DNA from: Candidatus Woesearchaeota archaeon
Lineage (GTDB): Archaea > Nanobdellota > Nanobdellia > Woesearchaeales > JAZDKJ01
DNA: 64,000 bases
Direction: 5' to 3'
Assembly (NCBI GenBank): GCA_043803105.1
Contig: JAZDKJ010000006.1
Location: 468,671 to 532,670, forward strand
In this document: positions 1 through 64,000 of the stretch, one piece after another
How the letters are laid out: each line of letters opens with the position of its first letter
Numbering within the stretch: position 1 is the first letter of the stretch
The notes under the pieces: generated by a model
Database searches by the model: none
What the model was told of the DNA's origin: nothing
What the model saw: the letters and a program-made list of their open reading frames with translations, nothing else
Program-made: the position numbers and the translations under genes

Positions 1-866
1 GAATCTAATACTCCCTGGTCTGGATTAATCCTTGTTTCTCCTATCTGTATGTATTGAACGTACAGGTTTCTGTCTTCATTCTTCTCTGGATTGTAATAAT
101 CATTGTCAAAACCCATGTCCATGATTCCTGACCCTATCTCGTGTGCTACTGTGTAATTGCTGTTGTTGTGCACTGTCGCAGTGTATATTCTTGTTCCGTT
201 CAGGTAGATGCTCATGTTTGGATTTATTGTCCCGCTTGCGTATACTGTGAAGTAAGCTGCCTTTGTTATGTTGATTTCACTTAAGCAGTCAATCCTTCCG
301 ATAAAGTCTTGGTAAGGCATCACCACTTCCTTGTTGTATGCAAAGAAATGTATCTCCTGGTCTTTGTTCATTATTTCCGTTGTTATTTTAGCTTTTAGGA
401 ATGTCTTGTTAATTGAGAAGCTTACTGTTTTGTTCATTAACTCTCCTTTCTTTACTGTGATGTTTTCGTAATTGTCAAAATCTTGTTGTGTTTGGTTGCC
501 TTCTGTGATTTCTGCAAATATCCTTACTTCATACGTGAAGCTTCCGTTCTCAAGGTTATGGATGCTGAAAGTGTATGTTTGCAGTTGTCCTTCTGTGATC
601 ATCTTCGGCAGGTTTGTGTGGTTCTGGAAATATAGCTCTGTGAAGTATTCTGGTGCAGGCCTTGCAATTATGAGCGTGACTATTACAATCACTATTCCTA
701 TTGCGAGCGAGAATATGATTGCATTGTATAAAGTGTTTTCTTCCTTTTCTAGCTCTTCAGGTGTTTTTTGAGGAGCTTCTTCTGTAAGTCTCTTCCAGAG
801 GCTTTTCTTTTTTGGCTGTGTCGTCTTGCTCTTTTTCCAGTACCTTGGGGCCTCTATCTCGTTCAT
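1..866 (-). CDS. Membrane-anchored hypothetical surface protein; C-terminus lies beyond the window edge
   Basis: Absent from the ORF track because no stop lies in the window. ATG at 866 opens an uninterrupted minus-strand frame to position 1 (MNEIEAPRYWKKSKTTQPKKK...). Basic N-terminus, one TM helix (AIIFSLAIGIVIVIVTLIIA), then an ectodomain rich in N-X-S/T sequons. Confidence 0.55.
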   Translation of the reverse strand, partial: MNEIEAPRYWKKSKTTQPKKKSLWKRLTEEAPQKTPEELEKEENTLYNAIIFSLAIGIVIVIVTLIIARPAPEYFTELYFQNHTNLPKMITEGQLQTYTFSIHNLENGSFTYEVRIFAEITEGNQTQQDFDNYENITVKKGELMNKTVSFSINKTFLKAKITTEIMNKDQEIHFFAYNKEVVMPYQDFIGRIDCLSEINITKAAYFTVYASGTINPNMSIYLNGTRIYTATVHNNSNYTVAHEIGSGIMDMGFDNDYYNPEKNEDRNLYVQYIQIGETRINPDQGVLD

Positions 867-1045
867 AAGCCTGGTGTTCCCTGTGCCTTATTTAAAGGTT
901 TATTGCTGTGGTGACTTTTATGATCATCTAAAACACCTTAAACTTGGAGTATTATACCGAGGCCAAGAAAATCGTCATTACATGGTATCTGTTATATTTT
1001 TGTAACATTTGTAATAAAATTATAACTTTTACCTCTTTCTTCTTT

Positions 1046-1528
1046 TCAACCTGGTCGGGTTATTTTTCCAGAAAGCTTTCTCCTATATTCATCCACTTCC
1101 TTCTCAGTCAGGCGCGACACCACTTCATCAAAGTTGGCAACAAATATTTTCGCTTCTTGAAGCATTTTTCTCACTGTTGGCGCTTGGCCAACCCTCATGT
1201 AGTACTGGGCGTCTATCCTCTTATTTTTGTGCTCGTTAATCGTTCTGGTCGTGTCTTCCCCTAAGAGAAATGTTGCGGCCAGGATTGAGCAGGCATGATT
1301 CTGGCATTTGATGCCGATTTTTTGGAGGAAGGAGTAGAGGGCATAGTATTCTGAATAGTAAATGGCCACAGTTGCCCACAAAAGGTCGTTATCATTCAGG
1401 TCCTTCTCTGCGCGCAGCAAGGATGATTTGGCTTCTTTCAGGTAGGATTTTGACAGGTTTTCATTTGGTTCAGTCAGCCTTAGGCCATCCTTCAGCCCAA
1501 AACACCATCTGATTTGTCTATCTGGCAT
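1046..1528 (-). CDS. HEPN-domain protein, partner of the upstream nucleotidyltransferase
   Basis: 160 aa helical protein. Its start overlaps the stop of the MNT gene, the typical MNT-HEPN operon arrangement. Confidence 0.65.
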   Translation of the reverse strand: MPDRQIRWCFGLKDGLRLTEPNENLSKSYLKEAKSSLLRAEKDLNDNDLLWATVAIYYSEYYALYSFLQKIGIKCQNHACSILAATFLLGEDTTRTINEHKNKRIDAQYYMRVGQAPTVRKMLQEAKIFVANFDEVVSRLTEKEVDEYRRKLSGKITRPG

Positions 1529-2102
1529 AGTGGTCCCACATTAAGTTAACATAGAGTGAATGGTTGTTTAGTATCACGTGACTTTCTTCTATCTCTTTGA
1601 TTAGTGGTTCGTTCTGCCTGATGGCTTTGACAAGTGTTCCTTGCTGCATTGCAACCTTGTGAATGTTTACTGGCAATAGTTGGAAAGCCTGCACCTGCTT
1701 TGTTGAGGGCTCTTGAACTATGAGTATGTCCACGTCCGAGTCTTTTGTTGAGGTCATCTTTGCATAGCTGCCGAAGACAACTATCAGCAAGTTTGTGTTG
1801 ATTGCCTTGAGAAAGGTCTTGAAGAAGCCGTAATGTTCCAGGAACCGGATTGTTTGGTAAATCTCTGCTTGGAGCAGCATTGACTTTGCTTGAACGTTTT
1901 CAAGATTGAGGGCAAAATATTTATTCTTTCCTTCCAGGCTGCTTCTTAATAAGGTCTCTTTTTCTAAGGTTGCAAGCACGTTTTGTGCTGTCTTAAGTGG
2001 CATTTTTGTCAACCTCGAGATTTCCCTTAGGTAAAATCTCTTCCTGTAGTCTGTCCTGAATAGTGAAATGACGTCAAAAACATTGTTTCTTTTTGGATAC
2101 AT
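1518..2102 (-). CDS. Minimal nucleotidyltransferase (MNT) with N-terminal winged-HTH
   Basis: GS-X10-DSDVDILIV nucleotidyltransferase motif (VVFGSYAKMTSTKDSDVDILIV). N-terminal wHTH (FYLREISRLTKMPLKTAQNVLATLEKE). ATG at 2102 lies downstream of the TATA-like CTTAAATAGT. Confidence 0.8.
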   Translation of the reverse strand: MYPKRNNVFDVISLFRTDYRKRFYLREISRLTKMPLKTAQNVLATLEKETLLRSSLEGKNKYFALNLENVQAKSMLLQAEIYQTIRFLEHYGFFKTFLKAINTNLLIVVFGSYAKMTSTKDSDVDILIVQEPSTKQVQAFQLLPVNIHKVAMQQGTLVKAIRQNEPLIKEIEESHVILNNHSLYVNLMWDHYAR

Positions 2103-2174
2103 ATGTATCAATAAGTATACAATACTATTTAAGCCTTGCCTTTTTTTAATACTCCTGAGACAACCCTATTCATA

Positions 2175-2483
2175 TCACGTACTGCCTTTTTCACTCTTGA
2201 TTCCCCTTCCTCTGTGTATCCTCTCCATTACGTCCTCTTCCTTGAACCCTTTCTTCTTTGCAAAATCTCTTCCCCTCTTTGACAGTTTCCTGTTTAGCTC
2301 TCTGCCGAGCTTGATTGCTTCCTCTTCAGTGAAAGTGCTTTTCTCCTTGAATTTTTTTATGAATTCCAGCTCTTGCACCTTGTCGTTGAAAGCCTGCCTG
2401 GCTATTGCGCTCCAGTTTATCTCCGCAAAATTGTCCATTTTCCTTTTCAGCTCATTAGGCAATGCAATTGTCATGTTTACCAT
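2175..2483 (-). CDS. Ribbon-helix-helix type antitoxin-like protein
   Basis: MVNMTIALPNELKRKMDNFAEINWSAIARQAF resembles the two RHH genes at 18.5-18.9 kb. TATA-like GTTTAAATATT lies ~33 nt upstream of the ATG at 2483. Confidence 0.5.
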   Translation of the reverse strand: MVNMTIALPNELKRKMDNFAEINWSAIARQAFNDKVQELEFIKKFKEKSTFTEEEAIKLGRELNRKLSKRGRDFAKKKGFKEEDVMERIHRGRGIKSEKGST

Positions 2484-2719
2484 AGTATCACCCTGTGTAT
2501 TATGTGTAAACATGTGTGAATATTTAAACATTATGTTCATTACCAGTAAAGTTGGCTTAATAAGACTATATCTCTCTTTTCCGAAAATCTTCCTGTTCTT
2601 GCCTGTTTATTCTCTTTCCAATTCATGAACATTTATGATTAGTTATTACTATTAAGAAACAAAAAGGTTTAAATACTATCTAGGAGTACTAGCGAATATT
2701 CAGATTAGGGGATGTTTAG

Positions 2720-3694
2720 ATGAACGACTTAAATACAGTTTACAAGCTAGTTACTATCTTTCTTTATAGCGTTTTCTTTACCTATGCTGCAGTCTATTAC
2801 TTTAAGAAAAAGTGCGTCAAATATGGCTATTTGGTTGAGGACAAATACAAGCCTGGGAAGCCAAAGATTCCTACTTTGGGTGGAATTCCTATGTTTGTTG
2901 GTGTTATGGCCTCGCTTTCCCTTTCTCAGTTGCTTGTTAAGAATGGAGCTATAGGTAAATTGTTCATTTTCTATTTTGTTGTTACAGTTTACACGCTTTA
3001 CGGTGTTGTTGATGACATGTTCTCCTTCAAGCAGAGATATGATAAGATTCTGATATTGCTTGTTTTAAGTCTTCCTATTGCTTCACTGATTTCGATTAAT
3101 ACTATCTCTGTTTTTGGCCATTCTTTCTATTTTGATGGCTTTTTGCCTTATTTGCTTGTGCCTTTGTATATTATGGTGGTTGCCAACCTTGTTAATGTCT
3201 ATTCCGGCTTTAATGGCCTTGCTACTGGTCTAACCTTGATCATGTTCATCTTTGCCGGTGTCAAGTCTTACCTTGTTTCTGGCTTGGATAATCTTATTTA
3301 CCTTTTACCGTGCTTTGGTGCCTTGCTAGTGTTTTATTTCTTCAACAAGTATCCTGCCTCATTCCATGAAGGCAATGTTGGAGCTTTCATGATAGGCTCC
3401 ACCTTGGGAGCTTTCCTGATCATTAGCAAGCTGGAGGTCTTTGGTTTGCTTTTGTTGTTGCCTCACATTGTCAACTTCATCCTTGACACTTGGGTTCTTA
3501 CGATTCGCAAAGTGCCTGATGTCAAGTTTGGCAGAGTGAGAAGGGATGGAACAATAGAGGTGCCTTATACCGTGAGGCACAAGAGCTTGAAGTTCATTGC
3601 TGCTCATTACCTCAAGCTCACCGAGAGCTCTGCAGTATGGCTTCTGTATATCCCCACAATCATTTGTGGGTTGATAGGGGTGTGGTATCTTTGA
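2720..3694 (+). CDS. UDP-GlcNAc:dolichyl/polyprenyl-phosphate GlcNAc-1-P transferase (GT4/MraY-WecA-AglH family)
   Basis: Polytopic membrane protein with VDDMFSFKQRYDK and NVYSGFNGLATG motifs, characteristic of the polyprenyl-phosphate N-acetylhexosamine-1-P transferase family. Confidence 0.85.
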   Translation: MNDLNTVYKLVTIFLYSVFFTYAAVYYFKKKCVKYGYLVEDKYKPGKPKIPTLGGIPMFVGVMASLSLSQLLVKNGAIGKLFIFYFVVTVYTLYGVVDDMFSFKQRYDKILILLVLSLPIASLISINTISVFGHSFYFDGFLPYLLVPLYIMVVANLVNVYSGFNGLATGLTLIMFIFAGVKSYLVSGLDNLIYLLPCFGALLVFYFFNKYPASFHEGNVGAFMIGSTLGAFLIISKLEVFGLLLLLPHIVNFILDTWVLTIRKVPDVKFGRVRRDGTIEVPYTVRHKSLKFIAAHYLKLTESSAVWLLYIPTIICGLIGVWYL

Positions 3695-3702
3695 GAATTC
3701 TT

Positions 3703-4812
3703 ATGCTAGGTGTCAAGGAATATCCTTACGGTGTCTCGGCCAAGTTTGAGAGTTCTCCTGGTGGCGGCACTGCCAAGTATGTGATTGCCTTGGCTCAAGG
3801 TCTAGTAAAAAAAGGCCACACTGTTGACTTAATAGTACGGCGAATGCCTGGTCAAAAGAGCTTTGAATTATCAAAGGGCATCAACATACATAGGGTGGCT
3901 TGGATAAATAATAAGTACCTTCGTCTGCCGGTCTTTAATCTTATGGCTTTCTTTAGGGGTCTCAAGCTAGCCAAGAAATCGGACGTGATTCATTGTCACG
4001 GAAGTTTTTCCCCATTTTTTGGTTTAACCTTAGGTAGATTGTACCTCAAAAGGGTAATTGGTACACCTCATGGGACAACATCTTTCGCAATGCGGTATAA
4101 ATACGGTAGAATCTTAACAAGTGTAGTTGAGTATCTGGAACGCACAACTTTCTCACGTTTGGACTCAATTGCTTTTCTGAGCGAGCAAGAGGAAAAGAAC
4201 ATTTGCACCTCGTTGTTACTTACTCCAAAGAAATCTGTAATCATTCCTCCTGCAATAAGGGTGCCAAAATACCGACCAGTTGCAAAATCAAGAAAATTTA
4301 GGATTATTTTTGTGGGTAGAATTGCCCCGGTCAAAAAGATAGACAATCTGATAACTGCACTGGCCTTGCTTCCCACGGATATTAGGAACAAAGTGGAATT
4401 GCTTATTCTCGGTGAAGGTGATCAAAAATCAGAGCTTGTTGAGCTGGCAAAGAATCTCAAAGTTGATCATTTGGTGAAATTTGTGGGTTACACCACTAAT
4501 GTTTTTGGTTACTTAAGGAGTTCAGACTTGTTTATCCTCCCCTCAGAACGTGAAGGTTTTCCTTGCTCTGTTCTGGAAGCCATGAGCGTTGGCACAGCTA
4601 TTGCCTTACCTGCTTTGGGTCTGCCGATTTCATCCTTGTATGCAATGAAAGATAACAACCCCAAAACCATTGCCAAGACCGTTTGTCTCTTCTTGTCTCA
4701 GCCAGACCTCTCAAAGAAATTCGGATCCCGGTCGCAAATTGAGTTTAACGAAAGATTTAGCGTTGATTCTTTGGTAAACAGACATCAGCATCTTTACAGT
4801 GATGTGGCATGA
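3703..4812 (+). CDS. Glycosyltransferase family 4 (GT-B)
   Basis: EX7E-type motif SEREGFPCSVLEAMSVGTA and FVGRIAPVKK. Start is taken at ATG 3703; an in-frame TTG at 3691 is also possible. The track ORF start at 3637 overlaps the upstream gene. Confidence 0.85.
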   Translation: MLGVKEYPYGVSAKFESSPGGGTAKYVIALAQGLVKKGHTVDLIVRRMPGQKSFELSKGINIHRVAWINNKYLRLPVFNLMAFFRGLKLAKKSDVIHCHGSFSPFFGLTLGRLYLKRVIGTPHGTTSFAMRYKYGRILTSVVEYLERTTFSRLDSIAFLSEQEEKNICTSLLLTPKKSVIIPPAIRVPKYRPVAKSRKFRIIFVGRIAPVKKIDNLITALALLPTDIRNKVELLILGEGDQKSELVELAKNLKVDHLVKFVGYTTNVFGYLRSSDLFILPSEREGFPCSVLEAMSVGTAIALPALGLPISSLYAMKDNNPKTIAKTVCLFLSQPDLSKKFGSRSQIEFNERFSVDSLVNRHQHLYSDVA

Positions 4813-5897
4813 AAGTTCAAACCAATTTCCAGAAAGTGGGTTTAACAAAGATTGTTGCAAGATTTGTTGCAAACAAGCTCTTAAAATACTCTATCGCCCA
4901 GAAAGCACTTTTTCTATTTGGTTTGGCTTTTCTTCAAGTTCCGAAGGAAAATCGAAAGTCAGATTATTGTAAAAATTTCTTTGTGGTTGTTACCGTTGAC
5001 GTTGAACCAGGTTATGTAGATACGGATGGTTCAAAGAATTGGCATGCCAAAGATGCTTTTGAGGGTTACATTTACGGTCTGCAAAATCTGCTTGCCCTAG
5101 CAAAGAAGCACAACGTTAAATTTACTTTCTTGCTGGATACTCATGCGTTCAGCGCAAAAGGAAAGGCATACAGGGATATTGTTAGGCAGTTGAAACAACT
5201 TTTAAGGGAAGGCCATGAGCTGGGATTTCATCTGCACCCAAAAGATGACCTTGCCCTCCAAAAAAAGCTCGGAAAGAAATTTGACTACACTTGCGCATCC
5301 TTCTATAATACAAAAGAAATTGTGAGTATGCTTAAGGCAGGAAGAGAGCTAATTAGGGAGCACTTGGGTCACAAAATAGAAAAAGAAGTTGTTAGTTTCC
5401 GCTGGGGCAATTGGGGTCTTTCTAGCCAGGGAGTCAAGGCACTAGCCAGAACTGGTTTTAGGATAGACACTTCATCATGTCCAGGTATCAAGCGTCATCA
5501 AGCAGATGACTTGCGATGCGACTGGACGGGAATCACCACAACTCAGCCTTGGTTGTTGAATTCTTCAGACCTTAAAGACACTTTGAATGGTAATTCAGTT
5601 GTGATGGAAATTCCCATAGCTACTGCTACTTTGTTCAACAAGGTAATCCTTGCTGATCCAAACTATTCCACATTGTTACAAGTGTTGTTTCGGAAACATT
5701 ACTACATGGCTCAAAGTTACCACAATTCGTATTCGTTTGTAGTTTTTACACATAGCAATGAAGCCACATTAAAAGATGGACAATCAACCCCTACATTACA
5801 GCAACTTGACAACTTTCTAAATTACCTTAAGGATTACAATTACGTGAAAGTGGTGCCGCTACATAAGGCAGGCCAAATCCTGAGAGGTCTGAAATGA
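4809..5897 (+). CDS. Polysaccharide deacetylase-like protein (resembles the exosortase/PEP-CTERM-locus subtype)
   Basis: VVVTVDVEPGY near the N-terminus and FHLHP. Sits in the EPS cluster and is translationally coupled on both sides. Confidence 0.5.
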   Translation: MKVQTNFQKVGLTKIVARFVANKLLKYSIAQKALFLFGLAFLQVPKENRKSDYCKNFFVVVTVDVEPGYVDTDGSKNWHAKDAFEGYIYGLQNLLALAKKHNVKFTFLLDTHAFSAKGKAYRDIVRQLKQLLREGHELGFHLHPKDDLALQKKLGKKFDYTCASFYNTKEIVSMLKAGRELIREHLGHKIEKEVVSFRWGNWGLSSQGVKALARTGFRIDTSSCPGIKRHQADDLRCDWTGITTTQPWLLNSSDLKDTLNGNSVVMEIPIATATLFNKVILADPNYSTLLQVLFRKHYYMAQSYHNSYSFVVFTHSNEATLKDGQSTPTLQQLDNFLNYLKDYNYVKVVPLHKAGQILRGLK

Positions 5898-7015
5898 AAG
5901 AGCATACGTGTATTAAGGTTGCCCAGGTGTTTAATTTCGATCCCGCAAACGCCAAAGCAAAAGGTGTTCCTATTTTCTTGATTAAATTCCTTGATGAATT
6001 AAGAAAAAAAGGTGTTAGGGTTACTGTGATAGGAAGGAAGTATAATCCAAGAGATGTTGATTGGTTAAGCTATACCTTTTATCCATTATTTGTTGGTAAC
6101 AAAAGCTCACCTCTAAAATTTGGTCTGAAACTATTTCTATATGGCAACAAATATGTAACCGATGACACCATCATCAATGTACATAGGTTGGAATATCTCC
6201 TTGCTTTTTTTCTTCGTAACAATCCTAAAGTTGTCACGTACCACACAAATATGAGGACTGCTATGTTCTTTCGAAAAGGATGGTTATTTGGTTCCTTCTA
6301 CGCCCTAATGGAAACCCTTGTGTTGAGGTACCATAAATGGTTCAACATTAAAGCAATTGTATTTGTAAGTACCAAGCTAAAGAATGATTATGTTAATTTG
6401 TATCCATCAATAAGAGAAAATTGTGTCGTTCTGCCATTTGGCTGTGACAAATCAGTTTTTCGCGTTTTGCGCAGGACTTCTTTGCGGAAGAAATGGGGTT
6501 TGCCTCGTAATAGCAGATTGTTCTTATATGTGGGCCGGTTAGTTAAGGAAAAACAAGTCGATATACTTGTTAGAGCATTTAATAAGTTGAATCTTAATCG
6601 CTCCAAATTCTTAATAGTGGGGGATGGCCAGGAAAAACCTAATCTACTTCCTTTGGCTTCGGAGTCTGTGCATTTCTTAGGTGAACAAACATTGCCGTTA
6701 ATATGTGAACTGTACAATTGTGCTGACTGCACTTTGGTGGGTTCGCGCTTCGAAGGTGGACCAATTACCATATTCGAGTCTTTGGCGTGTGGTACTCCTG
6801 TAATAAGTACTCCTGTGGGAGCTGCCGTAGAAGTAATTGAGAATGGAATTAATGGGTATATTGTCAATAACCAACAGGAACTTATCGATAGAATGAGACA
6901 AGTTGTAACAATGAAAGAGAATATTAGAAGACGATGCGTGAAATCCGTTAAAGAATTTAATCCGCGCAATATGGCTCTCGGTTACATTTCTCTCTATCAC
7001 CGGTTCCAGGAATAA
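5894..7015 (+). CDS. Glycosyltransferase family 4
   Basis: YVGRLVKEKQ and SRFEGGPITIFESLACGTPVI motifs. Confidence 0.85.
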   Translation: MKEHTCIKVAQVFNFDPANAKAKGVPIFLIKFLDELRKKGVRVTVIGRKYNPRDVDWLSYTFYPLFVGNKSSPLKFGLKLFLYGNKYVTDDTIINVHRLEYLLAFFLRNNPKVVTYHTNMRTAMFFRKGWLFGSFYALMETLVLRYHKWFNIKAIVFVSTKLKNDYVNLYPSIRENCVVLPFGCDKSVFRVLRRTSLRKKWGLPRNSRLFLYVGRLVKEKQVDILVRAFNKLNLNRSKFLIVGDGQEKPNLLPLASESVHFLGEQTLPLICELYNCADCTLVGSRFEGGPITIFESLACGTPVISTPVGAAVEVIENGINGYIVNNQQELIDRMRQVVTMKENIRRRCVKSVKEFNPRNMALGYISLYHRFQE

Positions 7016-7016
7016 A

Positions 7017-8588
7017 ATGCCAAGTACAATGAAACAGCACCTAATAATATTATTCCTACTTCTTTTCAACACGGCACTAAGGCTCCCCCTAAGCATGCAC
7101 TTAATACGAAACAATGACAGTATCTTTATTCTTGGCGCGGTACGTTCCATAATTCATCACGGGTATCTAGTATGGAATTCTACTATATTCTCTCCTTTTG
7201 GGTTAAGTACATTTTCTTATCCTGTAGGTTACCCTGTATGGTTGTCATTAATTACTCAAGTTCTAGGTCTGGATCCTGAAACTGTTGGAGTTCTCTTTTT
7301 TCTGATTGTTCTACCAATCTCTTTTTCTGTTTTTTATCTGATGTTGAGGAGAATATCCAACAATTTTGTTTTTATTTTCTCATCACTATTTCTACTTTAC
7401 ATAACTCCAAATATCTTTCTAAATTCCTCTGCTATAATAACAGCCAGACAACTGTATATTTACATCCTAGGGCCAGCGGTGTTGTTTATGTTCCAGAAGT
7501 ATATTGATAAGCCCACCTTCAAGACTTTAGTTTTCCTGATTATTATATCATTAGTTATGTTTTTGGTACATCGGCTTGGATTTATTCTTGTTGCTCTTGT
7601 TCTCATTATTTACTTGATAATCAGATTGCACAGCAAAACAAAAATAATATTGCAAGAAAAATTGATTGCAATTTCTTTAGGTTTTTTCATGATTTTAATG
7701 TTGATGCTACAGGTTTTGGATTTAAGAATCTGGCAAAAATTATTCTACTCCAACCTCAGTGACTATTATCTGTACAACACACAAAACATCCTATTGACAA
7801 AACTGATTGCCACTGGATACAAGATCCTCAATTCTGTGGGTATTTCTTGGTTCTTAGTTGCAATAGGAATATTTTTCTTGATAAAAAGGGCACGCAAAAT
7901 GGAGGTTCTAATATGCTTTATAGGTTTCTTGATTACTACACTGCTTATTAATTGGGTTTATTTTCCTTATGTTGTCTACCTTTTTATGGTTCCTTTGGCC
8001 GGATTAATTATTACTGAAGCGTGTAATTTCATACCGGGCAGAAGAACTAAAATTGTCTTTCTCATACTTGTTTATGTTATGGCTTTTGGCTTGATAATGT
8101 ACAAAATCAATTATAATTATCGTCAAACTTATACACCTTGGAATGACAATATATACAGTTTCACCGATTATTACAGTGACAATTACCACTGCGAGGCTAT
8201 GAGCTCAAACGACAACGAATTGCTATTTATGATTCAAGCAAAAGTTGACTGTCCCGTATTTGGAAAGCCAAGAAACATGATGCTGGTAAATAGTTCAAAA
8301 CAGGATAGTCCTCTTATTGTATCCAAAATTGACGATGTATTATTTAAGAAACAGGTCTTTGGATCATCGGACGAGGAGCTGTTCTTTAACTCTTACTATG
8401 ACCTCAATATGGACAAATTGTCTCCTCAATTGCAAAGAAGATTTGGGTTGCGTTATTATTTGCAAAATGAAGAAAGTGGCTTATTTAACAATTATGATCA
8501 GTATATCCCTGCTAAAATTCTTTTGCGGTTGAGCTCCCGAAATAATAAATTATATGATAACGGAAAACAGGCATTTTGGAGGATTTAG
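7017..8588 (+). CDS. Polytopic membrane protein, GT-C / polymerase-like
   Basis: About 12 predicted TM helices followed by a soluble C-terminal domain. Position in the cluster suggests a Wzy-like polymerase or GT-C transferase. No diagnostic motif was recognised. Confidence 0.45.
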   Translation: MPSTMKQHLIILFLLLFNTALRLPLSMHLIRNNDSIFILGAVRSIIHHGYLVWNSTIFSPFGLSTFSYPVGYPVWLSLITQVLGLDPETVGVLFFLIVLPISFSVFYLMLRRISNNFVFIFSSLFLLYITPNIFLNSSAIITARQLYIYILGPAVLFMFQKYIDKPTFKTLVFLIIISLVMFLVHRLGFILVALVLIIYLIIRLHSKTKIILQEKLIAISLGFFMILMLMLQVLDLRIWQKLFYSNLSDYYLYNTQNILLTKLIATGYKILNSVGISWFLVAIGIFFLIKRARKMEVLICFIGFLITTLLINWVYFPYVVYLFMVPLAGLIITEACNFIPGRRTKIVFLILVYVMAFGLIMYKINYNYRQTYTPWNDNIYSFTDYYSDNYHCEAMSSNDNELLFMIQAKVDCPVFGKPRNMMLVNSSKQDSPLIVSKIDDVLFKKQVFGSSDEELFFNSYYDLNMDKLSPQLQRRFGLRYYLQNEESGLFNNYDQYIPAKILLRLSSRNNKLYDNGKQAFWRI

Positions 8589-8589
8589 A

Positions 8590-9594
8590 ATGAAAATTCG
8601 ATTCATAAAACGCAAGTCTTTCACTGGTGGTGAGTCATACGAGAAGATATTGGAAGATGTTCTGAGAAAGCATTACGATTTCAATTCTACTGCTATTAAC
8701 ATCAAAACTAAGCTGAACAATAGGAATAATTTGTTATACAATATTAAAAGAATTGTTCCACGCCTATATTTGGCCTGTAAACTAATCTTCATTAAAAAGG
8801 GAGATGATATTGTGATTCGTGATTTCTTTGGAGCAGCTTTTCTTGCTTGCAACTACAAAGCCAGCAAAGTAAACGTAGTTTTGGTACACCATATTGACAA
8901 AACGGTTTTAACCCATAAATGGATGTATGGTCTGCTGGAATTTATGTTCTACAGGAATCTTAAGTATGCAGACTACATAGTAACTGTGTCGCAAACTTGG
9001 AAGAAAATCTTCGAAAATCGAGGTTTCCATAATGTTAGAGTGATTGAGAATGCCTTTGATATCTCTGATTTTAGTATCACTGATACAGAGGTTTCAAAAT
9101 TCAAAAGAAAATATGGACTTCATGATAAACCAGTTATTTATCTCGGAAATTGTCAAGAGGCAAAGGGAGTAAAAGAGGCTTTTGAAGCCCTTAAGGACCT
9201 AAATGTTTATCTAGTAACTAGCGGAAAACAATGGGTTAACATTCCCGCTCAGAATCTTGATTTACCGTATAGGGATTACCTAACTCTGCTTAAATCTTCT
9301 ACCATAGTACTAACCATGTCAAAATTCAATGAAGGATGGTGTAGAACTGCTCACGAAGCAATGTTACTTGGCACACCGGTGATAGGAAGCGGTAGAGGTG
9401 GAATGCACGACCTTTTGACAGGTGGTGGTCAAATTATTTGTAACTTTGACGACCTAAAAGAAAAAGTTGAATTGCTTCTGTCGAAAAAATATCTTTACGA
9501 GAAGCATTCCCGGCAAGGTCAGAGATTTGCTAAAAAATTTGATTTGAAACGTTTTGAAAGTCGATGGATTAATTTCATTGAATCCATTTATTGA
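8590..9594 (+). CDS. Glycosyltransferase (GT4-like)
   Basis: SKFNEGWCRTAHEAMLLGTPVIGS is an EX7E-like motif. ATG 8590 is preceded by GGAGGA and follows the upstream stop by 1 nt. Confidence 0.7.
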   Translation: MKIRFIKRKSFTGGESYEKILEDVLRKHYDFNSTAINIKTKLNNRNNLLYNIKRIVPRLYLACKLIFIKKGDDIVIRDFFGAAFLACNYKASKVNVVLVHHIDKTVLTHKWMYGLLEFMFYRNLKYADYIVTVSQTWKKIFENRGFHNVRVIENAFDISDFSITDTEVSKFKRKYGLHDKPVIYLGNCQEAKGVKEAFEALKDLNVYLVTSGKQWVNIPAQNLDLPYRDYLTLLKSSTIVLTMSKFNEGWCRTAHEAMLLGTPVIGSGRGGMHDLLTGGGQIICNFDDLKEKVELLLSKKYLYEKHSRQGQRFAKKFDLKRFESRWINFIESIY

Positions 9595-9633
9595 ACAATT
9601 TGAATAGCTTATGGGATATATTTTTGGTGTCAA

Positions 9634-11052
9634 ATGACAGAGATTAGTAAGATAATCAAGAACACAGGAATCCTGTTTACAGGTAACATTCTGCTTAAGG
9701 CACTAACCTTCTTCCTAACGATTATTATATCAAGAAACTTGGGAGTTGCTTCCTTTGGAGAATTTAGCTTTATCGTGTCTTTTACCGCGCTGTTCAGTGT
9801 AGTTAGCGACCTCGGTATCAAGGTGATGTCAAAAAGAGAACTTTCCGTTGAGAAACAAGATAACACAAACTTAGTTTTCAATTCAATTCTTGCCAAAGCC
9901 TTTTTGTCAGTGTCAATGATTGTGGCGATTGTCATATTCTCTTTTGTTTTGGGGTTTAAAGGTGAGTTAAACCTTCTATTGTTAATGAGCCTATGTGTCA
10001 TCCTAATGTCTTTCTCTGATTATTTCAACTTTGTGTTTCAAGCGTTTGATAACATGTCTTATGGTATAATAGCTCAAGCAGAAAGAGTTATATTACGCTT
10101 GGTGCTCACCTTTCTCTTTCTATCCATTGGATTGGGATTGTGGGGAATCTTAGTAGCCTATTTGATTGCCTGCTTAGTGGAGTTAGCCACTCTCATAATA
10201 CTGTATCATATCCGGGTAAAAAGGCTGACACTAAATTTTGATTTAAGATCAACGAAAAGAATTATCATTGCTTCTTTGCCACTGGGAGGTACACTGTTTT
10301 TCACCATGTTATATTTTAAGATTGATATGACTATGCTCTTTTATTTTAGGGGCGAGATCGAATCTGGTATATATGGAGCTGCTTACAATCTTCTTGACAT
10401 GCTACAATTTATCCCATTATCCTTAACTGCTGCATTGGCTCCATGCGCCACAAGATATTTCGTTTGTAGTCGAAGGAAATTGGCCAGGTTATATCATGAT
10501 GCGTCAAAATATATGATACTAATTTCAGTACCTACCGCCTTTGGTTTTCTAGCTTTGGGAGACAAAATAATAAGTTTATTGTACGGTAATGAATTCACTT
10601 CAGCTACACCAGTTGCGCGTTTGTTGATATTTGCAGCTATTCCTCTATTCCTCAATTACGTTTCAACATCAATCCTTGTGGCCAGTCACCATGAGAAATT
10701 CAATTTATATTCTATGATTGTGGCCTTTGTTATTAATATCGTTGGTAATTTGATTCTAATCCCTTTATACGGTATTTATGGAGCAACATTTTCGACTTTG
10801 TTATGTGAGATACTACTGCTTATAGGCAACACTTGGTACATTACTAGTAAACTGTTTAAAATAAATCTTGCAAGTTACTTCTGGATACCAATTCTCTTGA
10901 GCTTCGCTACAAGTATAGTCCTTCGGTTACTAAGCTGGCTTAACACCTTTCTTTTAATTCTGATCGGCGTCGTGACTTACTCATTACTTTTGTATATTTT
11001 TGGGGTCGTGAAAGAGAAAGACTTAACCATATTCAGGTCGATAATAAAATGA
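9634..11052 (+). CDS. Wzx-type oligosaccharide flippase (MOP superfamily polysaccharide biosynthesis protein)
   Basis: 472 aa with about 12-14 TM helices. N-terminal KNTGILFTGNILLKALTFFLTIIISRNLG is typical of Wzx/RfbX. Confidence 0.8.
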   Translation: MTEISKIIKNTGILFTGNILLKALTFFLTIIISRNLGVASFGEFSFIVSFTALFSVVSDLGIKVMSKRELSVEKQDNTNLVFNSILAKAFLSVSMIVAIVIFSFVLGFKGELNLLLLMSLCVILMSFSDYFNFVFQAFDNMSYGIIAQAERVILRLVLTFLFLSIGLGLWGILVAYLIACLVELATLIILYHIRVKRLTLNFDLRSTKRIIIASLPLGGTLFFTMLYFKIDMTMLFYFRGEIESGIYGAAYNLLDMLQFIPLSLTAALAPCATRYFVCSRRKLARLYHDASKYMILISVPTAFGFLALGDKIISLLYGNEFTSATPVARLLIFAAIPLFLNYVSTSILVASHHEKFNLYSMIVAFVINIVGNLILIPLYGIYGATFSTLLCEILLLIGNTWYITSKLFKINLASYFWIPILLSFATSIVLRLLSWLNTFLLILIGVVTYSLLLYIFGVVKEKDLTIFRSIIK

Positions 11053-12065
11053 AGATGAAATACTCCAAAGGTTTCGGAAGCTTTGTAGTACGACTTGCTA
11101 TCTTTGTAGTTATTGCAATATCAATTTGGATTACCATTAAAGTTTTTTTAACAAATTCACCATTATTTAACAGGTTGTTTTTTCTTCCTGATTCTTTTTA
11201 TCCTTATTCCAAAGCAAGAGTGGGCAATATTTTATTATTGTTTGCGGTTTGCGTCATTTTGTACAATAAGAATAATTTGCTGCAGATAAAGTATTTTCCT
11301 CCTCAATATAAAGAATCAATTACCTTTTCTCTTTTTAGCATATTATTGCTTGCGTTTCATTACTATACTAGGTACATTATTAGGAATACTCTCGCTTATT
11401 TTTCAAATCATATTATCCTTGCCGTACTAATCAAGGAGTCAACACTGGTACTTTTTGTGTGTTCGTTATTAATTGCATCTTTTGGCACAAAGGTAATAAA
11501 ACACCTTATTACCAAGTACTACCTGCAACTACTTGTTTTTCTTCCTTTAAGCGTAGCTTACTATATAATTACAAGTATATTTGAGAACATTTGGCCTTTC
11601 TTTTCACGTACCGTAACCATAATTCTGCAATTTGTTTACAGTGTCGCTGGTTACAATGCCACCTACCATTTCACAACTACAGGGGTGGTTCTTAACATAA
11701 ACAATTTTAGTGTGTCCATCGGGAAGCCTTGCTCAGGAATCGACTCGCTTCTTCTTTTCCTGGTACTATGCACTTTAATCTTTATCTTGGATTTTCATGA
11801 CATGCGAAAAATCTTGTTTGTCCTATCGGTAATCACCGGAATTTTTGGAGTCTTTGCCTTGAATATTTTACGCATTTTCTTATTATTGTTAGTAGGATTG
11901 CATATATCTCCAAAGCTGTCAACCGGCCTCTTCCACACAAACATCGGATGGATACTCTTCATAATGTACTTCTTCATCTTCTGGTGGATTGCTTCTAGGT
12001 TTGTTTACAAGAAATCTAATACCCATTCGGATGTTTCATCTTCCACTCCCAAGCAGAAGAAATGA
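11049..12065 (+). CDS. Exosortase/archaeosortase family transpeptidase
   Basis: Polytopic membrane protein carrying the family Cys/Arg/His triad in context: GKPCSGIDSLLLF, ALNILRIFLLL, LFHTNIGWILF. Confidence 0.75.
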   Translation: MKMKYSKGFGSFVVRLAIFVVIAISIWITIKVFLTNSPLFNRLFFLPDSFYPYSKARVGNILLLFAVCVILYNKNNLLQIKYFPPQYKESITFSLFSILLLAFHYYTRYIIRNTLAYFSNHIILAVLIKESTLVLFVCSLLIASFGTKVIKHLITKYYLQLLVFLPLSVAYYIITSIFENIWPFFSRTVTIILQFVYSVAGYNATYHFTTTGVVLNINNFSVSIGKPCSGIDSLLLFLVLCTLIFILDFHDMRKILFVLSVITGIFGVFALNILRIFLLLLVGLHISPKLSTGLFHTNIGWILFIMYFFIFWWIASRFVYKKSNTHSDVSSSTPKQKK

Positions 12066-12136
12066 TATCCTTCAATCGTATCTGGGTTTCCAGCTTTCTT
12101 GGAGGTTTGCAAAAATTTATTTAGCAAATCGAGATT

Positions 12137-12505
12137 TTAGCCTACAATGCATACGCTTTCAGAGTCCGGTAATGATTCAGTTATGACCTGCTTGATTATT
12201 GGATTTTTCTCGATTATTTTGTTTCTTGATTTTATCTTGAATAGAAGTCTTATTTCAATTTTTCCTTCGCTTAGCATTGCTTTGTATTCCCATCTGGGTA
12301 TTTTCATCAGGATCTCTTTTTTTAAATTTAAGAATTTTGAGGCTTCAAATATCTGTATTCCCACCACAAATCCTTCTTGGTCAATGTCTACTGTGATGTT
12401 GTCCATTTCAACAGATTTCTTGTATTCACGATTTTTTGATTTTAAAAAAAGGATATCATGTTTATAATCATAGTCTGATTCTCCCGTTGTTTTTAGATTT
12501 TTCAT
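12137..12505 (-). CDS. DUF2283-like small protein (putative antitoxin partner)
   Basis: YDYKHDILFLKSKN...ITVDIDQEGFVVGIQIFEAS pattern. Overlaps the upstream DUF4258-like gene by 4 nt. Confidence 0.45.
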   Translation of the reverse strand: MKNLKTTGESDYDYKHDILFLKSKNREYKKSVEMDNITVDIDQEGFVVGIQIFEASKFLNLKKEILMKIPRWEYKAMLSEGKIEIRLLFKIKSRNKIIEKNPIIKQVITESLPDSESVCIVG

Positions 12506-12840
12506 TTTATCACCGGAACATCTTTCTTGTTTGTAACATAAAATGTGACAATTTCAATTGAATTTACCGAAATGTCCAATAACATCTTTATTATTTGACC
12601 TGTTGTAAAGTCATAATACGCCACATAAAGTCCATTATTCTGTTTTCCAACGAGTATTGGCTGTTTTTCAACAATATATCCTATTAGGTCCTCTTGTTTA
12701 ATAACCTTTCTTTGTTTTTCACTCAATCTGAAAAATGCATGGCTTGAGCATTTAATTCCTTTGAGTGTATATTGGTTTACGATGGTAAGAAAGTCTTCAG
12801 TGACAATTCTTTCCTTGATCTTATGTCCTTCTGTTACCAT
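12502..12840 (-). CDS. DUF4258-like small protein (putative toxin)
   Basis: SSHAFFRLSEKQRKVIKQEDL followed by a C-terminal beta segment IEIVTFYVT, in a two-gene operon. Confidence 0.45.
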   Translation of the reverse strand: MVTEGHKIKERIVTEDFLTIVNQYTLKGIKCSSHAFFRLSEKQRKVIKQEDLIGYIVEKQPILVGKQNNGLYVAYYDFTTGQIIKMLLDISVNSIEIVTFYVTNKKDVPVIK

Positions 12841-13017
12841 ATATTCTCGTTTGTAACATTGAAATTAGTTGTTAATAAGTATAGCCCATCATTTTCCGAA
12901 AATTTTCCAATTTGCGCAGATAAGTATAGTTTTACTTATCCTATATATAAAAAATATAATATAATAAGTATATAAATAACAACATTTAAATACTAGTATA
13001 CATAAAAGTATATTGAT

Positions 13018-13515
13018 TTGGTTAAAGATGTAAATAAAGAGGTGACAGTTGGTAATCTTCTCAGTAAATACTCTGATGTAGAGATTTGTGACCTTATTGA
13101 TGTCTTACAAGAGTACAGAAAGCAAAAAACAGAGCTTGGAATTCCAATTTCTATTTTTAGCAATCCTGAACTCGGGATTCTTGAAAGTGCAGTAAAATTT
13201 CTTAAGGAAAATCATTCCATGTCTTACGCGGCCATAGCAAAGGCTCTCAATCGTGACCAAAGAACTATCTGGTGCTCATACCATTCCGCTAACAATAAGG
13301 AACCTTCAAGATTGCCGGTTCACAAAACCACTTACCTGATACCTATATTGGTCATCTCGGAACGAAAATTCGGACCACTTGAAGCACTGGTTGTATTCTT
13401 AAGGGATAATCAGAAGTTAAGATTCACCGAAATTTCTCATATTTTACGACGTGACTATGCAACAATTTGGCGAACCTACCGTAATACAAGGAATACAAGA
13501 GGTCAAGATGTGTAA
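13018..13515 (+). CDS. Small protein with two HTH-like repeats (putative regulator)
   Basis: Internal duplication: SMSYAAIAKALNRDQRTIWCSYHSA and LRFTEISHILRRDYATIWRTYRNT. TTG start as given in the track. Sits upstream of the surface-protein gene and overlaps it. Confidence 0.45.
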   Translation: MVKDVNKEVTVGNLLSKYSDVEICDLIDVLQEYRKQKTELGIPISIFSNPELGILESAVKFLKENHSMSYAAIAKALNRDQRTIWCSYHSANNKEPSRLPVHKTTYLIPILVISERKFGPLEALVVFLRDNQKLRFTEISHILRRDYATIWRTYRNTRNTRGQDV

Positions 13516-16500
13516 CCCAACCAACAAATCAAAAAAGCACACCACAAGTTATCTCAAGGTTTGCGTCAAGCTTAATGTGGGCATCTTGTTCATAGCGCTG
13601 CTTGTGCCAATAACGTTAGCAGTCCCAAACTATGTACTGACAACTTCCAATGCAAACTATGTTGTAAATTCCACCACAGGACTTCTTGTTGAAGTGGTAA
13701 ATTCCGCAACAGGACAAACTTACATTAATGGCACCAACGGTGTAACTTTTAGCGATTCTGCGAGTAATACTATCTTTGGCGCAGATTTCAAAAATCCACT
13801 AGTTTTAACGGCTAATTTCAAGTTAATCGATTCAACAAGAATCGTTGCCGAACAGTCTCTCCCAGATTACAATATATCGTACAGCTATCAAACAATTGAC
13901 AATGAATTCTTGGAAATGGGAGTTAAGATTATCCGAAAAAATGCAAGCACTACTTCTAATTCGGAAATTCGCTTCGTATGGAAGTTAAATCCAGTATTTA
14001 GAAGGAATACTTATTTTACCCCCATAGATGGTGCCGATTTAAGCTTGAAGATGCGGACAAATACTTCAAGTGTTGTAATCCCTCGGAATTATTACAGAAT
14101 CGGCGCTAATACTATCTATATTTTCAACAATACAGAAGGATTATTGTTTGCTGTTCTCGCTCCAGAGACTATAAACTCGGAAACATCACCTTCTCACTTG
14201 GCAGATGAGTTTAGGTTTAATCCCACAGCAAATGAAGATTTTGAATGGAGAGTAAAAAGGATATTTTTTAACTCTACTTCAAGCAAAGTTGCTGTCTTTC
14301 AGGTAAATATTAGCATAATCGTCGGTAACAAACCTCAAGAAATGAAAGAAAAAATTTTCAAAACAATCTTTAATAAGACTAAATCACTTTTGGGTGATTG
14401 GTACCTTCTCGACTTGTCAACTTATCCAGATTGGAGTAAAAATCAGACCAACACTTTAGCTGAACAAGGCATAAAATTAGTCGAGATTCAGAACTGGCAG
14501 TCAAACCCATTTATTATTGATAAGGGAAATTGGAAAATCCCTGGAACCAACTATTCAACTAATGCTAGCCAACTAAATTCACTCTTAGATTATATGGTTT
14601 CAAAGGGCCTACACCCATTTCTCTATATGATACCTATAAGTCTGAATCAAACCCTGGCGGAACATTATTTTCCATCCGACATTATAATCAATCAAAGTGG
14701 AGGGTTTGCACCATTTATTGATCATGGTTATTACACAATGAGCCTCAACATGAATAGACTTTATGCAAAGAATAGAAGTCTCATGATTGATGTAATAACT
14801 GATACTTACCATAATATTTCGGGAATCTTTATTGATAGAACGGAAATCAAAATTAACGACTACGCAAACGAACATGAATCCTCATCGGGAATACGTTTTT
14901 GGGATGGCAGTGTGAATAAGAGTTTCATAGGAACTTATGATGACTACAGAAAATTTCTGGAAAACATATCCGTAAGGTTAAAAACCAAAAACAAACTGCT
15001 TTGGTTAAACTCAGTAGGGAGTTCTACTGTTGCTAAGCTAGCTGATATTGTCACTATGGATGGGAACAGTGAAACTTTCTGGGAGGATTATGCCCTATTT
15101 GGCTTGGACAAGCACACTGCTCATCTGCCTAATGATGGTGAAACACAAGCAACAAGGCTCAACGCAACAATATTGTGGGGTGCTAATATGGGCTGGGATT
15201 CATTAGACCAATTCACACTTTTTCCACTAAATAAAGACAAGAAACAATTGATTAGTATTGTTGCAAGCTCGAGATTTGTTAAGCATGAAGTCTCTCTTGA
15301 CAATAAATTGTATTATGTGGAATACGATAAAGTAATTACAACGGTTGGAAGCTGCAATTATACTGCTGTTCGAAAAGAAGATTTTTACTTCTTGAATAAT
15401 CATACTATAATTATGCGTAACATCACCAACCTTAACTGGAAATTCAGCAAAGGACCGTCAGGTAGCATAACAAATGTTATTTGGTTCGGCAACTTTGGTA
15501 TCTACAACCTTTCAGAGTCAAACGGTCTAGCCGTAGCGCAAAACGCTTCTGGCAATGTTATTGATGCTCTGGTGCCTATATGGATATCCTCCAGTTCAAA
15601 TAATGAGTCCAAAAATATCGACTCAAACCTAACAAAGACCGTAAATATTACAACAACCTTCAATGTTGAAAATTGCTCGATAGCTAAAATAAATTATACT
15701 TCTCATACCGGTTCATATTTCAAAAACTGGAACAGTGCTAATTTGACTTGTTCTAATAACAAAATTACGTTGAATCTCACTGGGGTCGAACCCGCCCAAG
15801 GAAGTAATACTTTACGAATTACATACTCTGGTCCACCTGTCTGCGGAGATTCTTCCTGCAACGGTAATGAGACCTGTGGCTCTTGCAGTCAGGATTGTGG
15901 TGTGTGCCTGTTCTGCGGCGATAGCTCCTGTAACAATGGAGAATCCTGCTCTTCCTGCCCGGCAGATTGTGGAGTTTGCCACAGTAGTGGCGGAGGCGGA
16001 GGCAGCTCCATAGCAATCAAACCCAAGCGAGACAGCAATATCAGCAAACAAAACGTCACTTTGTCGGCTCGCAATACAACCATAATTCAAAATAAAACAA
16101 AAGAAATCAAATCGTTAGACATCGTAACACCAGTCACTCAAGATAATCCAACAACAAAACCAAACATTACTGAACAGCCAGCAAGAATAAACAAGGATAA
16201 CAGAACCATCCCAATAATAGCAGTCTCAGCAGTAATTAGCGCAATCCTGACCTTGAGCATAGTAGGATTGCATAAGAAACAACACAAAGTAGCCAAACCC
16301 GTCACTAACTCATATCCAGCAGCAAAGCCTTATCCAGTCCTTACCTATGTCAAGATAAGCCAGCAAGCAAAGCCCGTCATGCCTCAAGTAGCTAAGCCAG
16401 TCTCAATCATACTGCCAAAAGAGCATCCTTATCTTGAGGCAGTCAACCAAAGGTTAAGTGAAAGCTTCGGAGATATTGAACCAGTAGATAATAACCTTAA

Positions 16501-16630
16501 GGAACAGTTAAAGCAGTGGATTATCCAGGCAAAGAGTAAAGACGTAAGTGAAGAGTACATCAAGCTCCAACTGGAGAATGCAGGCTGGGATTGGCACTAT
16601 GTGCAGGTTATAATGAATGAGCAGAACTAA
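13508..16630 (+). CDS. Large N-glycosylated surface protein with Cys-rich tandem repeats, one TM helix and a cytoplasmic tail
   Basis: Start taken at MCNPTNKSKKH followed by a signal/anchor helix. I counted about 38 N-X-S/T sequons. Two 22-aa repeats: CGDSSCNGNETCGSCSQDCGVC and CGDSSCNNGESCSSCPADCGVC. TM helix IPIIAVSAVISAILTLSIVGL followed by HKKQHK. Confidence 0.75.
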   Translation: MCNPTNKSKKHTTSYLKVCVKLNVGILFIALLVPITLAVPNYVLTTSNANYVVNSTTGLLVEVVNSATGQTYINGTNGVTFSDSASNTIFGADFKNPLVLTANFKLIDSTRIVAEQSLPDYNISYSYQTIDNEFLEMGVKIIRKNASTTSNSEIRFVWKLNPVFRRNTYFTPIDGADLSLKMRTNTSSVVIPRNYYRIGANTIYIFNNTEGLLFAVLAPETINSETSPSHLADEFRFNPTANEDFEWRVKRIFFNSTSSKVAVFQVNISIIVGNKPQEMKEKIFKTIFNKTKSLLGDWYLLDLSTYPDWSKNQTNTLAEQGIKLVEIQNWQSNPFIIDKGNWKIPGTNYSTNASQLNSLLDYMVSKGLHPFLYMIPISLNQTLAEHYFPSDIIINQSGGFAPFIDHGYYTMSLNMNRLYAKNRSLMIDVITDTYHNISGIFIDRTEIKINDYANEHESSSGIRFWDGSVNKSFIGTYDDYRKFLENISVRLKTKNKLLWLNSVGSSTVAKLADIVTMDGNSETFWEDYALFGLDKHTAHLPNDGETQATRLNATILWGANMGWDSLDQFTLFPLNKDKKQLISIVASSRFVKHEVSLDNKLYYVEYDKVITTVGSCNYTAVRKEDFYFLNNHTIIMRNITNLNWKFSKGPSGSITNVIWFGNFGIYNLSESNGLAVAQNASGNVIDALVPIWISSSSNNESKNIDSNLTKTVNITTTFNVENCSIAKINYTSHTGSYFKNWNSANLTCSNNKITLNLTGVEPAQGSNTLRITYSGPPVCGDSSCNGNETCGSCSQDCGVCLFCGDSSCNNGESCSSCPADCGVCHSSGGGGGSSIAIKPKRDSNISKQNVTLSARNTTIIQNKTKEIKSLDIVTPVTQDNPTTKPNITEQPARINKDNRTIPIIAVSAVISAILTLSIVGLHKKQHKVAKPVTNSYPAAKPYPVLTYVKISQQAKPVMPQVAKPVSIILPKEHPYLEAVNQRLSESFGDIEPVDNNLKEQLKQWIIQAKSKDVSEEYIKLQLENAGWDWHYVQVIMNEQN

Positions 16631-16703
16631 AACACAGCAACCCGGATATTTCACGGATTTTCTAACGTAAAGTTAATAAAGTTAAACTCATTATTGTCTC
16701 TTT

Positions 16704-16871
16704 ATGGCAACATCGATAGATTCAATCCATAGGGACATCCTGGAACTTAAGAAAGATGTTGAGGTAATCAAGGATATCCTTAAGGAGGATTTTGAGTTGA
16801 GTGATACTGCCAAGAAGAGATTGGCCCAGGCTAGGAACACTCCTGAATCTGAATATATTGCACTGGAATGA
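16704..16871 (+). CDS. Small antitoxin (RelB-like partner), 55 aa
   Basis: Below the ORF-track threshold. Sequence MATSIDSIHRDILELKKDVEVIKDILKEDFELSDTAKKRLAQARNTPESEYIALE. Its TGA overlaps the ATG of the RelE gene (ATGA). Confidence 0.6.
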   Translation: MATSIDSIHRDILELKKDVEVIKDILKEDFELSDTAKKRLAQARNTPESEYIALE

Positions 16872-17134
16872 GTTTTGAAGTAAGATTGCATCCTGATGTG
16901 AATCGTTTTCTTGAAAAATGCAATCTTTCCCTTAAAGAAAGAATAGTCAGTAAATTACGTTTATTAAAGGAAAACCCTGAGCATTATCTAGACCATTTGC
17001 AAGGTACAGACTATGCCAAATTGCGGATTGGAGATTACAGATGCTTAATCGATCTGGATTTGAAACGCAAGATTGTGTTTGTAAGAGTCATTGATCATAG
17101 GAGAAGGATTTACCAAAAAATACCTGAATCATGA
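16868..17134 (+). CDS. relE: RelE/ParE-family mRNA interferase toxin
   Basis: 88 aa with LRIGDYRCLIDLDLKRKIVFVRVIDHRRRIY, typical of the RelE/StbE core. Confidence 0.8.
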   Translation: MSFEVRLHPDVNRFLEKCNLSLKERIVSKLRLLKENPEHYLDHLQGTDYAKLRIGDYRCLIDLDLKRKIVFVRVIDHRRRIYQKIPES

Positions 17135-17256
17135 TTTGTGGTTTTCCCATTGGTCTCTTGCAATTTTGTTTACAAGAAAAGATCATTAAGGGAAAGAATT
17201 GGTTTACAGGCTTGCAGCTATTCCAAATAATGATTCAAAAAAGACGAATTACTGCG

Positions 17257-17568
17257 TCAGCTTGAATAATAGCTGCTTTTCTTATAGCCAAGTTTTAGCC
17301 TTATTTCATCATAGGCTTTATGGTTTTGCAGGTGTAATTCCATGAATTCTGCATTTTGCTTTTTTGTGAGAACTGCCCTCACATTGTCCCCAATCTTTCT
17401 GAAGAATACGAAAATGTCTTTGTACTTTTTATTTGTAGGTACAGACCCCTTGCTTTTTTTGTCCTTGCAGTCTTGGCACCATTGAATTAGTTCTGTCTGC
17501 ATATTCTCTTTTAAGTCTTGGAAATGTTTGTCAAATTCTGGATTTATCTGTAATTGCGGTCCAAGCAT
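17257..17568 (-). CDS. Hypothetical protein downstream of a nucleotidyltransferase
   Basis: Start taken at ATG 17568, just after the upstream stop at 17570-17572. No motif recognised. Confidence 0.4.
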   Translation of the reverse strand: MLGPQLQINPEFDKHFQDLKENMQTELIQWCQDCKDKKSKGSVPTNKKYKDIFVFFRKIGDNVRAVLTKKQNAEFMELHLQNHKAYDEIRLKLGYKKSSYYSS

Positions 17569-17569
17569 T

Positions 17570-18421
17570 TCATGCAGTTTCTGCTTTGCTTCGTCTGGTT
17601 TCATTGATGATATCCTCATATAGGATTTTATATCTTGTGAGGTTGTCTGTGCTGTCTTCTGACCTGATTGCTTTCTCCAGCACTTTTATGTAGTTGTGCA
17701 GGCTGACATAGATATAGCTTTTTTTGAATGAATGCAGGATTAGTTCCTTTGTGAACCTTTCTAACTCTTCTGTTTTTAGTGCTGCTGCTGTCTCTTTCAG
17801 GCTTTTTCCATCTAAAAGTATGTTTTTTGTTTGCCAATTATATTGGAACACGAGCGTTCTTGTCTGCTCTCTTTCCTTTTTTTCCATTATTTCTATGGTC
17901 GCTTCATGGTATATAGACATTATTTCGCTTATTTTCAGAGGTTTTTTTTGTGGTTTAGTATTTATTGGAAAATTGCTGACTGCTATTCTTGCTGCGGCAG
18001 CAATTACTGGTGTGTTGAGCTTTTTTTCTGTCAATTCTATCATGTGAAGTTTGTCTTCATGCGTTTCCTTGTAACCCCTTTCCTTTATTATGAACAGGTC
18101 AATGTCCTTGTATTCCCTCTTGAATAGGAATGATCCTGCTATGAATGCCTTTGGGTAAGGTTTTAGAATCTCTTTTGCTGTTTTTAGCTTTTCTTCCAGA
18201 ATATTCTCTTGTCCGTAGATGTAGTATTCTCCTTCTTTTGATGTTGTCTCTAATGCCTCTATTTTTTTCTTGATTGAAGTATACAACTGGTATCTCTCGT
18301 TCTTGTCAAGCTGTTCTTTTGCTGCATATTTTCTTATTATGTCCATCTGCTTGCTTGTGAAGATATATTTTGTGAATCTATCCTTGTTTTCTAAGATAAT
18401 TTTTAATATTTTATCATTCAT
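17570..18421 (-). CDS. Nucleotidyltransferase-domain protein with helical C-terminal domain
   Basis: AFIAGSFLFKREYKDIDLFII is a GS...DxD pol-beta-type NTase motif. Confidence 0.6.
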   Translation of the reverse strand: MNDKILKIILENKDRFTKYIFTSKQMDIIRKYAAKEQLDKNERYQLYTSIKKKIEALETTSKEGEYYIYGQENILEEKLKTAKEILKPYPKAFIAGSFLFKREYKDIDLFIIKERGYKETHEDKLHMIELTEKKLNTPVIAAAARIAVSNFPINTKPQKKPLKISEIMSIYHEATIEIMEKKEREQTRTLVFQYNWQTKNILLDGKSLKETAAALKTEELERFTKELILHSFKKSYIYVSLHNYIKVLEKAIRSEDSTDNLTRYKILYEDIINETRRSKAETA

Positions 18422-18530
18422 ATTAGCTTAAAACATAAGTTTATTTATAAACTTTACTAATTAATCATGTTTCTTATTATTTGGATTTTCTAAATCTCTT
18501 GATATTCCATCCACCACAAGCTGCATTTTG

Positions 18531-18752
18531 TCAGCGTTTGCCGGCAAACTTTTGCCAAGCTTCCTTTCTGTCGCGCCTTGCCAGCTCAACAGACCATTTT
18601 GTTAGCTCCTTCTCTTCCCGCGACTTTAGCCTGTCTAGAATTTGCGTTTTCTTAAGGAGCTCTTCTCTCGCCAATTCTGACCAGTTGACCCAGGGAAATT
18701 TCTCGAGTCGAGACTTTAATTCAGTATCCAAGGCAAAGGTAATGCTTGCCAT
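18531..18752 (-). CDS. Ribbon-helix-helix protein (antitoxin-like)
   Basis: MASITFALDTELKSRLEKFPWVNWSELAREELL. Its ATG overlaps the TGA of the upstream RHH gene. Confidence 0.55.
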   Translation of the reverse strand: MASITFALDTELKSRLEKFPWVNWSELAREELLKKTQILDRLKSREEKELTKWSVELARRDRKEAWQKFAGKR

Positions 18753-18901
18753 CAAAATTCACCTCTTTCTTTTAGTTCTTCAAGCTTCTCAAGCCGTTTG
18801 ATGATTGCAGCCCTGACTACTTCAGCCCAGTTGATTTCAGGATGCTTTAGGCGGAGCCGCTTGATTAGGTCTTCAGGCACAGATACAGTCATTTTTCCCA
18901 T
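18752..18901 (-). CDS. Ribbon-helix-helix protein, 49 aa
   Basis: Below the track threshold. MGKMTVSVPEDLIKRLRLKHPEINWAEVVRAAIIKRLEKLEELKERGEF is a paralogue of the downstream gene. Confidence 0.5.
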   Translation of the reverse strand: MGKMTVSVPEDLIKRLRLKHPEINWAEVVRAAIIKRLEKLEELKERGEF

Positions 18902-19039
18902 TATCGCCACCTCAACGTATTTACTTTAACATAAGTAATTACTTATATAAAGTTTCCGTTTAAGGCGGTTCAATTTCGTTAGAATTCACGCATTAAAATA
19001 GGTGTGCTAGTTTACTTCGGAAGTCCTCCGATTTCAGCG

Positions 19040-19140
19040 AAACTTTGTTCTTGGAGTTTCCACTAATCTGAATACTTCGTTCTGGAATAAGTTTTGAAGA
19101 CTGTATCCTGGTGTGAATCACTTACTTCAATAATGCAATG
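19040..19140 (+). pseudogene. Decayed relB-relE junction fragment, truncated by the vapBC module
   Basis: Nucleotide similarity to 16,830-16,925. For example, AATCTGAATA..CTGGAATAAGTTTTGAAGA..ATCCTGGTGTGAATC..AATGCAAT matches AATCTGAATA..CTGGAATGAGTTTTGAAGT..ATCCTGATGTGAATC..AATGCAAT. The relE ATG is ATA here (19087-19089), and similarity stops at the vapC stop codon. Confidence 0.55.
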
Positions 19141-19530
19141 TTAACTTATCACTTTCAGAAATCCCGCACTATTAACTATGGATATACCTTTGAATTCTTT
19201 TCGCTTCAGAAGGTGTTTATCACCACTTACTACATAATCTGCTTTGGCCGCAGCAGCACACTCCAAAACTCTATTGTCAGCGGCATCCTCTGTGATTACA
19301 TCAAACTTCTCGTGCACTTCAATAGTTTCTGCGACTTCTTTTATTGTTTCGATCGCTTTATTAGCCATTAAGAAATGGAAGTCTCTGGACAGCACCAGCT
19401 TTATCTCATCTAATATCTCCTGTGATATCTTAATCTTGAATTTAGAACTATTTTGGACCAACCTAAATTCATTGCCTCTACATAAAAGGGCTGAAATATA
19501 GATATTAGTGTCAAGTACTACTGTCAACAC
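19141..19530 (-). CDS. vapC: PIN-domain toxin (VapC)
   Basis: MLTVVLDTNIYISALL N-terminus with acidic residues spaced as in PIN domains. Overlaps the upstream AbrB-type antitoxin gene. Confidence 0.8.
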   Translation of the reverse strand: MLTVVLDTNIYISALLCRGNEFRLVQNSSKFKIKISQEILDEIKLVLSRDFHFLMANKAIETIKEVAETIEVHEKFDVITEDAADNRVLECAAAAKADYVVSGDKHLLKRKEFKGISIVNSAGFLKVIS

Positions 19531-19804
19531 TTTTTATTCCTCTTCTTTCATGTATTATTCGGTCAACATCCTTTTCTGATTTGATTCCCATCTTTCTGGC
19601 AATCTTTCTTCCGTACATTGCAATCTTCTCAAATTCCTCAAGCGGAGGCGTTTTGATCTTCTTCAAAATCACCATGTCATCTTTGCCGTATGCTGCAAAC
19701 CTTGTGCCAGTAACTATTCCCAGCTCTTCTCGTATCTTTTGTGGTATAACAACCTGCCCCTTTACCGATGTGCTTGTAATTTCAACTTCTGTCATAAACA
19801 TCAC
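19511..19804 (-). CDS. vapB: AbrB/SpoVT-family antitoxin (VapB)
   Basis: VKGQVVIPQKIREELGIVTGTRF swapped-hairpin motif. Confidence 0.8.
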   Translation of the reverse strand: MMFMTEVEITSTSVKGQVVIPQKIREELGIVTGTRFAAYGKDDMVILKKIKTPPLEEFEKIAMYGRKIARKMGIKSEKDVDRIIHERRGIKSVDSST

Positions 19805-20007
19805 CAGTAGGATTGTAATACTTTCCTACTTATAAATCTATGGTTGTCATCTTTCACTTCAGTTAAAATTAGCTGCTTAAAATAAGAATGGCTGCTAATT
19901 TCGGAATTCTTACACCCTAATTGAAATTTTCCAGGCGGTCGGCTACAAGTCCCTTTACCAGAAAAACACCAAAAAGCTTAAATAAACATATAATTGTATA
20001 ATAAAAT

Positions 20008-20544
20008 ATGCAATTGTATAATAAACCAAACAATGAAGCCTCGGTCTTAAGGCTCCTGTTTGAAAATCCTACCAGGAAATTCTATATCAGGGAGTTGGCA
20101 AGGCTTCTCAAGCTCAATCCCAATACAGTAATCAACATTACCAAAAGATTAGAAAAACAAAACCTCATTAAGAGAGAAAAAAAACGGCATGTGACCGAAA
20201 TATTGTCTAACATTGAAAACAAAGTATATATTGAAAAAAAAAGGGTTTTCAACCTTGCGAGATTATACGAATCAGGCATTGTGAGCTTCCTCGAGGAAAA
20301 TTTCTCTCCTAAGGCGGTAGTTGTCATCGGAAGCTATAGCAGGGGCGAGGACATTGAGAGAAGTGATGTGGATATAGTTGTGATAACAAATAAGAAAGAA
20401 AAAGACCTTGATTTGAGTCGCTTTGAGAAGTTTCTTTCCAGGAAAATGCATGTACTTTGCGGAAATATTGATGTTTTTTCCGACGAATTCTACACAAATG
20501 TTATTAACGGAATAATTCTTAGTGGTTACTTGGAACAGAAATGA
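20008..20544 (+). CDS. Minimal nucleotidyltransferase (MNT) with N-terminal wHTH
   Basis: VVVIGSYSRGEDIERSDVDIVVI and FYIRELARLLKLNPNTVINITKRLEKQNLI. Same architecture as 1518..2102 and 30538..31107. Confidence 0.75.
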   Translation: MQLYNKPNNEASVLRLLFENPTRKFYIRELARLLKLNPNTVINITKRLEKQNLIKREKKRHVTEILSNIENKVYIEKKRVFNLARLYESGIVSFLEENFSPKAVVVIGSYSRGEDIERSDVDIVVITNKKEKDLDLSRFEKFLSRKMHVLCGNIDVFSDEFYTNVINGIILSGYLEQK

Positions 20545-20651
20545 AGCCTTTTGAATATTATCTGGAAACAAACGAAGTTAGGAAAATCCATGAAGGTATT
20601 GGACTAGCAAGGTCTACTTATAAATTTGGTCGTGATGGTCAAAGTCAATGA
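20541..20651 (+). pseudogene. Probable truncated HEPN partner of the MNT (36 codons)
   Basis: ATGA overlap with the MNT stop, as in intact MNT-HEPN pairs. The frame (MKPFEYYLETNEVRKIHEGIGLARSTYKFGRDGQSQ) ends inside the 3' end of the convergent relE-like gene. Confidence 0.4.
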
Positions 20652-20870
20652 ACCTTATCCTGTTTTCTTCCTTGCTGAATTGGAATATTAGCACAAAGTG
20701 TCCAACGTGAATCCTTTTCCTGTCTTTCATGTCATATCTGAGATTCTTATAGTGCTCCACATCTTGGCAGTTAATCACTTCTTCAATCTTTTTCAGGACT
20801 CTCTCGTACAACAGTCTGTCTTTATTTGATAGTTTATTGAGAACTTCTTTTAGGTGAGGGACAATCTCAT
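20614..20870 (-). pseudogene. RelE/ParE-like toxin with an apparent 1-nt frameshift at codon 2
   Basis: The toxin-like frame (..YEIVPHLKEVLNKLSNKDRLLYERVLKKIEE...RIHVGHFVLIFQF...FIDFDHHDQIYK) is open from 20900 but has no ATG/GTG/TTG before the TTG at 20811. The only ATG (20870, 11 nt after the antitoxin stop) is one base out of frame and reaches TAA after 6 codons. Confidence 0.5.
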
Positions 20871-20881
20871 ATGAATACTTT

Positions 20882-21121
20882 CTATCCCTCGATGACCTTT
20901 CTAAGCTGTCCTATATTTCTGAAAGGAATTCCCTTCTGTTTTTCTAGCTTTTTCAGTTTTTCTATGTACTTTGGTCTCAATTCGGGTTCGAGGAGTTCTT
21001 CCTTGTATTGGTGTGCCATGATATTGATTGCCGCGCTTTTGTCCTTCAATCCGTATTTAGCTTTGACAATGTTAAGCACCCTGTTTGTATCTTCATCAAT
21101 CCTGATAATTGCCTGTACCAT
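20882..21121 (-). CDS. Ribbon-helix-helix antitoxin-like protein
   Basis: MVQAIIRIDEDTNRVLNIVKAKYGLKDKSAAINIMAHQY has a beta-alpha-alpha pattern. Lies directly upstream of the relE-like gene. Confidence 0.6.
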   Translation of the reverse strand: MVQAIIRIDEDTNRVLNIVKAKYGLKDKSAAINIMAHQYKEELLEPELRPKYIEKLKKLEKQKGIPFRNIGQLRKVIEG

Positions 21122-21218
21122 AATATCACCTTAATATCTTATTAATACCATGTTAATATATAAACTTTTTGCTCGACTCGCATAACATTTATTAACTCAG
21201 AATCCTTCCACAGCTTTA

Positions 21219-22370
21219 ATGGATTATGGCAAGGAATCAATAAAGCTCCATGAACAGCATAAAGGCAAGCTGGAAATTCGTTCTAAAGTAAGCATTAAGA
21301 CAAAGGACGACTTAAGCATTGCCTACACCCCTGGGGTTGCTTATGTCTGCATGGAGATAGCTAAGGATAAGTCAAGGGTTTTCGACCTTACCCTAAAAGC
21401 AAACAGCGTTGCTGTAGTCACAGACGGCACTGCAGTCTTAGGCCTGGGAAACATCGGCCCTTATGCTTCTATTCCTGTCATGGAAGGTAAGGCAATCCTT
21501 TTCAAGGAGTTTGCAGATATTGATGCATTCCCATTGGCTTTAGACACAAAGGATATTGTGGCTACAGTCAAGGCAATCGCGCCAGTCTTCGGAGGAATTA
21601 ATCTTGAGGATATCAAGGCCCCTGAATGCTTTGAGATTGAAGCGCAGTTGCAAGACTTAGGCATTCCTGTGATGCATGATGACCAGCACGGGACAGCTGT
21701 TGTTGTACTGGCAGCCTTGATTAATGCATTGAAAGTTGTTAACAAGAGCATGTCTGAAGTTACCATCGTGATAAGCGGTGCAGGTGCTGCTGGTATAGCA
21801 AGCACAAAGCTCTTGTTGAGCCTAACAGAGAAGCCGAAAGATATCATAGTTCTTGACAGTCAGGGCGCAATATATGAAGGAAGGCAGGACCTTAACAAAT
21901 ACAAGGAAGAATTAGCCAAATCAACGAACAAGCAAAGCCTCAAAGGCACCTTGGAGCAAGTCATCAAGGGTGCAGACGTTTTTATCGGAGTATCAAAAGG
22001 CAACATTCTCTCACAGCAAGCAGTTGCCACAATGGCCAAGGACTCAATAGTATTTGCTATGGCTAACCCTATCCCTGAGATAATGCCTGACAAAGCTTTG
22101 GCTGGAGGGGCTGCTGTTGTTGGCACTGGGAGGAGTGATTTTCCGAACCAGATAAATAATGTGCTTGCCTTTCCAGGCATCTTTAGGGGTGCCTTGGATT
22201 GTAGAGCCAAGGCAATAACCCAGGATATGAAGCTTGCTGCTGCCCATGCATTGGCTGATTATCTTAAGAATCCTGCAAAGGATAATATACTACCAAGCAC
22301 TTTAGATAAAAATGTTGCGAAGGCTGTTGCTGACGCAGTCAAGAAGGCTGCAGAACCGGCAAAGGTTTAA
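21219..22370 (+). CDS. NAD(P)-dependent malic enzyme (short form)
   Basis: LSIAYTPGVA, DGTAVLGLGNIGP, INLEDIKAPECFEIE, HDDQHGTAVVVLAAL and the Rossmann motif ISGAGAAGIA. Confidence 0.9.
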   Translation: MDYGKESIKLHEQHKGKLEIRSKVSIKTKDDLSIAYTPGVAYVCMEIAKDKSRVFDLTLKANSVAVVTDGTAVLGLGNIGPYASIPVMEGKAILFKEFADIDAFPLALDTKDIVATVKAIAPVFGGINLEDIKAPECFEIEAQLQDLGIPVMHDDQHGTAVVVLAALINALKVVNKSMSEVTIVISGAGAAGIASTKLLLSLTEKPKDIIVLDSQGAIYEGRQDLNKYKEELAKSTNKQSLKGTLEQVIKGADVFIGVSKGNILSQQAVATMAKDSIVFAMANPIPEIMPDKALAGGAAVVGTGRSDFPNQINNVLAFPGIFRGALDCRAKAITQDMKLAAAHALADYLKNPAKDNILPSTLDKNVAKAVADAVKKAAEPAKV

Positions 22371-22399
22371 ATAGGAGATTAACTCAAACCATACTTAAG

Positions 22400-22600
22400 A
22401 TGAAAATAACCGTAATCTTGGAAAAGCAGGAGGAAGGTGGCTTCACTGCCTTTGTCCCTTCCTTGCCTGGCTGCATCTCCGAAGGAGACACAAAGCAAGA
22501 GGCCTTGAAAAACATCAAGGAAGCAATTGAACTTTATCTAGAGCCAGACACAAATGAGTTGGTTGGTTACTGTGGTGAAAAGTTCAAAGTCTCAGTCTGA
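22400..22600 (+). CDS. hicB: HicB-family antitoxin
   Basis: EEGGFTAFVPSLPGCISEGDTKQEALKNIKEAIELYLE. Confidence 0.85.
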   Translation: MKITVILEKQEEGGFTAFVPSLPGCISEGDTKQEALKNIKEAIELYLEPDTNELVGYCGEKFKVSV

Positions 22601-22824
22601 TGAAATTGCCTGTCATTTCTGGAATCGCACTAATAAGCTGTTTGAAGAAGGCAGGCTTTATTGCCACTAGGCAAAAAGGCTCTCACGTAAGGTTGGAGAA
22701 ATTTGATGGAGAAAAGACCTTGAAGATAACTGTGCCATTGCACGCTGAACTGAAGAAAGGCACCCTGACAAGGATAATGAAAGACGCTGGCTTGACAAGG
22801 GAGCAATTTGATGAGCTTAACTGA
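22600..22824 (+). CDS. hicA: HicA-family toxin
   Basis: GFIATRQKGSHVRLEK...ITVPLHAELKKGTLTRIMKDAGLT. Overlaps the hicB stop. Confidence 0.85.
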   Translation: MKLPVISGIALISCLKKAGFIATRQKGSHVRLEKFDGEKTLKITVPLHAELKKGTLTRIMKDAGLTREQFDELN

Positions 22825-22833
22825 GGTCGCAAA

Positions 22834-23289
22834 ATGAAAACACATCTTGTTGTTGAGGGTTTACTTTTTCACAAAGGCAAATTGCTCTTGATCAACCATA
22901 AGAAATCTGGCTTGTGGATGGGCATTGGTGGCCATATTGCTGAAGATGAAACCCCTGACCAGGCCTTGAAGCGTGAGTTCAAGGAAGAGATGAATCTTGA
23001 CATCGAGATTCTCAACAGGAATGACCTTCCGAAGAACGGCAACATTATTGCGCAACTAGCCTTGCCATTTTATGTCAACGTGCATAATGTAGGCACTCAT
23101 AACCATTGCTGCTTTTTCTACCTCTGCAGTGCAAAGAACCTTAACAGGATCAAGCCAAGGCCGAGCGAAATTGCTGACTTTGCTTGGTTTAGTAAGCAGG
23201 ACCTGAAGCAAAGCCGGGTTCCTCCTGATGTGAGAAACATTGCCTTAAAAGCGTTTCAATTGACAGAGCAAAATAAAAGAAAATCGTGA
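22834..23289 (+). CDS. NUDIX hydrolase
   Basis: Nudix box GIGGHIAEDETPDQALKREFKEEMNLDI. Confidence 0.85.
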   Translation: MKTHLVVEGLLFHKGKLLLINHKKSGLWMGIGGHIAEDETPDQALKREFKEEMNLDIEILNRNDLPKNGNIIAQLALPFYVNVHNVGTHNHCCFFYLCSAKNLNRIKPRPSEIADFAWFSKQDLKQSRVPPDVRNIALKAFQLTEQNKRKS

Positions 23290-23290
23290 C

Positions 23291-23926
23291 TTAGAGAATT
23301 CTTTTCAATTCAAGCAAGGAATGGATTACATTCTTTCCCTTGGCCTTTTTTGTCCTGTCCAAAAGAAATGATTTGATGCCGAGCTCAGTTGGCATAACGT
23401 AGTCTAACTGCCTGTCATCTCCGATGTGCACTATCTCGCTAGGTTTTATCTTCAGCTTTTTTAGTATGGCCCTGAACATTTCCTTGTCTTTCCGAGTTCT
23501 ATTGAAGGATGTGGGAGCTGAAAATACATGGTCAAAGTATTTGCTTAATTCTTCTGCCTCAAGTTTTAGCTCAAAGAACTTTTTCTCAGAGTTTGAGGTA
23601 ATAATCAGTTTATACTTCTTCTTCAAATAATCAAGCGTTGGGATAGTGTCATCAAAGACAAATATGTGCTTTTTCATGTCAGAAAGAAGCTTCTGCCAAT
23701 TCCCCAATTTTAGCCTCTTGAACCAGTATGTTATGCTTGTCCATTGGCTTACCCTTTCTATATCCAATGCCCTATAATATTGGGAATAAACGAATTGTTT
23801 GGCTTCAGCAACGCCAATCTTGTGTTGCTTTGCATAAAGCTTAGGCACCTCTTCGTGCCAAATGAGCTTGTCAAACTTGTCATTGACAAGCGTTGCGTCC
23901 AGGTCAAACGAAACATACTTTATCAT
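23291..23926 (-). CDS. HAD-superfamily hydrolase
   Basis: Motif I FDLDATLV, motif II ITSNS, motif IV HIGDD. Confidence 0.8.
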   Translation of the reverse strand: MIKYVSFDLDATLVNDKFDKLIWHEEVPKLYAKQHKIGVAEAKQFVYSQYYRALDIERVSQWTSITYWFKRLKLGNWQKLLSDMKKHIFVFDDTIPTLDYLKKKYKLIITSNSEKKFFELKLEAEELSKYFDHVFSAPTSFNRTRKDKEMFRAILKKLKIKPSEIVHIGDDRQLDYVMPTELGIKSFLLDRTKKAKGKNVIHSLLELKRIL

Positions 23927-24005
23927 GACTGCTGGAGTAAATCAGTCCTTTATATTTCTTGCCAATCCCAAAAGCTTTTTAAGGTGCATTGCTATTTTTA
24001 TGCCA

Positions 24006-24428
24006 ATGGCAAACATTGAAAACGGTAAAATTCTTGGAACAGGCCTTAATTCAAACAAGGTACTCTGCAACAAGGTAGTTGACCAGTTGTACAAACTAAG
24101 TGCTGGCATCTCCTTAAATGAAGAAATGCTAAACGATCCTACAAGGGAGCGCATTGAATCCTTGAGAAAGCTTGGTTTCTATACAGTGCAAGAGGGAAGC
24201 ATACATCTAAGCGAGGAGTATCATTCTGCAACCTCATGCCTGGACTATGCAAATAGGCTAATGCGCGTTGGTCTCACTCCATATATTCTGGAACGAAGGT
24301 ATTCCAGAACAGGTTCACAATTTTGGATAGGTATAACCGAAACTGTTCTTGAGTCAATTATTGCTGGAGAAATCCAACCTGCCTGCAGGCTTGAGCCAAA
24401 GGTTGCAGCCCTCCATCCAGAACCATAA
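24006..24428 (+). CDS. Hypothetical protein
   Basis: ATG 24006 lies ~30 nt downstream of the TATA-like CTTTTTAAGG. No motif recognised. Confidence 0.4.
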   Translation: MANIENGKILGTGLNSNKVLCNKVVDQLYKLSAGISLNEEMLNDPTRERIESLRKLGFYTVQEGSIHLSEEYHSATSCLDYANRLMRVGLTPYILERRYSRTGSQFWIGITETVLESIIAGEIQPACRLEPKVAALHPEP

Positions 24429-24462
24429 TCAATTTAAAGGTTTAGCTGATTTTTTCTGCTGC

Positions 24463-24876
24463 ATGAGATACGAGCGAGGCAGAGATGGTGTTCCTCAAAT
24501 TGTTTGGGAGAAACAGGACGAGGACCTGTACTTTGCTGTTGAACGTGGAGATGTCTTCGCAGACCTTTGCTACAGTCTTATGCAGTTAAAGCTTGTTCAC
24601 GACTACATAAAAAAACAACAGACTGTTCACGTCGCTTCAGCCAGGCAATTAAAGGCAGCGCTCCTAAATTTTGATTTCTATTATGAGGAATTGAAAGTCA
24701 CTCACCGACGGTCAAGCTCACTTCGGATGCCTGAGGTGACCATTGATTCCGTGCTCGAGGCTTTTAATGAAAAAAACACTAATTATGTGATGGATGTTGC
24801 AGCATGCGTTCGCTCAGAGCAGCGCAAGGCTATGGCAAGGCTTTACAATCTTGATTCTGCTTCATATATAGTCTAG
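24463..24876 (+). CDS. Hypothetical protein
   Basis: ATG 24463 lies ~22 nt downstream of CAATTTAAAGG. No motif recognised. Confidence 0.4.
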   Translation: MRYERGRDGVPQIVWEKQDEDLYFAVERGDVFADLCYSLMQLKLVHDYIKKQQTVHVASARQLKAALLNFDFYYEELKVTHRRSSSLRMPEVTIDSVLEAFNEKNTNYVMDVAACVRSEQRKAMARLYNLDSASYIV

Positions 24877-25313
24877 AATTTGTAAAGGTTAAGCCCTATC
24901 TCTTTTGAAAATTCCCTCTCAAGATTCCCGTCTACCACATCAATAACTGCCTCGAAAGTTGCGCTAACTGTTGCAGAATTTAGGTGTCCGCTGATTGATT
25001 TGTTATCTTTGTCTCCGATGTTGGCGTGCAGGTGTAGGTAGACCTCTCCCTTCATTGTCGTTATGTTGCCTGTGAGCGGGCATATCTCATAGTCGCCAGT
25101 GTATTCATTTGAATGGTATTTCTTTGTCTGCGTGTCAAACAAGCCGAGCGTAACCTTGCCTGCTGCCCCTATCCCTGTTACTGTGCCGAGCCTTATGCTG
25201 TTGTCCTGGCAGAACTTTTTCAATACCTGAACTATTTCCTCGCCCTTATCTATCCTTAGCATGAACCTGTCCCTAAATTGCCTGTAGTCCATCGTTGACA
25301 AATAAGAACTCAA
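24873..25313 (-). CDS. PPC (DUF296) domain protein
   Basis: VTGIGAAGKVTLGLFD...YEICPLTGNIT...VYLHLHANIG...ISGHLNSATVSATFEAVI matches the PPC-domain pattern. Confidence 0.7.
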   Translation of the reverse strand: MSSYLSTMDYRQFRDRFMLRIDKGEEIVQVLKKFCQDNSIRLGTVTGIGAAGKVTLGLFDTQTKKYHSNEYTGDYEICPLTGNITTMKGEVYLHLHANIGDKDNKSISGHLNSATVSATFEAVIDVVDGNLEREFSKEIGLNLYKF

Positions 25314-25317
25314 CTAT

Positions 25318-25722
25318 TTAAATGCTTCTAGGTTGTGCTGCCAGCAAACTCTTGAATGCATCAATCACTTTTTGTTCGAATTCTGAACTCCTTTTGTCTA
25401 TGAGCCCGTTTCCTCCTACTTCAAGCATCAATGCATATGTATCACGATGGAAGTTTGTTACAAGGTATGCTGGCGTTCTGTCTCCTGCTTCCCTTAAGTC
25501 TCTGATGACCTCAAGCCCTGAGTGAATTGGCATCTGAAAATCCAGAAAGATGCCATTGTATCCATTCCTGTTTGCTTCTATCCAGGCTTCCCCTCCATCC
25601 TTAACATAATCTAGTATTACCTCGGCTCCCTCTTCAACTGCAGCTTTTGAAATTGCGGCAAGAGTTCTTTTGCCTTCTTCAAAATTGTCATCCGCTATAA
25701 GAATTCTCAGCACTTTCTCCAT
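25318..25722 (-). CDS. Stand-alone response-regulator receiver (CheY-like REC) domain protein
   Basis: ILIADDN acidic pair, phospho-acceptor context IFLDFQMP, YLVTN and LIDKR conserved positions. No output domain. Confidence 0.8.
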   Translation of the reverse strand: MEKVLRILIADDNFEEGKRTLAAISKAAVEEGAEVILDYVKDGGEAWIEANRNGYNGIFLDFQMPIHSGLEVIRDLREAGDRTPAYLVTNFHRDTYALMLEVGGNGLIDKRSSEFEQKVIDAFKSLLAAQPRSI

Positions 25723-25759
25723 AGGCAGGTGTGCCTTTTATTTCTTATAAAGCTTTTGC

Positions 25760-26293
25760 CTACCTTATATGGCCTTTTGGAATCCGCAGCTTTTGGTTGA
25801 CAAATATCTTGTCTCCTGCAAGCCTGTTGTATTCCTTAAGCTTTCTCCAATTCCGCTTGTCCTTTGTATATCTCTCGGAAATCGTCTGGAGTGTGTCCCC
25901 TTTTTGCACCCTGTATTCCATGTCCTGCGCTGCATTGACATTCCGTGTCTCTGTTCTTGTTAAATATAGTAGCCCACATGTTCCTAATCCAAATGCGGTG
26001 GCAATGGCTACAGCCTTCCTTACCATGCCCTGCCACACCGCAGGCTCTTTGTGCTCTTCCCGAGGTGCATAGAGCCTCTCCTCACCAAGATTCTTCATCA
26101 TGCAGTACATCCTGAGTGTTGACCTTAGCTGTTCCATCTCTCTGCTCTTATCTGCCGGATATTCCCTCGCAAGCTGGTGTATGCCCCTTATTCTTTCAAG
26201 CATTTCTTCGTTTAACCCTGTCCTGTAGGTCTGCACAAGGTAATCAACGCCTTCCTTCACTTTGTCTGTAAGCTCTTCATGCATCATCATCAC
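25760..26293 (-). CDS. Membrane-anchored LysM-domain protein
   Basis: Cytoplasmic N-domain, TM helix AVAIATAFGLGTCGLLYL, then C-terminal LysM YRVQKGDTLQTISERYTKDKRNWRKLKEYNRLAGDKIFVNQKLRIP. Confidence 0.75.
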   Translation of the reverse strand: MMMMHEELTDKVKEGVDYLVQTYRTGLNEEMLERIRGIHQLAREYPADKSREMEQLRSTLRMYCMMKNLGEERLYAPREEHKEPAVWQGMVRKAVAIATAFGLGTCGLLYLTRTETRNVNAAQDMEYRVQKGDTLQTISERYTKDKRNWRKLKEYNRLAGDKIFVNQKLRIPKGHIR

Positions 26294-26820
26294 CCGATTA
26301 CTTTTTCGCAGTATTTTCTTGCTGTTTCATCCCTGATCTGTTTCCTCACAGTTGTCTTGTACAAATCATACAGGTTTACAAGACTTCCGTACTTTAGCAC
26401 AATACCTATTGCTTCGTTTACAGCAAAGACTGCAATGCTTTGCTTATCTCTGGTCTTGAAAAAATACCTGGCCCAGAATCCTGCTTTCCAAACTACCTCC
26501 ACTGCCTTGATTGTGTAAAAAATGCTCATCGCGTTCAGGCACCTAATTCCTGTTTCTATAGGCGCAAGCGCATACTCCAGATTGTCGATTCTGGCTGCAG
26601 TGTCGTAGAGCGCTTTGTATTCCTTGGCTGTCTCCGCATAGAGGCCGAGAAGCCAATCCTGCTTGAGCCTTGGTTCCGTGCTCACTGAATTGTGTATTGC
26701 ATCGTTTTCCCTGATTATTTTCTCGATTTCTGATTCTTGATCTATTGCTTTAGGCAAGAAAGCTTGCTCAATCATTTCCAGGCGTCTTTCAGCCATGCTA
26801 AACAAAACCGCTAATCCCAT
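26290..26820 (-). CDS. Hypothetical protein (operon member)
   Basis: Overlaps both neighbours. No motif recognised. Confidence 0.45.
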   Translation of the reverse strand: MGLAVLFSMAERRLEMIEQAFLPKAIDQESEIEKIIRENDAIHNSVSTEPRLKQDWLLGLYAETAKEYKALYDTAARIDNLEYALAPIETGIRCLNAMSIFYTIKAVEVVWKAGFWARYFFKTRDKQSIAVFAVNEAIGIVLKYGSLVNLYDLYKTTVRKQIRDETARKYCEKVIG

Positions 26821-27235
26821 TTTCTTCTATCCTCTTTTGTCTTTCATAGCAATCCCTTACCTCTTTGTCAAGTGTTTGCTCTATCTGTCTCGTTCTCTGA
26901 TACTGTTCCCCTTCGCATGCAGCCAAATTGATTAAAACAGAATTTGGCAGTCTGATTCCTGTCATTCCCTTTGCAGAAGCTATTACAGCCTCTATTGTTA
27001 GTGCAATCTTGTTGCTGACCTCAACCAAATCATTTCTTATGATTGCATTTTCAAGTCCTTTGAGCTGCTGCTTCAAGTGCTGCCTGTACAACGGGCTTAA
27101 GGATTTGGCATAGTCACCGGTTAGCTCTCTGTATCTCTTGTATTGATTCTCAAAGTCTTTGCCTTTTAGCATCCCGGTGACTAGCTTGCTGTAGGCTTTA
27201 ACGCAGCCAATGCATTTTTTTCTTATCTCATCCAT
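26798..27235 (-). CDS. Hypothetical helical protein (operon member)
   Basis: Overlaps both neighbours. No motif recognised. Confidence 0.45.
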   Translation of the reverse strand: MDEIRKKCIGCVKAYSKLVTGMLKGKDFENQYKRYRELTGDYAKSLSPLYRQHLKQQLKGLENAIIRNDLVEVSNKIALTIEAVIASAKGMTGIRLPNSVLINLAACEGEQYQRTRQIEQTLDKEVRDCYERQKRIEENGISGFV

Positions 27236-28346
27236 TTTGAACTAGTTTGTACGCTATTGCCTTGCTGTCAAGCTGCTTCTGTTTTGTAAATGCCTTCTGC
27301 ACTTCTGAATCAATTGACTTCATTGTCTGGCTTATCTGCTCCTCAAATGGTCTGATGTCCACAATGTCTGTGGGCGGGTTCTCATAAAAAACCTGGGCTG
27401 TGTTCAGGAGCCCTCCAAGGTATCTTCGGCTTACCTGCATCAAGCCAACCAATTGCTGCCCACTCTCTAGTGATTGTGCCATGTCCTCGCATACCTCATG
27501 CACATTTCTTGTTGACACATTGAGCTGCCTTACCATTGTGCAGAAATTGCGCATATAGCTTACTATCTGCTCAGCAAGGTATTTTGGTATGTCAAGACAT
27601 TTTCTGTATACTGTGAGCGCATTCTTCTGGTTTATTGATAATGCCACATTTGTGTCATGCTCCTTTAGCTGGTATTTTGTCTTTATCACCAGGTTCTCAA
27701 GGTCTTCCTTGTTGTTGAGGGTCTTTGCAAAGCCAGTTTCAGTGATTTTCATTGCCTCAAGCTTCTTGACCAGGTTTGCCAGCACTGACTCATACTTTCC
27801 CAGAAGCTTGTACTTGGTGTCAAAGCCGGTTTTTTCCTCAACAAGCATGGCAACATAATCCTTCTCTAGCTTTCTCATGACAGAGGTTGCCTTGTCTATA
27901 TTGGAGATAGTCACACCGGTTTCCTTTGCCAGCTCTTCTATTTTGGTTGCAGATTGCTCTATCATGTTGTAAAGGTCTTGCGGTGTTCCCTCATTCAATG
28001 GCACATCTGCCTCAACTTTCTCAAGAAGTGTCTTCTCCACCTTCACTGTCTTAAGCGGCAATTTTAGCACGCTTCGCACAAGGTTGCTAACTGATTGTGC
28101 TGGCTGTTCAGTCACTACCTTTCTTTGGCGTTCCTGTTCCTCTTTCTTTCTGTACTCTCTTTGCAGATACTCTTTTAGGCTGCTTTGCAGGAATTCCAGT
28201 TGTGACCTCATTTTCTGGTACTTATTCTTGTCTGCTATAACTTCAACCTCTGGCAAGGCTGTGCTCTGCCTTTGCCTTGTTTCAGTTGTCTGCACTGCCT
28301 CTTCAAGAAGTTCCTCGGCGAGCTTGTTTACGTCTGCGTTTCCCAT
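27228..28346 (-). CDS. Coiled-coil protein, 372 aa (operon member)
   Basis: Long heptad-like charged segments. No enzymatic motif recognised. Confidence 0.5.
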   Translation of the reverse strand: MGNADVNKLAEELLEEAVQTTETRQRQSTALPEVEVIADKNKYQKMRSQLEFLQSSLKEYLQREYRKKEEQERQRKVVTEQPAQSVSNLVRSVLKLPLKTVKVEKTLLEKVEADVPLNEGTPQDLYNMIEQSATKIEELAKETGVTISNIDKATSVMRKLEKDYVAMLVEEKTGFDTKYKLLGKYESVLANLVKKLEAMKITETGFAKTLNNKEDLENLVIKTKYQLKEHDTNVALSINQKNALTVYRKCLDIPKYLAEQIVSYMRNFCTMVRQLNVSTRNVHEVCEDMAQSLESGQQLVGLMQVSRRYLGGLLNTAQVFYENPPTDIVDIRPFEEQISQTMKSIDSEVQKAFTKQKQLDSKAIAYKLVQNG

Positions 28347-28594
28347 CTTATCACCCTGCCATTATACAGGACGAGATGCTTATTTAGTGTTATTAAGAAA
28401 AAAGCGCAATTGTTTCCAAGAATCCGAAAAATTAATTGGATAGTTCGAAATTTTGCTTGTTGTTTGGGGTTCCATCCCGCAGACGGCACATCAAACTTAG
28501 GGTTGGTTGCAATAGCAATCTTCTCAGGCACATTCCCTTCTCGAAACATGTCTAACAAGCCAGCTGTCGCTAACTGCACATTTTTGTTCATCAT
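28328..28594 (-). CDS. Small hypothetical protein, first gene of the operon
   Basis: ATG 28594 is preceded by the Shine-Dalgarno-like TGAGGTGAT. The 3' end overlaps the next gene by 19 nt. Confidence 0.4.
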   Translation of the reverse strand: MMNKNVQLATAGLLDMFREGNVPEKIAIATNPKFDVPSAGWNPKQQAKFRTIQLIFRILGNNCAFFLITLNKHLVLYNGRVIRWETQT

Positions 28595-28662
28595 AGAAAT
28601 CACCTCAATGATTTTTTCTTTTCAATCAAAAAAAGAAAAAATATCTACCTAATAGAAATTGG

Positions 28663-29907
28663 TTACTGTGACAGCTTCTGGTTGATTGCTTTAAGATTAA
28701 ACATGATAATCTGCTGGAGCACCAAACCGAGCTTTTTGTCGTCCCTTTTCTTTGCCCCTTTTGTGGAAAATACATACTCCTCAAGCAAGCCCAAAGGTAT
28801 GTCTAGAATGGGGATATCATTCATAAGCAAGAAATGAAATGTGATTAGCCTTGTAGTTCTGCTGTTTCCGTCAAAAAACGGATGTATATGCTGGAATTCA
28901 TTGTGTAGGTAGGCTGCGAATTCAAGAATCTCACGAAGAGAATGTTTTTTCTTCTTATTGAACTCATTGTATTTTTGCAGCAGTTCTGCAATCATTCCCT
29001 CAATCTCGTTATAATGTGCTACCTTGTAATCCGCATTCCCCCTGATAATAACCTTGTTATCCCTAAATCTGCCAGCAATCTCTTTCTTATGCTGCATTGC
29101 AATAAAGTGGTAATTCAGTATATTTTCCTTTGTAATGACAGGATCATCCTGGATATTCTCTATCATTTTCAAGAAGGCTTTTTGGTAATTTTCAACCTCA
29201 TGGATAGATTCCATGCTTAAGTTTTCAGGAACTATTTTATCCCTAAGAAGTTTAAATGTCTGTGCTAATGTGATTGGGTTGCCCTCGATGCTTAAGCTAT
29301 GGTGAATGAATTTAATCTGGTACGTTTCTGTCAATTCTTGGTATTTTCTTTCATTTGAGACTCTAAGCTTCTTGAACCTAGAAAGCTCTGATTGAATTTC
29401 ATCAAAATAATCATCTTCTTTTTTCTTAGTTACCATGGGATGATGCCCGTAGTACGCAATAAGATCACCAAGAAATGAATTATATGGAACTACAGCTTTG
29501 AATGGCTTTCTTGAAAGCACCAACATAAAACCATTTTTCTCAAGAATGCCAGAAACTTTTGAGACGGTTTTTGCATTCAGGCCAAGGTCTTTCATTCCGA
29601 ATAATTTTTTTAAGAACGCTTTGCTCAGGTATTTTGCTACAGACTCATCAAACAACTCATTATAATTAACGCCATTCTTTATGCAGTATTTCAGCATATC
29701 ATAAAGATGCTGGTGCTTAGCATTCATAGTTGCCTGGTACCCATATTTATTTTTTTCAATGAGCTTCATCCCAACAAGAGTGTCAAGTATTTTTCGAATC
29801 CTCTGGTATTCTGTTGTTTTCCTCTTAAAGGCTTTGACAATATCTATGCTGCCTTTTGGATTGCCGCTCTTGTATAATTCAACAAAAACATCATATTTTG
29901 TTACCAT
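28663..29907 (-). CDS. Fic-domain protein with N-terminal wHTH
   Basis: Fic motif HPFFDGNSRTTRL. N-terminal wHTH (IDIVKAFKRKTTEYQRIRKILDTLVGMKLIEK). ATG 29907 is preceded by AGGTGG. Confidence 0.85.
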   Translation of the reverse strand: MVTKYDVFVELYKSGNPKGSIDIVKAFKRKTTEYQRIRKILDTLVGMKLIEKNKYGYQATMNAKHQHLYDMLKYCIKNGVNYNELFDESVAKYLSKAFLKKLFGMKDLGLNAKTVSKVSGILEKNGFMLVLSRKPFKAVVPYNSFLGDLIAYYGHHPMVTKKKEDDYFDEIQSELSRFKKLRVSNERKYQELTETYQIKFIHHSLSIEGNPITLAQTFKLLRDKIVPENLSMESIHEVENYQKAFLKMIENIQDDPVITKENILNYHFIAMQHKKEIAGRFRDNKVIIRGNADYKVAHYNEIEGMIAELLQKYNEFNKKKKHSLREILEFAAYLHNEFQHIHPFFDGNSRTTRLITFHFLLMNDIPILDIPLGLLEEYVFSTKGAKKRDDKKLGLVLQQIIMFNLKAINQKLSQ

Positions 29908-30061
29908 ATGAACCACCTAATTTGTACCGCTTAATAAATCTTTCTATTTGGTACAAGAAATACAAAAAATGTGTACTTTTTGTACTAAATAACATATTTA
30001 ATAAATAAGCGTATAATGCACAAAAAGCAAAGAAAAATTGTAAAAATCATGCTAAATAGCA

Positions 30062-30541
30062 TCAAATATCAAGTTGTAATTGGAGCTTCCTCTCCACGAA
30101 TGAGAACAATGATTTGATATAAATTTCAAATTTGAGCTTATAGCTTGTCCAAATTTCTTTAGTGACGCCTTGCCCGCGGTATTGAATACCGTTTCTGAGT
30201 AGCCTCATCGTTTCCAAAGTTTCCCAGTCAAATTCAAAATCTGGATGCTTGACACAAAGATGAGCACCAATGCATTTATGATCCCCGGGCTTTATTTGAT
30301 CAAGGATTGCTATCACATGAATAAGCATCCTCATTACATCATAGCGATTAGAGAACAGCTTTGGGTAGTTTGTCGTATTTTTCTCTCTTGTTTTTTCAAA
30401 TTCCAGAGCTTCTACCCAATCAGCTTTTGCCTGCTTGTAAAGCGATTCGGCCAGCTCCTTGTCAATTGTTTCAGCTGAAATGATTTTTCCGCTTGCTTGA
30501 CACTCATTGTAAGCATCATCCAATTCTTCGATTTTTTTCAT
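30062..30541 (-). CDS. HEPN-domain protein
   Basis: 159 aa helical protein with ETMRLLRNGIQYRG. Overlaps the upstream MNT gene by 4 nt. Confidence 0.65.
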   Translation of the reverse strand: MKKIEELDDAYNECQASGKIISAETIDKELAESLYKQAKADWVEALEFEKTREKNTTNYPKLFSNRYDVMRMLIHVIAILDQIKPGDHKCIGAHLCVKHPDFEFDWETLETMRLLRNGIQYRGQGVTKEIWTSYKLKFEIYIKSLFSFVERKLQLQLDI

Positions 30542-31107
30542 GATGCAGCCACCTCCATAACTTCATAGATGTCCCCTTTGACAACATATCCTCGAAGGAC
30601 ATTCTTCAATAATCCTGATTTGACTTCTTCCATCTCTTTTTTTGTATGGAACGTGTGAACCTGAACTTCTCTGCTCTGACCTTGGAATCCTAATCCTTTC
30701 CAATACCTTCCAAACTTGAAATTCTCACTTTCTCCGTAGACGAACACATCAACATCGCTGTCCGTGGTCCAATCTGTTCTGACATAGCTCCCGAAGATGA
30801 TGATTGTCTTTGCATTTTTTAATCTTTGCAATTCTTGAATAAGACCAGTTCCATAAAGCTTTTGCAGGGCATATAATTTTTTTTTGGCTCTATATTCGGG
30901 TTCCTCATAATTGCCAATGAAATAAGGCATCTTATCTTTTGGTTTTATTCGCTTTATGATTTTATCCTTCTGAAACCGCCTCAGCCATTTACCTGCTATA
31001 TTGATGCTGACACCTGAAGTTTCCACTATGTTAGAGAAATGCCATTGCTTAGTGGGCTCATTCATAAACAGCTCCAACACCCTTTCTTCCTTTGATAAAC
31101 TCGGCAT
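30538..31107 (-). CDS. Minimal nucleotidyltransferase (MNT) with N-terminal wHTH
   Basis: IIIFGSYVRTDWTTDSDVDVFVY. Confidence 0.8.
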   Translation of the reverse strand: MPSLSKEERVLELFMNEPTKQWHFSNIVETSGVSINIAGKWLRRFQKDKIIKRIKPKDKMPYFIGNYEEPEYRAKKKLYALQKLYGTGLIQELQRLKNAKTIIIFGSYVRTDWTTDSDVDVFVYGESENFKFGRYWKGLGFQGQSREVQVHTFHTKKEMEEVKSGLLKNVLRGYVVKGDIYEVMEVAAS

Positions 31108-31205
31108 AATATTACCTCTAAGACGCAGTATTATTTAAATGTTTTGTTTTTTTGATTTTTTAAGCACTTCCTCAAAGCTCCTTTTAAACAGCCATTCTCT
31201 TATCC

Positions 31206-31427
31206 TTATTTCTCAAATCCATAGCTCTTCCCAACTGCATACATTGCTTTCATGACTTGCTCTCTGTCCTCAGAGATTAACGACCTTATCCTGTCCTCTA
31301 TTGTCATCTTCTGCTCTATTGCAGCAGGCGCTTTGTACTCATGGTACTTGTATCCTCCGTAGAAGGAAAGCCCGATTATGGCTAAGCTTGTTGCAGTCCT
31401 TACTAGCCCCATCTCAATCACCTGCAA
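31206..31427 (-). CDS. Small membrane protein
   Basis: One TM helix (TATSLAIIGLSFYGGY). Overlaps the upstream gene. Confidence 0.4.
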   Translation of the reverse strand: MQVIEMGLVRTATSLAIIGLSFYGGYKYHEYKAPAAIEQKMTIEDRIRSLISEDREQVMKAMYAVGKSYGFEK

Positions 31428-31836
31428 AGTATTGCTTCAGTGTGTTGTACATGAACCTTGCATCCTTTTTTGTGTTTTGCCATTCTTGCTTCACCTTCTT
31501 GTCTATTGTCGGCTTGACCAGTTCCCAGCTCTGTTCATTTGGCATTGCCGCCAGTTGTTTCTTGATAAGGCTATTTTTCTCAGATTCTGGAAACTTGCTC
31601 CAGATATCTTCGCTTAGCCCGTTTCGTACAGCATAGTCAGACATCCTCAGCATTGTACTCTTCCCGACATATCCTGCCCGGGTCTGAAGCTCATTTATGC
31701 CGTACCCTGCTGCCCCAATCAAAGCAGCTGAAGCAGCAATCAAAAGCGTCTGCCGCCATCTATTTTCAACCGTTTTCTCATCCAAGACTTTTGTTTCCAA
31801 TATTTTTTCTTCTGTCATATCAAACACCAAGAACAT
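31414..31836 (-). CDS. Hypothetical single-pass membrane protein
   Basis: TM helix TLLIAASAALIGAAGYGI. No motif recognised. Confidence 0.4.
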   Translation of the reverse strand: MFLVFDMTEEKILETKVLDEKTVENRWRQTLLIAASAALIGAAGYGINELQTRAGYVGKSTMLRMSDYAVRNGLSEDIWSKFPESEKNSLIKKQLAAMPNEQSWELVKPTIDKKVKQEWQNTKKDARFMYNTLKQYFAGD

Positions 31837-31987
31837 CTAAGCTTTCGGTTTTAATATGGTTTTCTAACCAAAAAGCAAAGGATTTTCAAGAAAGATGTAA
31901 TCCCTTTCGTATTCAAAGGAAATTAATTTAGAACTTTTTTCCGGCCTTGTCTGAATGTTTAAATAGTTATATGCAACAACCAGTCCT

Positions 31988-32500
31988 ATGGAGGTTATTA
32001 AGGAAGGGGCAAAATGCCTAATCAAAGGCAATAAGCAGGCAACAATGGAGCTTGACACTTGTTGCGGTATTGTTATTTACGGCAAAGGCGCTGCTGGTGA
32101 AAAGCTTGTTGGAGCTGCGCACTGTGTTGTACCTTCTTATTTTGAGCATTTTCTTCAATTGGAGTGCTATCTTTCAGGTATCATACTGCCTGAGGATTTT
32201 CTCACTACCCCTAACAAGGCTGTTTCCGCCTTGCTGTCATTGTTGAAAAGGAAGAATCCTTGTGCTTTGACAGCGATAATTGCTGGCTGCCAGTTAGGAA
32301 AATATGGCTATGACAATGAGCAAGAGGCTCGAAATGCTCTGGCTTCCGAGCATATCCCTGTCTTAAACTCCCGCTTAACCGGTCTTTCGTACACGATAGG
32401 CCTTGTTGTTTCTGTTGATTTTTTAGTTGCACAATTCCTAGAGCCTTCTGACAAATCAGTGGTTTATCCAGCAAGAAAAGTTCCTCTTGTATATAATTGA
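31988..32500 (+). CDS. CheD-like (Cys-His deamidase fold) protein
   Basis: LDTCCGIVIYGKGAAGEKLVGAAHCVVP, AIIAGCQ and EARNAL...LTG line up with CheD blocks recalled from memory (LGSC..V....kvGgmAHvmLP, akiaGGa, iG.rN...TGG). Confidence 0.45.
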   Translation: MEVIKEGAKCLIKGNKQATMELDTCCGIVIYGKGAAGEKLVGAAHCVVPSYFEHFLQLECYLSGIILPEDFLTTPNKAVSALLSLLKRKNPCALTAIIAGCQLGKYGYDNEQEARNALASEHIPVLNSRLTGLSYTIGLVVSVDFLVAQFLEPSDKSVVYPARKVPLVYN

Positions 32501-32534
32501 TAAACTGTATGATAAACATTGAAAACCTAAAGAA

Positions 32535-33251
32535 TTAAGCCTTTGGTTGCCCTATGATTACTTCGTCTGTCAAATGATGAAATTCCGTTGACAAAGTAGC
32601 TAGGTATTTTGGGTCAACTTGTGCTGGTTCTTTTATGTAAAGGTTCAGAACAAGGATTTGTCCCTTCATTCCGGCTTCTACGGTTAATTTGGAATCAAGA
32701 GCGGTAGTAAGCCCTACTGGTACATTTCTACGGACTCTGCTTTGTAATATGTCTGTAAGCCGCTCCAAAGTTTGGGCTCCAGAAGCAGCTTCTAAAGGAA
32801 GATCGAGTACAGTTTGAAATCTACCAAGATAAGTCTTATCCTTTCGGCAAAGATAGTTGCATGATGGAAATTTTCCCATCAAATCTATCATTGCTGAGTG
32901 TGAACTGCAGAAATCAAATACAGATTGCCAGTTTCCATAATGGAAATGCCATGCAAATTGATATGGCCTCATATCATCTAAAGTCATCTGTGTGACAGTT
33001 TCCCTGATTATGTTGCCCTCTTCTGGCTTGATTGTTTTTTGTGAGATTTCTAATCCAGAGAGTTCGTACACCACATTGCCAAGCACTGGGCCTTCCTTGC
33101 CCAAAATCGTGGTTTCAAGCTCAAATCTCTCTATTGGTTGAAGCTGGCCGAATTTCTTCCTGACATCTCTGAAGACTTCCTGGGAATCTGCCCAGACCTT
33201 TGCTATAAGATCTGCGGCCGGAGTGTAAAGTGTGGCTGTGCTTTTATCCAT
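32535..33251 (-). CDS. Hypothetical protein
   Basis: 238 aa. TATA-like TTTAAATAA lies upstream. No motif recognised. Confidence 0.45.
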   Translation of the reverse strand: MDKSTATLYTPAADLIAKVWADSQEVFRDVRKKFGQLQPIERFELETTILGKEGPVLGNVVYELSGLEISQKTIKPEEGNIIRETVTQMTLDDMRPYQFAWHFHYGNWQSVFDFCSSHSAMIDLMGKFPSCNYLCRKDKTYLGRFQTVLDLPLEAASGAQTLERLTDILQSRVRRNVPVGLTTALDSKLTVEAGMKGQILVLNLYIKEPAQVDPKYLATLSTEFHHLTDEVIIGQPKA

Positions 33252-33510
33252 AGTACTGAGTGATGCGCATTCATTATTTAAAGCTTTCTGGAAATTACTA
33301 CTTTAGCATAGTCACCTTTCCACTAAGAGGCTGCTGTCACTGGCGGTGGTGCCGGAGGCGGGCTTGGAGGCGGCTGGCTCACTTGCGGTGGAGTTAACGG
33401 TGGGTGCAGGCGGTTGGCGCTTTGGGCTAGCAGCTGGTCGAGCTCCTGAAGGATATTGCAGACTCCGCTTCAAGCAAATCTTTATATAAACATCAAATTA
33501 ACCTTAGCTA

Positions 33511-34014
33511 ATGAAAAATCGTGCAGTTGGCTTCCTTGTTGTTGGTATTGCTATTCTAATAGCAGTGATAATTTTTGCCTTCAACCGCGCTCTGAATAAG
33601 ATTGTGAACACCTCGTGTTCTCACGGCCCAACCTGCCCTATGTGGGGCACTATTGATTTCCAGACCTATGTAAGCTTGGGTGTGATGGGTTTTGTTTTGA
33701 TTGTAGGTTTGTACCTTATCTTCTTTGGCAAGGAAGAGCGGCTTGTGACAAAGATAATCAAGGTCAAGGAGCAGATCCAGCCGAGAAAGGTCAGCAGGCC
33801 GCATTATCAGAAAGTCTTGGCAGACCTGCCTCATAACGAAAAAAGCGTGATGGGCTTGGTCATTGATTCTGAAGGCTCAATCATGCAGTCAGACCTTGTG
33901 GAAAAGAGCAAGTTGTCAAAGGTGAACGTTACAAGAGTCCTTGACAGGCTTGAGGGCCGTGGATTGATCGAGCGCAAGCGCCGCGGCATGACCAATGTGG
34001 TGATATTGAAGTGA
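33511..34014 (+). CDS. Membrane-anchored winged-HTH regulator with an extracytoplasmic Cys/His/Met loop
   Basis: Order is TM1, loop NTSCSHGPTCPMWG, TM2, then a cytoplasmic MarR-like wHTH (IMQSDLVEKSKLSKVNVTRVLDRLEGRGLIERKRRG). First gene of the copper cluster. Confidence 0.65.
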   Translation: MKNRAVGFLVVGIAILIAVIIFAFNRALNKIVNTSCSHGPTCPMWGTIDFQTYVSLGVMGFVLIVGLYLIFFGKEERLVTKIIKVKEQIQPRKVSRPHYQKVLADLPHNEKSVMGLVIDSEGSIMQSDLVEKSKLSKVNVTRVLDRLEGRGLIERKRRGMTNVVILK

Positions 34015-34517
34015 ACATGTTTTTCTTTGCCTTCCTTGGACTTTTGTTTTATGCCTCAATTATGCTAGTGAAGTCATATCTTCATCCCAAAACAACCCTG
34101 CTTATGATGTTGTTGCACTTGCTCTCAGCCTTAATTGCCATAGTCTCTTACGCAATTTTCGCTTTTGACGAAATGATCATCTCCTTCTGGCTGCTCATAG
34201 GTCTTACCCTTGTGGCTCTTGGCCTCTTGATCAATGTCTTTGCTTTTAAGGCTCTTCGGTCTCAGGCATTTGACCCGGGAAAATCTCTCATTACTTCAGG
34301 CATTTACGGCCAGGTCAGAAATCCGATGTACTCAGGGATCATGCTTGCTGCTTATGGTTCGTTTCTTTTTTCCTTTTCTGCCTATGCCTTGTTATATTGT
34401 GTTCTTGTGACCTTCCTCTTGTACTTGGTTGTTTTTGGCGAAGAAGCTTACCTCGCCAAGACCTTTGGCAAGAAGTTTATTTCTTACCAGGTCAAGGTCC
34501 CAAGATTCTTGCCTTGA
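34011..34517 (+). CDS. Isoprenylcysteine carboxyl methyltransferase (ICMT/PEMT)-family membrane protein
   Basis: GIYGQVRNPMYSGIML motif within 4-5 TM helices. Start is GTG 34011 or ATG 34017. Confidence 0.65.
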   Translation: MNMFFFAFLGLLFYASIMLVKSYLHPKTTLLMMLLHLLSALIAIVSYAIFAFDEMIISFWLLIGLTLVALGLLINVFAFKALRSQAFDPGKSLITSGIYGQVRNPMYSGIMLAAYGSFLFSFSAYALLYCVLVTFLLYLVVFGEEAYLAKTFGKKFISYQVKVPRFLP

Positions 34518-34577
34518 AACTAGTTTCAGGCCAATGGTTATAAGCTGTTTCAATAACCTACAAACTGGTGATTTCAA

Positions 34578-34781
34578 ATGGAAAAAAAGTTTTCAATCAA
34601 GGGTATGCATTGCCACAGCTGTGAGGTCTTGATCAAGGATTCACTGCAGGATCTTCCTGGTGTAGCAAATGTAAATGCAAATCAAAAGTCTGGCTTTGCA
34701 GAGGTTGTTTTCGACCAGTCAAGGGTAACGGAAGCGCAGTTGAAGCAAACAATAAGGCAATGCGGTTTTGAGGTGGTCTAG
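34578..34781 (+). CDS. copZ: HMA-domain copper chaperone
   Basis: FSIKGMHCHSCEVLIKD metal-binding loop in a 67 aa ferredoxin-like fold. Confidence 0.85.
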   Translation: MEKKFSIKGMHCHSCEVLIKDSLQDLPGVANVNANQKSGFAEVVFDQSRVTEAQLKQTIRQCGFEVV

Positions 34782-36239
34782 ATGAGCGATAACGATGAAC
34801 AAAAGCCTGAGCATTTTGTCACAAGGCGCTTTAGTGCCTCTGGCACAACCTGCCAGAACTGTGCTGAGCTCATCAAGCGCCAGGCTTTAAAGGTTGACGG
34901 TGTTAAATCCGCACATTTTGATTATCCAAGCGAGACAGGCTCTGTTACCTATGATCCCTCAAAGACAGACTTTGATGCTATTCTTTACAAGATTGAGGAA
35001 AAGGGTTACACCTGTTTCATACTTGATGAAAAGTCTTCGCAAAGCAAACAGTCTCTTGGTTGGATTTTCGGCATTCTGGGCTTGCTTGTCGTTGGATATT
35101 TTGCCATAGGGCTCATTCACAATGTGCAGATTCCCCAAATCACCCAGAACATGGGCTATGGGCTCTTGTTTGTGGTAGGCCTTCTTACTGGCTTTCATTG
35201 TATTGCTATGTGCGGTGGCTTTGTTGTTGGATATACTGCAAAGGATACACAGCAAGGTAAGAGCTCACATCTTTCCCATCTTTGGTATGGTACTGGAAAG
35301 GTTATCTCCTACACAATCATTGGAGCTGCATTTGGGCTCTTGGGGTCAATTATCGCTTTTACTCCAACAATGAGAGGCATTGCAGGAATTGTTGCTGGAA
35401 TTTTCCTAGTGATTTTTGGCTTAAGGATGCTTAACGTCTTTCCTGTGCTTCGGAAGTTTCAGTTTAAGGCTCCTGGTTTTATTTCCAGGATTACTGGCGG
35501 CAAGAGCAACAGCCCGCTGGTTGTGGGCTTGCTTAACGGCCTGATGATTGCCTGCGGTCCTTTGCAGGCAATATACATTATGGCAGCAGGCACAGGCAGC
35601 CTTATTGAGGGAGCAAAATTGTTGTTCATCTTTGCGCTTGGAACTTTGCCTGTCATGCTTGGATTCGGCTACTTCACCAGTTTTGTGTCAGGCAAGTTGA
35701 CAGCCAAGATTCTAAAGGCTTCGGGGGCAGTGGTTATTTTGCTTGGGCTGATGATGCTCAACAATGGTCTCGTCCTTACAGGCGCAGGCTATGATTTCAA
35801 GAGTATCGTAGGAACAGACACCCCTGCAATACAGTCAGTGAGCGCCGCTCCCTTAAGCCAAGGTTTTCAGGAAATCCATATGACTGTCGATGCCAATGGC
35901 TTTACCCCAAGCAGTTTTGTGCTCCAGAAGGGTGTGCCTGTGAAGTGGATTATTGACGGCAAGCAGATTACATCGTGCAACAAGGCTATTCAGGTGCCAG
36001 CCTATGGCTTGCAGTTTGATATAAAGCCTGGTTTGCAGACTATTGAATTCACTCCAACTGATGTAGGCACTATTAGGTGGAGCTGCTGGATGGGAATGAT
36101 TCACGGCACTTTCATTGTAAAGGATCAGGTGACTGCAGCAGACCAAGCAGCTGTTGCCCAGGCTGCTACAGCGCCTTCCGGTGCAGGAACCTGCAACATG
36201 GGTTCTGGTGGAGGCTGCGGCTGCGGCATGATGAATTAA
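34782..36239 (+). CDS. HMA - DsbD_2/TauE-like permease - cupredoxin-like fusion protein
   Basis: N-terminal HMA (SGTTCQNCAELIKRQA). Six or more TM helices including HCIAMCGGFV. C-terminal beta domain with ITSCNKAI...WSCWMGMIHGTF. Cys/Gly tail GSGGGCGCGMMN. Confidence 0.65.
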   Translation: MSDNDEQKPEHFVTRRFSASGTTCQNCAELIKRQALKVDGVKSAHFDYPSETGSVTYDPSKTDFDAILYKIEEKGYTCFILDEKSSQSKQSLGWIFGILGLLVVGYFAIGLIHNVQIPQITQNMGYGLLFVVGLLTGFHCIAMCGGFVVGYTAKDTQQGKSSHLSHLWYGTGKVISYTIIGAAFGLLGSIIAFTPTMRGIAGIVAGIFLVIFGLRMLNVFPVLRKFQFKAPGFISRITGGKSNSPLVVGLLNGLMIACGPLQAIYIMAAGTGSLIEGAKLLFIFALGTLPVMLGFGYFTSFVSGKLTAKILKASGAVVILLGLMMLNNGLVLTGAGYDFKSIVGTDTPAIQSVSAAPLSQGFQEIHMTVDANGFTPSSFVLQKGVPVKWIIDGKQITSCNKAIQVPAYGLQFDIKPGLQTIEFTPTDVGTIRWSCWMGMIHGTFIVKDQVTAADQAAVAQAATAPSGAGTCNMGSGGGCGCGMMN

Positions 36240-36277
36240 AGCAAATATTTAAATTCGTCAATCTAATATACAATAAT

Positions 36278-38467
36278 ATGCAAAAAACAGAATTCCAGGT
36301 ATCGGGTATGCATTGCGCCAGCTGCGCTGCTATCATAGACAGGGCGCTGCAAAAGACTCCTGGAGTCCTGAAATCAAACGTCAATTACGCTAACGCTAAT
36401 GCACTGGTTGTTTTTGACGAAAGTAAAGTGGATGAGCACGCTCTGATCCAGACCATAAAAAGGGCTGGATATGGCGCAGAAACTGTTGGTGCCAACACCG
36501 CAGTTGCGCAGGAAGAGCGGCAAAGATATGAATATCAGCTTACCAAGGCATATTTCTATTTTGGTTTGCTTTTTGCGATTCCCGCATTCATCATCGGCAT
36601 GGTCTTGATGTGGTTTGGCATTGACATCCCTTACAAGGGATTTATCCTTTTGCTTTTGGCCACTCCAGTCCAGTTTGTTGTTGGCTGGCAGTTTTACAGG
36701 GGTGCTTTTCATGCCCTCAGAAACAAGACAGCAAATATGGACACTCTTATCGCTGTCGGCACGAGCGCAGCCTATTTCTACAGCCTTTATGCTGTGCTTT
36801 TCGAACCAACACTTGAGCAGTATTTTGAGATTTCAGCGATCCTCATAACCCTTGTGATGATGGGAAAGCTTCTTGAGGCCCGGGCAAAAGGAAAGACCTC
36901 TGAGGCAATTAAGAAGCTTATGAGCATCGCCCCAAAAACAGCCAGGATAATTCGCAATGGCAAGGAGTCTGTTGTCGATATTGAGGAAGTCAGGCTTGCA
37001 GACATTATTGTCATCAAGCCCGGAGACCGGATTCCCGTGGATGGCAAGCTTGTTGATGGCAATTCCTCTGTTGACGAGAGCATGGTAACTGGTGAAAGCA
37101 TCCCTGTTGAGAAGAGAAAGGGTGATTTCGTCTACGCTGGGACAATAAACAAGAATGGCTCTTTTCGGTTTTCTGCTACAAAGGTGGGCAAGGACACGAC
37201 TTTGTCGAGGATTATCCAACTAATTAGGGAAGCCCAGGGCACCAAGGCGCCTATACAGCGTTTTGCTGACATGATTTCAGCATATTTCGTTCCGATTGTT
37301 ATTGGTCTTGCATTGCTGAACTTTGGTGTCTGGTTGCTCTTGATGCACAGCAGTATTTCATTCGCTCTCATCACTTCTGTTGCAGTCCTTGTGATAGCAT
37401 GTCCGTGTGCACTTGGCCTTGCCACTCCAACTGCTATAATGGTTGGGGTTGGAAAGGGCGCCCAGAATGGAATTCTTATTCGTGGTGGAGAAGCTTTAGA
37501 GACAGCCCAGAAGTTAAAATACATTGTGCTTGACAAGACCGGTGCAATAACCAAAGGCACCCCAGAGCTGACAGACATAACTCCCTTTTCAAATAATTCT
37601 CCTGATTATGTGCTGTCCCTGGCAGCATCGCTTGAGAAGGATTCTGAGCATCCATTGGCTGATGCAATAGTCAAGGCTGCAGCACAGAAAAAGCTTCGCA
37701 CCTCTGCCTTAAAAGGGTTTAAGGCTACTCCAGGCATGGGTGTTTCTGGCAAGGTGCAGGGAAAGCAGGTCTATCTTGGCAACCAAAAGCTTATGCATAA
37801 TTTTGGCATCCCTACAGCATCTGTAGACAGGCAGGCAGTAGCGCTTGAGCAAGAAGGCAAGACTGTGATGTTTGTTGCTGTTGGCAAGAAAATCATTGGG
37901 CTTGTTGCAGTGGCTGATTCTGTCAAGGATAATTCTGCGAAGGCGATAACTGCCTTAAAGAGCCTAGGTTTGCAGGTATACATGATTACTGGCGACAATG
38001 AAAGAACTGCGAAAGCTGTTGCCTCCAGGGTTGGTATAACCAATGTCTTTGCTGGCGTGCTTCCTGAAGACAAGGTGAACTATGTTAAAGAGCTGCAGAA
38101 AAAAGGCAAGGTGGCCATGGTGGGCGACGGAATAAATGATGCTCCTGCCCTTGCACAGGCTGACATCGGAATAGCCATGGGCTCAGGCACTGATGTTGCT
38201 ATGGAGACAGGAAACATTGTTCTTATGAAAAACGATCTGCTTGATGTGCCTAGGGCCATTCGGTTAAGCAAGCTTACTATGTCAAAGATAAGGCAGAACA
38301 TGTTTTGGGCCTTGATTTACAATACGCTCGGAATTCCTGTTGCTGCAGGTTTGCTGTATCCCTTCACAGGCTGGCTTCTATCTCCTGTGATTGCCGGTGC
38401 CGCAATGGCATTAAGCTCAGTCAGCGTCGTTACAAACAGCCTTCTGCTCAAAGCTAAGAGGATTTGA
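36278..38467 (+). CDS. copA: Copper-translocating P1B-type ATPase
   Basis: N-terminal HMA GMHCASCAAII, TGES, CPC (ACPCALGLATP), phosphorylation site LDKTGAITKG, SEHPLA and GDGINDAPAL. ATG 36278 lies downstream of the TATA-like ATATTTAAAT. The track's 36077 start is an upstream read-through. Confidence 0.9.
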   Translation: MQKTEFQVSGMHCASCAAIIDRALQKTPGVLKSNVNYANANALVVFDESKVDEHALIQTIKRAGYGAETVGANTAVAQEERQRYEYQLTKAYFYFGLLFAIPAFIIGMVLMWFGIDIPYKGFILLLLATPVQFVVGWQFYRGAFHALRNKTANMDTLIAVGTSAAYFYSLYAVLFEPTLEQYFEISAILITLVMMGKLLEARAKGKTSEAIKKLMSIAPKTARIIRNGKESVVDIEEVRLADIIVIKPGDRIPVDGKLVDGNSSVDESMVTGESIPVEKRKGDFVYAGTINKNGSFRFSATKVGKDTTLSRIIQLIREAQGTKAPIQRFADMISAYFVPIVIGLALLNFGVWLLLMHSSISFALITSVAVLVIACPCALGLATPTAIMVGVGKGAQNGILIRGGEALETAQKLKYIVLDKTGAITKGTPELTDITPFSNNSPDYVLSLAASLEKDSEHPLADAIVKAAAQKKLRTSALKGFKATPGMGVSGKVQGKQVYLGNQKLMHNFGIPTASVDRQAVALEQEGKTVMFVAVGKKIIGLVAVADSVKDNSAKAITALKSLGLQVYMITGDNERTAKAVASRVGITNVFAGVLPEDKVNYVKELQKKGKVAMVGDGINDAPALAQADIGIAMGSGTDVAMETGNIVLMKNDLLDVPRAIRLSKLTMSKIRQNMFWALIYNTLGIPVAAGLLYPFTGWLLSPVIAGAAMALSSVSVVTNSLLLKAKRI

Positions 38468-38843
38468 AAATCTTCCTCAGGATTGCATAGGCTGCCAAGG
38501 GAATTGCAGCATACAAGAACTTTCTTTTTTTTGTTGGTTCATTTGTTCCTGTTTTCTCCTGTGCTATTACTTTCTGTTCCAAAGAAGCTTGGACTGTTAT
38601 TTCTTGCCTGCAATTTTCTGCATTTTTCTCCAGGCTTTTTTTCGTCCTCTGTGATTGCAGCTCAAGCACTTCGTGAATGATGAGCATCTGTGTGAGCTTT
38701 CCTTGGTCTGTTAGGTAAGGGCACATCCTGTCAAACCCTGCCTTGAGCTCCTGATATTTTCTTGTCTCTCCGTACAGCACCCTTAACTTTGCAAAGAGGT
38801 CTTTTTCAACAGCGTTTAGATTTTTTTCGTCCTCTTCCATCAC
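38454..38843 (-). CDS. Hypothetical tail-anchored protein
   Basis: C-terminal TM helix FLYAAIPLAAYAILRKIF. No motif recognised. Confidence 0.4.
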   Translation of the reverse strand: MMEEDEKNLNAVEKDLFAKLRVLYGETRKYQELKAGFDRMCPYLTDQGKLTQMLIIHEVLELQSQRTKKSLEKNAENCRQEITVQASLEQKVIAQEKTGTNEPTKKRKFLYAAIPLAAYAILRKIFKSS

Positions 38844-38924
38844 GCTTCTCTGCCTTAACGATTATTTAAGTTTATATGAAGGCAAAGCAATATATTTATA
38901 AGGACACATTTGTTGCTTCTGGCC

Positions 38925-40085
38925 ATGAACATTGCTGTAGTTTGTGATTCCTTGACTTTCATGAAATCCGGTAATATTGTTTCTACCTTGAGGTTTGCAG
39001 AGCTTTTGAATCGAAGGGGTCATAAGATCGTATTTATCTCTTCCAAGGATGGGAACAAAGACAGCTTGACTTTCCTCAAAGGCATGAAGGTCTATAGGTT
39101 TTTTTCCATGCCTCTGCCAGGCAGCTCAGGTCAATACCATGTTTCCTTGCCCACAGTCTCCAAGCTGAGAAAGGTTTTGGTTGACGAAAAGATCGAGCTT
39201 GTTCATCTGATTGACCCGACCTTGGCAAGCCTTGTTGCCATTCGGGCAGCAGGCCAGCTGGGAATAAAGAAGGTTGCCCATGGCCATACTCAACCTGAAA
39301 ACCTTTATATGCAGCTGCCAAAAATATTCAGGCCGCACAGGCTAACCCCTTTGATATACTGGTTGATGCTTGAAGTGTATCATAGGTCAGATGCTCTTGT
39401 TTGCCCCTCAGAATTCGCTGGTTGCTTGTTAAGAAAACAAGACCCAAAATTGGAGTACTCGGTAATCAGCAATGGTGTTGACTTGAAAAGGTTTAGGAAA
39501 AGCTCTCCTGTCTCTTTCATGAAAAAATACGGACTTTCAACTGAGCATAAGCACCTCTTGTTTGTTGGCAGGCTAAGTGCTGAGAAGAACATCGAAACAC
39601 TTATAAGAGCCATGCCTCATATATTATCAGGGCTCAAGGACGCACATTTGGTCATTGTAGGTTCAGGAAAGGAAAGGCCTAAGCTCGAGTCTTTGGTAAA
39701 TAGGTTGGGGCTTAAGGGCAAGGTAGATTTCCTAGGTCGCATTCCTGACGAAGAGCTTCATCTTGCTTACAACGCCGCTTGCATCTTTGTTTTGCCGTCT
39801 ATGGCAGAGCTTGAGGGCATGGTTGTCCTTGAAGCTATGGCTTGTGGTAAGCCAATCCTGGTGGCAAATTCAAGGAATAGTGCTTCAGTCGAATTGGTTC
39901 AGGGGAACGGTTTTGCTTTCAAGCCAAAAGATCCAAAGGATTTGGCCTCAAAGGCACTGATTCTGCTCACTGACCAAAAGCTTATGTCTAAGATGAGTAA
40001 GCAGAGTTTGAGGAACAGTAAGCATTATGATATCAGTAATAGTGTTACCAAGCTTGAGAAGCTTTTTGTTAAGGTTATATCTTAG
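38925..40085 (+). CDS. Glycosyltransferase family 4
   Basis: FVGRLSAEKN and SMAELEGMVVLEAMACGKPIL. Confidence 0.85.
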   Translation: MNIAVVCDSLTFMKSGNIVSTLRFAELLNRRGHKIVFISSKDGNKDSLTFLKGMKVYRFFSMPLPGSSGQYHVSLPTVSKLRKVLVDEKIELVHLIDPTLASLVAIRAAGQLGIKKVAHGHTQPENLYMQLPKIFRPHRLTPLIYWLMLEVYHRSDALVCPSEFAGCLLRKQDPKLEYSVISNGVDLKRFRKSSPVSFMKKYGLSTEHKHLLFVGRLSAEKNIETLIRAMPHILSGLKDAHLVIVGSGKERPKLESLVNRLGLKGKVDFLGRIPDEELHLAYNAACIFVLPSMAELEGMVVLEAMACGKPILVANSRNSASVELVQGNGFAFKPKDPKDLASKALILLTDQKLMSKMSKQSLRNSKHYDISNSVTKLEKLFVKVIS

Positions 40086-40680
40086 TTCTTTCTATCTTAG
40101 TGAACCATTTCTTCAGGAATTTCTGGTACATAAACCAGCCCACAATAATAAGCACCATTAAGCCGATAACTGAGACCTCAACGTAGTTTGTGACCCTCGC
40201 CACTGCGTTGAAAGCAACCCCTGTGTAAAACCCGACAGCAGTGTAGAATATTCCCATCAGCAGGCTTATCAATACCGAGTAAAACAAGAACTTTTTCATT
40301 TGTACTCCTGCCGCTCCTGCCGCAATCAATCCTGGAAGTGGCAATGGGGGGATCACCTTGATAATGGACATCGCCTTCCCAGTGTGTTTCTTTAGTCCTC
40401 TTTCCATCTTGATAAACATTGATTTTTTAACATTGAACATCTTGATGTATTTTTCCAGTATGCTCTTTCTGCTAATCGAGCCCACCCAATAATAGACCAG
40501 GTCTCCAGCAACATTGGCAGCTGTTGATAAGGCAAGAATAATGTAGACATTGAATATCCCTAAGGACGCTGCGAATCCTGCAGCTGCTGTGACAACTGGC
40601 CCTTCAATGAACATAAGCACGAAGATTATAACATAGCCTTCCCTTTGGATTGTCGACAGGACAGCTTGGAAGGTGCTCAT
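40075..40680 (-). CDS. DedA/VTT-family membrane protein
   Basis: GYVIIFVLMFIEGPVVTAAAGFAASLG with multiple TM helices. Its ATG overlaps the upstream stop (ATGA). Confidence 0.7.
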   Translation of the reverse strand: MSTFQAVLSTIQREGYVIIFVLMFIEGPVVTAAAGFAASLGIFNVYIILALSTAANVAGDLVYYWVGSISRKSILEKYIKMFNVKKSMFIKMERGLKKHTGKAMSIIKVIPPLPLPGLIAAGAAGVQMKKFLFYSVLISLLMGIFYTAVGFYTGVAFNAVARVTNYVEVSVIGLMVLIIVGWFMYQKFLKKWFTKIERTKI

Positions 40681-41261
40681 TTTTGTGTGGCTCTCAATAC
40701 TGCCTTCTGCAATAGGTTTGTTGGAATAACCAATAGGAAAAAGGATAGCGGCAGCCAAATGAAACTGTACAAGGGTGGAGTGTATCCCAAAAAGTTTGAG
40801 TTGTAAACATAATTTACGTTTCTATTGGCTGGTGTTAAGATGAGGGATGCAATGAACATCACCAACAAAATCGCGCTAGAGTAGGCAATCGTATTTCCAT
40901 CAGCTTCGTAGCAGTAAGTTAGGTAAAACACACAAGTTAGGAGCAGGTGCAGAACAAAGGACACTACTGCGTAAAATATTCCATATGAAAATATTCCCGA
41001 AAAACCCCAATAATTGAAGCCGAAGAATAATTCGCCAAAAAAATTGAAAAGAAAGATTATCTGGCTTATTAGACCTAAATTAATCACTGCCTTCATAAAA
41101 GCCATGCTGTCAAACATAATCGCTAAAACCAACAGCATCGGTGCAAAGTCACAGAACCAAACGAAGGAAACATAGTCAGAAACTAGCACATTCCTGATTA
41201 TGACTAGTATCTGCAATCCAACAAAGACCCCTATCCAATATTTTTTATTTTCCTCAAGCAT
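40677..41261 (-). CDS. Polytopic membrane protein, unknown function
   Basis: Six or more hydrophobic helices. No motif recognised. Confidence 0.5.
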   Translation of the reverse strand: MLEENKKYWIGVFVGLQILVIIRNVLVSDYVSFVWFCDFAPMLLVLAIMFDSMAFMKAVINLGLISQIIFLFNFFGELFFGFNYWGFSGIFSYGIFYAVVSFVLHLLLTCVFYLTYCYEADGNTIAYSSAILLVMFIASLILTPANRNVNYVYNSNFLGYTPPLYSFIWLPLSFFLLVIPTNLLQKAVLRATQK

Positions 41262-41314
41262 GGTTTCAGAATCATAAAAGCTTACGACTTTTGTGTTAAT
41301 AAATGTTCGTAAAT

Positions 41315-41326
41315 ATGCGAGGGGAG
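41315..41326. repeat. att-like direct repeat, distal copy
   Basis: ATGCGAGGGGAG, identical to 52660-52671. Confidence 0.6.
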
Positions 41327-41416
41327 CGCAATAACCGTATAGTTTAATGCGTCTTCTTTTTCTTTATATACTTTTGCTTCTGTTGTTTTGCAGTATAGAA
41401 AAACTTAAATACTTAC

Positions 41417-41437
41417 TTATCTGATAATATCAGATAA
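41417..41437. promoter_or_regulatory. Perfect 21-bp palindrome (putative operator) between the TATA box and the first element gene
   Basis: TTATCTGATA-A-TATCAGATAA. Lies downstream of ACTTAAATACTT and 20 nt upstream of the ATG at 41458. Confidence 0.5.
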
Positions 41438-41457
41438 AGCATTTAGAGGTCAAAAAA

Positions 41458-41889
41458 ATGGTTCTGGAAATAAAAAAAGAGAAACACAAGTTTGAGGCCA
41501 CAATCACCAGGAACGGAACAAGCCTGTGCATCAACATCCCTGCCAGGCTGACAAGAAAGCTGCCCTTAAATGTTGGGGACGACGTTGATATTGAACTGTC
41601 CCGACACTATATTGAATTGCAACAGGACACTTATGACTTCTTGGCTTTGCTCCAGCACAAACCAGAAGTTAAAGGGTATAGTAAGGTTGAACTTTTGTCC
41701 TACATGGTTCTCAAACATGGAGCTGCAAAAGACCACAAGCAATTCTCTGAAGTGCTGGATGGGTTTACTGCAACAGACAAAAAACGCCTGCTGGAACTAG
41801 ACAAATTGCACCTTAACATAGGCTTGACAGAAGTCCCAGAGAAAGCTGAACAGAACACCAAGGCAACACCTGACAAAAAGGAGAGGTGA
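41458..41889 (+). CDS. AbrB/SpoVT-like DNA-binding protein (element regulator candidate)
   Basis: N-terminal NGTSLCINIPARLTRKLPLNVGDDVDIEL resembles a swapped-hairpin barrel. Confidence 0.4.
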   Translation: MVLEIKKEKHKFEATITRNGTSLCINIPARLTRKLPLNVGDDVDIELSRHYIELQQDTYDFLALLQHKPEVKGYSKVELLSYMVLKHGAAKDHKQFSEVLDGFTATDKKRLLELDKLHLNIGLTEVPEKAEQNTKATPDKKER

Positions 41890-42779
41890 CCAAGATGTTA
41901 TGCCAAAACCACGTCCAACCAGAAGTTTTCGCTAAAGAAAAAGCTGCCGTCATCTACAAAGAAGTGGTGGACGAAAGAGGCCGATTCATCAGGCCGGAAG
42001 AGTTCCAGTGGCTACTGGCCTACTTCAGAGACAGATACGACCCCAGAAGGCTAGTCCTGGCCTTAACCTACTGCGTCGGGCTAAGGATCCATGATGCCAC
42101 GAGGATTCGCATAAACAATTTCAACGAGGACTTTACCTACATGCGCATGCAGCAATGCAAAGCGCATGTGGTCAAAAAAAATGGTTTGACCAGGGTAACT
42201 TCCAAAACCAAAAACCACCCTTTGCCCGAATGGTTAAGTGCTGACATTCGAGGTTACGCTCAGTACCGGCTAGCAGTAGGCCACTACTTGAAAGTCGGCT
42301 GCGATAGCAAAAGACTGTTCCCCTCAGTGGAAAAAAGACAATTCTACTGCTTATTTGACAAACTCCGCAAGCGATATGGTGACGAACAACCGTGGCTCAG
42401 AGAAATTTGGTACATCGAAAAAAGATACGCTGCTGATGGACGGCTTATCGTCACAATCCCGAAGTTCAGAGTTGCCCCGCATATGGGCCGGGCCATGCAT
42501 GCTTGCGCTGCCAGAGCCGTCTGTGACGGCGACCTCTCAAGTGCTCGGCTGATAACCGGCCATAATGAGATGAAAGACATCCAGAGGTACACCCGGTACT
42601 CAGAGGTGGATGCCAAGAAGCAGGAGCTCGTTGACAGGTTTATGACTCCATTAAACCAAGTGCAGCCAATTCCTTTAACTAAAGACCAGAGAACCCTTGA
42701 AACTTTTGGCTTCCCAAAATTCAGGTTCATGGAAAATCCTTCAACAAAAGAAGGAAAAAACATAATAAGCCACAATTAA
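41886..42779 (+). CDS. Tyrosine recombinase-like protein
   Basis: Candidate catalytic residues in order: VGLRIHDATRI (Arg), APHMGRAMHA (His-x-x-Arg), ITGHNEMKDIQRYTRY (His, Tyr). Confidence 0.55.
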   Translation: MTKMLCQNHVQPEVFAKEKAAVIYKEVVDERGRFIRPEEFQWLLAYFRDRYDPRRLVLALTYCVGLRIHDATRIRINNFNEDFTYMRMQQCKAHVVKKNGLTRVTSKTKNHPLPEWLSADIRGYAQYRLAVGHYLKVGCDSKRLFPSVEKRQFYCLFDKLRKRYGDEQPWLREIWYIEKRYAADGRLIVTIPKFRVAPHMGRAMHACAARAVCDGDLSSARLITGHNEMKDIQRYTRYSEVDAKKQELVDRFMTPLNQVQPIPLTKDQRTLETFGFPKFRFMENPSTKEGKNIISHN

Positions 42780-42968
42780 CCATTTTTGCGATGTCCGATC
42801 AAGAAGCAAAGCGCAGAGTAGCCAAAGCGCGGGACAAGCTCACAACAGAAGAGCAAAATATAATCAAACTCATTGGATGGGCCCCAGAAGAAGAATAGCA
42901 AGAATACAAGGCCTTGCTAACATTAGAACTTGTCAAATAGCAAAATATATTAAGACGTAAACAATTGG

Positions 42969-43373
42969 TTAAGTCATGGAAGTAACAACCAGAAACCAAG
43001 AGCTAACCCTAAAAGTGTTTCTTTTGCTGATTGCAGCACTTGAAGCCACTGGTTGGGGATTGTTTTTGGCCATGAAGTGGTCTATTGAGCTCTGGCTTAA
43101 GTAAGCCAACTCTGCCGGGAAGTCCGGCAATCTTTTCTTCAGTAAACCTTTGTGCAAATTACAATATACAAATCCGTATATTTTTGTTTGGGTTGGATGC
43201 AACGCCAGGAAGTGCCTACAAAACGGCTCTAGTATATCCCAAGGTATACTTTCTAGCCCTTCCAGGTTATACTTTTTGTGCCTGTTTTTCCAAATCCTGA
43301 GCCTTATCGCGCAGTCTGGCCTTAACCTCAGACCTTTGTAGCGTCTGAAAGTAAACTGCCAATTCTTCATCAT
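42969..43373 (-). CDS. Hypothetical protein (start uncertain)
   Basis: Track ORF. Its 5' 107 nt overlap 43267..43551 in another frame, so the real extent is unclear. Confidence 0.3.
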   Translation of the reverse strand: MMKNWQFTFRRYKGLRLRPDCAIRLRIWKNRHKKYNLEGLESIPWDILEPFCRHFLALHPTQTKIYGFVYCNLHKGLLKKRLPDFPAELAYLSQSSIDHFMAKNNPQPVASSAAISKRNTFRVSSWFLVVTSMT

Positions 43374-43551
43374 TCAGGCCAGCATATACCTTTTGAGGAT
43401 TCTTGACAGCAGACAGGGCTAGGGTTATACTGAACTTCAAAGCCTTTGGAAAGTCACCATAGACCCCTGTTATTCCCATCAAAGAGGCCATCTCCTTGAC
43501 AGCAGCCTCTTCTTGCTCATTAAACGATATTGGAATCTTCTTCTGACTCAT
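43267..43551 (-). CDS. Hypothetical small protein, possibly RHH-like
   Basis: KKIPISFNEQEEAAVKEMASLMG has a beta-strand/helix pattern. Confidence 0.4.
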   Translation of the reverse strand: MSQKKIPISFNEQEEAAVKEMASLMGITGVYGDFPKALKFSITLALSAVKNPQKVYAGLNDEELAVYFQTLQRSEVKARLRDKAQDLEKQAQKV

Positions 43552-43563
43552 TGTGTAACCTCA

Positions 43564-43857
43564 TTAAGAATAGTTGAACCTCACGCCCCTCTTTGCCCTT
43601 CTTTCGTAAGTCCTGGCTCTCTTAGGACCCATCTTTCGATAACTGAAATACTTGGCAGTCCTTCTCAGCTTGCCCTTGGTCCTGTGAACTCGCAAGTTAT
43701 CCTTTTGAACATAGCTCTGCAACCTGTGTCTCAAGACTCTGGAACGACCAACATAAACCCTGCGCTTGTGCCGGTCATACAAAGAATACACTCCGGACCT
43801 GTTGGGAATCCTATCAGCTTTCTCCAAATTTCCCCGGGTTAATCGGCGAAGTCTCAT
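43564..43857 (-). CDS. GIY-YIG nuclease-domain protein
   Basis: SGVYSLYDRHKRRVYVGRSRVLRHRLQSY. Confidence 0.65.
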   Translation of the reverse strand: MRLRRLTRGNLEKADRIPNRSGVYSLYDRHKRRVYVGRSRVLRHRLQSYVQKDNLRVHRTKGKLRRTAKYFSYRKMGPKRARTYERRAKRGVRFNYS

Positions 43858-44183
43858 GGAACTAAATTGTGAGGGGGCGAGGTGAGACTTTCCCCCTCAC
43901 CTAAGGCTGGTGATGTTTTAATCTGTTCAGCATGACACACGAAGGTCTTACGGCCTTGGAACACTTTCTTGAGCCGGACTTCCAGGCAGCCAAGGCTTAT
44001 TTCTGGACCTATAAACTGGGCCGGAGAGGACAGGAACAGTTTGTCCGGCAACTCAACAGGATCCTTGGGGTTGCTGATGTCAAAGAGTCGTATCTGAAAA
44101 GCAAAGGCCAGCTTTCTTTTGGTGTCCTGTTCAACCATGGAAGGCCCCTCCGATTTGATGAGATAACCGGATAACACCATCAA
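43854..44183 (-). CDS. Hypothetical protein
   Basis: Overlaps the downstream gene by 4 nt. No motif recognised. Confidence 0.4.
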   Translation of the reverse strand: MMVLSGYLIKSEGPSMVEQDTKRKLAFAFQIRLFDISNPKDPVELPDKLFLSSPAQFIGPEISLGCLEVRLKKVFQGRKTFVCHAEQIKTSPALGEGESLTSPPHNLVP

Positions 44184-44346
44184 CAGTAATCTGCCACAGG
44201 TCAGCAGCCCAACTTACCACCAGTTCAATATACTGGGAATAAACAAAGGGTTGGGTCTCTTTCAAATAAAAGATGTAAAGGACACCAACAATCATACCAA
44301 GGAAAACAAAGAACCAGACCAAATGCTTGTAACGAAAAATTGGCAT
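44131..44346 (-). CDS. Small membrane protein
   Basis: TM helix LVWFFVFLGMIVGVLYIFYL. Confidence 0.35.
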   Translation of the reverse strand: MPIFRYKHLVWFFVFLGMIVGVLYIFYLKETQPFVYSQYIELVVSWAADLWQITVDGVIRLSHQIGGAFHG

Positions 44347-44361
44347 GAAATAGAAGCAAGG

Positions 44362-44619
44362 CTAGTGCTTTATTTGAGTTTGTTTAACAAGATAGGCAAG
44401 CTGCCGTTTAACCGCAACAATATCGGAGTGTAAAGAATCAACCTTCTGATTCAGCTCCTCAAGTTCGACGCGCCTATGGTCTAGCAAATCCCCTGCGCTG
44501 GCGATCAACCACCTTAAGAGGTCTGACTGATTTAAACGCTTAGTCTCTGCTAGTTGCTTGAACGCTTGCAGTTCTCGGTCACGCAATCTGCAAGCAACAA
44601 AGCCATCGTTCAGGCTCAT
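44362..44619 (-). CDS. Small DNA-binding-like protein
   Basis: LQAFKQLAETKRLNQSDLLRWLIASA helical pattern followed by a coiled-coil tail. Confidence 0.4.
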   Translation of the reverse strand: MSLNDGFVACRLRDRELQAFKQLAETKRLNQSDLLRWLIASAGDLLDHRRVELEELNQKVDSLHSDIVAVKRQLAYLVKQTQIKH

Positions 44620-44864
44620 TACTTCAGAATCCCCTTGAGTTTCAATTCGTCTAGCAAAAGCTTCCCGGCCTTGACTAATCGCATCAGCTCTCTAGGCTTG
44701 CACTGGATTGAAGGCTGCTTCCATCGACCCTTCCAGTAGTAGGACTTTGAAAGCTGGCACATCCCCCGGTTCTTCCAGTAGCAGGCTTGAGCATTCTTGA
44801 CCCTATAATCAAAGTCTGGCTTTGTTGTATTAATGTCTTCTTTATTCATTGTGTAACCTCTCAA
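44619..44864 (-). CDS. Hypothetical small protein, first gene after the iteron region
   Basis: Track ORF. Its stop abuts the start of the next gene. Confidence 0.4.
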   Translation of the reverse strand: MRGYTMNKEDINTTKPDFDYRVKNAQACYWKNRGMCQLSKSYYWKGRWKQPSIQCKPRELMRLVKAGKLLLDELKLKGILK

Positions 44865-44869
44865 AGCTA

Positions 44870-44926
44870 ATACGTAATATACGTAAGATACGTAGAGATA
44901 CTTATGGTACGTATTGTCATCGTAAG
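44870..44926. repeat. Iteron-like array of TACGTA-containing 9-10 bp units
   Basis: TACGTA at 44871, 44880, 44889 and 44908. Degenerate copies TACTTA at 44899 and TCGTAA at 44920. Confidence 0.6.
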
Positions 44927-44979
44927 ATTAATGCGGACATAATATATCAAATGCCGTAAGGATTTAAGCATCATTCTTG

Positions 44980-45816
44980 TCAAGAATCCTCATTCTCAGT
45001 GTCATCATCTTCATACAAGTCTTGCTTATCTTTCCCGGCCTTACTATCAATCGGCTTGCTTGTTGAACCTGTGGTATCTGTATCCTGGCTTGAGTTCAGT
45101 TGGTCCAGAGTCTCAAGAACAAAGTCAAGCTTAGAATCAATCTCAGCAGTCTTTATTGTAGCTGAATCAGTAGCAGTCTTCAATGACTGAACCTTGGATT
45201 GTAAAACAGACAGTTGTTCTTGCAGCTTATGAATGTCTGACAGGTCTTCTTTACTCATCGGGAACTCTGTATCATGCCGGACTTCAAACAATGCCTTCAA
45301 GAAAGATTCCTTAGAAGCCTTCTGCAATACCACAGCATCAAGCGCCAGGTTAAGCTTAGATAATAACGGCTTGTCAACACTCAAGCATCTGAGCTTGTCA
45401 CGGACTACGACACTGTGAAGGCAGAGGTCAGGGGTGTTGCGTGTATAAATTTCCAGGTCATCCATTACCTGAATGTTCTTAGTGCCAGGTGGAACCTTGT
45501 TGACTTTCTTATACATCGCTGCAATACTGCCTTCCACTTTCTCCTGGGCATCCTTCTTTAGATGTTCAACCTTCTGCAAAGCTTCAGTCTCAACAGCCTT
45601 GACTCTAGGCTCTATTGCTTTCAAGGCTTGAGCTGCAGCATCCTTTGATAGGTTGGTCAAGGTCCGGTCTTGTTGCTGGAGATCAACCTTCAAGTTGTAG
45701 ATGGCATCAGCACATCCTTTTCTCAAGCTGTCAATACTCTTCTCTGTTGCTAACATTCTTTGGCTCAAGGTCTGCATCCCAAGGTCCAAGTCTTCCATCT
45801 TAGTTTTACCAAACAT
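44980..45816 (-). CDS. Coiled-coil protein with acidic C-terminal tail
   Basis: Start taken at ATG 45816, just after the upstream stop. C-terminus DLYEDDDTENEDS. Confidence 0.45.
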   Translation of the reverse strand: MFGKTKMEDLDLGMQTLSQRMLATEKSIDSLRKGCADAIYNLKVDLQQQDRTLTNLSKDAAAQALKAIEPRVKAVETEALQKVEHLKKDAQEKVEGSIAAMYKKVNKVPPGTKNIQVMDDLEIYTRNTPDLCLHSVVVRDKLRCLSVDKPLLSKLNLALDAVVLQKASKESFLKALFEVRHDTEFPMSKEDLSDIHKLQEQLSVLQSKVQSLKTATDSATIKTAEIDSKLDFVLETLDQLNSSQDTDTTGSTSKPIDSKAGKDKQDLYEDDDTENEDS

Positions 45817-45817
45817 T

Positions 45818-46033
45818 TCAATCGCCTCCTGGTGCTCCACGTTGAAAAGGAACAATGACTGGCTTGACCTTCTTGTCACATCTGGGACAGAACCATAAGC
45901 CGTCCTTAGTACCGACATAATCGTCTCGAATATAATCTGACCTCAGAAAGAAACCACAAGTCGGACAACTAACTGAGACTTTAACAAAAATGTTATTGTG
46001 TGTTTCTTTATAGTACATAGTCTTGCACCTCAC
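45818..46033 (-). CDS. Zinc-ribbon protein
   Basis: CPTCGFF...CPRCDKK. Confidence 0.5.
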   Translation of the reverse strand: MRCKTMYYKETHNNIFVKVSVSCPTCGFFLRSDYIRDDYVGTKDGLWFCPRCDKKVKPVIVPFQRGAPGGD

Positions 46034-46248
46034 TTCTTAACAGCACTTGGGCTGTCACCACTCCCTAACTTTATTGCAGCCCAAAAACAAACAACACAAA
46101 CAACTACGCTGCCTAAGAAGAGTTGAAAGAAAATATGCCACAAATCGCCGAAAAAGACTGAAGCAATCGCAACAATCAAACTGCCAAAGGCAACTACCCA
46201 CAACAAGGTCCTACCGGTGTTAGATTCGCTAGGCTTACTTGGGTTCAT
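46030..46248 (-). CDS. Small two-TM membrane protein
   Basis: LLWVVAFGSLIVAIASVFF and FLGSVVVCVVCFWAAI. Confidence 0.45.
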   Translation of the reverse strand: MNPSKPSESNTGRTLLWVVAFGSLIVAIASVFFGDLWHIFFQLFLGSVVVCVVCFWAAIKLGSGDSPSAVKK

Positions 46249-46378
46249 TGTCCTTGACCTCTTCTTCTGTGGGCTTCATGCTCTCAGCCTCTTCCAAAAT
46301 GCTGACTCCTTTCTTTGAGCGCTTCCAAAACTTCCCTTGCACCTTTGCCTTGATGTCTTGCCATAGTCTCATAGTCAA

Positions 46379-46618
46379 TCACCTTTGTTGATTGTTAAAT
46401 TCCAGTACTTCGTTGTTAGCCTTCAAGTTCTGCCTGACAATAAAGTCCAAAAGCCTCTTCCGAGTCACATTACATTTACAACAAACGTGAAAGAAGATGA
46501 TTCCCTGACTTGACTCTTCCAGCCGGTAGGTCATGCCTTCCTGCTTCGGACAAGAAGGTTTGCCACAAAAAACACAGTAACAAAAGTTTTGAGAGCAAGA
46601 CATCAGACAACACCCCAC
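46379..46618 (-). CDS. Cys-rich zinc-finger-like protein
   Basis: CSQNFCYCVFCGKPSCP...HVCCKCNV. Confidence 0.45.
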   Translation of the reverse strand: MGCCLMSCSQNFCYCVFCGKPSCPKQEGMTYRLEESSQGIIFFHVCCKCNVTRKRLLDFIVRQNLKANNEVLEFNNQQR

Positions 46619-49011
46619 TTATCAAAAGAACCCTTATTGAACACAACCCCTAAAGTGCGCATCCGTTCAAGACGTTCAACAATCAGCTTCTCATCACAAC
46701 CTCTAGACTTGGCAAACATTATAATGGCCTGAGTTAGAACGCCATCACCCTTGTCCCTCTCCTTAATAAAAGTCTTAACATCCTGGTCTGTAATCTCAGA
46801 GATAAGCCCTAGGCGTTTCTTGATTCTGTCATCAAAAATAATTCCCATGATTGGATACTTGTAATTGGGAAGCCGGACATTAAGGATGGTATCTCCTTCA
46901 ATAAAACCCAAGTCTAACAGCAACGCATGGAAGCGAGAGGAGCCAATGGTCATAATATTCAGGCTCTTCAAGAACATAATGTACTCCTCATACATTTTGT
47001 TTTTGGGGTAAGCAAAAGCTCCAGGGTGAATCCCATCAAGACCCTTCTTAAATTCACCCTGGTCTGAATGGTTCTCATAAACGTCAACAAGCTTGCGCTG
47101 CAAAGCTTCCAAGTAATAATCACTGCTAACAGATTCGTTTGCTTGCTTTGCAACCATCAAAGAATTAAGCTGAGACAGTCGGATGCCAACCAACTTGGAA
47201 ACACACAAGGCAGTATAGGCCATCTCATTATTTCGGCCTGCCAACTTTCTAAGGAGATTTATGTCATCTTCTGGAAATTGGCTCGTAAGCTTGTCAAATA
47301 ATGCTTGACGTTGGTCCATGGGGGTACCCCTACAGCTCACTACACCACTACAGGTTACTACAGGCAGCCATGCTTGTTTTTCCTCAAAAACACGCTGAAG
47401 ATTCTCTAAAGCCCAAAACCACATCTCATCTGCCAAAGGCTTAATGATTTGGTGCTTAACAGTGTTAATCACCGGCAAACGCGAGTCTGTAGTAACACTA
47501 GCATGAATAAAAAAAGTTCTCTGATTCAAAGCATCTTCTGTCAAGCTCCTGATGCTATAGCCATGAGGTCCAGCCACATCGTAAGCCTTTGGAGTGTGAT
47601 TCTTACCTTCGCAACGCACATAAGGATTGCCACGCCTCTGACCTTTACGCAAAATTGAGACTACCTCTTGCTCCCCATGCTCTCCTATCTTCTGGTCCAA
47701 CTCATCCACTAGCAAGCTCAAAGAATGGTCTTCGCACATCCTGGCCAAAGCAGCCGCGCTCACATCACCACCCATAAAACCATGATAAGCCAAAAACGAA
47801 AGGATCTCCAAGAGGGTAGTCTTACCACTTCCCCTTGTTGCATCCACACCAAGATAAAAAAAAGAATCCAAGACAGGAGCAATATACGTCTGACCAACAT
47901 ACAACTGACACATAGACAAATCCTGAACATCATTAAAATCATAAAGAAGAGAGATAACTCTAGCCACATCTTCCAAAATCGCGGACAAAGGTCTGATGGT
48001 CAATTTTCCATCAAGCCACTCCTGCACCCTTTCCATAGAAGGCACATTATACGGAGCTTTCTGAGGAGCATGAGAAAATAGATATTTCTGACCCTCCCAC
48101 TCAAAAAAATGATTTACAAACTTACTCTCCTCATCCTTCTCAGACTTAACCAAAAAAAGACACTTCTTGCCACCAATGACACCAGCAAACATGCGCGGAC
48201 TAACTTGACCAACACAAAGCTGAGACGTCGGGTCGAAATAACCCCAGCTCTTTATATTGTAGTGAGATGTAGTAATGTAGTGACTTGTAGTAGTAGTTGG
48301 ATGGACAATACTCTCGTTTTTGCTTTGAGCTTTTGAATATGTCTTTTCGCGGTAGGCAGGTGGCGCGCTTGCCCACTTGGCAAAAGCCTGCATAGCTTCA
48401 AACACTTCTTCTTTGGTCTTGCCTGCTTTGATCAGCTTGCAGACTTCGGCGAACTCTCTGCCTGAACGGCTTTTGTCTGCGGACTTTGGCTCTTCCTGAT
48501 TCGCTTCTGTTGAGGTTGCATCATCCTTTATGTATGGCTTAATCAGGTTTTTAAGATACTCCTCACTGTATTCCATGATGAAGGCACCATTAACAACCTC
48601 GTAAGTCTTTCCCTTCGCTTCTGGTCTTTTTGGGTCATCATAAGAAGAGCCAGGACCTACAACCTGATAATTATTAGCCCTCAGTTCACCTACACCTGGC
48701 AAAACATGGTTTTTGCTGTACGGACAAATGAAATAGAAATGTCTGCCTTGGCTGCCAGGACTTTTGACTGTGAATGTTTCAAGCTGGAATTTGTCAAGCA
48801 CTTCCAGATGGTCCACATCAAGGATTCTTAGATTACCATAGCCACCAATAACTCCGTAATTGCCACCAGCAGCTATCCATTCAACTAATTTTTTGTCATC
48901 ATACCTGTACCCCTTCTTTTGCCATTCGGATTCAAAAGGTCTTTTGCCCTTGAGGAGAACAAATCTGAACTCTGGCTTTTGGAGTTGTGTAGGGATGTTC
49001 ATTGCTGGCAC
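46603..49011 (-). CDS. Replication protein: prim-pol (AEP) domain fused to a P-loop helicase-like domain
   Basis: N-terminal bifunctional primase-polymerase pattern (GNYGVIGGYGNLRILDVDH, SPGSQGRHFYF). Central Walker A GVDATRGSGKTTLLE and Walker B-like LLVDELD. Confidence 0.85.
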   Translation of the reverse strand: MPAMNIPTQLQKPEFRFVLLKGKRPFESEWQKKGYRYDDKKLVEWIAAGGNYGVIGGYGNLRILDVDHLEVLDKFQLETFTVKSPGSQGRHFYFICPYSKNHVLPGVGELRANNYQVVGPGSSYDDPKRPEAKGKTYEVVNGAFIMEYSEEYLKNLIKPYIKDDATSTEANQEEPKSADKSRSGREFAEVCKLIKAGKTKEEVFEAMQAFAKWASAPPAYREKTYSKAQSKNESIVHPTTTTSHYITTSHYNIKSWGYFDPTSQLCVGQVSPRMFAGVIGGKKCLFLVKSEKDEESKFVNHFFEWEGQKYLFSHAPQKAPYNVPSMERVQEWLDGKLTIRPLSAILEDVARVISLLYDFNDVQDLSMCQLYVGQTYIAPVLDSFFYLGVDATRGSGKTTLLEILSFLAYHGFMGGDVSAAALARMCEDHSLSLLVDELDQKIGEHGEQEVVSILRKGQRRGNPYVRCEGKNHTPKAYDVAGPHGYSIRSLTEDALNQRTFFIHASVTTDSRLPVINTVKHQIIKPLADEMWFWALENLQRVFEEKQAWLPVVTCSGVVSCRGTPMDQRQALFDKLTSQFPEDDINLLRKLAGRNNEMAYTALCVSKLVGIRLSQLNSLMVAKQANESVSSDYYLEALQRKLVDVYENHSDQGEFKKGLDGIHPGAFAYPKNKMYEEYIMFLKSLNIMTIGSSRFHALLLDLGFIEGDTILNVRLPNYKYPIMGIIFDDRIKKRLGLISEITDQDVKTFIKERDKGDGVLTQAIIMFAKSRGCDEKLIVERLERMRTLGVVFNKGSFDKWGVV

Positions 49012-49208
49012 CCGATCTTTTGCATTTTGCCTTGGTCAATTTTATATTCCTGATCATCGACTAAGAATGAGACTTGGCAACTTCCATCATTCCATAAAAT
49101 TAATTTGATAGTGAAGGCGCGTTTATACTTAACAGCTAATTCTGCCTGTAATTGCCGTAGTGCAATATTGAGGCAAAAAGGCACGAAGAGGGGATTTGTA
49201 TCATTCAT
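48999..49208 (-). CDS. Hypothetical small protein
   Basis: Track ORF overlapping both neighbours. Confidence 0.35.
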   Translation of the reverse strand: MNDTNPLFVPFCLNIALRQLQAELAVKYKRAFTIKLILWNDGSCQVSFLVDDQEYKIDQGKMQKIGCQQ

Positions 49209-49402
49209 TTTTTCCCCTCTGGCGCGCTCAAATCTGTGATTTTTACTATCGCCCTTTTGCCAATAATAATATAATGCTCTTCGCCATCGATAGGCTGGAC
49301 AGTCATGGTAAAATCGTCATCTTCGATGATAACGCCTCTTAGAACTTTTGTGACTCCTTGGTCCTCGAAGACAATCTTTTTCAATCCTTCATCCCATTTC
49401 AT
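49205..49402 (-). CDS. Hypothetical small protein
   Basis: Track ORF, beta-rich sequence. Confidence 0.35.
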   Translation of the reverse strand: MKWDEGLKKIVFEDQGVTKVLRGVIIEDDDFTMTVQPIDGEEHYIIIGKRAIVKITDLSAPEGKK

Positions 49403-49457
49403 TCATTAAACCTCAGTTTCCCGACGCCTGCAAACGCGCCTGGATAGCCCTTCTTAA

Positions 49458-49589
49458 TTACTTCACACGATTTCGGCTGTGGGTCTGCTCCCAATAGGCT
49501 TTCCTACAGCTTTCATCACAAAACTTGCTGTTTGTGCGCTTCCATGCCGGAATAGCCTTCTCACAGTGAACGCAATGGCCATCATTCAT
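49458..49589 (-). CDS. Small zinc-binding protein, 43 aa
   Basis: Below the track threshold. MNDGHCVHCEKAIPAWKRTNSKFCDESCRKAYWEQTHSRNRVK (CxxC...CxxxC). Overlaps the upstream small ORF by 8 nt. Confidence 0.35.
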   Translation of the reverse strand: MNDGHCVHCEKAIPAWKRTNSKFCDESCRKAYWEQTHSRNRVK

Positions 49590-49713
49590 GCTTGGCCTTA
49601 TCCTTGCGGAGTATCTTCAAAGCCTCGTCAATATCTTTGGCTCCGAGTTCTCGCACAATGTCTTCTGCCATTCTGGTAATCTTTTGCTGAAAGTCTAAGT
49701 TGGAAGCAGTCAT
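49582..49713 (-). CDS. Small hypothetical protein, 43 aa
   Basis: Below the track threshold. MTASNLDFQQKITRMAEDIVRELGAKDIDEALKILRKDKAKHE. Confidence 0.3.
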   Translation of the reverse strand: MTASNLDFQQKITRMAEDIVRELGAKDIDEALKILRKDKAKHE

Positions 49714-49723
49714 AGTGTCTTTC

Positions 49724-49867
49724 TCATATTGCCTTGATTTTTTCCATAGCAGCAAGCCTTACGAAGCTACTTTTGCTGAGTTGTAGGCTTTGTGCTGCTT
49801 TTTCTATTGCCTGCATGAATTCCTCATTGACTTCCATAGTGAAAATCTTCTTATCTTTTCTTGGCAT
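49724..49867 (-). CDS. Ribbon-helix-helix (CopG/Arc-like) protein
   Basis: MPRKDKKIFTMEVNEEFMQAIEKAAQSLQLSKSSFVRLAAMEKI. The track ORF start at 49948 is an upstream extension. Confidence 0.5.
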   Translation of the reverse strand: MPRKDKKIFTMEVNEEFMQAIEKAAQSLQLSKSSFVRLAAMEKIKAI

Positions 49868-49921
49868 ACTAGAGTAGTATACAGTAAAATTTATATAGTA
49901 TTCGTACATATTGTACCTAAA

Positions 49922-51289
49922 ATGCCAAGAAAAATTACAATTGAACAAGTGAATAATAAGATAGCAAAGTTGATTGCCAAACGAGAAATGTTAGAAAGGA
50001 AAGAAGATAAAGAAACTTATGATATTGATTTTACAAGCACCAAACAGCAATATCCAATATATCAACAACTTAAGCATGGGTATAGGGGTGACATTGGTAG
50101 GCTACTCTATTACCATATGTTGAATCCGAAATCACGTGCTGATAAATTTGTTAAGGATAAGAAAAAATTGAGTCCTAACTCTGACCCAAAAAAGGCCCAA
50201 AACTTGGCTGCCAAAATTAGAGTTTATACATTAACACTTGAAAATGATTACAGATTAATCTCGAGGACAGGCACAAGGGGAAAAATTGTTCAAGTGAACT
50301 ATCAACGAATCCTAGAAGAGCTCTTTGAGAAGCTTGCACTTTCAAGGCGCAAAAATAAGGAAAATGGAGAACATAACAAAGTAGTTCTTACGTTTATGGA
50401 ATATCTCATCGACCGATATGGCGCAGAACCTTTCTTAATTCAATTTAGCACAAAACAAAAGCGAGCAAAGCTAAAACACCTTTTCAGCACAATGAGGGGA
50501 GAAGTGGATGACGACGAATCTCAAGAAGCGAAGGGAAGAGAACAAGAAATAAAAATTCTCCGTTTTCATGTAGTCTCAGAATTATTGGAAAACTATTACA
50601 AGAGTATCCAGATAGCAAGACAAATTCACGATGGATTCTTCCGATTTGACAGTCCACAATTAATAGATACTATGGGTGCTGAACTAGAAATGTTTGACAA
50701 AGACTTAGATATTTTTTATCATTATTTTGTAGCCAAAGGAAAAAGGGACCTTGGTCAGGCTATTATGCGAAAACTTACTTTTGGTCCAAAAGGTGAGAGG
50801 AAACATTTGGACTTGTTGGAGGTTTTTCAAAAGTGGGAGTTCTCTTGTAAGGGTTTCCTTCAGAATTTATCGAATAACAATGAGAGAGTTCTATTTCTGC
50901 TTTCAGTATTTCCCTTCCCAATACCTTTTTATGATATTAGAACAAAGGATGTTTATTGTGTTGACCCAACCAAGGAAGAAGTTGAATCCTGCCAAAAGGT
51001 CTTTTCTAAATTATTTGAGAGATTCTTCGACTTTTACAAGTTACGAAAAATTAACCAGTCAGACTATAAGAAAGATTATATGATTGAAGAAAATCATTTT
51101 AAGTTGCTCCAAAAAGAGTTCAACTTTCTGCGCATCAGAAGGCAGTCGCTTCTAAAACAAAATAAATATCTAGAGTTGTTGTTCTTAAACCATGATGTTG
51201 TGGATAAGCTTTTGTTGAAGATAAAAACTGAGACGGAAGATTACCTGGAGCATGTTGAGGACATAGCTACAGTGTATAAAACAAAATGA
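49922..51289 (+). CDS. Hypothetical 455 aa protein, AT-rich cargo gene of the element
   Basis: ATG 49922 is preceded by the palindrome GTACATATTGTAC. No motif recognised. Visibly lower GC than the rest of the element. Confidence 0.5.
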   Translation: MPRKITIEQVNNKIAKLIAKREMLERKEDKETYDIDFTSTKQQYPIYQQLKHGYRGDIGRLLYYHMLNPKSRADKFVKDKKKLSPNSDPKKAQNLAAKIRVYTLTLENDYRLISRTGTRGKIVQVNYQRILEELFEKLALSRRKNKENGEHNKVVLTFMEYLIDRYGAEPFLIQFSTKQKRAKLKHLFSTMRGEVDDDESQEAKGREQEIKILRFHVVSELLENYYKSIQIARQIHDGFFRFDSPQLIDTMGAELEMFDKDLDIFYHYFVAKGKRDLGQAIMRKLTFGPKGERKHLDLLEVFQKWEFSCKGFLQNLSNNNERVLFLLSVFPFPIPFYDIRTKDVYCVDPTKEEVESCQKVFSKLFERFFDFYKLRKINQSDYKKDYMIEENHFKLLQKEFNFLRIRRQSLLKQNKYLELLFLNHDVVDKLLLKIKTETEDYLEHVEDIATVYKTK

Positions 51290-51290
51290 A

Positions 51291-52586
51291 CTAGAATTTG
51301 ATTCCTTTTGCCCTGAATACCAATTCTATCTTTTTCTGGAAGTCGCTGAAATCCCCTTGCATCTGGTCTATCTTCTGCTGTTGCAGCTTGCTTTCTTCTT
51401 CCTTGGCCTTGATCTCCGCCTCAATTACTTGGTGGTCAAGTGGCCTTTTGCACTTGTCACAAATGCTCTCAGCTAACCCATTCAAAGCCCCACAGAACAC
51501 ACAAGGTTTGGTTGTTGGCTCAAACTCTTTGTGGTTCGCATCTGCTTTGATTATTCCGCGCTTTATGAGGTCTATCTTGAAGCTTTCTTCTTGCGTTGAT
51601 AGGTCGTAGGTTTTTAGTTGTTTTGTGCTGGTCCATCTTGCTGTGTGCTGTATGTCTAGGTCGCTTGCGCCTCTGAGTCGCATGATGGTCACTCCGTTGC
51701 GCTTGAGGGAGTACAGGGTTATGGGTTTTTTGATTCCGAGTTGCTTGCATCTTTCTCTGATGAGTTTGTTGGCTGCTGTAGGAGTCATTTGGCAGTGCCT
51801 GTTGGTTCTGCCTGTGTTCACGAATAGGTAAGCGTTCTTGTCTTTTCTGTTAGGGTGCTCATTAATCCATTTGGCAAGGTAGAAGTAGCTGTCAATGATT
51901 CTTAGAAAGCCTGTGCCTTCTTTTCCGTGTTCTGTAACCCATAGCTTTGCATAGTTCTCGTGGAGCTCAACATCTTTTATCTTTCGGCCTAGTAATTCTT
52001 GAGGTCTGCCAAGGCTCTCAAGCATCACAGTCAGTAGGCACTGCATCCTTGAGTCATCCGCGAAAGCTTGAACTAACTGCTCGAATTCGTCTAGCTCGAA
52101 TTTGTCTCCGCGCAGTTTCTCTTTTGATTTGTCGATTTTGCCGTTAAGGTGTCGGACCACGTAAGGCGTTATTGTGTCATCGATTCTGCCTCTCTCATCT
52201 TTTTCGGGGAAAAGTTGTTTCCAGAGAAATTTGAGGTCCAGGCTAAAATCTCTTTTCGACTTCATGCTTTTGTTGACTGTGTGCGCAAAGGTCATTACTT
52301 TATCAATGTCTTTTCTGTCGTCAATGCTTGCAAGGTCTTTGTCTGTTACATGGCATACTATCAAGAAGGTTCTGAATAGTCGTAAGCGTCTGATAAAGCT
52401 GATGTCTCTGGCTGAGAATATTTTAGCTAGTTCGAGAAAGTGCTTTTTGTTTTCTTTGTTTTTTATCCAGTACTTGCGTCTTACTTCGTCACGATTTGAG
52501 AAGTCTGGTTTTCTGCAATAGATGTCTAGTTTAGAAAGGAATGTCTCGTATCGTTTTTGGTTGTTGTAGATGTCGTTATCGGCCAT
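51291..52586 (-). CDS. Tyrosine integrase with C-terminal zinc ribbon and coiled coil
   Basis: MLESLGRPQELLG (Arg), LYSLKRNGVT, DIQHTARWTSTKQLKTY (His...Tyr), CVFCGALNGLAESICDKCKRPL. Adjacent to the tRNA 3' end. Confidence 0.8.
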   Translation of the reverse strand: MADNDIYNNQKRYETFLSKLDIYCRKPDFSNRDEVRRKYWIKNKENKKHFLELAKIFSARDISFIRRLRLFRTFLIVCHVTDKDLASIDDRKDIDKVMTFAHTVNKSMKSKRDFSLDLKFLWKQLFPEKDERGRIDDTITPYVVRHLNGKIDKSKEKLRGDKFELDEFEQLVQAFADDSRMQCLLTVMLESLGRPQELLGRKIKDVELHENYAKLWVTEHGKEGTGFLRIIDSYFYLAKWINEHPNRKDKNAYLFVNTGRTNRHCQMTPTAANKLIRERCKQLGIKKPITLYSLKRNGVTIMRLRGASDLDIQHTARWTSTKQLKTYDLSTQEESFKIDLIKRGIIKADANHKEFEPTTKPCVFCGALNGLAESICDKCKRPLDHQVIEAEIKAKEEESKLQQQKIDQMQGDFSDFQKKIELVFRAKGIKF

Positions 52587-52659
52587 ATTCTGTTTGCTCG
52601 TCGATAACTAGCATAAGAATTACAAGTATATAAATGTTTCGCATTAAACCATAAGGATA

Positions 52660-52671
52660 ATGCGAGGGGAG
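52660..52671. repeat. att-like direct repeat, tRNA-proximal copy
   Basis: ATGCGAGGGGAG is the complement of CTCCCCTCGCAT, the acceptor 3' strand and discriminator of tRNA-Leu. Confidence 0.6.
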
Positions 52672-52942
52672 GGATTTTCGATGCTGTTAGGAACGTCTTT
52701 TGGCATTAGCCAAAAGTTTTTCCCAGGTTCGCTTACCGAACTTAAGGTTCGGTGGCGTGCCAGAAAACCTTTGGTTTTCTGAGCATTTTCCTATTGAAAA
52801 AAGCTGTTTCGAACCCTCGGACCCACTAAGGGACAGGATATCATAGATCATTCCCTTAAGTCCTGCGCATTTGGTCTGAACCGCAGGTTCTGACGCTTTG
52901 AAAACCTATGGTTTTCATTTGACCAGGCTCTGCCACCCTCGC
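52661..52942 (-). tRNA. tRNA-Leu(UAA), class II, with three putative introns
   Basis: Hand-folded. Acceptor GCGAGGG/CCCUCGC plus A73, D-stem GCA/UGC, anticodon stem CAGGA/UCCUG, loop CUUAAGA. Variable arm UCCCUUAGUGGGUCC, T-arm GAGGG-UUCGAAU-CCCUC. 86 nt remain after removing ~48, 15 and ~133 nt insertions. Confidence 0.65.
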
Positions 52943-52967
52943 ACTGTTGATTCAAGGCCACGGTTTG

Positions 52968-52975
52968 TTTAAAAA
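52968..52975 (-). promoter_or_regulatory. TATA box for tRNA-Leu
   Basis: TTTTTAAA on the minus strand, 25 nt upstream of G1. Confidence 0.5.
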
Positions 52976-53192
52976 GTTTGTCCTTTCCAATGCAGTCAAC
53001 ATCTTGTATCATTAGGGAGCGGTAATAAAAGGCCAACCCTTTACTAAGTTTCCACCCAGGACATTTAGGGTAAGGGCCAACCTTGAGCATGGCTTACGCA
53101 GGAGATAAGCCGGCTTTATTTCTTCTTTTTCTTCTAAACCGAAAGGTTTATATACGCTTGCCAAAACTGTAACTCCAACTTGGTGATAACAA

Positions 53193-53864
53193 ATGGAATG
53201 GTATAGCAATCTTGTCTTCTTTAGGAAAAGGAAAATACTCCAAAGGTACAGAGAGTTATTTGACAAAATAAACAAGGTTTACCTCCGTGCAGAGGGTATA
53301 CCGCTGTCACCTGTCCCTTCGGAAGCTTATGATCAACTGGTGGTTTATGTTGACTCTGCCTTAGAAACCAAAAAAATGCGACTCCGTGCAAGCGACCTTG
53401 AGGATACGATCTCAAATGTTGCAAAGCATTGTTCGGCTGCGCTTGCAGGTTTTGAATCAGGTTCTCCAATAAAGTATCTTTCAAGTTACTCCGGGAGTAT
53501 CTCTGCCCTTGCCTATCAGCTGCACGAATGGCTTCCAAACCTAAGACACAAAGATGCCTTGTCTTTGTCAAAAAAAGCAGAGGAAACTGTAAAAACTACC
53601 ATGGCTGACTTGCTTGAGCACCTTGCCAAGGTTCCTGAAGAATATACTGAAAGTTCCTTTCATCAGCTTACACAATTTCAGAACCTTGTAAATGCCTTAG
53701 GCCCTGTGGCAATGATAGACCTAACTTATGAAGGTCATAGAAACAGTTTTAAGGAGATTCTAGAACGCAAAATTGACAAATATCTCAAGGAACAAACAGG
53801 CTTGGGGCCTGAAACCAAGAACGATTATCGAGTAATTTCACTTGGAGAAACAGGTGCACAATGA
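53193..53864 (+). CDS. Hypothetical protein
   Basis: TATA-like GTTTATATAC lies ~39 nt upstream. Overlaps the next gene by 4 nt. Confidence 0.45.
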   Translation: MEWYSNLVFFRKRKILQRYRELFDKINKVYLRAEGIPLSPVPSEAYDQLVVYVDSALETKKMRLRASDLEDTISNVAKHCSAALAGFESGSPIKYLSSYSGSISALAYQLHEWLPNLRHKDALSLSKKAEETVKTTMADLLEHLAKVPEEYTESSFHQLTQFQNLVNALGPVAMIDLTYEGHRNSFKEILERKIDKYLKEQTGLGPETKNDYRVISLGETGAQ

Positions 53865-55111
53865 GTCAACCTTATAGGCCTGATTTTGACAGGCTTCCAA
53901 TTAAATCTGAAAAAAACGGTTTTATATCTAACTACAAAAGGCCTTTGACGGTTACAGCAATTTGTGCTGCCTTTATCACAGCTGCAGGTGTTTATTACCT
54001 CAGTCAACCTAAAGCAATAAAGGTTGCTGCCACAGATGGATTGGCATCAATATCCAAACCTTCTTTGCAGCCAGAAACCACACCTAAAATCTCGCTTCCT
54101 CAAATGTCTTTTAATGAACTGGCTAAGCAGCCAAGTATTGAAGAACCTTATTCTCTTTCCTTTGCTCCCGAAGGTACTTCGGCAAAACTCGGTCCTTTCA
54201 ACCAGTCAAGCTTCTTTCCTGTCTACAAAGAGGGTGGCAAATATATTGTCTTAACTCCCAAGGTATTGAAGAAAGATGATGGCAATACATACATGACTAT
54301 TGATACAAACATTGCGAACCTTGCTCAAAAATATGACTTCCAGGCCATCGGAATAAACCTAAAGGTAGGTAAAGAAATTGTAGCCCAAAACATCAATGAA
54401 GTTGGAAAACCAATATCTTTCAAGGTCTCCGGCAAGTTGGAAGAAGCCTTAAAATCAAACAAGAAAATAAATTTCCAAGTTATGGCTCTGCGCAAAGTTG
54501 GGTCCACAAGGCATTATCATATTGTTGCTTCATATGCCAATGGTGTTCTGGATGGCTCTGCCCCAAAGGGCTTGGAATCCATTACATCAAGCCTTTATGA
54601 ATCTGGGCTTAAGGTCAAGGCCTCCTTAGGAAAGTCTGGGGCTTATGATCGAATACCTACTCTTATTGAGCAGTATGTGGGTGAAAAAAACACAGATAAT
54701 GCATCCATCCAACCTCCTACACTTGCGCGGTGGGAAAAAGACTTCAAACAGAAGGTCTTTCAGGCCGCGGACCTATACAAGAGCGCTCTTTCAAGGGGTT
54801 TTGGCCATTCCAAGAGCCTTGAGCATGTTATCGAGCATTCTGACCTTCCTGGCCTTGACACAAAGCAAGATGCTTACGAGGCAGTATACCTGGCAAGGAA
54901 TTTTGGTCATGAGGCAGTAATTGGCAGGTGGAATTCCAAGCTATTTGTCGGCCCAGAAATTTCTAATTACGTTAAAGGCCTGAAATATGCCACAAATCAA
55001 GCAGGAAAGCGTATTTTCACAAACAAAGACATTTTGGAGCATGTTGCTGAAAAGTACGGGCATTCAATGAGCAATAGCACGCTAAAAAAATATCTAACCA
55101 TGGCTTGCTGA
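53861..55111 (+). CDS. Hypothetical membrane-anchored/secreted protein
   Basis: N-terminal TM helix LTVTAICAAFITAAGVYYL. No motif recognised. Confidence 0.45.
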   Translation: MSQPYRPDFDRLPIKSEKNGFISNYKRPLTVTAICAAFITAAGVYYLSQPKAIKVAATDGLASISKPSLQPETTPKISLPQMSFNELAKQPSIEEPYSLSFAPEGTSAKLGPFNQSSFFPVYKEGGKYIVLTPKVLKKDDGNTYMTIDTNIANLAQKYDFQAIGINLKVGKEIVAQNINEVGKPISFKVSGKLEEALKSNKKINFQVMALRKVGSTRHYHIVASYANGVLDGSAPKGLESITSSLYESGLKVKASLGKSGAYDRIPTLIEQYVGEKNTDNASIQPPTLARWEKDFKQKVFQAADLYKSALSRGFGHSKSLEHVIEHSDLPGLDTKQDAYEAVYLARNFGHEAVIGRWNSKLFVGPEISNYVKGLKYATNQAGKRIFTNKDILEHVAEKYGHSMSNSTLKKYLTMAC

Positions 55112-55166
55112 TTGTAAAATTCTTAGCAACACAATCTTTATAAATAAGAAAATATTCTATACATCT

Positions 55167-55346
55167 ATGAAGAAAACGCCTGTTTCAAAGAAAACAGAGA
55201 AGCCAAAGGTTGCCTTTAAGCGTTTCAGGTGTGAAATGTGCGGCGCCACCTCAGATAAGCCTGGGGAGCACTGCGGTTATCCAATGGTTGACTTGCTGAG
55301 TACCGGTTGCATGGGCTGTCAGGGCTGCGGCATGCACGTTAAGTAA
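55167..55346 (+). CDS. Small Cys-rich protein, 59 aa
   Basis: Below the track threshold. MKKTPVSKKTEKPKVAFKRFRCEMCGATSDKPGEHCGYPMVDLLSTGCMGCQGCGMHVK. TATA-like CTTTATAAAT lies ~22 nt upstream. Confidence 0.45.
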   Translation: MKKTPVSKKTEKPKVAFKRFRCEMCGATSDKPGEHCGYPMVDLLSTGCMGCQGCGMHVK

Positions 55347-55373
55347 TTTCTGGGGTGAATTTGAGGCAGAAGT

Positions 55374-56708
55374 ATGTTAGATAACTCTAGACCTTTGGAC
55401 AATACCTTGGAATTGATTCTCAATGAGCAAGGTACTAAGAACTATACTGCTTTCACAAATCTTTTTGCTCCCGAGATTTCTTATGAGCTACGTCCAAAGA
55501 AGACAGCCATTTCTGAGAACGGTCAGAAGATTCTGGTCGCGTTTGTTAAGAAAGGCATTGAACTTTACGGCCCTGCGCAGCGAAAACTTGGCGGTTTGTA
55601 TATTAATCATCCCTGGACTACTGCCAGGGTTCTTGCAGATTTAGATGCTGACCTTGACGTGATTATCGCTGCTTACATGCATGACGTGACTGATCTGGCA
55701 ATAAAGAAGGCACAGAAGAATAGCAGTCTTGAAGACGAGCGTGCCTTTGCTCACCAATATTTGGCTGATTTGATGAAGGAAAGCAATAATGAACTGGAAC
55801 GATTTTCAGTGCCTCAATCTGAAAGAGAGCGCTTCATTGGCTCTTTGCATGAGATTCTGCGCGTTAATATTGGCTTAAAGGACGAATCACCTTACAGGCT
55901 TAGGGGAGACATTTTCAGGTCCAGTGAAGCTCTAAAGGCTGCACTCGTTAAGTTCAGCGATGACTTGTGCAACACCTGGGACCTTGACAGGCCTAACGGA
56001 GAAGAGCCTTCATTGCCATTATGGCTTAGCAATTTGATTGACGAACAACTCAGCTTCAAGACAATAGATGAACTTGAGAACAAGCTTAACATCTTCATAA
56101 CACCCTTGATGTTTTACCTGAACCAATTGCTGCCTGAGGAAAAGAAAAACATCAGCTTAAAGGGAGCGGAAAAAATCAAGAAAATTTACAAGAACATTTC
56201 TCTTATCAACATTAAGCCCGAGGACTTTGAAGTCGGCTATACTGGCGACAAGCATATCCCAATTCTTAAGCATTTGGAAACCAATCTGGTCTCTGCCTCA
56301 AAAATCAAGGCAAGGGAACATGCAGAGCACATGATACGCAAGCACATACATCCATATTATGCAAGGCACAGCCTCAACCTGCTGCGAGAATATGAAGGTT
56401 TCAATGTGGTCACACCTTCTCATAAGTATAGCCCTTTTGATGGCATGTTCGGTTACTTTGATCAAATGATTAAAGGAGATGAGAAAGCAATAGATGCAAT
56501 GAACGAAAACAAGAAGTTACAATTCAAGGCTATTATTCTTCTTTGGAAGCATATGGAGCTGTTCGAAGAAGATCCCTCCCGTAGGGTGCAAGGCCTGGAT
56601 GAGTCAGGCTTGATTGATGTTGTCGGGCCTGTGATGGTTAGGAAACCATTCTATTCAGTCATTGGGAGCGTGGCTGCCAATGCTTCCAAGCTTCTTTTCA
56701 ATCTGTAA
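55374..56708 (+). CDS. HD-domain phosphohydrolase, RelA/SpoT-hydrolase-like N-terminus
   Basis: RKLGGLYINHPWTTARVLADLDADLDVIIAAYMHDVTD matches the H...HD pattern of SpoT/Mesh1-type HD domains. The ~300 aa C-terminal region is unknown. Confidence 0.65.
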   Translation: MLDNSRPLDNTLELILNEQGTKNYTAFTNLFAPEISYELRPKKTAISENGQKILVAFVKKGIELYGPAQRKLGGLYINHPWTTARVLADLDADLDVIIAAYMHDVTDLAIKKAQKNSSLEDERAFAHQYLADLMKESNNELERFSVPQSERERFIGSLHEILRVNIGLKDESPYRLRGDIFRSSEALKAALVKFSDDLCNTWDLDRPNGEEPSLPLWLSNLIDEQLSFKTIDELENKLNIFITPLMFYLNQLLPEEKKNISLKGAEKIKKIYKNISLINIKPEDFEVGYTGDKHIPILKHLETNLVSASKIKAREHAEHMIRKHIHPYYARHSLNLLREYEGFNVVTPSHKYSPFDGMFGYFDQMIKGDEKAIDAMNENKKLQFKAIILLWKHMELFEEDPSRRVQGLDESGLIDVVGPVMVRKPFYSVIGSVAANASKLLFNL

Positions 56709-56718
56709 ATTCATAATC

Positions 56719-56726
56719 TTTAAATA
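56719..56726 (+). promoter_or_regulatory. TATA box for tRNA-Thr
   Basis: TTTAAATA, 25 nt upstream of G1. Confidence 0.5.
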
Positions 56727-56751
56727 TTGACATCTGGTTCTCCGTCGTATC

Positions 56752-56843
56752 GCCTCTGTAGCATAGTAGCTATTGCGCGGCCTTGGTAATTGCACTGCAA
56801 TTCAGAAAGGCCGAGGTCGAGGGCGCACATCCCTCCAGAGGCT
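56752..56843 (+). tRNA. tRNA-Thr(GGU) with a 19-nt canonical intron and an atypical T-loop
   Basis: Acceptor GCCUCUG/CAGAGGC plus U73. Anticodon stem CGGCC/GGCCG, loop UUGGUA[intron ATTGCACTGCAATTCAGAA]A. T-stem GAGGG/CCCUC, but the T-loop is CGCACAU and the D-loop AGUAGCUA lacks GG. Confidence 0.55.
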
Positions 56844-56926
56844 TACATTCCATTTCTTCTGCTTCAAATGTCCTAATTCGGGAAATCCATTGGCTCTGGA
56901 GGCTAGGAGACCTCAGTCGAGTATGT

Positions 56927-56938
56927 CTCCAGAGGCTT
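56927..56938 (+). repeat. Duplicate of the tRNA-Thr 3' end
   Basis: CTCCAGAGGCTT repeats 56833-56844. The flanking GTCGAG is also shared. Confidence 0.5.
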
Positions 56939-56984
56939 TCAAACATGAGTTATCTTTAAATATTAAGTCTGAATAATTCAGCGC

Positions 56985-57356
56985 ATGAGCGACATAGCAG
57001 ATAGTTTCCTATCATTTTTCACCGGTACCAAAGAAGAGCTGTTGCAGAATTTTGAAGTGAAAGTTACGTTCACTTGCGGCCTTGTTGAATTGTGCCTTGC
57101 TGTGTCTGGATTTGCAGGTGAAGAGCTAAGCACGTATCTATTTGTTGACAACCATATTCGTCTCTTAAGAACATTTGGTTCTGCAGCAAAAAACTTCATG
57201 AAACTTGGAAAATTCTATGACTGTAGCTTGGTTCAGCCGGGTCTAGTCGGCACTATAAGGGAGATAACAACATATCTAACCGAGGACACGCAATATCAGC
57301 CAGCTGTTCAACCGACTTCTTTCACTTCTGGTTTAACTTTGGACCGCATTGAATAA
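56985..57356 (+). CDS. Hypothetical 123 aa protein upstream of the GTPase-like gene
   Basis: TATA-like TCTTTAAATATT lies upstream. No motif recognised. Confidence 0.4.
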   Translation: MSDIADSFLSFFTGTKEELLQNFEVKVTFTCGLVELCLAVSGFAGEELSTYLFVDNHIRLLRTFGSAAKNFMKLGKFYDCSLVQPGLVGTIREITTYLTEDTQYQPAVQPTSFTSGLTLDRIE

Positions 57357-57414
57357 ATGCACCGACGTGCCGTAATGGGTTATCTTTAAATATACTTTTG
57401 GCACCAATCTCACC

Positions 57415-58524
57415 ATGGCAGAAATATCTCAAATTATTGCTGATGCAAGCGAGCCTTCTCTTGTTGTTACCATGGCTGGCGCAATAGAGTCTGGTAAGTC
57501 CGAGCTTCTGACTGCCCTGCACAAAGGTTTGAGGTATGCCAATGCCAGTATCAAAATAAATAGGGGCCGGTTCCTTGGTAAAGTTTGGGCAAGGAATGTT
57601 AAGAAGATGTGGGAACGGCAAAACAAAGGAATCCAGAGGCTTGCTGCAACCGATGAACCCGACCTATTACCTCTCTACGCTGTGCTTGATGGCAAGCCAA
57701 CAAAGATTGACATCTACGCGCCGGGAGGCCATTCTTCTGCGGTAAAACTAGATAAACAGCCCGATTGTATGTTATATTTAGTGGATTTGGGTTTGGTTGC
57801 TTTTACTGGCGAACTCTTAAGCAGACATAACGCAGTTTTTCCTTTATGGGAGAACTATGTTAAGATTGAAGGCGCAGCGAGTGCAGATTCCATTAGGGAT
57901 TATTTCTATAAGATTTTGTCTTCTCCTTATGTGCAAAGGGATACGCGCGCCTATTTCAGCCAGGATGGCCTGGAAAAATTAGTTGTGCCAGCAGTTCCAG
58001 CATTTGGTTTGCCTCACCGTCTTCGCAAAGAGAAGAGTTTTAATCGCCGTTTAATTCAGATGGATTCCCACAGTTACTTCTTTTATGGTCAAGAACTGCT
58101 GGCTGATGTGGTCGAAAGCCTTATCGAAAGTTATGCTAGTTTAGCTGCTGCAAATGTGCCGGTTTATGGAATCATTACCCATACCAAATCAGCTCCTGAG
58201 CTGGCGTGTTTGAAAGAAGAGGAATTGCTTAAAACAATTGGCATAGAGTTCAACAAATTGACAGAGTCATACCAGCGCTATTTAGCTCTTTATGAAGCTT
58301 CCATCGAAAAGCCAATCTTCAATTTCTCAAACTCCAGCAAAATAAAGAATTGGCAACTAATTGATTCAGTCAACGCAAACAAGGCGCACATTATCCAAGC
58401 AATGCATCAAATACTTTCAGCTACCTTAAAGGAAAAAGGTTATCAGGCTGAAGATTTCAAGCTAATCTCATTTTCGCCAAATAAGCAAGGCAATAGCTCT
58501 GTTATTCCTTACTCTCAGCTCTAA
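57415..58524 (+). CDS. Divergent P-loop GTPase-like protein
   Basis: Walker A/G1 MAGAIESGKSEL. G3-like KIDIYAPGGH (compare DxPGH of translational GTPases). Possible degenerate G4 ITHTKSA, about 160 aa further on. Confidence 0.55.
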   Translation: MAEISQIIADASEPSLVVTMAGAIESGKSELLTALHKGLRYANASIKINRGRFLGKVWARNVKKMWERQNKGIQRLAATDEPDLLPLYAVLDGKPTKIDIYAPGGHSSAVKLDKQPDCMLYLVDLGLVAFTGELLSRHNAVFPLWENYVKIEGAASADSIRDYFYKILSSPYVQRDTRAYFSQDGLEKLVVPAVPAFGLPHRLRKEKSFNRRLIQMDSHSYFFYGQELLADVVESLIESYASLAAANVPVYGIITHTKSAPELACLKEEELLKTIGIEFNKLTESYQRYLALYEASIEKPIFNFSNSSKIKNWQLIDSVNANKAHIIQAMHQILSATLKEKGYQAEDFKLISFSPNKQGNSSVIPYSQL

Positions 58525-58642
58525 TTCCAAGCTTCACAATTGATTGTAGCAATCCCTTGCTTAAGAGTAATCTTTATACTGCCCCAGCTAAATATCTGCT
58601 CAACAATGTTTTGGTCGTAATCATTTAGAAAAATTTCTTGCT

Positions 58643-59620
58643 TTAAAGCATCCTGTCAGTGGTTATCACATAGCAATGCTCTTCCACCCTTCCAGCAGCC
58701 TTGGCATTTACTCCTTCCTGGCACAACAGGGTTGCAATCTGGACCGACAATTCTCTTGTGCCTGTGTACCATCTGCCTCTGGTTGATGGCATTAGAAGAG
58801 CATAGCCTTTAAGAAATGCTGCTCTGTCAAAACCCACTTTTGGCAGTTCAGTTCGGTTGCTGTCATATATTCCGCCAAAAGGAAGTCCGATCGTCTGATT
58901 TAGAAATGTGCCCATTGCCAGAGATCCTATTTCGAGCATCGCACCACTGTAAAAAACATCACCGTTACCATAGTTGAAAACAAGATCGCAGTCCTTCCAC
59001 CTGAAGTTTGCATTGAATGCCTTGTTCAGCATAGGAAGGGCTTCCTGCTCTAGATCCAGCTTCTGGCTGTTGCCGCAATAGATCCTTGTTCTTACCTGGC
59101 CTGGTAAAACCTCAGTTATGCTTCCTGCTCTCCACAGTATCCCGAGGATAAAGCTTGTTTCCTTGTTTATTGGAAATGGTATCCTAGTGTTTCTGTGCCA
59201 GTCATGAATGCTCGGTGCAAATGTGCACGAAGGTTCACCATTTTTCTGAAGTTCTGCGTCTGCAAGCGTGTATCCAAGCAGTTCTTGCATATTCGTCGTA
59301 GGTGTGCCCGTAATCATCCTAATATATTGTGCATAAGGCATGTTGAGCTCGTGCAGTATACTGCGCTTATGGCTAAAGAGATGACTGAGCTCTCCTGAAG
59401 TCCTCTTCCTCACTGTTTTTGGGTCGCTTTCAGGAAAATAGGCAATAAGGCCCAACTCGAGGCTAGAATATGACTTTAATCCATGCACGTTTAGAAGCTC
59501 TGCAACTAACAGCATCTTGTGCGCGTTATTGTCCAACCTGCTTAACTTCAGTACATCTTGATTATTGATATTGTATCTCGTCATCAGCTCTTCGAGGTTC
59601 ATGGACATCTGAGTTATCAA
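58643..59620 (-). CDS. Hypothetical protein
   Basis: 325 aa track ORF. No secure motif. Confidence 0.45.
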   Translation of the reverse strand: MITQMSMNLEELMTRYNINNQDVLKLSRLDNNAHKMLLVAELLNVHGLKSYSSLELGLIAYFPESDPKTVRKRTSGELSHLFSHKRSILHELNMPYAQYIRMITGTPTTNMQELLGYTLADAELQKNGEPSCTFAPSIHDWHRNTRIPFPINKETSFILGILWRAGSITEVLPGQVRTRIYCGNSQKLDLEQEALPMLNKAFNANFRWKDCDLVFNYGNGDVFYSGAMLEIGSLAMGTFLNQTIGLPFGGIYDSNRTELPKVGFDRAAFLKGYALLMPSTRGRWYTGTRELSVQIATLLCQEGVNAKAAGRVEEHCYVITTDRML

Positions 59621-59849
59621 AGAGATTTTAAAGCTTTAGAAAAGCTTTGAAAAAATAATACCTTCGACAGGGTCAAAGCACATTCCTATATAGAACTCTT
59701 CTATGCTCTCTTTGCCTTGGCTTACTAGCTTGAATGCCATACTGTAAGAATACAAGCAATTAAAAGTTTTAAAAGCTTACGGTTCTCGACTTCGCACACC
59801 TTACTTTCCAGTAATCTTTATAAGGCTTAAACCAACTATCTGCTTCAGA

Positions 59850-60527
59850 ATGTCCCACAAATCAATCAAGGAAACAAGGAATCTTATAATGAACTATTCT
59901 TCCATTTTGGTAATTAAATCATCTTTTATCAAGCCGTCAGATGTTCCGCGGGCCTTGCCCCACTGGGAAAGTGAGGACCTTGTTGAAAAAGGCAAAGGGC
60001 CTTCATGCGTCCGCATTGTGCCTGAAGAGGTCAGGCAATTCTTTGAATTGAATCCCAAGCAGGAACAATTTGTCCATTATGACGGTTTTGTCTATAGCCG
60101 ACCCCACACACAAACACGGCAGTTTCTTAACCAACCTGCCGCTAGACGCGCTGAAATATTAAAGGTGCTGGGTGGTGATTACTACGGAAAATCTTGGAAT
60201 ATGAGCGCAAACATTGTCTCGTTGTTTGACAAGGATCAACCCATAGGTTCGCTCACTTCAGAATTGGAAAAGGCGGTCAGAACACAAGTAAACCCTGCAG
60301 ACTTGCTGGCAGGATGGCAATTTGATAAAGCGCTTGGTGCACATAAGTTACCTGAAGCGGATAGCTTTTGTTTGTGTTTTGATGAGGCAGGCAGGCAGAA
60401 TCCGGCTGTGCGCGTCTGCGGCATTGACTTGTACTGCCAAGGCCCAAGAATACACCAACTACATAGTATACAAAGGCTTCTTACCATTGGTTCTGTGCAT
60501 TACAGGCCAATCCTTCAGAAGCATTAA
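59850..60527 (+). CDS. Hypothetical protein
   Basis: TATA-like AATCTTTATAAGG lies upstream. No motif recognised. Confidence 0.45.
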   Translation: MSHKSIKETRNLIMNYSSILVIKSSFIKPSDVPRALPHWESEDLVEKGKGPSCVRIVPEEVRQFFELNPKQEQFVHYDGFVYSRPHTQTRQFLNQPAARRAEILKVLGGDYYGKSWNMSANIVSLFDKDQPIGSLTSELEKAVRTQVNPADLLAGWQFDKALGAHKLPEADSFCLCFDEAGRQNPAVRVCGIDLYCQGPRIHQLHSIQRLLTIGSVHYRPILQKH

Positions 60528-60530
60528 AGT

Positions 60531-61082
60531 TTATCTTTTTCTCTTTTTGTCAAATACCCTGTTAAACGCCTTTCCAAGGTTATACAAAGCCAGCTTGAAC
60601 TCTTCCCCAACTTCATCCCACTCTAAATGTTGTTTTTTTCGTTTCTTAGTTTGATGGACTTTCTCAACATAAGGTGGAATTGCCGCCCTGAATATGACTG
60701 TGATGCAGCCTGCAAAGAAAACAATTATTGGGACTATCACATACAACAAACCTATTGGGATGTTCACATTAGAGTTTATGTAGCTATTTAGAAAAAGCCA
60801 AAGCCTGTACAAGAAAGTAACGATGAATATGCTCAGCAACGCGGCACTGAATGGACCAAGGATATTGAAAGGAAAGCTAAAGCTCCAGAAAATGTCGTTT
60901 ATCAGTCCTATGACCATCAGCGCAAGGAATAATAGGATGTTAACATTAAAAAAGGTCACGATGTTTGCGTAGATATCGTTTTGGATAGAACCAGTCAAGG
61001 CATTCGCTATTGCAAGGAGCAAAAGGAATACAAAAAAACCAATAACTCTTGCCAGCACAATATGCGTCACACTCTTTTTCAT
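60531..61082 (-). CDS. Polytopic membrane protein with basic C-terminal tail
   Basis: Four or five TM helices. C-terminal KKRKKQHLEWDE...DKKRKR. Confidence 0.5.
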   Translation of the reverse strand: MKKSVTHIVLARVIGFFVFLLLLAIANALTGSIQNDIYANIVTFFNVNILLFLALMVIGLINDIFWSFSFPFNILGPFSAALLSIFIVTFLYRLWLFLNSYINSNVNIPIGLLYVIVPIIVFFAGCITVIFRAAIPPYVEKVHQTKKRKKQHLEWDEVGEEFKLALYNLGKAFNRVFDKKRKR

Positions 61083-61257
61083 GCATTTGGATAAGATTTA
61101 CTAGTATATAAAACATGTATGTGTAATAGCTTAATCTCCCATCTGAAACTGCCTGCAACCCTTTCGCACGCCTGTAATGGTATGTGTTGAGAATAGCCTG
61201 AGAATATTTAAACCGTGACAAAATTTCTTGCATTGTCTGAGCTAATCAATCAGATAT

Positions 61258-62235
61258 TTAGACAATGCACGACGCTGCTATCATCACTTCATTCCCTTCA
61301 CAGTGATTTGCGTCGATTATTGCAGCAGCGTTGACCAATTTCGGCAGGTTGTCTTTTGCACCAATGATGATTACCTTCTTGTAGAAGTTGGTGCACGAAA
61401 CATCAGTTTTATTTTTTGGTAAATAACCAATTCCTACTTGACCATATGCTGCTGATTGCATTGTTTTAAGAGCAAGGATATTCTTTATATAGTCGCTTTT
61501 TCTGTAGCTGCCCTCCTTTGGTCTCCCTTCAGCATCTGTGATATGAGTGATGAGTTCTTGCTCTTCACATGATAAACGCATATGCTTAGGTTCAAGATTT
61601 ATGATTGGATTAAAAAAGTAGACATTGGATCGCGGATCCTGGCCAGCTAGGGTTACAAAGACGTGGTCGCCAAGCTTTAGCGTCTCAATTAATTTAGCAG
61701 AAATTTGTGCCGCAGCATCCTTTTTTGGGAAATCGAAGGAGTCTGACCCGCTTGGTATTGTCTTCCGAAGGAAGCCAAAGAGTTTCTTCCCATTTGGTCT
61801 GTAGGCACATAATGCCGGGCCTCCTTGGTTTCCTGTTTGCACATACCTGGCGTAAAAGCAGTTGTTTCCTTTTAGCACGCTTAGCGCCACTGAGGCGTAA
61901 AAGGAAAGGACAGGCTTTGCACCTTCTTCAGATCCAACGAGCCAGTAAGGCCCTTGGGCAGAATCATTGCGCGGCATTTTTATTATTCTGCCAGTCTTTT
62001 CTCCAGCTTGCTCGCGCTTCTCATAAAGTTCATCCCTTACCATGTTTGATATCCTTCCTCTTTTGGCATCATTGCTTACTACAACATATCCATTGTAATT
62101 CCAATTATTGTTAAAGATCTCGACCCAGGGGTCAACCTTACCATCCACTCCCGTAACCCTGCCATAGCCGTAAAATCTTATTCTATATATTCCAAACATT
62201 ATTAATCTTTCAAGTTCACTTTCCATTTCTTCCAT
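61258..62235 (-). CDS. Hypothetical protein
   Basis: 325 aa track ORF. No motif recognised. Confidence 0.45.
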   Translation of the reverse strand: MEEMESELERLIMFGIYRIRFYGYGRVTGVDGKVDPWVEIFNNNWNYNGYVVVSNDAKRGRISNMVRDELYEKREQAGEKTGRIIKMPRNDSAQGPYWLVGSEEGAKPVLSFYASVALSVLKGNNCFYARYVQTGNQGGPALCAYRPNGKKLFGFLRKTIPSGSDSFDFPKKDAAAQISAKLIETLKLGDHVFVTLAGQDPRSNVYFFNPIINLEPKHMRLSCEEQELITHITDAEGRPKEGSYRKSDYIKNILALKTMQSAAYGQVGIGYLPKNKTDVSCTNFYKKVIIIGAKDNLPKLVNAAAIIDANHCEGNEVMIAASCIV

Positions 62236-62333
62236 TGGCCTTGCAAGTGTTGGTTCATTTTTAAAGATTTATGTTGCAAAGAACTGTCTGTGAGAATCTC
62301 TTTATAATATGTGCATATGCAATAGCTGAACCA

Positions 62334-64000
62334 TCAATCTAAACCTGTGTTTGCAACTTGGGGTGTCTTAGTCCATTGTCTTGGCGAGTACATATAGCTC
62401 ATTTCTTGCGCTATTGACGCAAGGTTCTGCTGGTGTTGTATCAGAAGTTCTTCTACAGCAGGTCTGCAATTGGCGAGGTCTGGCAATAAATCTATTGCAC
62501 GGGAAAGACTGCGCCTGTATTCGTCGAATTCAAATTTGCCCATATGGTTTCTAAAGTATGAATCGTGTTGATTCTCCTTCCAAAACCTGGCGAATTCGAC
62601 TAGCTTAGTTTGGATATTTTCCACCCACATCACTTCGTTAAAAAGATTTGAAATTTTTTCTTTGAGTCTTCCAGGTACAGGTATACCTGTGTTGCTGGCT
62701 AGTAAAAGTACTTTCTCCCCAAATCTGACCCTTCTCTTCACTTCCTTCATTGTGGTATGGTAGTCATCATCAAACTTAAGGTTCCTTAACATTTCCTGTG
62801 CCATCTGGTTAAGTTCAGGTTGCGAGGCGTATGCTTCCTTGACCTTTTCTGGAAAAACCATAGCTGCCTGATGAACTTTCTCGGATAGTTCTGTGATTGT
62901 TTTGTCAACAACTTTGCGAGTGCTTTCGCTCAGCACATCTACTGCGCGTCTGTACTCACTTTCAAAATATGTTAACGAACCTGCCCACTCCATTAAGTAA
63001 TGTGTAGAAACCAGTTCAAAGTATTGTTCAAGCTCAATGCCTGGTTGAACTAGCTGGTCACATCTATTCTCAATAGGTTTACTCTCCGCACTTAGCATTC
63101 TTAGAACGTTTTGCTCAAGTGTGGCCTTTGCCTCGTTTACTTTGGCGTCAATTTTTGCCCTCTGTTGTTGCCGAAGGTTTAAAATATCGTTTTCCCCATA
63201 AAGTTCAGAACCAGGAACCTTCGAACTAATCGTAACATAACTTCCTGTTGTTTTAATGCCAGCCAGATCCTCTAGCAATCTAAATATTCTCGATATCTCA
63301 TAAGTATAGAATTGGATCCTCTCTTGATTGCTTAATCTTGGCCAGATTGCCTTGTTTGCGCCCAAGATGCCAGTTATATTAGTCTGCAGCACCCGGTAGT
63401 TCTCGTCGCTATTACGGATGTTGGTAATATGGTCAGGCAATCTGTTTAGATAACCCAGCCGAATCTTCTGTGATTCTTCAAGATTCTTATTCACAATAAG
63501 CATGTCTGCTATCGTTTGCTGCTTCGATATAATTTGATTTGCGCCTCGGTAATCTTTCTTAAGCACAAGCTGCCTGAGCTCTTCCATCTTATCATCAAAT
63601 CCTTTAAAATACATCTTTACAAGCAGGTCTGACACATTGCTTATCTTCTCCACGTACTTTTGATGCCTGGCCTCTATGAGACCTTGCATTTGATCCAGGT
63701 CTTTTAATAGCAACTTTGCGAATTTTGTCTTTCCCTCTGAAAAGTCGAGTTCTTCTTCCAAGGATGCTCTCGCACCCGCCGCCTTACTTTTTGCTTGTTT
63801 AAGGTTTGTTTCTTTCAACTGTACCTGTTCCGGCATCTGCAAGTTCTTCTCAAAATCCGCGTACAAGGTTGCAAGCCCTTTCTCAGCAAGAGCGACCACC
63901 TCATGGTATTCTAACAGGCATCCAAGAATTGCCTGAAGTGAGATATCATCGGAAAATTGGTCAGATGCATTCTTTCTTATTACTGGAAACTTAAAATCTG
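62334..64000 (-). CDS. Hypothetical helical protein, probably 5'-partial (N-terminus outside the window)
   Basis: The track starts it at GTG 63899. The same frame remains open with no stop up to the window edge at 64000. Confidence 0.45.
   Translation of the reverse strand, partial: DFKFPVIRKNASDQFSDDISLQAILGCLLEYHEVVALAEKGLATLYADFEKNLQMPEQVQLKETNLKQAKSKAAGARASLEEELDFSEGKTKFAKLLLKDLDQMQGLIEARHQKYVEKISNVSDLLVKMYFKGFDDKMEELRQLVLKKDYRGANQIISKQQTIADMLIVNKNLEESQKIRLGYLNRLPDHITNIRNSDENYRVLQTNITGILGANKAIWPRLSNQERIQFYTYEISRIFRLLEDLAGIKTTGSYVTISSKVPGSELYGENDILNLRQQQRAKIDAKVNEAKATLEQNVLRMLSAESKPIENRCDQLVQPGIELEQYFELVSTHYLMEWAGSLTYFESEYRRAVDVLSESTRKVVDKTITELSEKVHQAAMVFPEKVKEAYASQPELNQMAQEMLRNLKFDDDYHTTMKEVKRRVRFGEKVLLLASNTGIPVPGRLKEKISNLFNEVMWVENIQTKLVEFARFWKENQHDSYFRNHMGKFEFDEYRRSLSRAIDLLPDLANCRPAVEELLIQHQQNLASIAQEMSYMYSPRQWTKTPQVANTGLD

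Follow-up and report, generated by a model that had tools for sequence, protein, structure and literature searches.

We find that a minus-strand locus within a 64,000-nucleotide stretch of Candidatus Woesearchaeota archaeon DNA (hereafter, the window) is a composite, made up of a four-gene module (g2-g5), two unrelated genes (g6 and g7), and a doubtful open reading frame (ORF) (g1). Judged by sequence comparison, the module is lineage restricted, and has so far been found only in Woesearchaeota/Nanoarchaeia-type DPANN archaea (~5 genomes). The reading that we favor, at a probability of roughly 0.55, is that g2-g5 encode an envelope anchoring or attachment complex, with g6 and g7 unrelated to it and g1 spurious.

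Organization of the locus

The original prediction treated seven minus-strand ORFs as one translationally coupled operon. All seven are present where they had been placed:

28328..28594, minus strand: g1, ORF of 88 aa, doubtful gene outside the conserved module
27228..28346, minus strand: g2, protein A, 372 aa, a long helical bundle and the first module gene
26798..27235, minus strand: g3, protein B, 145 aa, a helical protein in which an N-terminal Cys pair is conserved
26290..26820, minus strand: g4, protein C, 176 aa, an all-helical protein that includes a hydrophobic helical hairpin
25760..26293, minus strand: g5, protein D, 177 aa, N-terminal helical domain, transmembrane (TM) segment, and C-terminal LysM; its start overlaps the g4 stop
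25318..25722, minus strand: g6, stand-alone CheY-like receiver (REC)
24873..25292, minus strand: g7, PPC/DUF296 protein, 139 aa from ATG 25292
28663-29916, minus strand: Fic gene upstream of g1 (PADLOC SoFic/PDC-S04)
30062-31107, minus strand: MNT/HEPN-like pair (PADLOC PDC-M05)
28628..28641, minus strand: oligo-T tract (T6 + T7), directly after the Fic stop codon
24770..24776, minus strand: oligo-T tract (T7), the first such tract after g4, downstream of g7

The overlaps (19 nt for g1/g2, 8 nt for g2/g3, 23 nt for g3/g4, and 4 nt for g4/g5) and the gaps (37 nt for g5-g6 and 4 nt for g6-g7, the latter becoming 25 nt with ATG 25292 as the g7 start) are also as predicted, and the LysM (g5), REC (g6), and PPC/DUF296 (g7) assignments all score above their Pfam cut-offs. 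As a single unit, however, the seven genes hold together only in part. Genes g2-g5 are conserved, co-oriented, and overlapping, whereas g1, g6, and g7 have no counterpart in any related locus examined. On motif evidence, there is also more than one promoter: g6 and g7 have putative TATA boxes of their own, and the g1 ORF contains a conserved block that is probably the promoter of g2. Since g6 and g7 carry these TATA boxes and g1 is poorly supported as a gene, the translationally coupled operon is best confined to g2-g5.

The Fic gene and the MNT/HEPN-like pair were located upstream on the same strand, in agreement with the original prediction. HicAB also neighbors the module in the window. Oligo-T tracts act as terminators in Archaea, and the tract that follows Fic is a probable terminator separating it from the module. 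The tract downstream of g7 is the probable end of any read-through transcript. No T-run of at least 5 occurs between the g5 stop and that tract (T-run listing), so read-through from the module into g6 and g7, and hence their co-transcription with it, is possible. No public run was found to contain this stretch.

A lineage-restricted module

Relatives of protein A are rare. An exhaustive HMMER search of 1.8 G cluster representatives returned only five, at 31-45% identity. The order A, B, C, D, with D a TM and LysM protein, recurs in L088 (an 856-kb contig) and in L092, whose proteins are named Candidatus Woesearchaeota archaeon. The A-B-C order recurs in L087, and on contig P0126 the A gene is followed by two overlapping genes of fitting size, a match of gene layout only. 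Distant relatives labeled Woesearchaeota/Nanoarchaeia thus share the gene order of g2-g5, with a constant B/C overlap of 23-26 nt. Of the three contigs on which gene order can be followed this far, two also carry a GalT-like gene and another LysM-like protein (E). In L088 and L092, the module is set among core metabolic genes.

Proteins encoded by the module

Searches of Pfam, NCBIfam, PHROGs, PADLOC, and PDB gave no match for proteins A, B, or C. Their AlphaFold models are all-helical, and the fold hints that they give (TelA, AhlC/ClyA) are insignificant. The model of A (AF2 pLDDT 70.6, from a 6-sequence alignment) has helices at residues 122-366, and Foldseek found no significant PDB or BFVD match for it (0 at E<=0.001; best PDB match E=0.025). 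Protein C is modeled with eight helices (AF2 pLDDT 74.9, pTM 0.70), also with no fold match (best E=1.1). It has a conserved C-terminal FAxNE...YGS motif and is clearly recognizable among its orthologs (31-41% identity, E=1e-23 to 1e-30). Protein B is weakly similar to its positional orthologs in L087, L088, and L092 (178-210 aa), at 25% identity and E=3e-4 in tblastn against the window. A C-terminal 33-residue helix motif is common to B and A (hhalign E=2e-4, probability 47%). After these profile and structure searches, the earlier statement that the upstream helical proteins have no assignable function still stands. By hydropathy, none of the three has a TM segment, which suggests that A, B, and C are cytoplasmic.

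Protein D has two recognizable features:

about 25958-26017, minus strand: TM segment, a single hydrophobic segment at residues 93-112
about 25778-25915, minus strand: LysM domain, residues 127-172 (PF01476, 47.1 bits against a cut-off of 20.9, model positions 1-43/43)

The LysM match covers the full 43-residue model, and together with the hydrophobic segment it confirms the predicted protein with one TM helix and a LysM domain. The LysM domains of D orthologs score 32.1 and 26.2 bits, and D aligns end to end with a 387-aa Woesearchaeota LysM protein (22% over 227 aa, E=1.7e-7). In an alignment read by eye, K and R are more numerous before the TM segment than after it in all three D orthologs. 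These counts suggest that the N-terminal domain is cytoplasmic and that LysM lies outside the cell, where its putative ligand would be a GlcNAc-containing glycan of the peptidoglycan or chitin type.

The original prediction assumed that archaea make no ligand for LysM. This is too absolute, as the window has a glycan-synthesis cluster of its own that includes a flippase and a family-4 glycosyltransferase (PF00953). We take the PF00953 enzyme to be of the MraY/WecA/AglH type, and the glycan is thus possibly GlcNAc-1-P-primed.

A putative promoter within g1

Alignment of the window with L087, L088, and L092 at the DNA level places a conserved block upstream of the A gene:

28379..28432, minus strand: conserved non-coding block inside the g1 ORF
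28379-28386, minus strand: putative BRE/TATA TAAATAAG within the block

The block has 26 invariant columns, compared with 8.3 +/- 2.9 in shuffles and 17.4 +/- 3.1 when the window alone is shuffled (0/200 reaching 26 in either case). From its position and motif, it is probably a promoter plus operator. The overlying g1 ORF has a coding score of 0.056 bits/codon (0.17-0.29 for g2-g7), holds T5/T6 runs in its 3' half, and has no family match. A GAGGTG Shine-Dalgarno motif 6 nt ahead of its ATG is in its favor, and given this good motif g1 could be a real small ORF. Most likely, however, it is a spurious ORF laid over the promoter/operator of the module. Its weak coding statistics, lack of conservation, and overlap with the conserved block indicate that g1 is probably not a gene, contrary to the original prediction.

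The receiver and PPC genes

Both g6 and g7 are ordinary members of their families, CheY-like single-domain regulators and prokaryotic PPC/DUF296 proteins, respectively. The g6 product scores 40.2 bits against PF00072 (cut-off 30.2) and has the DD...D...T/S...K signature of receivers, its D11, D12, D60, T88, and K108 aligning with CheY D12, D13, D57, T87, and K109. The g7 product is a single domain of 139 aa that scores 109 bits against PF03479 (cut-off 25). We found 363 homologs of g7 in archaea and bacteria (mostly 54-68% identical), and g7 is a widespread stand-alone gene. Since the homologs are mostly 139 aa long, its start is placed at ATG 25292 rather than TTG 25313. Each gene is preceded by a TATA box:

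25744-25751, minus strand: g6 TATA box TTTATAAG, at -29
25315-25322, minus strand: g7 TATA box TTTAAATA, at -30

A TATA box at -29/-30 also occurs ahead of ~15 other genes in the window, and is typical for leaderless genes here; the chance expectation is about 0.003 per gene. Such leaderless TATA promoters, like the Woesearchaeota/Nanoarchaeia labels of the relatives, mark the DNA as archaeal. These motifs, and the absence of both genes beside the module at all related loci, indicate that g6 and g7 are unrelated neighbors with their own predicted leaderless promoters and not module members.

The original prediction coupled the LysM protein to a phospho-relay. In a scheme of this kind, the LysM protein would sense a partner glycan and relay a signal to the PPC protein by way of the orphan receiver. 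The seven genes do lie on one strand with gaps of at most 37 nt, no oligo-T terminator intervenes from g5 to the end of g7, and the receiver retains all five residues of phospho-chemistry. We nevertheless regard this signaling operon as very unlikely: REC and PPC are missing from every related locus, each has its own TATA box, and PPC stands alone elsewhere. Nor was a kinase partner found for the receiver. No HisKA/HATPase_c or other kinase model matches any of 34 ORFs scanned outside the seven, which comprise most window ORFs of at least 120 aa, including every one of at least 220 aa judged to be a real gene. The earlier statement that the window lacks a histidine kinase is borne out for these ORFs. 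The prediction had also made its case depend on conservation of the neighborhood in related genomes, and proposed a search for LysM-REC-PPC co-occurrence. Conservation was found for g2-g5, but the co-occurrence was not, either at the related loci or in five PPC neighborhoods from other genomes, which hold neither REC nor LysM. By its own standard, the prediction thus fails for LysM-REC-PPC but not for g2-g5.

Proposed function and alternatives

From the gene order, overlaps, conservation, domains, promoter motifs, and lack of known homologs, we infer a working model for the module. Proteins A, B, and C would be made in fixed proportions and would dock onto the part of D that lies in the cytoplasm, giving a helical scaffold just inside the membrane. 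Via D, this scaffold would be tied to a GlcNAc-containing glycan outside, which might belong to the archaeon's own glycan coat or to the wall of a bacterial partner or prey. Together, the four proteins would make up an anchoring or attachment complex that spans the envelope.

If the glycan is the archaeon's own, the module might serve the envelope or cell division. In that case, A would be a stress scaffold of the TelA kind, associated with the membrane, and D a YneA-like TM and LysM protein that binds this glycan. The setting among core metabolic genes in L088 and L092, and the glycan-synthesis cluster of the window, are consistent with this. YneA, the SOS-induced cell-division suppressor of Bacillus subtilis, is likewise a small bitopic protein with one TM segment and then a single extracytoplasmic LysM. 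Its model (NF010723) aligns to residues 103-172 of D, across TM and LysM (E=1.5e-7), but the 31.3 bits are carried by LysM and fall below the 60-bit cut-off. Unlike YneA, D has an extra conserved N-terminal domain of ~90 aa, about three LysM repeats in its orthologs, and a place in an archaeal operon with three helical proteins. The likeness of A to the TelA/toxic-anion-resistance family (PF05816) lies in its size (about 370-400 aa) and all-helical bundle, and three phage proteins annotated as TelA (362-387 aa) are among its BFVD matches. These matches are insignificant (E=0.005-0.04, TM-scores about 0.3), and none of the six A-family members has a Pfam TelA match even at E<=10. A division module would also be expected in more than ~5 genomes, and we consider this role rather unlikely.

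Less probable again is that the module is a weapon, in which A, B, and C form an alpha-helical pore-forming toxin of the ClyA/AhlC/XaxA type, released or inserted into a partner membrane, while the LysM proteins hold the bacterial wall in a "vampiristic" life style. Woesearchaeota have been reported to carry pore-forming toxin genes and murein hydrolases (PMC9723730), and C has a hydrophobic helical hairpin. Like the ClyA family, A is modeled as a long bundle of helices with a "head" formed by a hairpin, and its gene shares an operon with those of other helical proteins; the Foldseek list for A includes ClyA, XaxA, and AhlC. AhlC is the best PDB match by TM-score (0.36-0.40 on the query and 0.47-0.53 on the target), for a model of pLDDT 70.6 built from six sequences, but at E=0.035 it is not significant. 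Generic long helical bundles (SMC, MCP, BAR, and TelA) score as high. Furthermore, the hairpin in the model of A is charged and predicted with low confidence, A has no sequence similarity to the family, and the components (372/145/176 aa) are unlike those of known two- or three-part toxins. The module also has no export gene, and no secretion signal as judged by hydropathy.

A role in defense or abortive infection, as part of a defense and toxin-antitoxin island, is suggested by the adjoining Fic, MNT/HEPN, and HicAB genes, and we consider it the most improbable reading of all. In PADLOC-DB 2.0, only the neighboring Fic and MNT/HEPN genes have matches, and g1-g7 have none. Domains typical of effectors or sensors, such as nucleases and NTPases, are absent from the module, which in relatives is flanked by metabolic rather than defense genes. 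A search for viral relatives of the module found none.

Possible contact with bacterial partners

The favored reading, an anchoring or attachment complex, can be taken further: A-B-C-D(-E) might be a DPANN-specific, envelope-spanning attachment apparatus, whose LysM grips host or prey peptidoglycan while the helical proteins organize the contact site from inside. We regard this extension as possible but doubtful. Large murein-transglycosylase surface proteins of Woesearchaeota and Pacearchaeota have been proposed to bind bacterial walls (PMC8204110, PMC9723730). The proposed wall contact of the LysM protein, one part of the original prediction, fits these proposals. Peptidoglycan-targeting proteins are known in archaea (PMC12352652). 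Likened by description, those lytic transglycosylases (fam00969 in PMC8204110; GH23 in PMC9723730) share with the module their lineage, a presumed peptidoglycan ligand, and a proposed contact with bacteria, but the module consists of small proteins with no catalytic domain, and its LysM would only bind.

DPANN genomes very often carry clusters of unknown function that are confined to one lineage (PMC8204110), and the present cluster has been seen in only ~5 genomes; the module is thus new in the sense that known families are excluded, and its mechanism is our proposal. The more striking claim, of a LysM protein wired to a phospho-relay, is not upheld. The module nonetheless offers, in a LysM predicted to face outward and three novel, probably cytoplasmic proteins, a concrete and testable candidate for a DPANN-partner interface. 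If the attachment apparatus were real, it would provide direct evidence, at the level of genes, for Woesearchaeota that live on bacteria, and a means of tracing their hosts, with the LysM ectodomain as a possible probe for ligand or host. In the window, protein E is missing and D has a single LysM repeat rather than the approximately three of its orthologs, so that this copy of the module may be reduced or relocated.

A probable composite locus around a conserved four-gene module

Seven minus-strand open reading frames (ORFs) at 24873-28594 had been predicted to form one translationally coupled operon, in which a LysM protein is coupled to a phospho-relay. We find that this locus is very probably composite (probability about 0.85), consisting of a conserved four-gene module and separate neighbors. 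All seven ORFs lie at exactly the positions originally reported.

Minus-strand ORFs of the locus
28328..28594 (-), g1, doubtful ORF of 88 aa
27228..28346 (-), g2, protein A of the module
26798..27235 (-), g3, protein B
26290..26820 (-), g4, protein C
25760..26293 (-), g5, protein D, with a transmembrane (TM) segment and LysM
25318..25722 (-), g6, stand-alone CheY-like receiver (REC)
24873..25313 (-), g7, PPC/DUF296 protein

Their close spacing also holds. Consecutive genes from g1 to g5 overlap by 19, 8, 23, and 4 nt, and 37 nt separate g5 from g6. The gap between g6 and g7 is 4 nt from a TTG start or 25 nt from ATG 25292; the latter is the g7 start, since PPC homologs (n = 363, from Archaea and Bacteria) are mostly 139 aa long. 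The domain calls are likewise borne out: g5 carries a full-length LysM (47.1 bits) C-terminal to one hydrophobic segment (residues 93-112), g6 a receiver (40.2 bits) in which the five phospho-chemistry residues are all present, and g7 a PPC/DUF296 domain (109 bits). A Fic gene and an MNT/HEPN-like pair lie upstream of the seven ORFs, as described. No histidine kinase occurs among 34 ORFs scanned outside them, which take in every ORF of at least 220 aa judged to be a real gene.

An exhaustive HMMER search against 1.8 billion cluster representatives recovered five relatives of g2 (31 to 45% identity, E = 1e-46 to 1e-86). On the relatives' contigs the gene order A-B-C-D recurs. By BLAST/tblastn, g4 matches C at 31 to 41% identity (E = 1e-23 to 1e-30) and g5 matches D across its entire length (E = 1.7e-7); the similarity of g3 to B is weak (E = 3e-4), with position and a Cys pair conserved. 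The B/C overlap is 23 to 26 nt in all four genomes. Counterparts of REC, PPC, and g1 are absent from the relatives' loci carrying the module. The window copy lacks E, a second LysM-like protein, and has one LysM versus about three.

Module genes in relatives
A, g2-like, 380-406 aa
B, 178-210 aa
C, 198 aa
D, TM segment and LysM, 387-416 aa
E, contigs L088 and L092, after D, 537-642 aa, TM segment and LysM-like segment
GalT-like gene, L088 and L092, after E, own TATA box

Protein E (L088 13592-15520, L092 4026-5639) combines a conserved ~300-aa N-terminal domain with a TM segment and a LysM-like segment that bears an insertion. Its strongly conserved C-terminal domain has a helix-turn-helix (HTH) look and ends NMKISKxSxYxVLD. 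A membrane-bound HTH regulator is unsupported: Pfam gives no match, and a second TM segment in L088 is missing from the L092 ortholog.

The module family is tiny, and the only name on relatives of its proteins is “Candidatus Woesearchaeota archaeon”. Word-indexed protein searches with g2 and g5 each retrieved the query itself only, an exact look-up of the g2 sequence returned no record, and a genome scan found no relative of g2 among GTDB genomes. A metagenome scan with a four-sequence alignment matched solely a further copy of the L088 species, and viral contig scans found no relatives of A or C. The best match of the window's malic enzyme is at 63 to 64% identity, scattered over Methanoregula, Woesearchaeota, and Clostridia, and the module adjoins malic-enzyme homologs in 0 of 80 loci. 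The g2 and malic-enzyme scans found no close relative of the window among GTDB representatives. Judged by the named relatives of its genes, the window most likely belongs to a Woesearchaeota-type DPANN archaeon.

Probable separate promoters for REC and PPC

A TATA box stands at -29/-30 before both g6 and g7, where the chance expectation is ~0.003 per gene (motif frequency in the window, 0.00053 per base per strand). Many window genes have a TTTAWAW-type TATA box 29 to 32 nt before the start codon, a position that is a signature of archaeal leaderless transcription. In at least 15, a TTTAAATA-like TATA box starts 29 to 32 nt before the start codon without a Shine-Dalgarno motif.

Examples of genes with a TTTAAATA-like TATA box
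17570-18421
20008-20544
23291-23926
31988-32500
32535-33251
33511-34014
56985-57356
57415-58524
60531-61082
61258-62235

A minority have GGAGG-like motifs instead (g1, g2, 30062-30541, and 34782-36239). Leaderless transcription appears to predominate in this genome. The two TATA boxes argue, by motif, for g6 and g7 as separate transcription units. Read-through from g5 into g6 and g7 could still occur, because the first oligo-T tract comes only after g7 (24770-24776). Scans for bacterial-type promoters and terminators returned chance level, their model being the wrong one for an archaeon.

PPC has other neighbors elsewhere: in five other genomes these include Hef, primase, Dus, ribosomal proteins, and IF-2B, and REC or LysM adjoins it in none of the five. 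The closest named PPC neighborhood is from a genome that clusters with “Candidatus Nanoarchaeia”. On L005, the contig of the closest PPC homolog (68% identity), a divergently oriented Fic homolog adjoins PPC (3-1166 and 1312-1737); it matches the window Fic at 25.7% over 382 aa (E = 3e-12). The Fic-PPC adjacency may predate an insertion that placed the module and REC between these two genes in the window.

A putative module promoter upstream of A

The coding score of g1 is 0.056 bits/codon (g2 to g7, 0.17 to 0.29; shadow ORFs, -0.09 to -0.13); it has no family match and no ortholog. Its 3′ half contains T5/T6 runs and aligns with the noncoding DNA that precedes A in L087, L088, and L092. This alignment has 26 invariant columns versus 8.3 ± 2.9 in shuffles, a number reached in 0 of 200 shuffles, also when only the window was shuffled. 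The block (28379-28432), which terminates in a BRE/TATA-like TAAATAAG 33 to 40 nt before the g2 ATG, is best read as a putative module promoter with a possible operator. A small upstream ORF could coexist with this, as g1 has a strong GAGGTG Shine-Dalgarno motif. An origin of g1 by duplication of the A N-terminus was rejected (hhalign probability 0.04). A perfect A/T-only inverted repeat with an 8-nt loop, 28611-28642 (-), ATTTTTTCTTTT ... AAAAGAAAAAAT, lies in the gap from the Fic stop codon to the g1 start and overlaps an oligo-T tract.

A possible membrane-anchored complex

The original prediction counted four unassignable upstream proteins. Indeed, g1 to g4 have no family match in PADLOC, PHROGs, Pfam, or NCBIfam, although g1 is doubtful as a gene. 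With A, B, or C as query, profile searches of the PDB produced no match below E = 0.01. The AlphaFold2 model of A (six-sequence alignment; pLDDT 70.6, pTM 0.55) shows four long helices spanning residues 122-366, plus a charged low-confidence hairpin. Foldseek found no PDB match for it at E ≤ 0.001, listing generic helical bundles (AhlC, ClyA, XaxA, MCP, SMC, and BAR; query TM ≤ 0.4). BFVD matches included three phage proteins that are annotated as TelA and match A in length (E = 0.005 to 0.04, TM ~0.3); Pfam TelA matches no family A member. The model of C (three-sequence alignment; pLDDT 74.9, pTM 0.70) has eight helices and no fold match.

The C-termini of A and B have a 33-residue helix motif in common (hhalign E = 2e-4, probability 47%), which may be a shared docking motif. 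Apart from it, mutual paralogy of A, B, and C was rejected.

Shared helix, [LI]-[DE]-x-x-[LV]-[EQ]-...-Q-[KQ]-x-L-[DE]
27237-27335, C-terminus of A
26801-26902, C-terminus of B

Hydropathy gives no TM segment in A, B, or C, which we take to be cytoplasmic. LysM domains act outside the cytoplasm. Since, by eye, all three D orthologs in the alignment also have more K/R before the TM segment than after it, D is probably N-in/C-out. The overlapping reading frames suggest that the cell produces these proteins at fixed ratios. We predict, at roughly even odds, a membrane-anchored complex of A-B-C with D: a helical A-B-C scaffold would dock on the cytoplasmic domain of D (in relatives, also on that of E), with the LysM domains binding a GlcNAc-type glycan outside the cell.

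Other readings of the locus fare worse. The originally proposed LysM-REC-PPC signaling operon fails on conservation and on promoters and is very unlikely; with it falls away the most eye-catching claim, a LysM wired to a phospho-relay. Fold hints would favor a TelA/YneA-like envelope or division module, which is doubtful, or a pore-forming weapon, which is more doubtful still, but these hints are insignificant. Least probable of all is a defence system, hinted at by neighbors in the window genome but in that one genome only.

As ligand, bacterial peptidoglycan or wall is a tentative candidate, on balance rather unlikely. It would be in line with published suggestions of attachment to, or predation on, bacteria by Woesearchaeota (PMC8204110, PMC9723730) and with known archaeal proteins targeting peptidoglycan (PMC12352652). 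Alternatively, a glycan of the archaeon itself may be the ligand. Bearing on whether the cell makes it, the window encodes a surface-glycan cluster, whose PF00953 enzyme we take to be of the MraY/WecA/AglH type.

Surface-glycan genes
2720-12065, whole cluster: PF00953 family-4 glycosyltransferase, four GT4-type (GT4/GT1) transferases, flippase, exosortase-like protein
9634-11052, Wzx-type flippase
11049-12065, exosortase/EpsH-like membrane protein

No curated library contains a detectable relative of three of the four conserved proteins, and the gene combination, as originally noted, matches no described system. The module is thus a new kind by distance, a label that rests on exclusion. Orphan clusters abound in DPANN genomes (PMC8204110). 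The interest of the finding, now moderate, would grow if the module were a host-attachment apparatus.

Genomic surroundings

tRNA and Rfam scans found nothing in the window, and no public run matched the window stretch. Toxin-antitoxin and defence genes are plentiful in a region taking in 20008-20544, 22400-22824, and 28663-31107. They comprise a wHTH-nucleotidyltransferase, a HicB/HicA-looking pair (read from translations), Fic, and the MNT/HEPN-like pair. The Fic protein has an N-terminal winged helix (PADLOC SoFic/PDC-S04), and the MNT/HEPN-like pair corresponds to PDC-M05. Convergent with g7, two plus-strand ORFs (23862-24428 and 24349-24876) are putative genes with moderate coding scores (0.12 to 0.14 bits/codon) and no family match. 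Possibly an integrated mobile element or a provirus, the stretch 44980-63899 contains a XerA-like tyrosine recombinase (integrase 51291-52586, E = 1e-10) and an 802-aa Prim-Pol protein (46603-49011) among many ORFs without a family match. The interval 33511-34517 encodes a MarR-like regulator plus a PEMT-like methyltransferase. At 34782-38467 lie two overlapping genes, the first for a 485-aa protein whose N-terminal domain is heavy-metal-associated and the second for a CopA-type copper P-type ATPase (E = 1e-213).

Follow-up and report, generated by a model that had tools for sequence, protein, structure and literature searches.

Cryptic integrated elements (CIE), defined for Thaumarchaeota, are mostly smaller than 20 kb, encode a tyrosine integrase, often reside in tRNA genes, are bounded by attL and attR direct repeats, and carry no hallmark genes of viruses or conjugation; some encode replication proteins that combine a prim-pol with a helicase, or MCM-like helicases (Krupovic et al. 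2019, PMC6563490). The locus described here lies in a 64-kb window, the whole stretch of DNA that was analyzed, of a Woesearchaeales genome, and resembles the CIE in its small size, tyrosine integrase, tRNA target, and attL and attR direct repeats; among the genes that match known families, no virus or conjugation hallmark was recognized. Unlike the thaumarchaeal CIE, it belongs to a DPANN archaeon, the fusion partner of its prim-pol is an MCM/Cch-like AAA+ helicase and not an S3H domain, its att core spans only 12 bp, and a second, short tyrosine recombinase is present.

Plasmids of the pRN1 family from Sulfolobales range from 5 to 14 kb in size and include integrative members. The present element shares with them a homologous N-terminal prim-pol domain (a profile of 27 homologs of the replication protein matches pRN1 ORF904, 1rni and 3m1m, at about 3e-10); the small gene at the head of the replication operon, with sub-threshold matches only, may correspond to their CopG-like RHH gene. 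In contrast to pRN1, the helicase part appears closest to MCM, Cch and SaPI Rep and not to the ORF904 helicase, no other gene is common to both, and the hosts belong to different phyla. Replicative helicases carried on integrase-bearing islands, namely Cch of SCCmec (5dgk) and the initiator of SaPIbov1 (8tch), are the best Foldseek matches, albeit at 10-12% sequence identity and low whole-chain TM-scores (0.23-0.33); furthermore, both these proteins are bacterial and lack the prim-pol fusion. Taken as a whole, the locus is a well-delimited but fairly ordinary kind of element, probably a single integrative, self-replicating, plasmid-like ('cryptic integrated') element of 11,345 bp (~11.3 kb).

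Element boundaries and the target tRNA gene

That this is an integrated element bounded by a direct repeat at the 3' end of a tRNA-Leu gene is well supported. Exact copies of the 12-mer ATGCGAGGGGAG occur at the two positions given in the preliminary description and nowhere else in the 64-kb window, and 0 of 100 shuffles yielded any match. Only one further copy was found in the 1.56-Mb genome, on another contig and inside coding-looking DNA, with ~0.2 copies expected by chance; thus, the 12-mer, the genome-wide frequency of which had been raised as a point to check, is not common. The core of 12 bp is short. The left copy follows the last chromosomal open reading frame, which ends at 41261, and the left flank is chromosomal in character, with genes for a copper ATPase, a GT4 glycosyltransferase and a VTT/DedA protein. 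In a collection of 15 billion proteins, those encoded in the flanks are singletons; no synteny is shared with the sole genome of the same genus, and the GC content of the element does not contrast with that of its flanks.

The right copy consists of the last 11 nt of tRNA-Leu(UAA) and 1 flanking nucleotide, so that the earlier reading of this end holds both by hand and by ARAGORN, which calls the hand-spliced sequence tRNA-Leu(taa). The exons extend over about 52942-52918, 52869-52855, 52839-52808 and 52675-52661, with introns in the D-loop, the anticodon loop and the T-loop. Because of these three introns, ARAGORN and Rfam miss the gene and report no tRNA anywhere in the unspliced window. In the predicted fold of the pre-tRNA, the acceptor and T stems are formed (z = -6.7). 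This is the only tRNA-Leu(UAA) gene detectable in the host.

The ends of the element are symmetric. The 10-nt inverted repeat noted previously (GTTTAATGCG at 41342-41351 and CGCATTAAAC at 52640-52649, 15 and 10 nt inside the direct repeats) is indeed present and is part of a longer one, with 25-nt arms that run right up to the direct repeat; the arms are complementary at 21 of 25 nt (84%), with an alignment score that was reached by 0 of 1000 shuffles. Each arm is followed further inward by a TTTATATACTT box. When the ends are joined, they form a near-palindromic attP around AGGGGAG, and such symmetry would be expected of a former attP. The 431-aa integrase would have recombined this attP with the 3' end of tRNA-Leu(UAA), strand exchange occurring within the 12 bp common to both sites, most probably at the 7-bp AGGGGAG that is flanked in attP by the inverted half-sites TAATGCG and CGCAATA. 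Since the element brings along the same 11 terminal nt, the tRNA remains complete, and the displaced copy of the tRNA end would be the one now found at 41315.

Table 1. Features of the integrated element and its target gene, in positions of the 64-kb window.
Feature	Position	Strand	Remarks
attL core	41315..41326	.	exact match; intergenic gap
Left inner arm	41327..41351	.	inverted copy of 52640-52664; internal form CGCAATA-N11-TAATGCG
Left TTTATATACTT box, TATA-like	41363..41381	+	points into AbrB-like/recombinase operon; inverted partner of 52616-52634; putative promoter
Perfect 11-1-11 palindrome	41416..41438	.	upstream of AbrB-like gene; read from sequence; candidate operator
Protein with AbrB/SpoVT-like N-terminus, 143 aa	41458..41889	+	Pfam AbrB-like E 0.022, below cut-off; 4-nt overlap with recombinase start
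Second tyrosine recombinase, 297 aa	41886..42779	+	PHROG integrase 1e-12; Pfam match below cut-off
Overlapping ORF, 134 aa	42969-43373		overlaps 94-aa gene; reality uncertain
Small protein, 94 aa	43267..43551	-	RHH-like by eye; no family match
GIY-YIG domain protein, 97 aa	43564..43857	-	Pfam GIY-YIG 8e-6, above cut-off
Orphan protein, 109 aa	43854..44183	-	no family match
Protein with one hydrophobic helix, 71 aa	44131..44346	-	no family match
Two small genes, 85 aa (RHH-like/coiled) and 81 aa	44362..44864	-	head of distal operon; sub-threshold matches only
Iteron-like cluster, four TACGTA hexamers	44871..44913	.	9-10 bp phasing; candidate origin or operator
Predicted all-helical coiled-coil protein, 278 aa	44980..45816	-	acidic tail; 312 aa if upstream ATG used
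Three small genes	45818..46618	-	71-aa CxxC...CxxC zinc-ribbon, 72-aa two-hydrophobic-helix, 79-aa Cys-rich; weak zinc-ribbon matches
Replication protein, 802 aa (799 aa from ATG)	46603..49011	-	N-terminal pRN1-type prim-pol, C-terminal MCM/Cch-like AAA+ helicase
Two small genes, 69 and 65 aa	48999..49402	-	translationally coupled upstream of replication gene; no family match
RHH (CopG/NikA-like) protein, 46 aa	49724..49864	-	heads replication operon; NikA-like, RHH_1 and CopG matches sub-threshold
AT-rich orphan, 455 aa	49922..51289	+	convergent with integrase gene
Tyrosine integrase, 431 aa	51291..52586	-	Pfam Phage_integrase 3e-12; PHROG integrase 2e-16; start 74 nt from tRNA end
Right TTTATATACTT box, TATA-like	52616..52634	-	upstream of integrase gene; putative promoter
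Right inner arm	52640..52664	.	form CGCATTA-N11-TAATGCG; last 5 nt overlap core
attR core	52660..52671	.	3'-terminal 11 nt of tRNA-Leu(UAA) and 1 flanking nt
tRNA-Leu(UAA), three introns	52942-52661	-	read by hand; ARAGORN on spliced sequence

Tyrosine recombinases at the two ends

Among solved structures, XerA (5hxy) is the closest to the integrase by sequence (4.6e-7). After integration, the gene is a single uninterrupted frame; the att site is external to it, 74 nt before the start of the gene, and integration therefore leaves it intact. In this respect, the integrase resembles the non-partitioning, pNOB8-type class, as opposed to the SSV-type class: the target is a tRNA gene, and the integrase gene itself remains whole. 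An SSV-type (self-partitioning) integrase element was ruled out, the gene being unsplit and att external to it.

Homologs of this integrase (E<=1e-20) are encoded in 24 of the 401 Woesearchaeales genomes, the present one included, with a patchy distribution across families; those from ~20 other Woesearchaeales genomes show 41-64% identity to it. In at least 15 of the 24 loci, a tRNA 3' end is located ~60-90 nt upstream on the same strand, and in 4 of these the tRNA is tRNA-Leu(UAA). In related integrase loci, the final 5-7 nt of the tRNA recur in inverted form 13-16 nt within the element, and this copy varies in step with the tRNA (for example, GGCGCAT/ATGCGCC, GGGCAT/ATGCCC and TCGCATT/AATGCGA); perfect inverted repeats of at least 6 nt are present in 13 of the 24 loci versus 2.7 in shuffles. 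A member of another Woesearchaeales family (G096) carries a 48% identical integrase at the same tRNA-Leu(UAA), where the 13-bp repeat TGCGAGGGGAGGG encloses 11,276 bp with a prim-pol replication gene; in a further genome (G345), a 13-bp repeat bounds 14,005 bp. Given these two cases, cores of 12-13 bp appear typical of the lineage. The combination seen in the present element, a tyrosine integrase with direct repeats one of which lies inside the target gene, is found in both.

The second recombinase, correctly placed at the far end of the element in the preliminary description, belongs to a rare family of short proteins (about 260 aa), with 21 representatives at E<1e-10 among 1.84 billion proteins; the R, K, H and Y residues are conserved, and no relationship to the 431-aa integrase was found. 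The presence of two unrelated tyrosine recombinases, one per end, might signify a composite or tandem element, as previously proposed, the AbrB-like/recombinase module (41327 to about 42900) being a separate unit or a relic of an earlier occupant. Indeed, this module is on the opposite strand, the G096 element lacks it and has other genes at that position, and tandem arrays are known among the relatives, contig L026 comprising two complete elements in tandem. We nevertheless consider a composite origin very unlikely. Neither the att core nor the tRNA 3' end was found between the modules, be it as a third copy or as a degenerate remnant, with up to 3 mismatches in 21 nt allowed, which argues for one element rather than a tandem pair; the only internal candidate, an 83% 12-mer, is inside the replication gene. 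Furthermore, the recombinase module is directly adjoined by the inverted partners of the arm and the TATA-like box of the integrase end, which places it inside the symmetric attP. Across the reconstructed site, the genes for the two recombinases face each other. A second recombinase is also common in elements that share the replication protein. Finally, no member of the 297-aa family was detected in a search of 400 further Woesearchaeales genomes, and hence there is no sign of an independent integrating unit there. The second recombinase is no evidence of a second element.

We favor the possibility that the 297-aa recombinase is an accessory of the same element that most likely resolves multimers, or else helps or controls excision. 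In the circular form, this protein and its AbrB-like partner would be transcribed away from attP, opposite to the integrase, from the matching TATA-like box. The integrase and the rare short recombinase, facing each other across a palindromic attP from twin putative promoters, may also constitute an integration/excision switch; that the locus represents such a two-recombinase switch, not described in archaea, or else the integrated form of an undescribed Woesearchaeota virus or virus-like agent, seems unlikely to us.

Replication module and orphan genes

The gene content reported in the preliminary description, with an integrase next to the tRNA, an 802-aa prim-pol protein, a GIY-YIG protein and a second recombinase, was recovered in the Pfam and PHROG searches. 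The N-terminal region of the replication protein matches Pfam Prim-Pol (1.6e-7), and Walker motifs are also present. The model of the C-terminal part (pLDDT 81) consists of a beta domain (residues 9-70) followed by an alpha/beta core; the top Foldseek matches of the C-terminal 560 residues are SCCmec Cch (1.5e-7) and SaPIbov1 Rep (1.5e-6), along with MCM, and comparison of the model with MCM in VIA gave Z 14.6 and an rmsd of 4.2 A over 264 aligned residues. Among the fold matches, MCM, Cch and SaPI Rep outrank the SF3 helicase of SV40 large T antigen, and no match to D5_N or DUF5906 (the ORF904/D5-type helicase) was found in the replication protein or its full-length homologs. In the homolog alignment (A3), G152, G154, K155, T156, D194, E195 and several arginines are invariant, and Walker A, Walker B, an arginine finger and a beta-rich N-terminal domain, the features of an AAA+ helicase, are all found. 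Homologs with 30-45% identity reside on metagenome contigs of 5-15 kb that consist of an integrase, small genes and a resolvase and are free of host genes.

The 46-aa protein at the head of the replication operon scores below the cut-offs against NikA-like (3e-4), RHH_1 (0.018) and CopG (0.05) families; its PHROG match is to an Arc-like repressor (0.01). Of the zinc-ribbon and RHH proteins listed earlier, then, the small Cys-rich ones stand, whereas the RHH-like ones show sub-threshold matches only. The excised circle would replicate by means of its own prim-pol/AAA+ helicase protein, from an operon headed by this small, putative RHH (CopG-like) regulator. The TACGTA iterons, the only four occurrences of this hexamer in the 64-kb window, are a candidate origin.

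Orphans comprise about half of the genes of the element, and any of them could be an unrecognized virion component. The element might accordingly be a provirus of an undescribed group of Woesearchaeota viruses, some of its orphans being virion proteins without detectable relatives; candidates would be the 72-aa two-helix and 71-aa one-helix membrane proteins, the 278-aa coiled-coil protein and the 455-aa protein. Small archaeal viruses, among them spindle-shaped and pleomorphic ones, build virions from short hydrophobic helical proteins that are missed by standard profiles, and two small proteins with hydrophobic helices are present here. Moreover, a 930-970-aa orphan protein and a roughly 280-aa P-loop ATPase are frequent in elements that have the replication protein or the integrase in common with this one, a pairing compatible with a receptor-binding protein plus an NTPase for packaging or assembly. 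The present element, however, lacks both the ATPase and the roughly 950-aa protein, and no relative was found in IMG/VR or the phage collection. No capsid, portal, terminase or conjugation gene was found in the Pfam, PHROGs and Atlas searches or in the fold of the 278-aa protein, and Pfam and PHROGs yielded no known archaeal virion family, in agreement with the earlier failure to recognize a capsid, portal or terminase. A check of the 278-aa product for a capsid fold had been suggested previously; its single-sequence AF2 model contains long helices only, at low confidence (pLDDT 53), with no capsid lead, no Pfam or PHROG family match and no Atlas lead. The 455-aa protein likewise has no match in Pfam, PHROGs or Atlas. 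We view a provirus as somewhat unlikely; the original wording, an integrated plasmid or a virus with unrecognizable structural genes, continues to apply. These searches and the fold turned up no virion gene.

The slot of the 455-aa gene, within which GC is 0.36 (50001-51000), is occupied by a different, 199-aa gene in the G096 element. This AT-rich orphan insert and the possible overlapping frames at 42969-43551 could signal decay, that is, an island that integrated once by the same mechanism and is now unable to excise or replicate. Such decay appears extremely unlikely: the core copies at the two ends are identical, the operons with their coupled start and stop codons are intact, and full-length open frames encode the integrase, the replication protein and the second recombinase, with catalytic or Walker residues conserved relative to their families. 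Judged by its anatomy and by comparison with relatives, the plasmid-like element may be mobile today.

Implications for Woesearchaeota

The locus adds modestly to the known modules of replication and recombination, with a prim-pol fused to an MCM/Cch-like helicase and with the rare short recombinase. Documentation of integrated elements in DPANN archaea is scant, and the mobile DNA of the host group, the tiny uncultured Woesearchaeota, has been little described; with a three-intron target tRNA that no tRNA finder calls, an insertion site such as this one would escape standard pipelines. Genetic tools are lacking for this group, and the element offers a replicon and an integrase as candidates from which to build them. 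More broadly, a single integrase lineage is spread patchily over Woesearchaeales. Its target sites are the 3' ends of many different tRNAs, with cores of 12-13 bp, and its cargo varies, comprising plasmid-like replicons in two cases and, in another, a type III restriction-modification island. This lineage is a practical handle for cataloguing mobile DNA in Woesearchaeales genomes.

Attachment site, target tRNA and gene content

The element is enclosed by two copies of the 12-mer ATGCGAGGGGAG, which, as the preliminary description held, occupy positions 41315-41326 and 52660-52671; these are the only two copies in the 64-kb window, and no match is found in any of 100 shuffles. The source genome (1.56 Mb in 13 contigs, 96% complete, with the window being part of contig C6) contains one additional copy, on a different contig and within coding-looking DNA; given that about 0.2 copies are expected by chance in 3.1 Mb of two-stranded sequence, the 12-mer is thus not a common sequence.

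The 10-bp inverted repeat previously noticed inside the two copies belongs to a larger inverted repeat: the 25 nt directly inside the left copy (41327-41351) are 84% complementary to 52640-52664, an arm that ends 5 nt into the right copy, and an inverted TTTATATACTT box is present at both ends, farther inward than these arms. When the two 78-nt arms are aligned, the score exceeds those of all 1000 shuffles. Joining the ends via one copy of the core yields the attP CGCATTA-N11-TAATGCG-AGGGGAG-CGCAATA-N11-TAATGCG, that is, two inverted half-sites about a 7-bp spacer with an outer copy of each, the whole being located between divergent TATA-like boxes, one facing the integrase gene and the other facing the AbrB-like/recombinase operon. 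Such symmetry is expected of a recombination site and would be difficult to account for had the left 12-mer matched by coincidence. Strand exchange must occur within the 12 shared bases, and we infer that it takes place in AGGGGAG. Three of the four TTAATGCG octamers of the window lie inside the element, two in the att arms (41344-41351 and 52640-52647) and one (44928-44935) beside an iteron-like TACGTA cluster; four octamers in all are not significant by themselves, as 17 of 100 shuffles reach that number. The four TACGTA hexamers of the window all lie in this cluster, in a stretch of 43 nt inside the element.

No tRNA was detected in the window by ARAGORN or Rfam, including searches at permissive thresholds near the site. 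By manual reading of the minus strand, GCGAGGG is found at 52942, and its complement, followed by the discriminator A, ends at 52661; once three insertions are removed, ARAGORN recognizes the remaining 87 nt as tRNA-Leu(taa), the variable arm being of class II (see the table). The intron borders are ambiguous, and the chosen T-loop splice point makes the loop one nucleotide too long. In the predicted fold of the unspliced RNA, the acceptor and T stems are formed and the T-loop insert is a structured multi-hairpin domain (z = -6.7). The right repeat consists of the final 11 nt of this tRNA and one flanking nucleotide, in agreement with the preliminary description. Only five tRNAs were found by ARAGORN with intron search in the whole source genome at 96% completeness; therefore, the heavy intron load is a property of the genome, beyond tRNA-Leu alone, and interruption or some other irregularity must affect the majority of its tRNA genes. 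Copies of the T-loop insert that are 72-92% identical to it are present elsewhere in the source genome.

Features of the element and its target tRNA (window positions, or contig positions in source genome G000 where a contig is named)
Feature	Position	Strand	Size	Remarks
Perfect 11-1-11 palindrome	41416-41438			before AbrB-like/recombinase operon
AbrB-like protein		+	143 aa	opposite strand, far end; E 0.022 only; gene overlaps recombinase start by 4 nt
Tyrosine recombinase	41886-42779	+	297 aa	same strand as AbrB-like gene
Further small genes				include GIY-YIG protein (8e-6)
Predicted helical protein			278 aa
Small proteins				Cys-rich and membrane-type; after replication gene
Replication protein	46603-49011	-	802 aa
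Two small coupled genes				between RHH gene and replication gene
RHH protein			46 aa	CopG/NikA/Arc matches below threshold
AT-rich orphan			455 aa	convergent with integrase gene
Tyrosine integrase, intact	51291-52586	-	431 aa	Pfam 3e-12; XerA is closest solved relative
tRNA-Leu(UAA), three introns	52661-52942	-		manual reading and ARAGORN on spliced sequence
Intron 1			~48 nt	D-loop
Intron 2			15 nt	canonical anticodon-loop position
Intron 3	52676-52807	-	~132 nt	T-loop
T-loop insert copies	C8:7981-8064, C6:303870-303953, C6:36757-36804, C6:403684-403742, C7:13120-13218

The genes of the left flank, encoding a copper ATPase, a GT4 glycosyltransferase and a VTT/DedA protein, are ordinary chromosomal genes, and the element is not set off from its flanks by GC content. 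Another part of the window, 7000-15000, has a GC content of 0.31-0.38 vs about 0.42 elsewhere and could be another island or a surface-protein locus. Comparison of the flanking DNA with 40 relatives gave no match except to the tRNA exons; in the one genome of the same genus, the left-flank glycosyltransferase is represented by paralogues only and the right-flank gene has no match, and no syntenic relative was found among the genomes compared. Clustering of 15 billion proteins at 90% identity leaves both the flank proteins and the integrase as singletons, with no second strain in the public protein collection.

Integrase homologues and their tRNA targets

Among 400 other genomes of the order Woesearchaeales, 23 encode homologues of the integrase at E<=1e-20, about 18 of these at 41-64% identity; the homologues are spread over many families and are missing from the sister genome within the genus. 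In at least 15 of the 24 loci, the integrase gene starts approximately 60-90 nt downstream of a tRNA 3' end that has the same orientation. We assigned these tRNAs by ARAGORN and by perfect stems starting with G: ARAGORN calls ten upstream tRNAs (Lys, Ala, Gly, Tyr, two Glu, Leu-UAA, Leu-UAG, Trp and Cys), and five more loci, the studied one included, show a perfect 7-bp acceptor stem that starts with G, several of them again with T-loop insertions. A simple count of 7-nt acceptor-stem complements was dropped as a test because it does not discriminate (23 of 24 loci vs 14 of 24 in shuffles). The target is tRNA-Leu(UAA) in four loci. T-loop insertions appear in the target tRNAs of three loci, L060 (genome G345), L079 (G066:C106) and L081 (G033:C9), upstream of the integrase genes, where the apparent insertions separate GGTTCAAA/GGTTCGAA-like and TCCCGG-like halves.

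Two of the related insertions could be delimited. The integrase of the Woesearchaeales genome G096, 48% identical to the studied one, abuts a one-intron tRNA-Leu(UAA), and a second copy of the 13-mer TGCGAGGGGAGGG at a distance of 11,276 bp closes off a segment that carries a prim-pol replication gene together with a 962-aa orphan. In G345, a 13-mer comprising the tRNA end and two further bases is repeated 14,005 bp away; this island (L085, G345:C11:1-16000), whose integrase is 58% identical to the studied one, carries a type III restriction-modification pair and two proteins with nucleotidyltransferase domains, with no replication protein. This integrase lineage thus typically uses cores of 12-13 bp at the very 3' end of the tRNA. 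Furthermore, the final 5-7 nt of the tRNA reappear in inverted orientation 13-16 nt inside the element, and this copy varies with the tRNA; 13 of the 24 loci have a perfect inverted repeat of 6 nt or longer, compared with 2.7 on average and at most 8 in 200 shuffles. This pattern fits candidate integrase-binding half-sites that would track the target. The source genome also encodes a second, distant homologue of the integrase (25% identical; G000:C7:31206-32273), which may mark another integrated element.

Replication protein and second recombinase

The replication protein has homologues of 30-45% identity, almost all on metagenome contigs of 3-15 kb, those with names coming from Aenigmarchaeota and Nanoarchaeota assemblies, as would suit a host among the DPANN archaea. 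A profile of 27 homologues matches the prim-pol domain of pRN1 ORF904 (1rni, 3m1m) at about 3e-10. The C-terminal 560 residues match no Pfam family; a model of this part folded with 26 sequences (pLDDT 81, pTM 0.71) has as its best Foldseek matches the SCCmec Cch helicase, the SaPIbov1 replication initiator and MCM proteins, and aligns with MCM subunits (VIA-align) over 264 residues at Z 14.6 and an rmsd of 4.2 A. The Walker A and Walker B motifs and several arginines are invariant in the family. The protein is thus a primase-polymerase fused to an MCM/Cch-like AAA+ helicase, in contrast to the G096 element, which has the usual arrangement of prim-pol, D5_N and DUF5906. The family is patchily distributed in the order, where 20 of 401 genomes, including the source, have a match at E<=1e-10. 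Known phages and plasmids gave only weak partial matches, to the ATPase region, and searches of IMG/VR and species genomes with peptide patterns of the protein gave no match. A protein of about 280 aa encoded after the replication gene in relatives was considered as a counterpart of the 278/312-aa protein and rejected, being an unrelated P-loop ATPase, itself with uninformative family matches. Two overlapping contigs, L016 and L017 (JGI 3300008339 and 3300008450), share the replication gene and a 955-aa gene; these gene overlaps imply, short of an assembly, a circular relative of about 10 kb without host genes.

The presence of a second recombinase had led to the proposal of a composite or tandem element. 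In pairwise comparison, this protein does not resemble the integrase and is therefore no duplicate of the latter. An exhaustive search of 1.84 billion representatives yielded only 21 relatives at E<1e-10, all short (about 250-275 aa), which conserve the Arg, Lys, His and Tyr that an active tyrosine recombinase should have; none were found in the 400 other genomes of the order searched. The few contexts that could be retrieved are short contigs of small genes, one of which also has a transposase fragment and a further tyrosine recombinase gene. Next to the second-recombinase module is the inverted arm matching the one at the integrase end, and no third or degenerate att copy was found between this module and the rest of the element; since there is no such internal remnant, the composite or tandem reading was rejected. 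The contigs that share the replication protein usually encode a tyrosine integrase and a serine resolvase; two tyrosine recombinases occur together on one contig, and another consists of two complete elements in tandem. In the latter (L026, JGI 3300028883 contig, 15,134 bp), each element is about 7.5 kb long and carries genes for an integrase, an RHH protein, the replication protein, a ~140-aa product, the ~280-aa P-loop ATPase and a serine resolvase. In our reading, elements of this pool normally carry two recombinases, and the studied insertion is one element whose second recombinase is an accessory enzyme. The resolvases of the relatives suggest, by analogy, that its likeliest role would be multimer resolution; its position facing the integrase across attP points to the alternative, a role in excision or its control.

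Plasmid or virus

The element yielded no match to a capsid, portal, terminase or known archaeal virion protein and no conjugation gene; beyond the weak partial matches to the ATPase region, it has no relatives in the phage, plasmid or IMG/VR collections. Atlas look-alike searches with the 455-aa and 312-aa proteins gave no usable lead. The 278-aa product, proposed earlier as a place to look for a capsid fold, was modeled with AF2: long helices are predicted, at a pLDDT of 53 that is too poor for a structure search. As about half of the genes are orphans and two encode short hydrophobic proteins, we keep a provirus as a less likely alternative. The original reading, an integrated plasmid or a virus with unrecognizable structural genes, is supported except for the suggested composite structure. 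The element fits the published definition of a cryptic integrated element, a category that, according to its authors, may include unknown plasmids or viruses (Krupovic et al. 2019, PMC6563490). It joins an already known class of elements in an under-described host group, and the useful side results are an integrase lineage that follows tRNA 3' ends, a prim-pol/MCM-like replication protein and a rare short recombinase.

What the first reader, a model, noticed from the sequence alone, without database searches (positions are those of the whole stretch)
52661..52942. tRNA-Leu(UAA) gene apparently interrupted by three introns (D-loop, anticodon loop, T-loop)
On the minus strand, GCGAGGG starts at 52942 and its complement CCCUCGC-A ends at 52661, 282 nt apart.

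An 86-nt class II cloverleaf appears only after three insertions are removed:
- about 48 nt after GGUCAAAUG in the D-loop; the boundary is ambiguous because CAAAUG is repeated;
- 15 nt (GGAAUGAUCUAUGAU) at the canonical 37/38 site;
- about 133 nt inside the T-loop, between GGGUUCGAA and UCCCUC.

The remaining sequence has all expected arms, anticodon UAA, a 15-nt variable arm, discriminator A73 and a TATA box 25 nt upstream.

Multi-intron tRNAs are known in some archaeal lineages, but a 133-nt T-loop intron combined with a D-loop intron is unusual. The alternative is that the T-loop insertion is a scar or miniature insertion and the gene is inactive.
Basis: partly seen in the sequence, partly recalled or inferred. 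Interest (0 to 1): 0.7.

Follow-up and report, generated by a model that had tools for sequence, protein, structure and literature searches.

The report
Three-intron leucine tRNA gene, DPANN archaeon
This is a real, apparently working archaeal leucine-tRNA gene cut into four pieces by three introns; it is a good example of something already known from tiny "DPANN" and other archaea, not a new kind of gene.

Summary
On the minus strand, 52942 to 52661 is a 282-nt gene. Removing 48 nt (D-loop, 21/22), 15 nt (37/38) and 133 nt (T-loop, 59/60) leaves an 86-nt class II tRNA-Leu(UAA), which ARAGORN accepts. The unspliced gene is missed by ARAGORN and Rfam.

- **Splice motifs:** within each boundary ambiguity, only one register gives a bulge-helix-bulge motif. 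The D-loop is GGUC/GACC, type HBh'. The T-loop is UUCG/CGAA plus the T-stem, type hBH.
- **Orthologs:** two syntenic or orthologous loci (L121, L122) keep D- and T-loop introns at the same sites. Their exons are 82/86 (L122) and about 85/86 (L121) identical. The helix-forming intron ends and the TATA box are conserved, while intron interiors are about 40-75% identical with large indels. The anticodon intron is 15 nt here, 44 nt in L122 and absent in L121.
- **Wider survey:** among 120 DPANN tRNA-Leu loci, 15 have the same D-loop intron site, 12 have T-loop introns (up to an apparent 248 nt), and one has introns at all three sites.
- **Literature:** up to three introns per archaeal tRNA and hBH introns at 59/60 in Micrarchaeota are already described.

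Verdict: a new member of a known kind. Two extras: the T-loop intron holds a copy of the D-loop intron's two-hairpin core, and an integrase/PrimPol element probably sits at the tRNA's 3' end.

The parts
52968..52975 (-). TATA box TTTTTAAA, 25 nt upstream of tRNA position 1
   Evidence: Read directly. An equivalent TTTTTAAA or TTTATAAA lies 24-25 nt upstream in orthologs L122 and L121, although the spacer sequence has diverged.
52919..52942 (-). Exon 1: acceptor 5' strand, D-stem 5' strand and D-loop up to A21 (GCGAGGGTGGCAGAGCCTGGTCAA)
   Evidence: GGUC at 52924-52921 is the exon strand of the D-loop splice helix.
52871..52918 (-). Intron 1, 48 nt, D-loop (21/22), relaxed HBh' motif. It contains two hairpins, GAAAACC-AUA-GGUUUUC and GAACC-UGC-GGUUC. 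Its 3' end, GACC (52876-52873), pairs with exon GGUC.
   Evidence: Only register p=24 of the 7 possible gives H 4/4 and h' 4/4, with AA^A bulges on both sides. H pair probability is 0.79 in an unconstrained fold. The GAC(C/U)AA end is conserved in L121 and L122. The same site has a 4/4 helix in 14 of 15 other DPANN loci (3/4 in L087).
52855..52870 (-). Exon 2: D-stem 3' strand, anticodon stem 5' strand, loop with anticodon UAA up to G37
52840..52854 (-). Intron 2, 15 nt (GGAAUGAUCUAUGAU), canonical 37/38 site
   Evidence: The boundary is unique. The anticodon stem gives h 6/6, H is 3/4 (U33-U mismatch), and h' is 2 bp. The intron is absent in ortholog L121 and is a different 44-nt sequence at the same site in L122. 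Thermodynamic folding alone does not predict the helix.
52808..52839 (-). Exon 3: A38, anticodon stem 3' strand, 15-nt variable region, T-stem 5' strand, T-loop U54-A59
   Evidence: UUCG at 52813-52810 is the exon strand of the T-loop splice helix.
52675..52807 (-). Intron 3, 133 nt, T-loop (59/60), relaxed hBH motif. It is predicted to fold into four hairpins. Its 3' end, CGAA (52680-52677), pairs with U54-G57.
   Evidence: Register p=135 of 3 possible gives H 4/4 plus a 5-bp T-stem as h. H pair probability is 0.9-0.99 and the 3' bulge is unpaired. The UCGAAA end is invariant in L121 and L122, whose introns are 138 nt and 56 nt.
52738..52779 (-). Module inside intron 3 that copies the core of intron 1 (52878-52916): the same two hairpins in the same order
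   Evidence: Local alignment score 36 against a shuffle mean of 18.2 (z 4.9, 0 of 500 shuffles). The motifs GAAAACCANAGGTTTTC and GAACCNNNNGTTC occur in both introns; the first occurs nowhere else in the 64 kb and the second has one further match at 57169-57181. The module is missing from the 56-nt L122 intron.
52661..52674 (-). Exon 4: U60, T-stem 3' strand, acceptor 3' strand, discriminator A73. CCA is not encoded.
51291..52586 (-). Tyrosine recombinase (integrase) gene directly 3' of the tRNA; the start of a probable integrated element
   Evidence: Pfam Phage_integrase 3e-12; PHROG integrase 2.4e-16. Ortholog L122 has no integrase or PrimPol next to its tRNA.
41315..41326 (-). Candidate attR: a 12-nt copy (CTCCCCTCGCAT) of the tRNA 3' end (52671-52660) in the same orientation. 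It would bound an element of about 11.3 kb.
   Evidence: It is the only other match with 3 or fewer mismatches to the 15-mer 3' end on either strand of the window. A second integrase (41886-42779, +) lies next to it and a PrimPol gene lies at 46603-49011. The repeat is short, so this part is only probable.

Best explanation
This is a functional chromosomal gene for tRNA-Leu(UAA) in a DPANN archaeon, most likely of the Woesearchaeota/Nanoarchaeota type.

**How it works.** A TATA-box promoter drives transcription of a 282-nt precursor. The archaeal splicing endonuclease (EndA) recognises bulge-helix-bulge structures formed between exon and intron sequence. It cuts in the 3-nt bulges on either side of a 4-bp helix, and an RNA ligase joins the exons.

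**The three introns.**
- 48 nt at 21/22 in the D-loop: helix GGUC/GACC with AA^A bulges, type HBh'.
- 15 nt at the canonical 37/38 site.
- 133 nt at 59/60 in the T-loop: helix UUCG/CGAA stacked on the T-stem, type hBH.

The product is an 86-nt class II tRNA, to which CCA is added afterwards.

**Shown here:** the cloverleaf after excision, the BHB registers, conservation in orthologs, and recurrence of the same sites in other DPANN genomes.

**Inferred:** that splicing actually happens, and that the host EndA has the broad specificity needed for HBh' and hBH motifs.

**Intron turnover.** The introns evolve fast. The anticodon intron was gained, lost or replaced among close relatives. The T-loop intron grew from a form of about 56 nt by taking up a copy of the D-loop intron's two-hairpin core.
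For: - **Excision restores a tRNA:** removing the three inserts gives a full-length tRNA-Leu(taa) with all arms.
- **Independent search agrees:** an exhaustive search over BHB-compatible excisions recovers the same three introns.
- **One register per junction:** within each boundary ambiguity, exactly one register gives a BHB motif. Only 32 of about 35,000 site pairs meet that criterion.
- **Folding:** the unconstrained fold contains both splice helices, with probabilities 0.79 and 0.9-0.99. Precursor z-score is -6.7.
- **Orthologs:** L122 is syntenic (CopA 69%, HD protein 54% identity). L121 shares a neighbouring gene. Both carry D- and T-loop introns at the same sites. Exons are 82/86 identical in L122 and differ at one position in L121 by direct reading. 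Intron interiors are about 40-75% identical with large indels. GAC(C/U)AA, UCGAAA and the TATA box are conserved.
- **Other DPANN genes:** the same D-loop site with AA^A bulges occurs in 15 other tRNA-Leu genes (4/4 helix in 14, 3/4 in L087). T-loop introns occur in 12, and all three sites are occupied in L056.
- **The tRNA is needed:** UUA makes up 15% of leucine codons in 21 long ORFs.
- **Literature:** up to three introns per archaeal tRNA gene; a 59/60 hBH intron in ARMAN-2 is cleaved in vitro by epsilon2 EndA (PMC3239211). A D-loop 20b/21 HBh' intron is known, and DPANN EndAs with the L3 loop are associated with disrupted tRNAs (PMC5829648).
Against: - There are no RNA data, so splicing is inferred.
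- No EndA gene was looked for or found in the 64 kb.
- The rest of the genome cannot be checked for a second, intact tRNA-Leu(UAA).
- The T-loop sequence UUCGAA is a palindrome. A simple direct repeat of TCGAAA at the two junctions would therefore also produce the central helix, which weakens the single-sequence argument for that junction. The ortholog conservation is what rescues it.
- The anticodon-intron helix has a U-U mismatch and is not predicted by free-energy folding.
- In L121 the D-loop helix has a pair probability of only 0.09.
- Only three orthologs were found, so there is conservation but no true covariation test. The exon strands of the helices are invariant.
Confidence: 0.86

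Rival explanations
1. The gene is dead. The 133-nt T-loop insert (and perhaps the D-loop insert) is a scar of a miniature insertion or of a mobile-element integration. It is not spliced, and another gene supplies tRNA-Leu(UAA).
For: - A 6-nt direct repeat (TCGAAA) flanks the T-loop insert and CAAATG flanks the D-loop insert, which resembles target-site duplication.
- An integrase gene lies 75 nt downstream of the tRNA.
- No h' helix forms on the intron side of the T-loop junction.
Against: - The insert sits at the same site in three diverged genomes. Its interior has diverged strongly, yet the junction nucleotides are conserved.
- Exons are 95-99% identical and the promoter is conserved.
- There are no terminal inverted repeats.
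- The direct repeats are what a BHB with AAA bulges on a palindromic T-loop would produce anyway.
- The insert shows no similarity to the ends of the neighbouring element.
- No other copy of the insert's motifs occurs in the 64 kb, apart from one unrelated match to GAACCNNNNGTTC at 57169-57181.
Confidence: 0.05
2. The T-loop intron is spliced today, but it began as the remnant of an integrative element that recombined at the tRNA 3' end. The 59/60 site is the left edge of the att core. After decay of the element, the leftover sequence happened to form a BHB with the palindromic T-loop.
For: - Direct repeats of tRNA-Leu 3' ends, starting at about position 59/60, lie 81-3048 nt downstream of intron-free genes in L050, L116 and L119, with a shorter 11-nt one in L100.
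- L121 has a 27-nt repeat that begins 1 nt before the 3' exon.
- The window has a 12-nt repeat inside the 3' exon, with integrases at both ends of the enclosed 11.3 kb.
- The idea is already in the literature (discussed in PMC3239211 and PMC4033280).
Against: - There is no significant similarity between the intron and either end of the resident element (z 0.5 and -0.1).
- The D-loop intron cannot be explained this way, yet it shares a module with the T-loop intron.
- The coincidence of boundaries may simply reflect that att cores cover the T-stem 3' strand and the acceptor 3' strand.
Confidence: 0.07
3. One or more inserts are self-splicing (group I or II) introns, or they host a functional small RNA, such as a C/D box guide RNA like the tRNA-Trp intron of Euryarchaeota.
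For: The T-loop intron is long and strongly structured, with four predicted hairpins.
Against: - There is no Rfam hit at gathering threshold or at E<=1 anywhere in the locus.
- 133 nt is far below the size of group I or II introns.
- No box C (RUGAUGA) or box D (CUGA) pair is seen on reading.
- The interior is poorly conserved between orthologs.
Confidence: 0.02

Closest known systems
Multi-intron tRNA genes of Archaea spliced at bulge-helix-bulge motifs (Thermoproteales: Sugahara 2008, Fujishima 2010, as summarised in PMC4033280 and PMC8450103)
   Same: - Up to three introns per gene, at non-canonical sites as well as at 37/38.
- Relaxed HBh' and hBH motifs.
- Related intron sequences at different sites, interpreted as intron transposition.
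- Standard tRNA finders miss these genes.
   Different: - The host is a DPANN archaeon with about 40% GC, not a hyperthermophilic crenarchaeon.
- Here the related intron sequences sit in two introns of the same gene, one nested inside the other intron's interior.
Disrupted tRNAs of Candidatus Micrarchaeum (ARMAN-2) and the epsilon2 EndA (PMC3239211)
   Same: - A DPANN host.
- An hBH-type intron at exactly 59/60 in the T-loop, with experimental cleavage of such a substrate (pre-tRNA-Cys).
- A high load of non-canonical introns.
   Different: - The ARMAN-2 59/60 intron is 13 nt; this one is 133 nt.
- The present organism groups with Woesearchaeota-type sequences, whose EndA is reported as alpha4 with an L3 loop (PMC5829648), not epsilon2.
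- The EndA of this genome was not seen.
Methanopyrus kandleri pre-tRNA-Glu(UUC) with a D-loop 20b/21 HBh' intron plus a canonical intron (PMC5829648)
   Same: - A D-loop intron at essentially the same place.
- An HBh' motif without an exon-side outer helix.
- It is combined with a 37/38 intron.
   Different: - A different tRNA and a different lineage.
- The M. kandleri enzyme cleaves that intron poorly in vitro.
- Here the site is widespread across DPANN tRNA-Leu genes (15 of 120 loci).
L056 tRNA-Leu(GAG) of an uncultured archaeon MAG (CAZHYZ010000001.1), found here
   Same: Introns at the same three positions (mature index 24, 40, 72), with GGUC/GACC and AA^A bulges at the D-loop site.
   Different: - A different isoacceptor.
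- The introns are much shorter (18, 19 and 42 nt).
- It is not annotated or published as far as I could tell.

Membership tests
Archaeal EndA-spliced (BHB) tRNA introns | Removing the insert restores a canonical cloverleaf with conserved tertiary nucleotides | tested here: met
   ARAGORN calls the 86-nt spliced sequence tRNA-Leu(taa) over positions 1-86. U8, A14, G18G19, U33, GUUCGAAU and A73 are present.
Archaeal EndA-spliced (BHB) tRNA introns | Both splice sites lie in about 3-nt bulges separated by a 4-bp helix, with at least one flanking helix (hBHBh', HBh' or hBH) | tested here: met
   - D-loop: H 4/4, h' 4/4, bulges AA^A / AA^A.
- Anticodon: h 6/6, H 3/4, h' 2.
- T-loop: h 5/5, H 4/4, bulges AA^A / AA^U.

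The same holds in L121 and L122. The helices appear in unconstrained folds for the D- and T-loop introns but not for the anticodon intron.
Archaeal EndA-spliced (BHB) tRNA introns | Intron nucleotides that form the motif are under selection: conserved or covarying while the rest drifts | tested here: met
   Invariant intron columns in three orthologs include G67 A68 C69 A71 A72 (with exon A73 completing the 3' bulge) and T262-A267 at the intron 3' ends. There is one G-C to G-U change in L122 (GACU). Interiors are about 40-75% identical. Covariation proper cannot be tested because the exon strands are invariant.
Archaeal EndA-spliced (BHB) tRNA introns | The host encodes a splicing endonuclease able to cut relaxed motifs at non-canonical sites | not testable with these tools
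   Only 64 kb of a contig of about 543 kb is available. No EndA was sought or seen. The literature says DPANN EndAs with the L3 loop, or of the epsilon2 type, go with disrupted tRNAs (PMC5829648, PMC3239211).
Archaeal EndA-spliced (BHB) tRNA introns | The spliced mature tRNA, or circular introns, are detected in RNA | not testable with these tools
   No transcriptome data are available.
Class II tRNA-Leu, isoacceptor UAA | Long variable arm, anticodon UAA, discriminator A73, archaeal Leu-type D-arm | tested here: met
   The mature sequence is 84/86 identical to the tRNA-Leu(UAA) of Woesearchaeota MAG locus L095.
Miniature transposon or insertion scar | Terminal inverted repeats, target-site duplication, other copies in the genome, and presence/absence polymorphism of the whole insert between relatives | tested here: not met
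   There are no terminal inverted repeats on reading. The hairpin motifs are confined to the two introns, apart from one unrelated match to GAACCNNNNGTTC at 57169-57181. The insert is present at the same site in all three orthologs. The 6-nt direct repeats are accounted for by the BHB geometry.
Self-splicing group I/II introns or known intron-borne small RNAs | Match to the corresponding covariance models, or box C/D motifs | tested here: not met
   No Rfam family matched at gathering score, or at E<=1, in 52661-52942.
tRNA gene used as attachment site by an integrative element | Integrase next to the tRNA 3' end and a direct repeat of the tRNA 3' part at the far end of the element | tested here: inconclusive
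   Integrases lie at 51291-52586 and 41886-42779, and PrimPol at 46603-49011. The direct repeat is only 12 nt, or 13 of 15. The syntenic L122 lacks the element, but its flanks do not allow exact mapping of the boundary.

The most novel reading that the evidence does not exclude
The introns of this gene are still moving, and they interact with integrating elements.

- The T-loop intron has taken up a copy of the D-loop intron's two-hairpin core. This would be intron-into-intron transposition within one gene.
- The anticodon intron has been gained, lost or replaced since the split from L121 and L122.
- The 59/60 intron site coincides with the left edge of the att core that integrative elements use in this tRNA-Leu family.

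Either T-loop introns are seeded by decayed integrations, or they confine the usable att site to the 14-nt 3' exon. If so, this locus would be a live test case for where archaeal non-canonical tRNA introns come from, and for the idea that gene disruption and element integration shape each other.
Probability: 0.2. Interest if true: 0.55.

Novelty: new member of a known kind. Interest (0 to 1): 0.3.

Why it matters
- **Annotation:** standard tools (ARAGORN, Rfam tRNA model) report no tRNA anywhere in this 64-kb window or in the orthologous loci. Genomes of this lineage would therefore appear to lack tRNA-Leu(UAA), although UUA is 15% of leucine codons. Such hidden genes matter for completeness estimates and for claims of missing tRNAs in DPANN archaea.
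- **Intron evolution:** the three orthologs give a small, clean picture of rapid intron turnover (length 28-48, 0-44 and 56-138 nt at the three sites) around fixed splice helices. They also give an example of sequence sharing between two introns of one gene.

None of this changes current understanding. It extends documented behaviour to a Woesearchaeota-type lineage.

Tried and rejected
- **Standard detection:** ARAGORN on the window and on the unspliced gene, and Rfam at gathering and at E<=1, found nothing. That is expected for a gene disrupted this way.
- **Crude spliced alignment:** a dynamic-programming alignment with wildcard stems misplaced and merged introns. A first exhaustive BHB search timed out. 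It was replaced by a pruned search plus ARAGORN. Some multi-intron solutions for other loci are artefacts of my scoring, so only sites 24, 40 and 69-73 are used.
- **Nested intron:** I looked for a BHB around the 56-nt extra module inside the T-loop intron. No strict motif exists.
- **Intron derived from the neighbouring element:** no significant similarity to either element end.
- **More orthologs:** the HD-domain neighbour gave only L122. The 59-aa Cys-rich neighbour gave only itself. CopA relatives (L123-L126) carry no tRNA-Leu nearby. The metagenome pattern scan gave a single locus, L121.
- **Integrase relatives in IMG/VR:** none found.
- **C/D box guide RNA in the introns:** no box pair was seen and there was no Rfam hit.

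Full report
**1. The observation**

The minus strand from 52942 to 52661 reads GCGAGGG…CCCTCGCA and is 282 nt long. It contains three inserts:
- 48 nt in the D-loop, with CAAATG repeated at both junctions;
- the 15-mer GGAATGATCTATGAT after G37;
- 133 nt between GGGTTCGAA and TCCCTC.

With these cut out, the remaining 86 nt are called tRNA-Leu(taa) by ARAGORN over their full length. The product has a 7-bp acceptor stem, a D-arm, the anticodon loop CUUAAGA, a 15-nt variable region, the T-arm GAGGG-UUCGAAU-CCCUC and A73.

The unspliced gene is invisible to ARAGORN. It is also invisible to all Rfam models, at gathering score and at E<=1. TTTTTAAA lies 25 nt upstream of position 1. All part coordinates were re-derived and checked.

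**2. Are the junctions splice sites?**

Archaeal tRNA introns are cut in two 3-nt bulges that flank a 4-bp helix. I scored every register allowed by the boundary ambiguities.

- **D-loop:** 1 of 7 registers works. The layout is GGUC | AA^A | UGAA … UUCA | GACC | AA^A. The central helix is 4/4 and the intron-side helix is 4/4, with no exon-side helix. This is an HBh' motif between A21 and A22.
- **T-loop:** 1 of 3 registers works. The 5-bp T-stem continues into UUCG/CGAA (4/4), with bulges AA^A and AA^U. This is an hBH motif at 59/60.
- **Anticodon loop:** the boundary is unique. The anticodon stem (6/6) is followed by a 3/4 helix with a U33-U mismatch and a 2-bp hairpin.

Only 32 of about 35,000 site pairs in the precursor reach "4/4 plus a flanking helix of 4 or more", and the D-loop and T-loop pairs are among them.

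A blind search over all combinations of one to three BHB-compatible excisions was filtered by ARAGORN.

Unconstrained folding places both non-canonical helices in the minimum-energy structure, with pair probabilities of 0.79 and 0.9-0.99. It does not predict the weak anticodon-intron helix.

One caveat applies. UUCGAA is a palindrome, so a plain TCGAAA direct repeat would also create the T-loop helix. The single sequence is therefore not decisive for that junction.

**3. Orthologs settle it**

A pattern search of metagenomes found L121. A homolog of the neighbouring HD-domain protein led to L122.

L122 is syntenic with the window: CopA is 69% identical and the HD protein 54%. L121 shares the upstream small Cys-rich ORF.

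| Locus | D-loop intron | Anticodon intron | T-loop intron |
|---|---|---|---|
| Window | 48 nt | 15 nt | 133 nt |
| L121 | 39 nt | none | 138 nt |
| L122 | 28 nt | 44 nt (unrelated sequence) | 56 nt |

The introns in L121 and L122 sit at the same sites as in the window. The 138-nt figure uses the corrected L121 T-loop boundary applied.

- **Exons** are 82/86 identical in L122. By direct reading, L121 differs from the window at a single T-stem position (C65 to U, giving a G-U pair). One search printed a lower figure for L121 because of a boundary error in my script, which I corrected by reading the sequence.
- **Intron interiors** are about 40-75% identical, with large indels.
- **Intron 3' ends that pair with the exons** are conserved: GAC(C/U)AA and UCGAAA(A/G). 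One change is G-C to G-U.
- **The TATA box** is kept 24-25 nt upstream in all three loci, over a diverged spacer.

This is the pattern expected of a working gene with fast-evolving introns, not of a scar. UUA is 15% of leucine codons in 21 long ORFs of the window, so the tRNA is needed.

**4. How unusual is it?**

The 5' exon 21-mer hit at least 120 genome contigs. Almost all are DPANN: Micrarchaeota, Woesearchaeota and Nanoarchaeota. Parsing them gave the following.
- 61 genes are intron-free.
- At least 23 have a 37/38 intron.
- 15 have a D-loop intron at the identical position, always with AA^A bulges. The helix is 4/4 in 14 of them and 3/4 in L087. The intron strand reads GACC, GGCC, GACU, GGCU or GAUU, and lengths are 18-99 nt.
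- 12 have T-loop introns at mature index 69-73. Lengths are 13-144 nt, plus an apparent 248 nt in L087.
- Six combine D-loop and T-loop introns.
- L056 has introns at all three sites (18, 19 and 42 nt).

The nearest mature sequences are Woesearchaeota tRNA-Leu(UAA) genes. L095 is 84/86 identical and has only a canonical intron. CopA homologs are almost all labelled Woesearchaeota or Nanoarchaeota.

The literature already states the following.
- Archaeal tRNA genes carry up to three introns at many positions (PMC3239211, PMC4033280, PMC8450103).
- ARMAN-2 has 56% disrupted tRNAs, including an hBH intron at 59/60 that its EndA cleaves in vitro (PMC3239211).
- A D-loop 20b/21 HBh' intron exists in M. 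kandleri, and DPANN EndAs with an extra loop go with tRNA disruption (PMC5829648).
- Similar introns at different sites in Thermoproteales were read as intron transposition (PMC4033280).

The finding is therefore a new member of a known kind.

**5. What is a little more interesting**

*Shared module between two introns.* Compared with the 56-nt L122 intron, the window's T-loop intron carries two additions: an extra 56-nt block and a 20-nt hairpin. The 56-nt block holds the same two hairpins, in the same order, as the window's own D-loop intron. These are GAAAACC-ANA-GGUUUUC and GAACC-N4-GUUC. The local alignment gives z 4.9, with 0 of 500 shuffles reaching the score. The first motif occurs nowhere else in the 64 kb and the second has one unrelated extra match at 57169-57181. 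No BHB surrounds the block, so it is a sequence duplication between introns, not a nested intron.

*A probable integrated element.* An integrase gene follows the tRNA directly. About 11.3 kb further on there is the only other near-copy of the tRNA 3' end (12 nt exact, same orientation). A second integrase lies beside it and a PrimPol gene lies in between. L122 has none of these genes.

L121 has a 27-nt duplication of its 3' exon plus flank. Several intron-free relatives have repeats of 11-16 nt of the tRNA 3' end, most of them starting at about position 59/60. So elements of this kind probably target the last 12-16 nt of this tRNA family, which is the part that forms the 3' exon here.

I found no sequence link between the intron and the element ends. 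Any causal connection is therefore speculation.

**6. Limits**

- There are no RNA data.
- No EndA was seen in the window.
- The rest of the genome is not available to count tRNA-Leu(UAA) genes.
- Only three orthologs were found, so the evidence is conservation, not covariation.
- The att assignment rests on a short repeat.

Noticed in passing
window 41315-52660 (integrases 51291-52586 minus and 41886-42779 plus; PrimPol 46603-49011 minus): This is a probable integrated plasmid or virus-like element of about 11.3 kb at the 3' end of the tRNA. It is bounded by a 12-nt direct repeat, CTCCCCTCGCAT. It is absent from the syntenic locus L122, and no relatives of the integrase were found in IMG/VR.
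   Followed up: partly
L121 2083-2109 and 2163-2189: A 27-nt direct repeat, GTCCCTTCCCTCGCATTATTTTTCTTT, covers the 3' exon of the orthologous tRNA plus 12 nt of flank. The two copies are separated by only 53 nt. By eye, those 53 nt resemble the integrase-proximal flank in the window. This looks like the remnant of an excised or decayed element.
   Followed up: partly
L050, L100, L116, L119 (downstream of their tRNA-Leu genes): Direct repeats of the last 11-16 nt of intron-free tRNA-Leu genes lie 81-3048 nt downstream, most of them beginning at about T-loop position 59/60. That is the same point where the T-loop intron sits in the window.
   Followed up: no
window 53193-55111 (+): Two ORFs (223 and 416 aa) have no Pfam, NCBIfam or PHROG match. 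They lie between the tRNA and the conserved small Cys-rich ORF (55167-55346). Both are absent from the corresponding positions in L121 and L122, so this may be a second insertion, upstream of the tRNA.
   Followed up: no
window 55167-55346 (+): A 59-aa Cys-rich (zinc-ribbon-like) protein is conserved next to the tRNA in L121 and L122. It has no other homolog in the 5.8-billion-protein collection.
   Followed up: partly
window 23604-23660 (-): A weak Rfam match to a C/D box snoRNA model (SNORD50: 29 bits, E 0.083, below gathering). It has UGAUGA and CUGA boxes but lies inside a 211-aa ORF, so it is probably chance.
   Followed up: partly
L087 and L111 (Micrarchaeota tRNA-Leu(GAG)): These have apparent T-loop introns of 248 nt and 144 nt, combined with D-loop introns of 55 and 53 nt. 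Both T-loop introns are longer than the one in the window. The boundaries come from my automated parse only.
   Followed up: no
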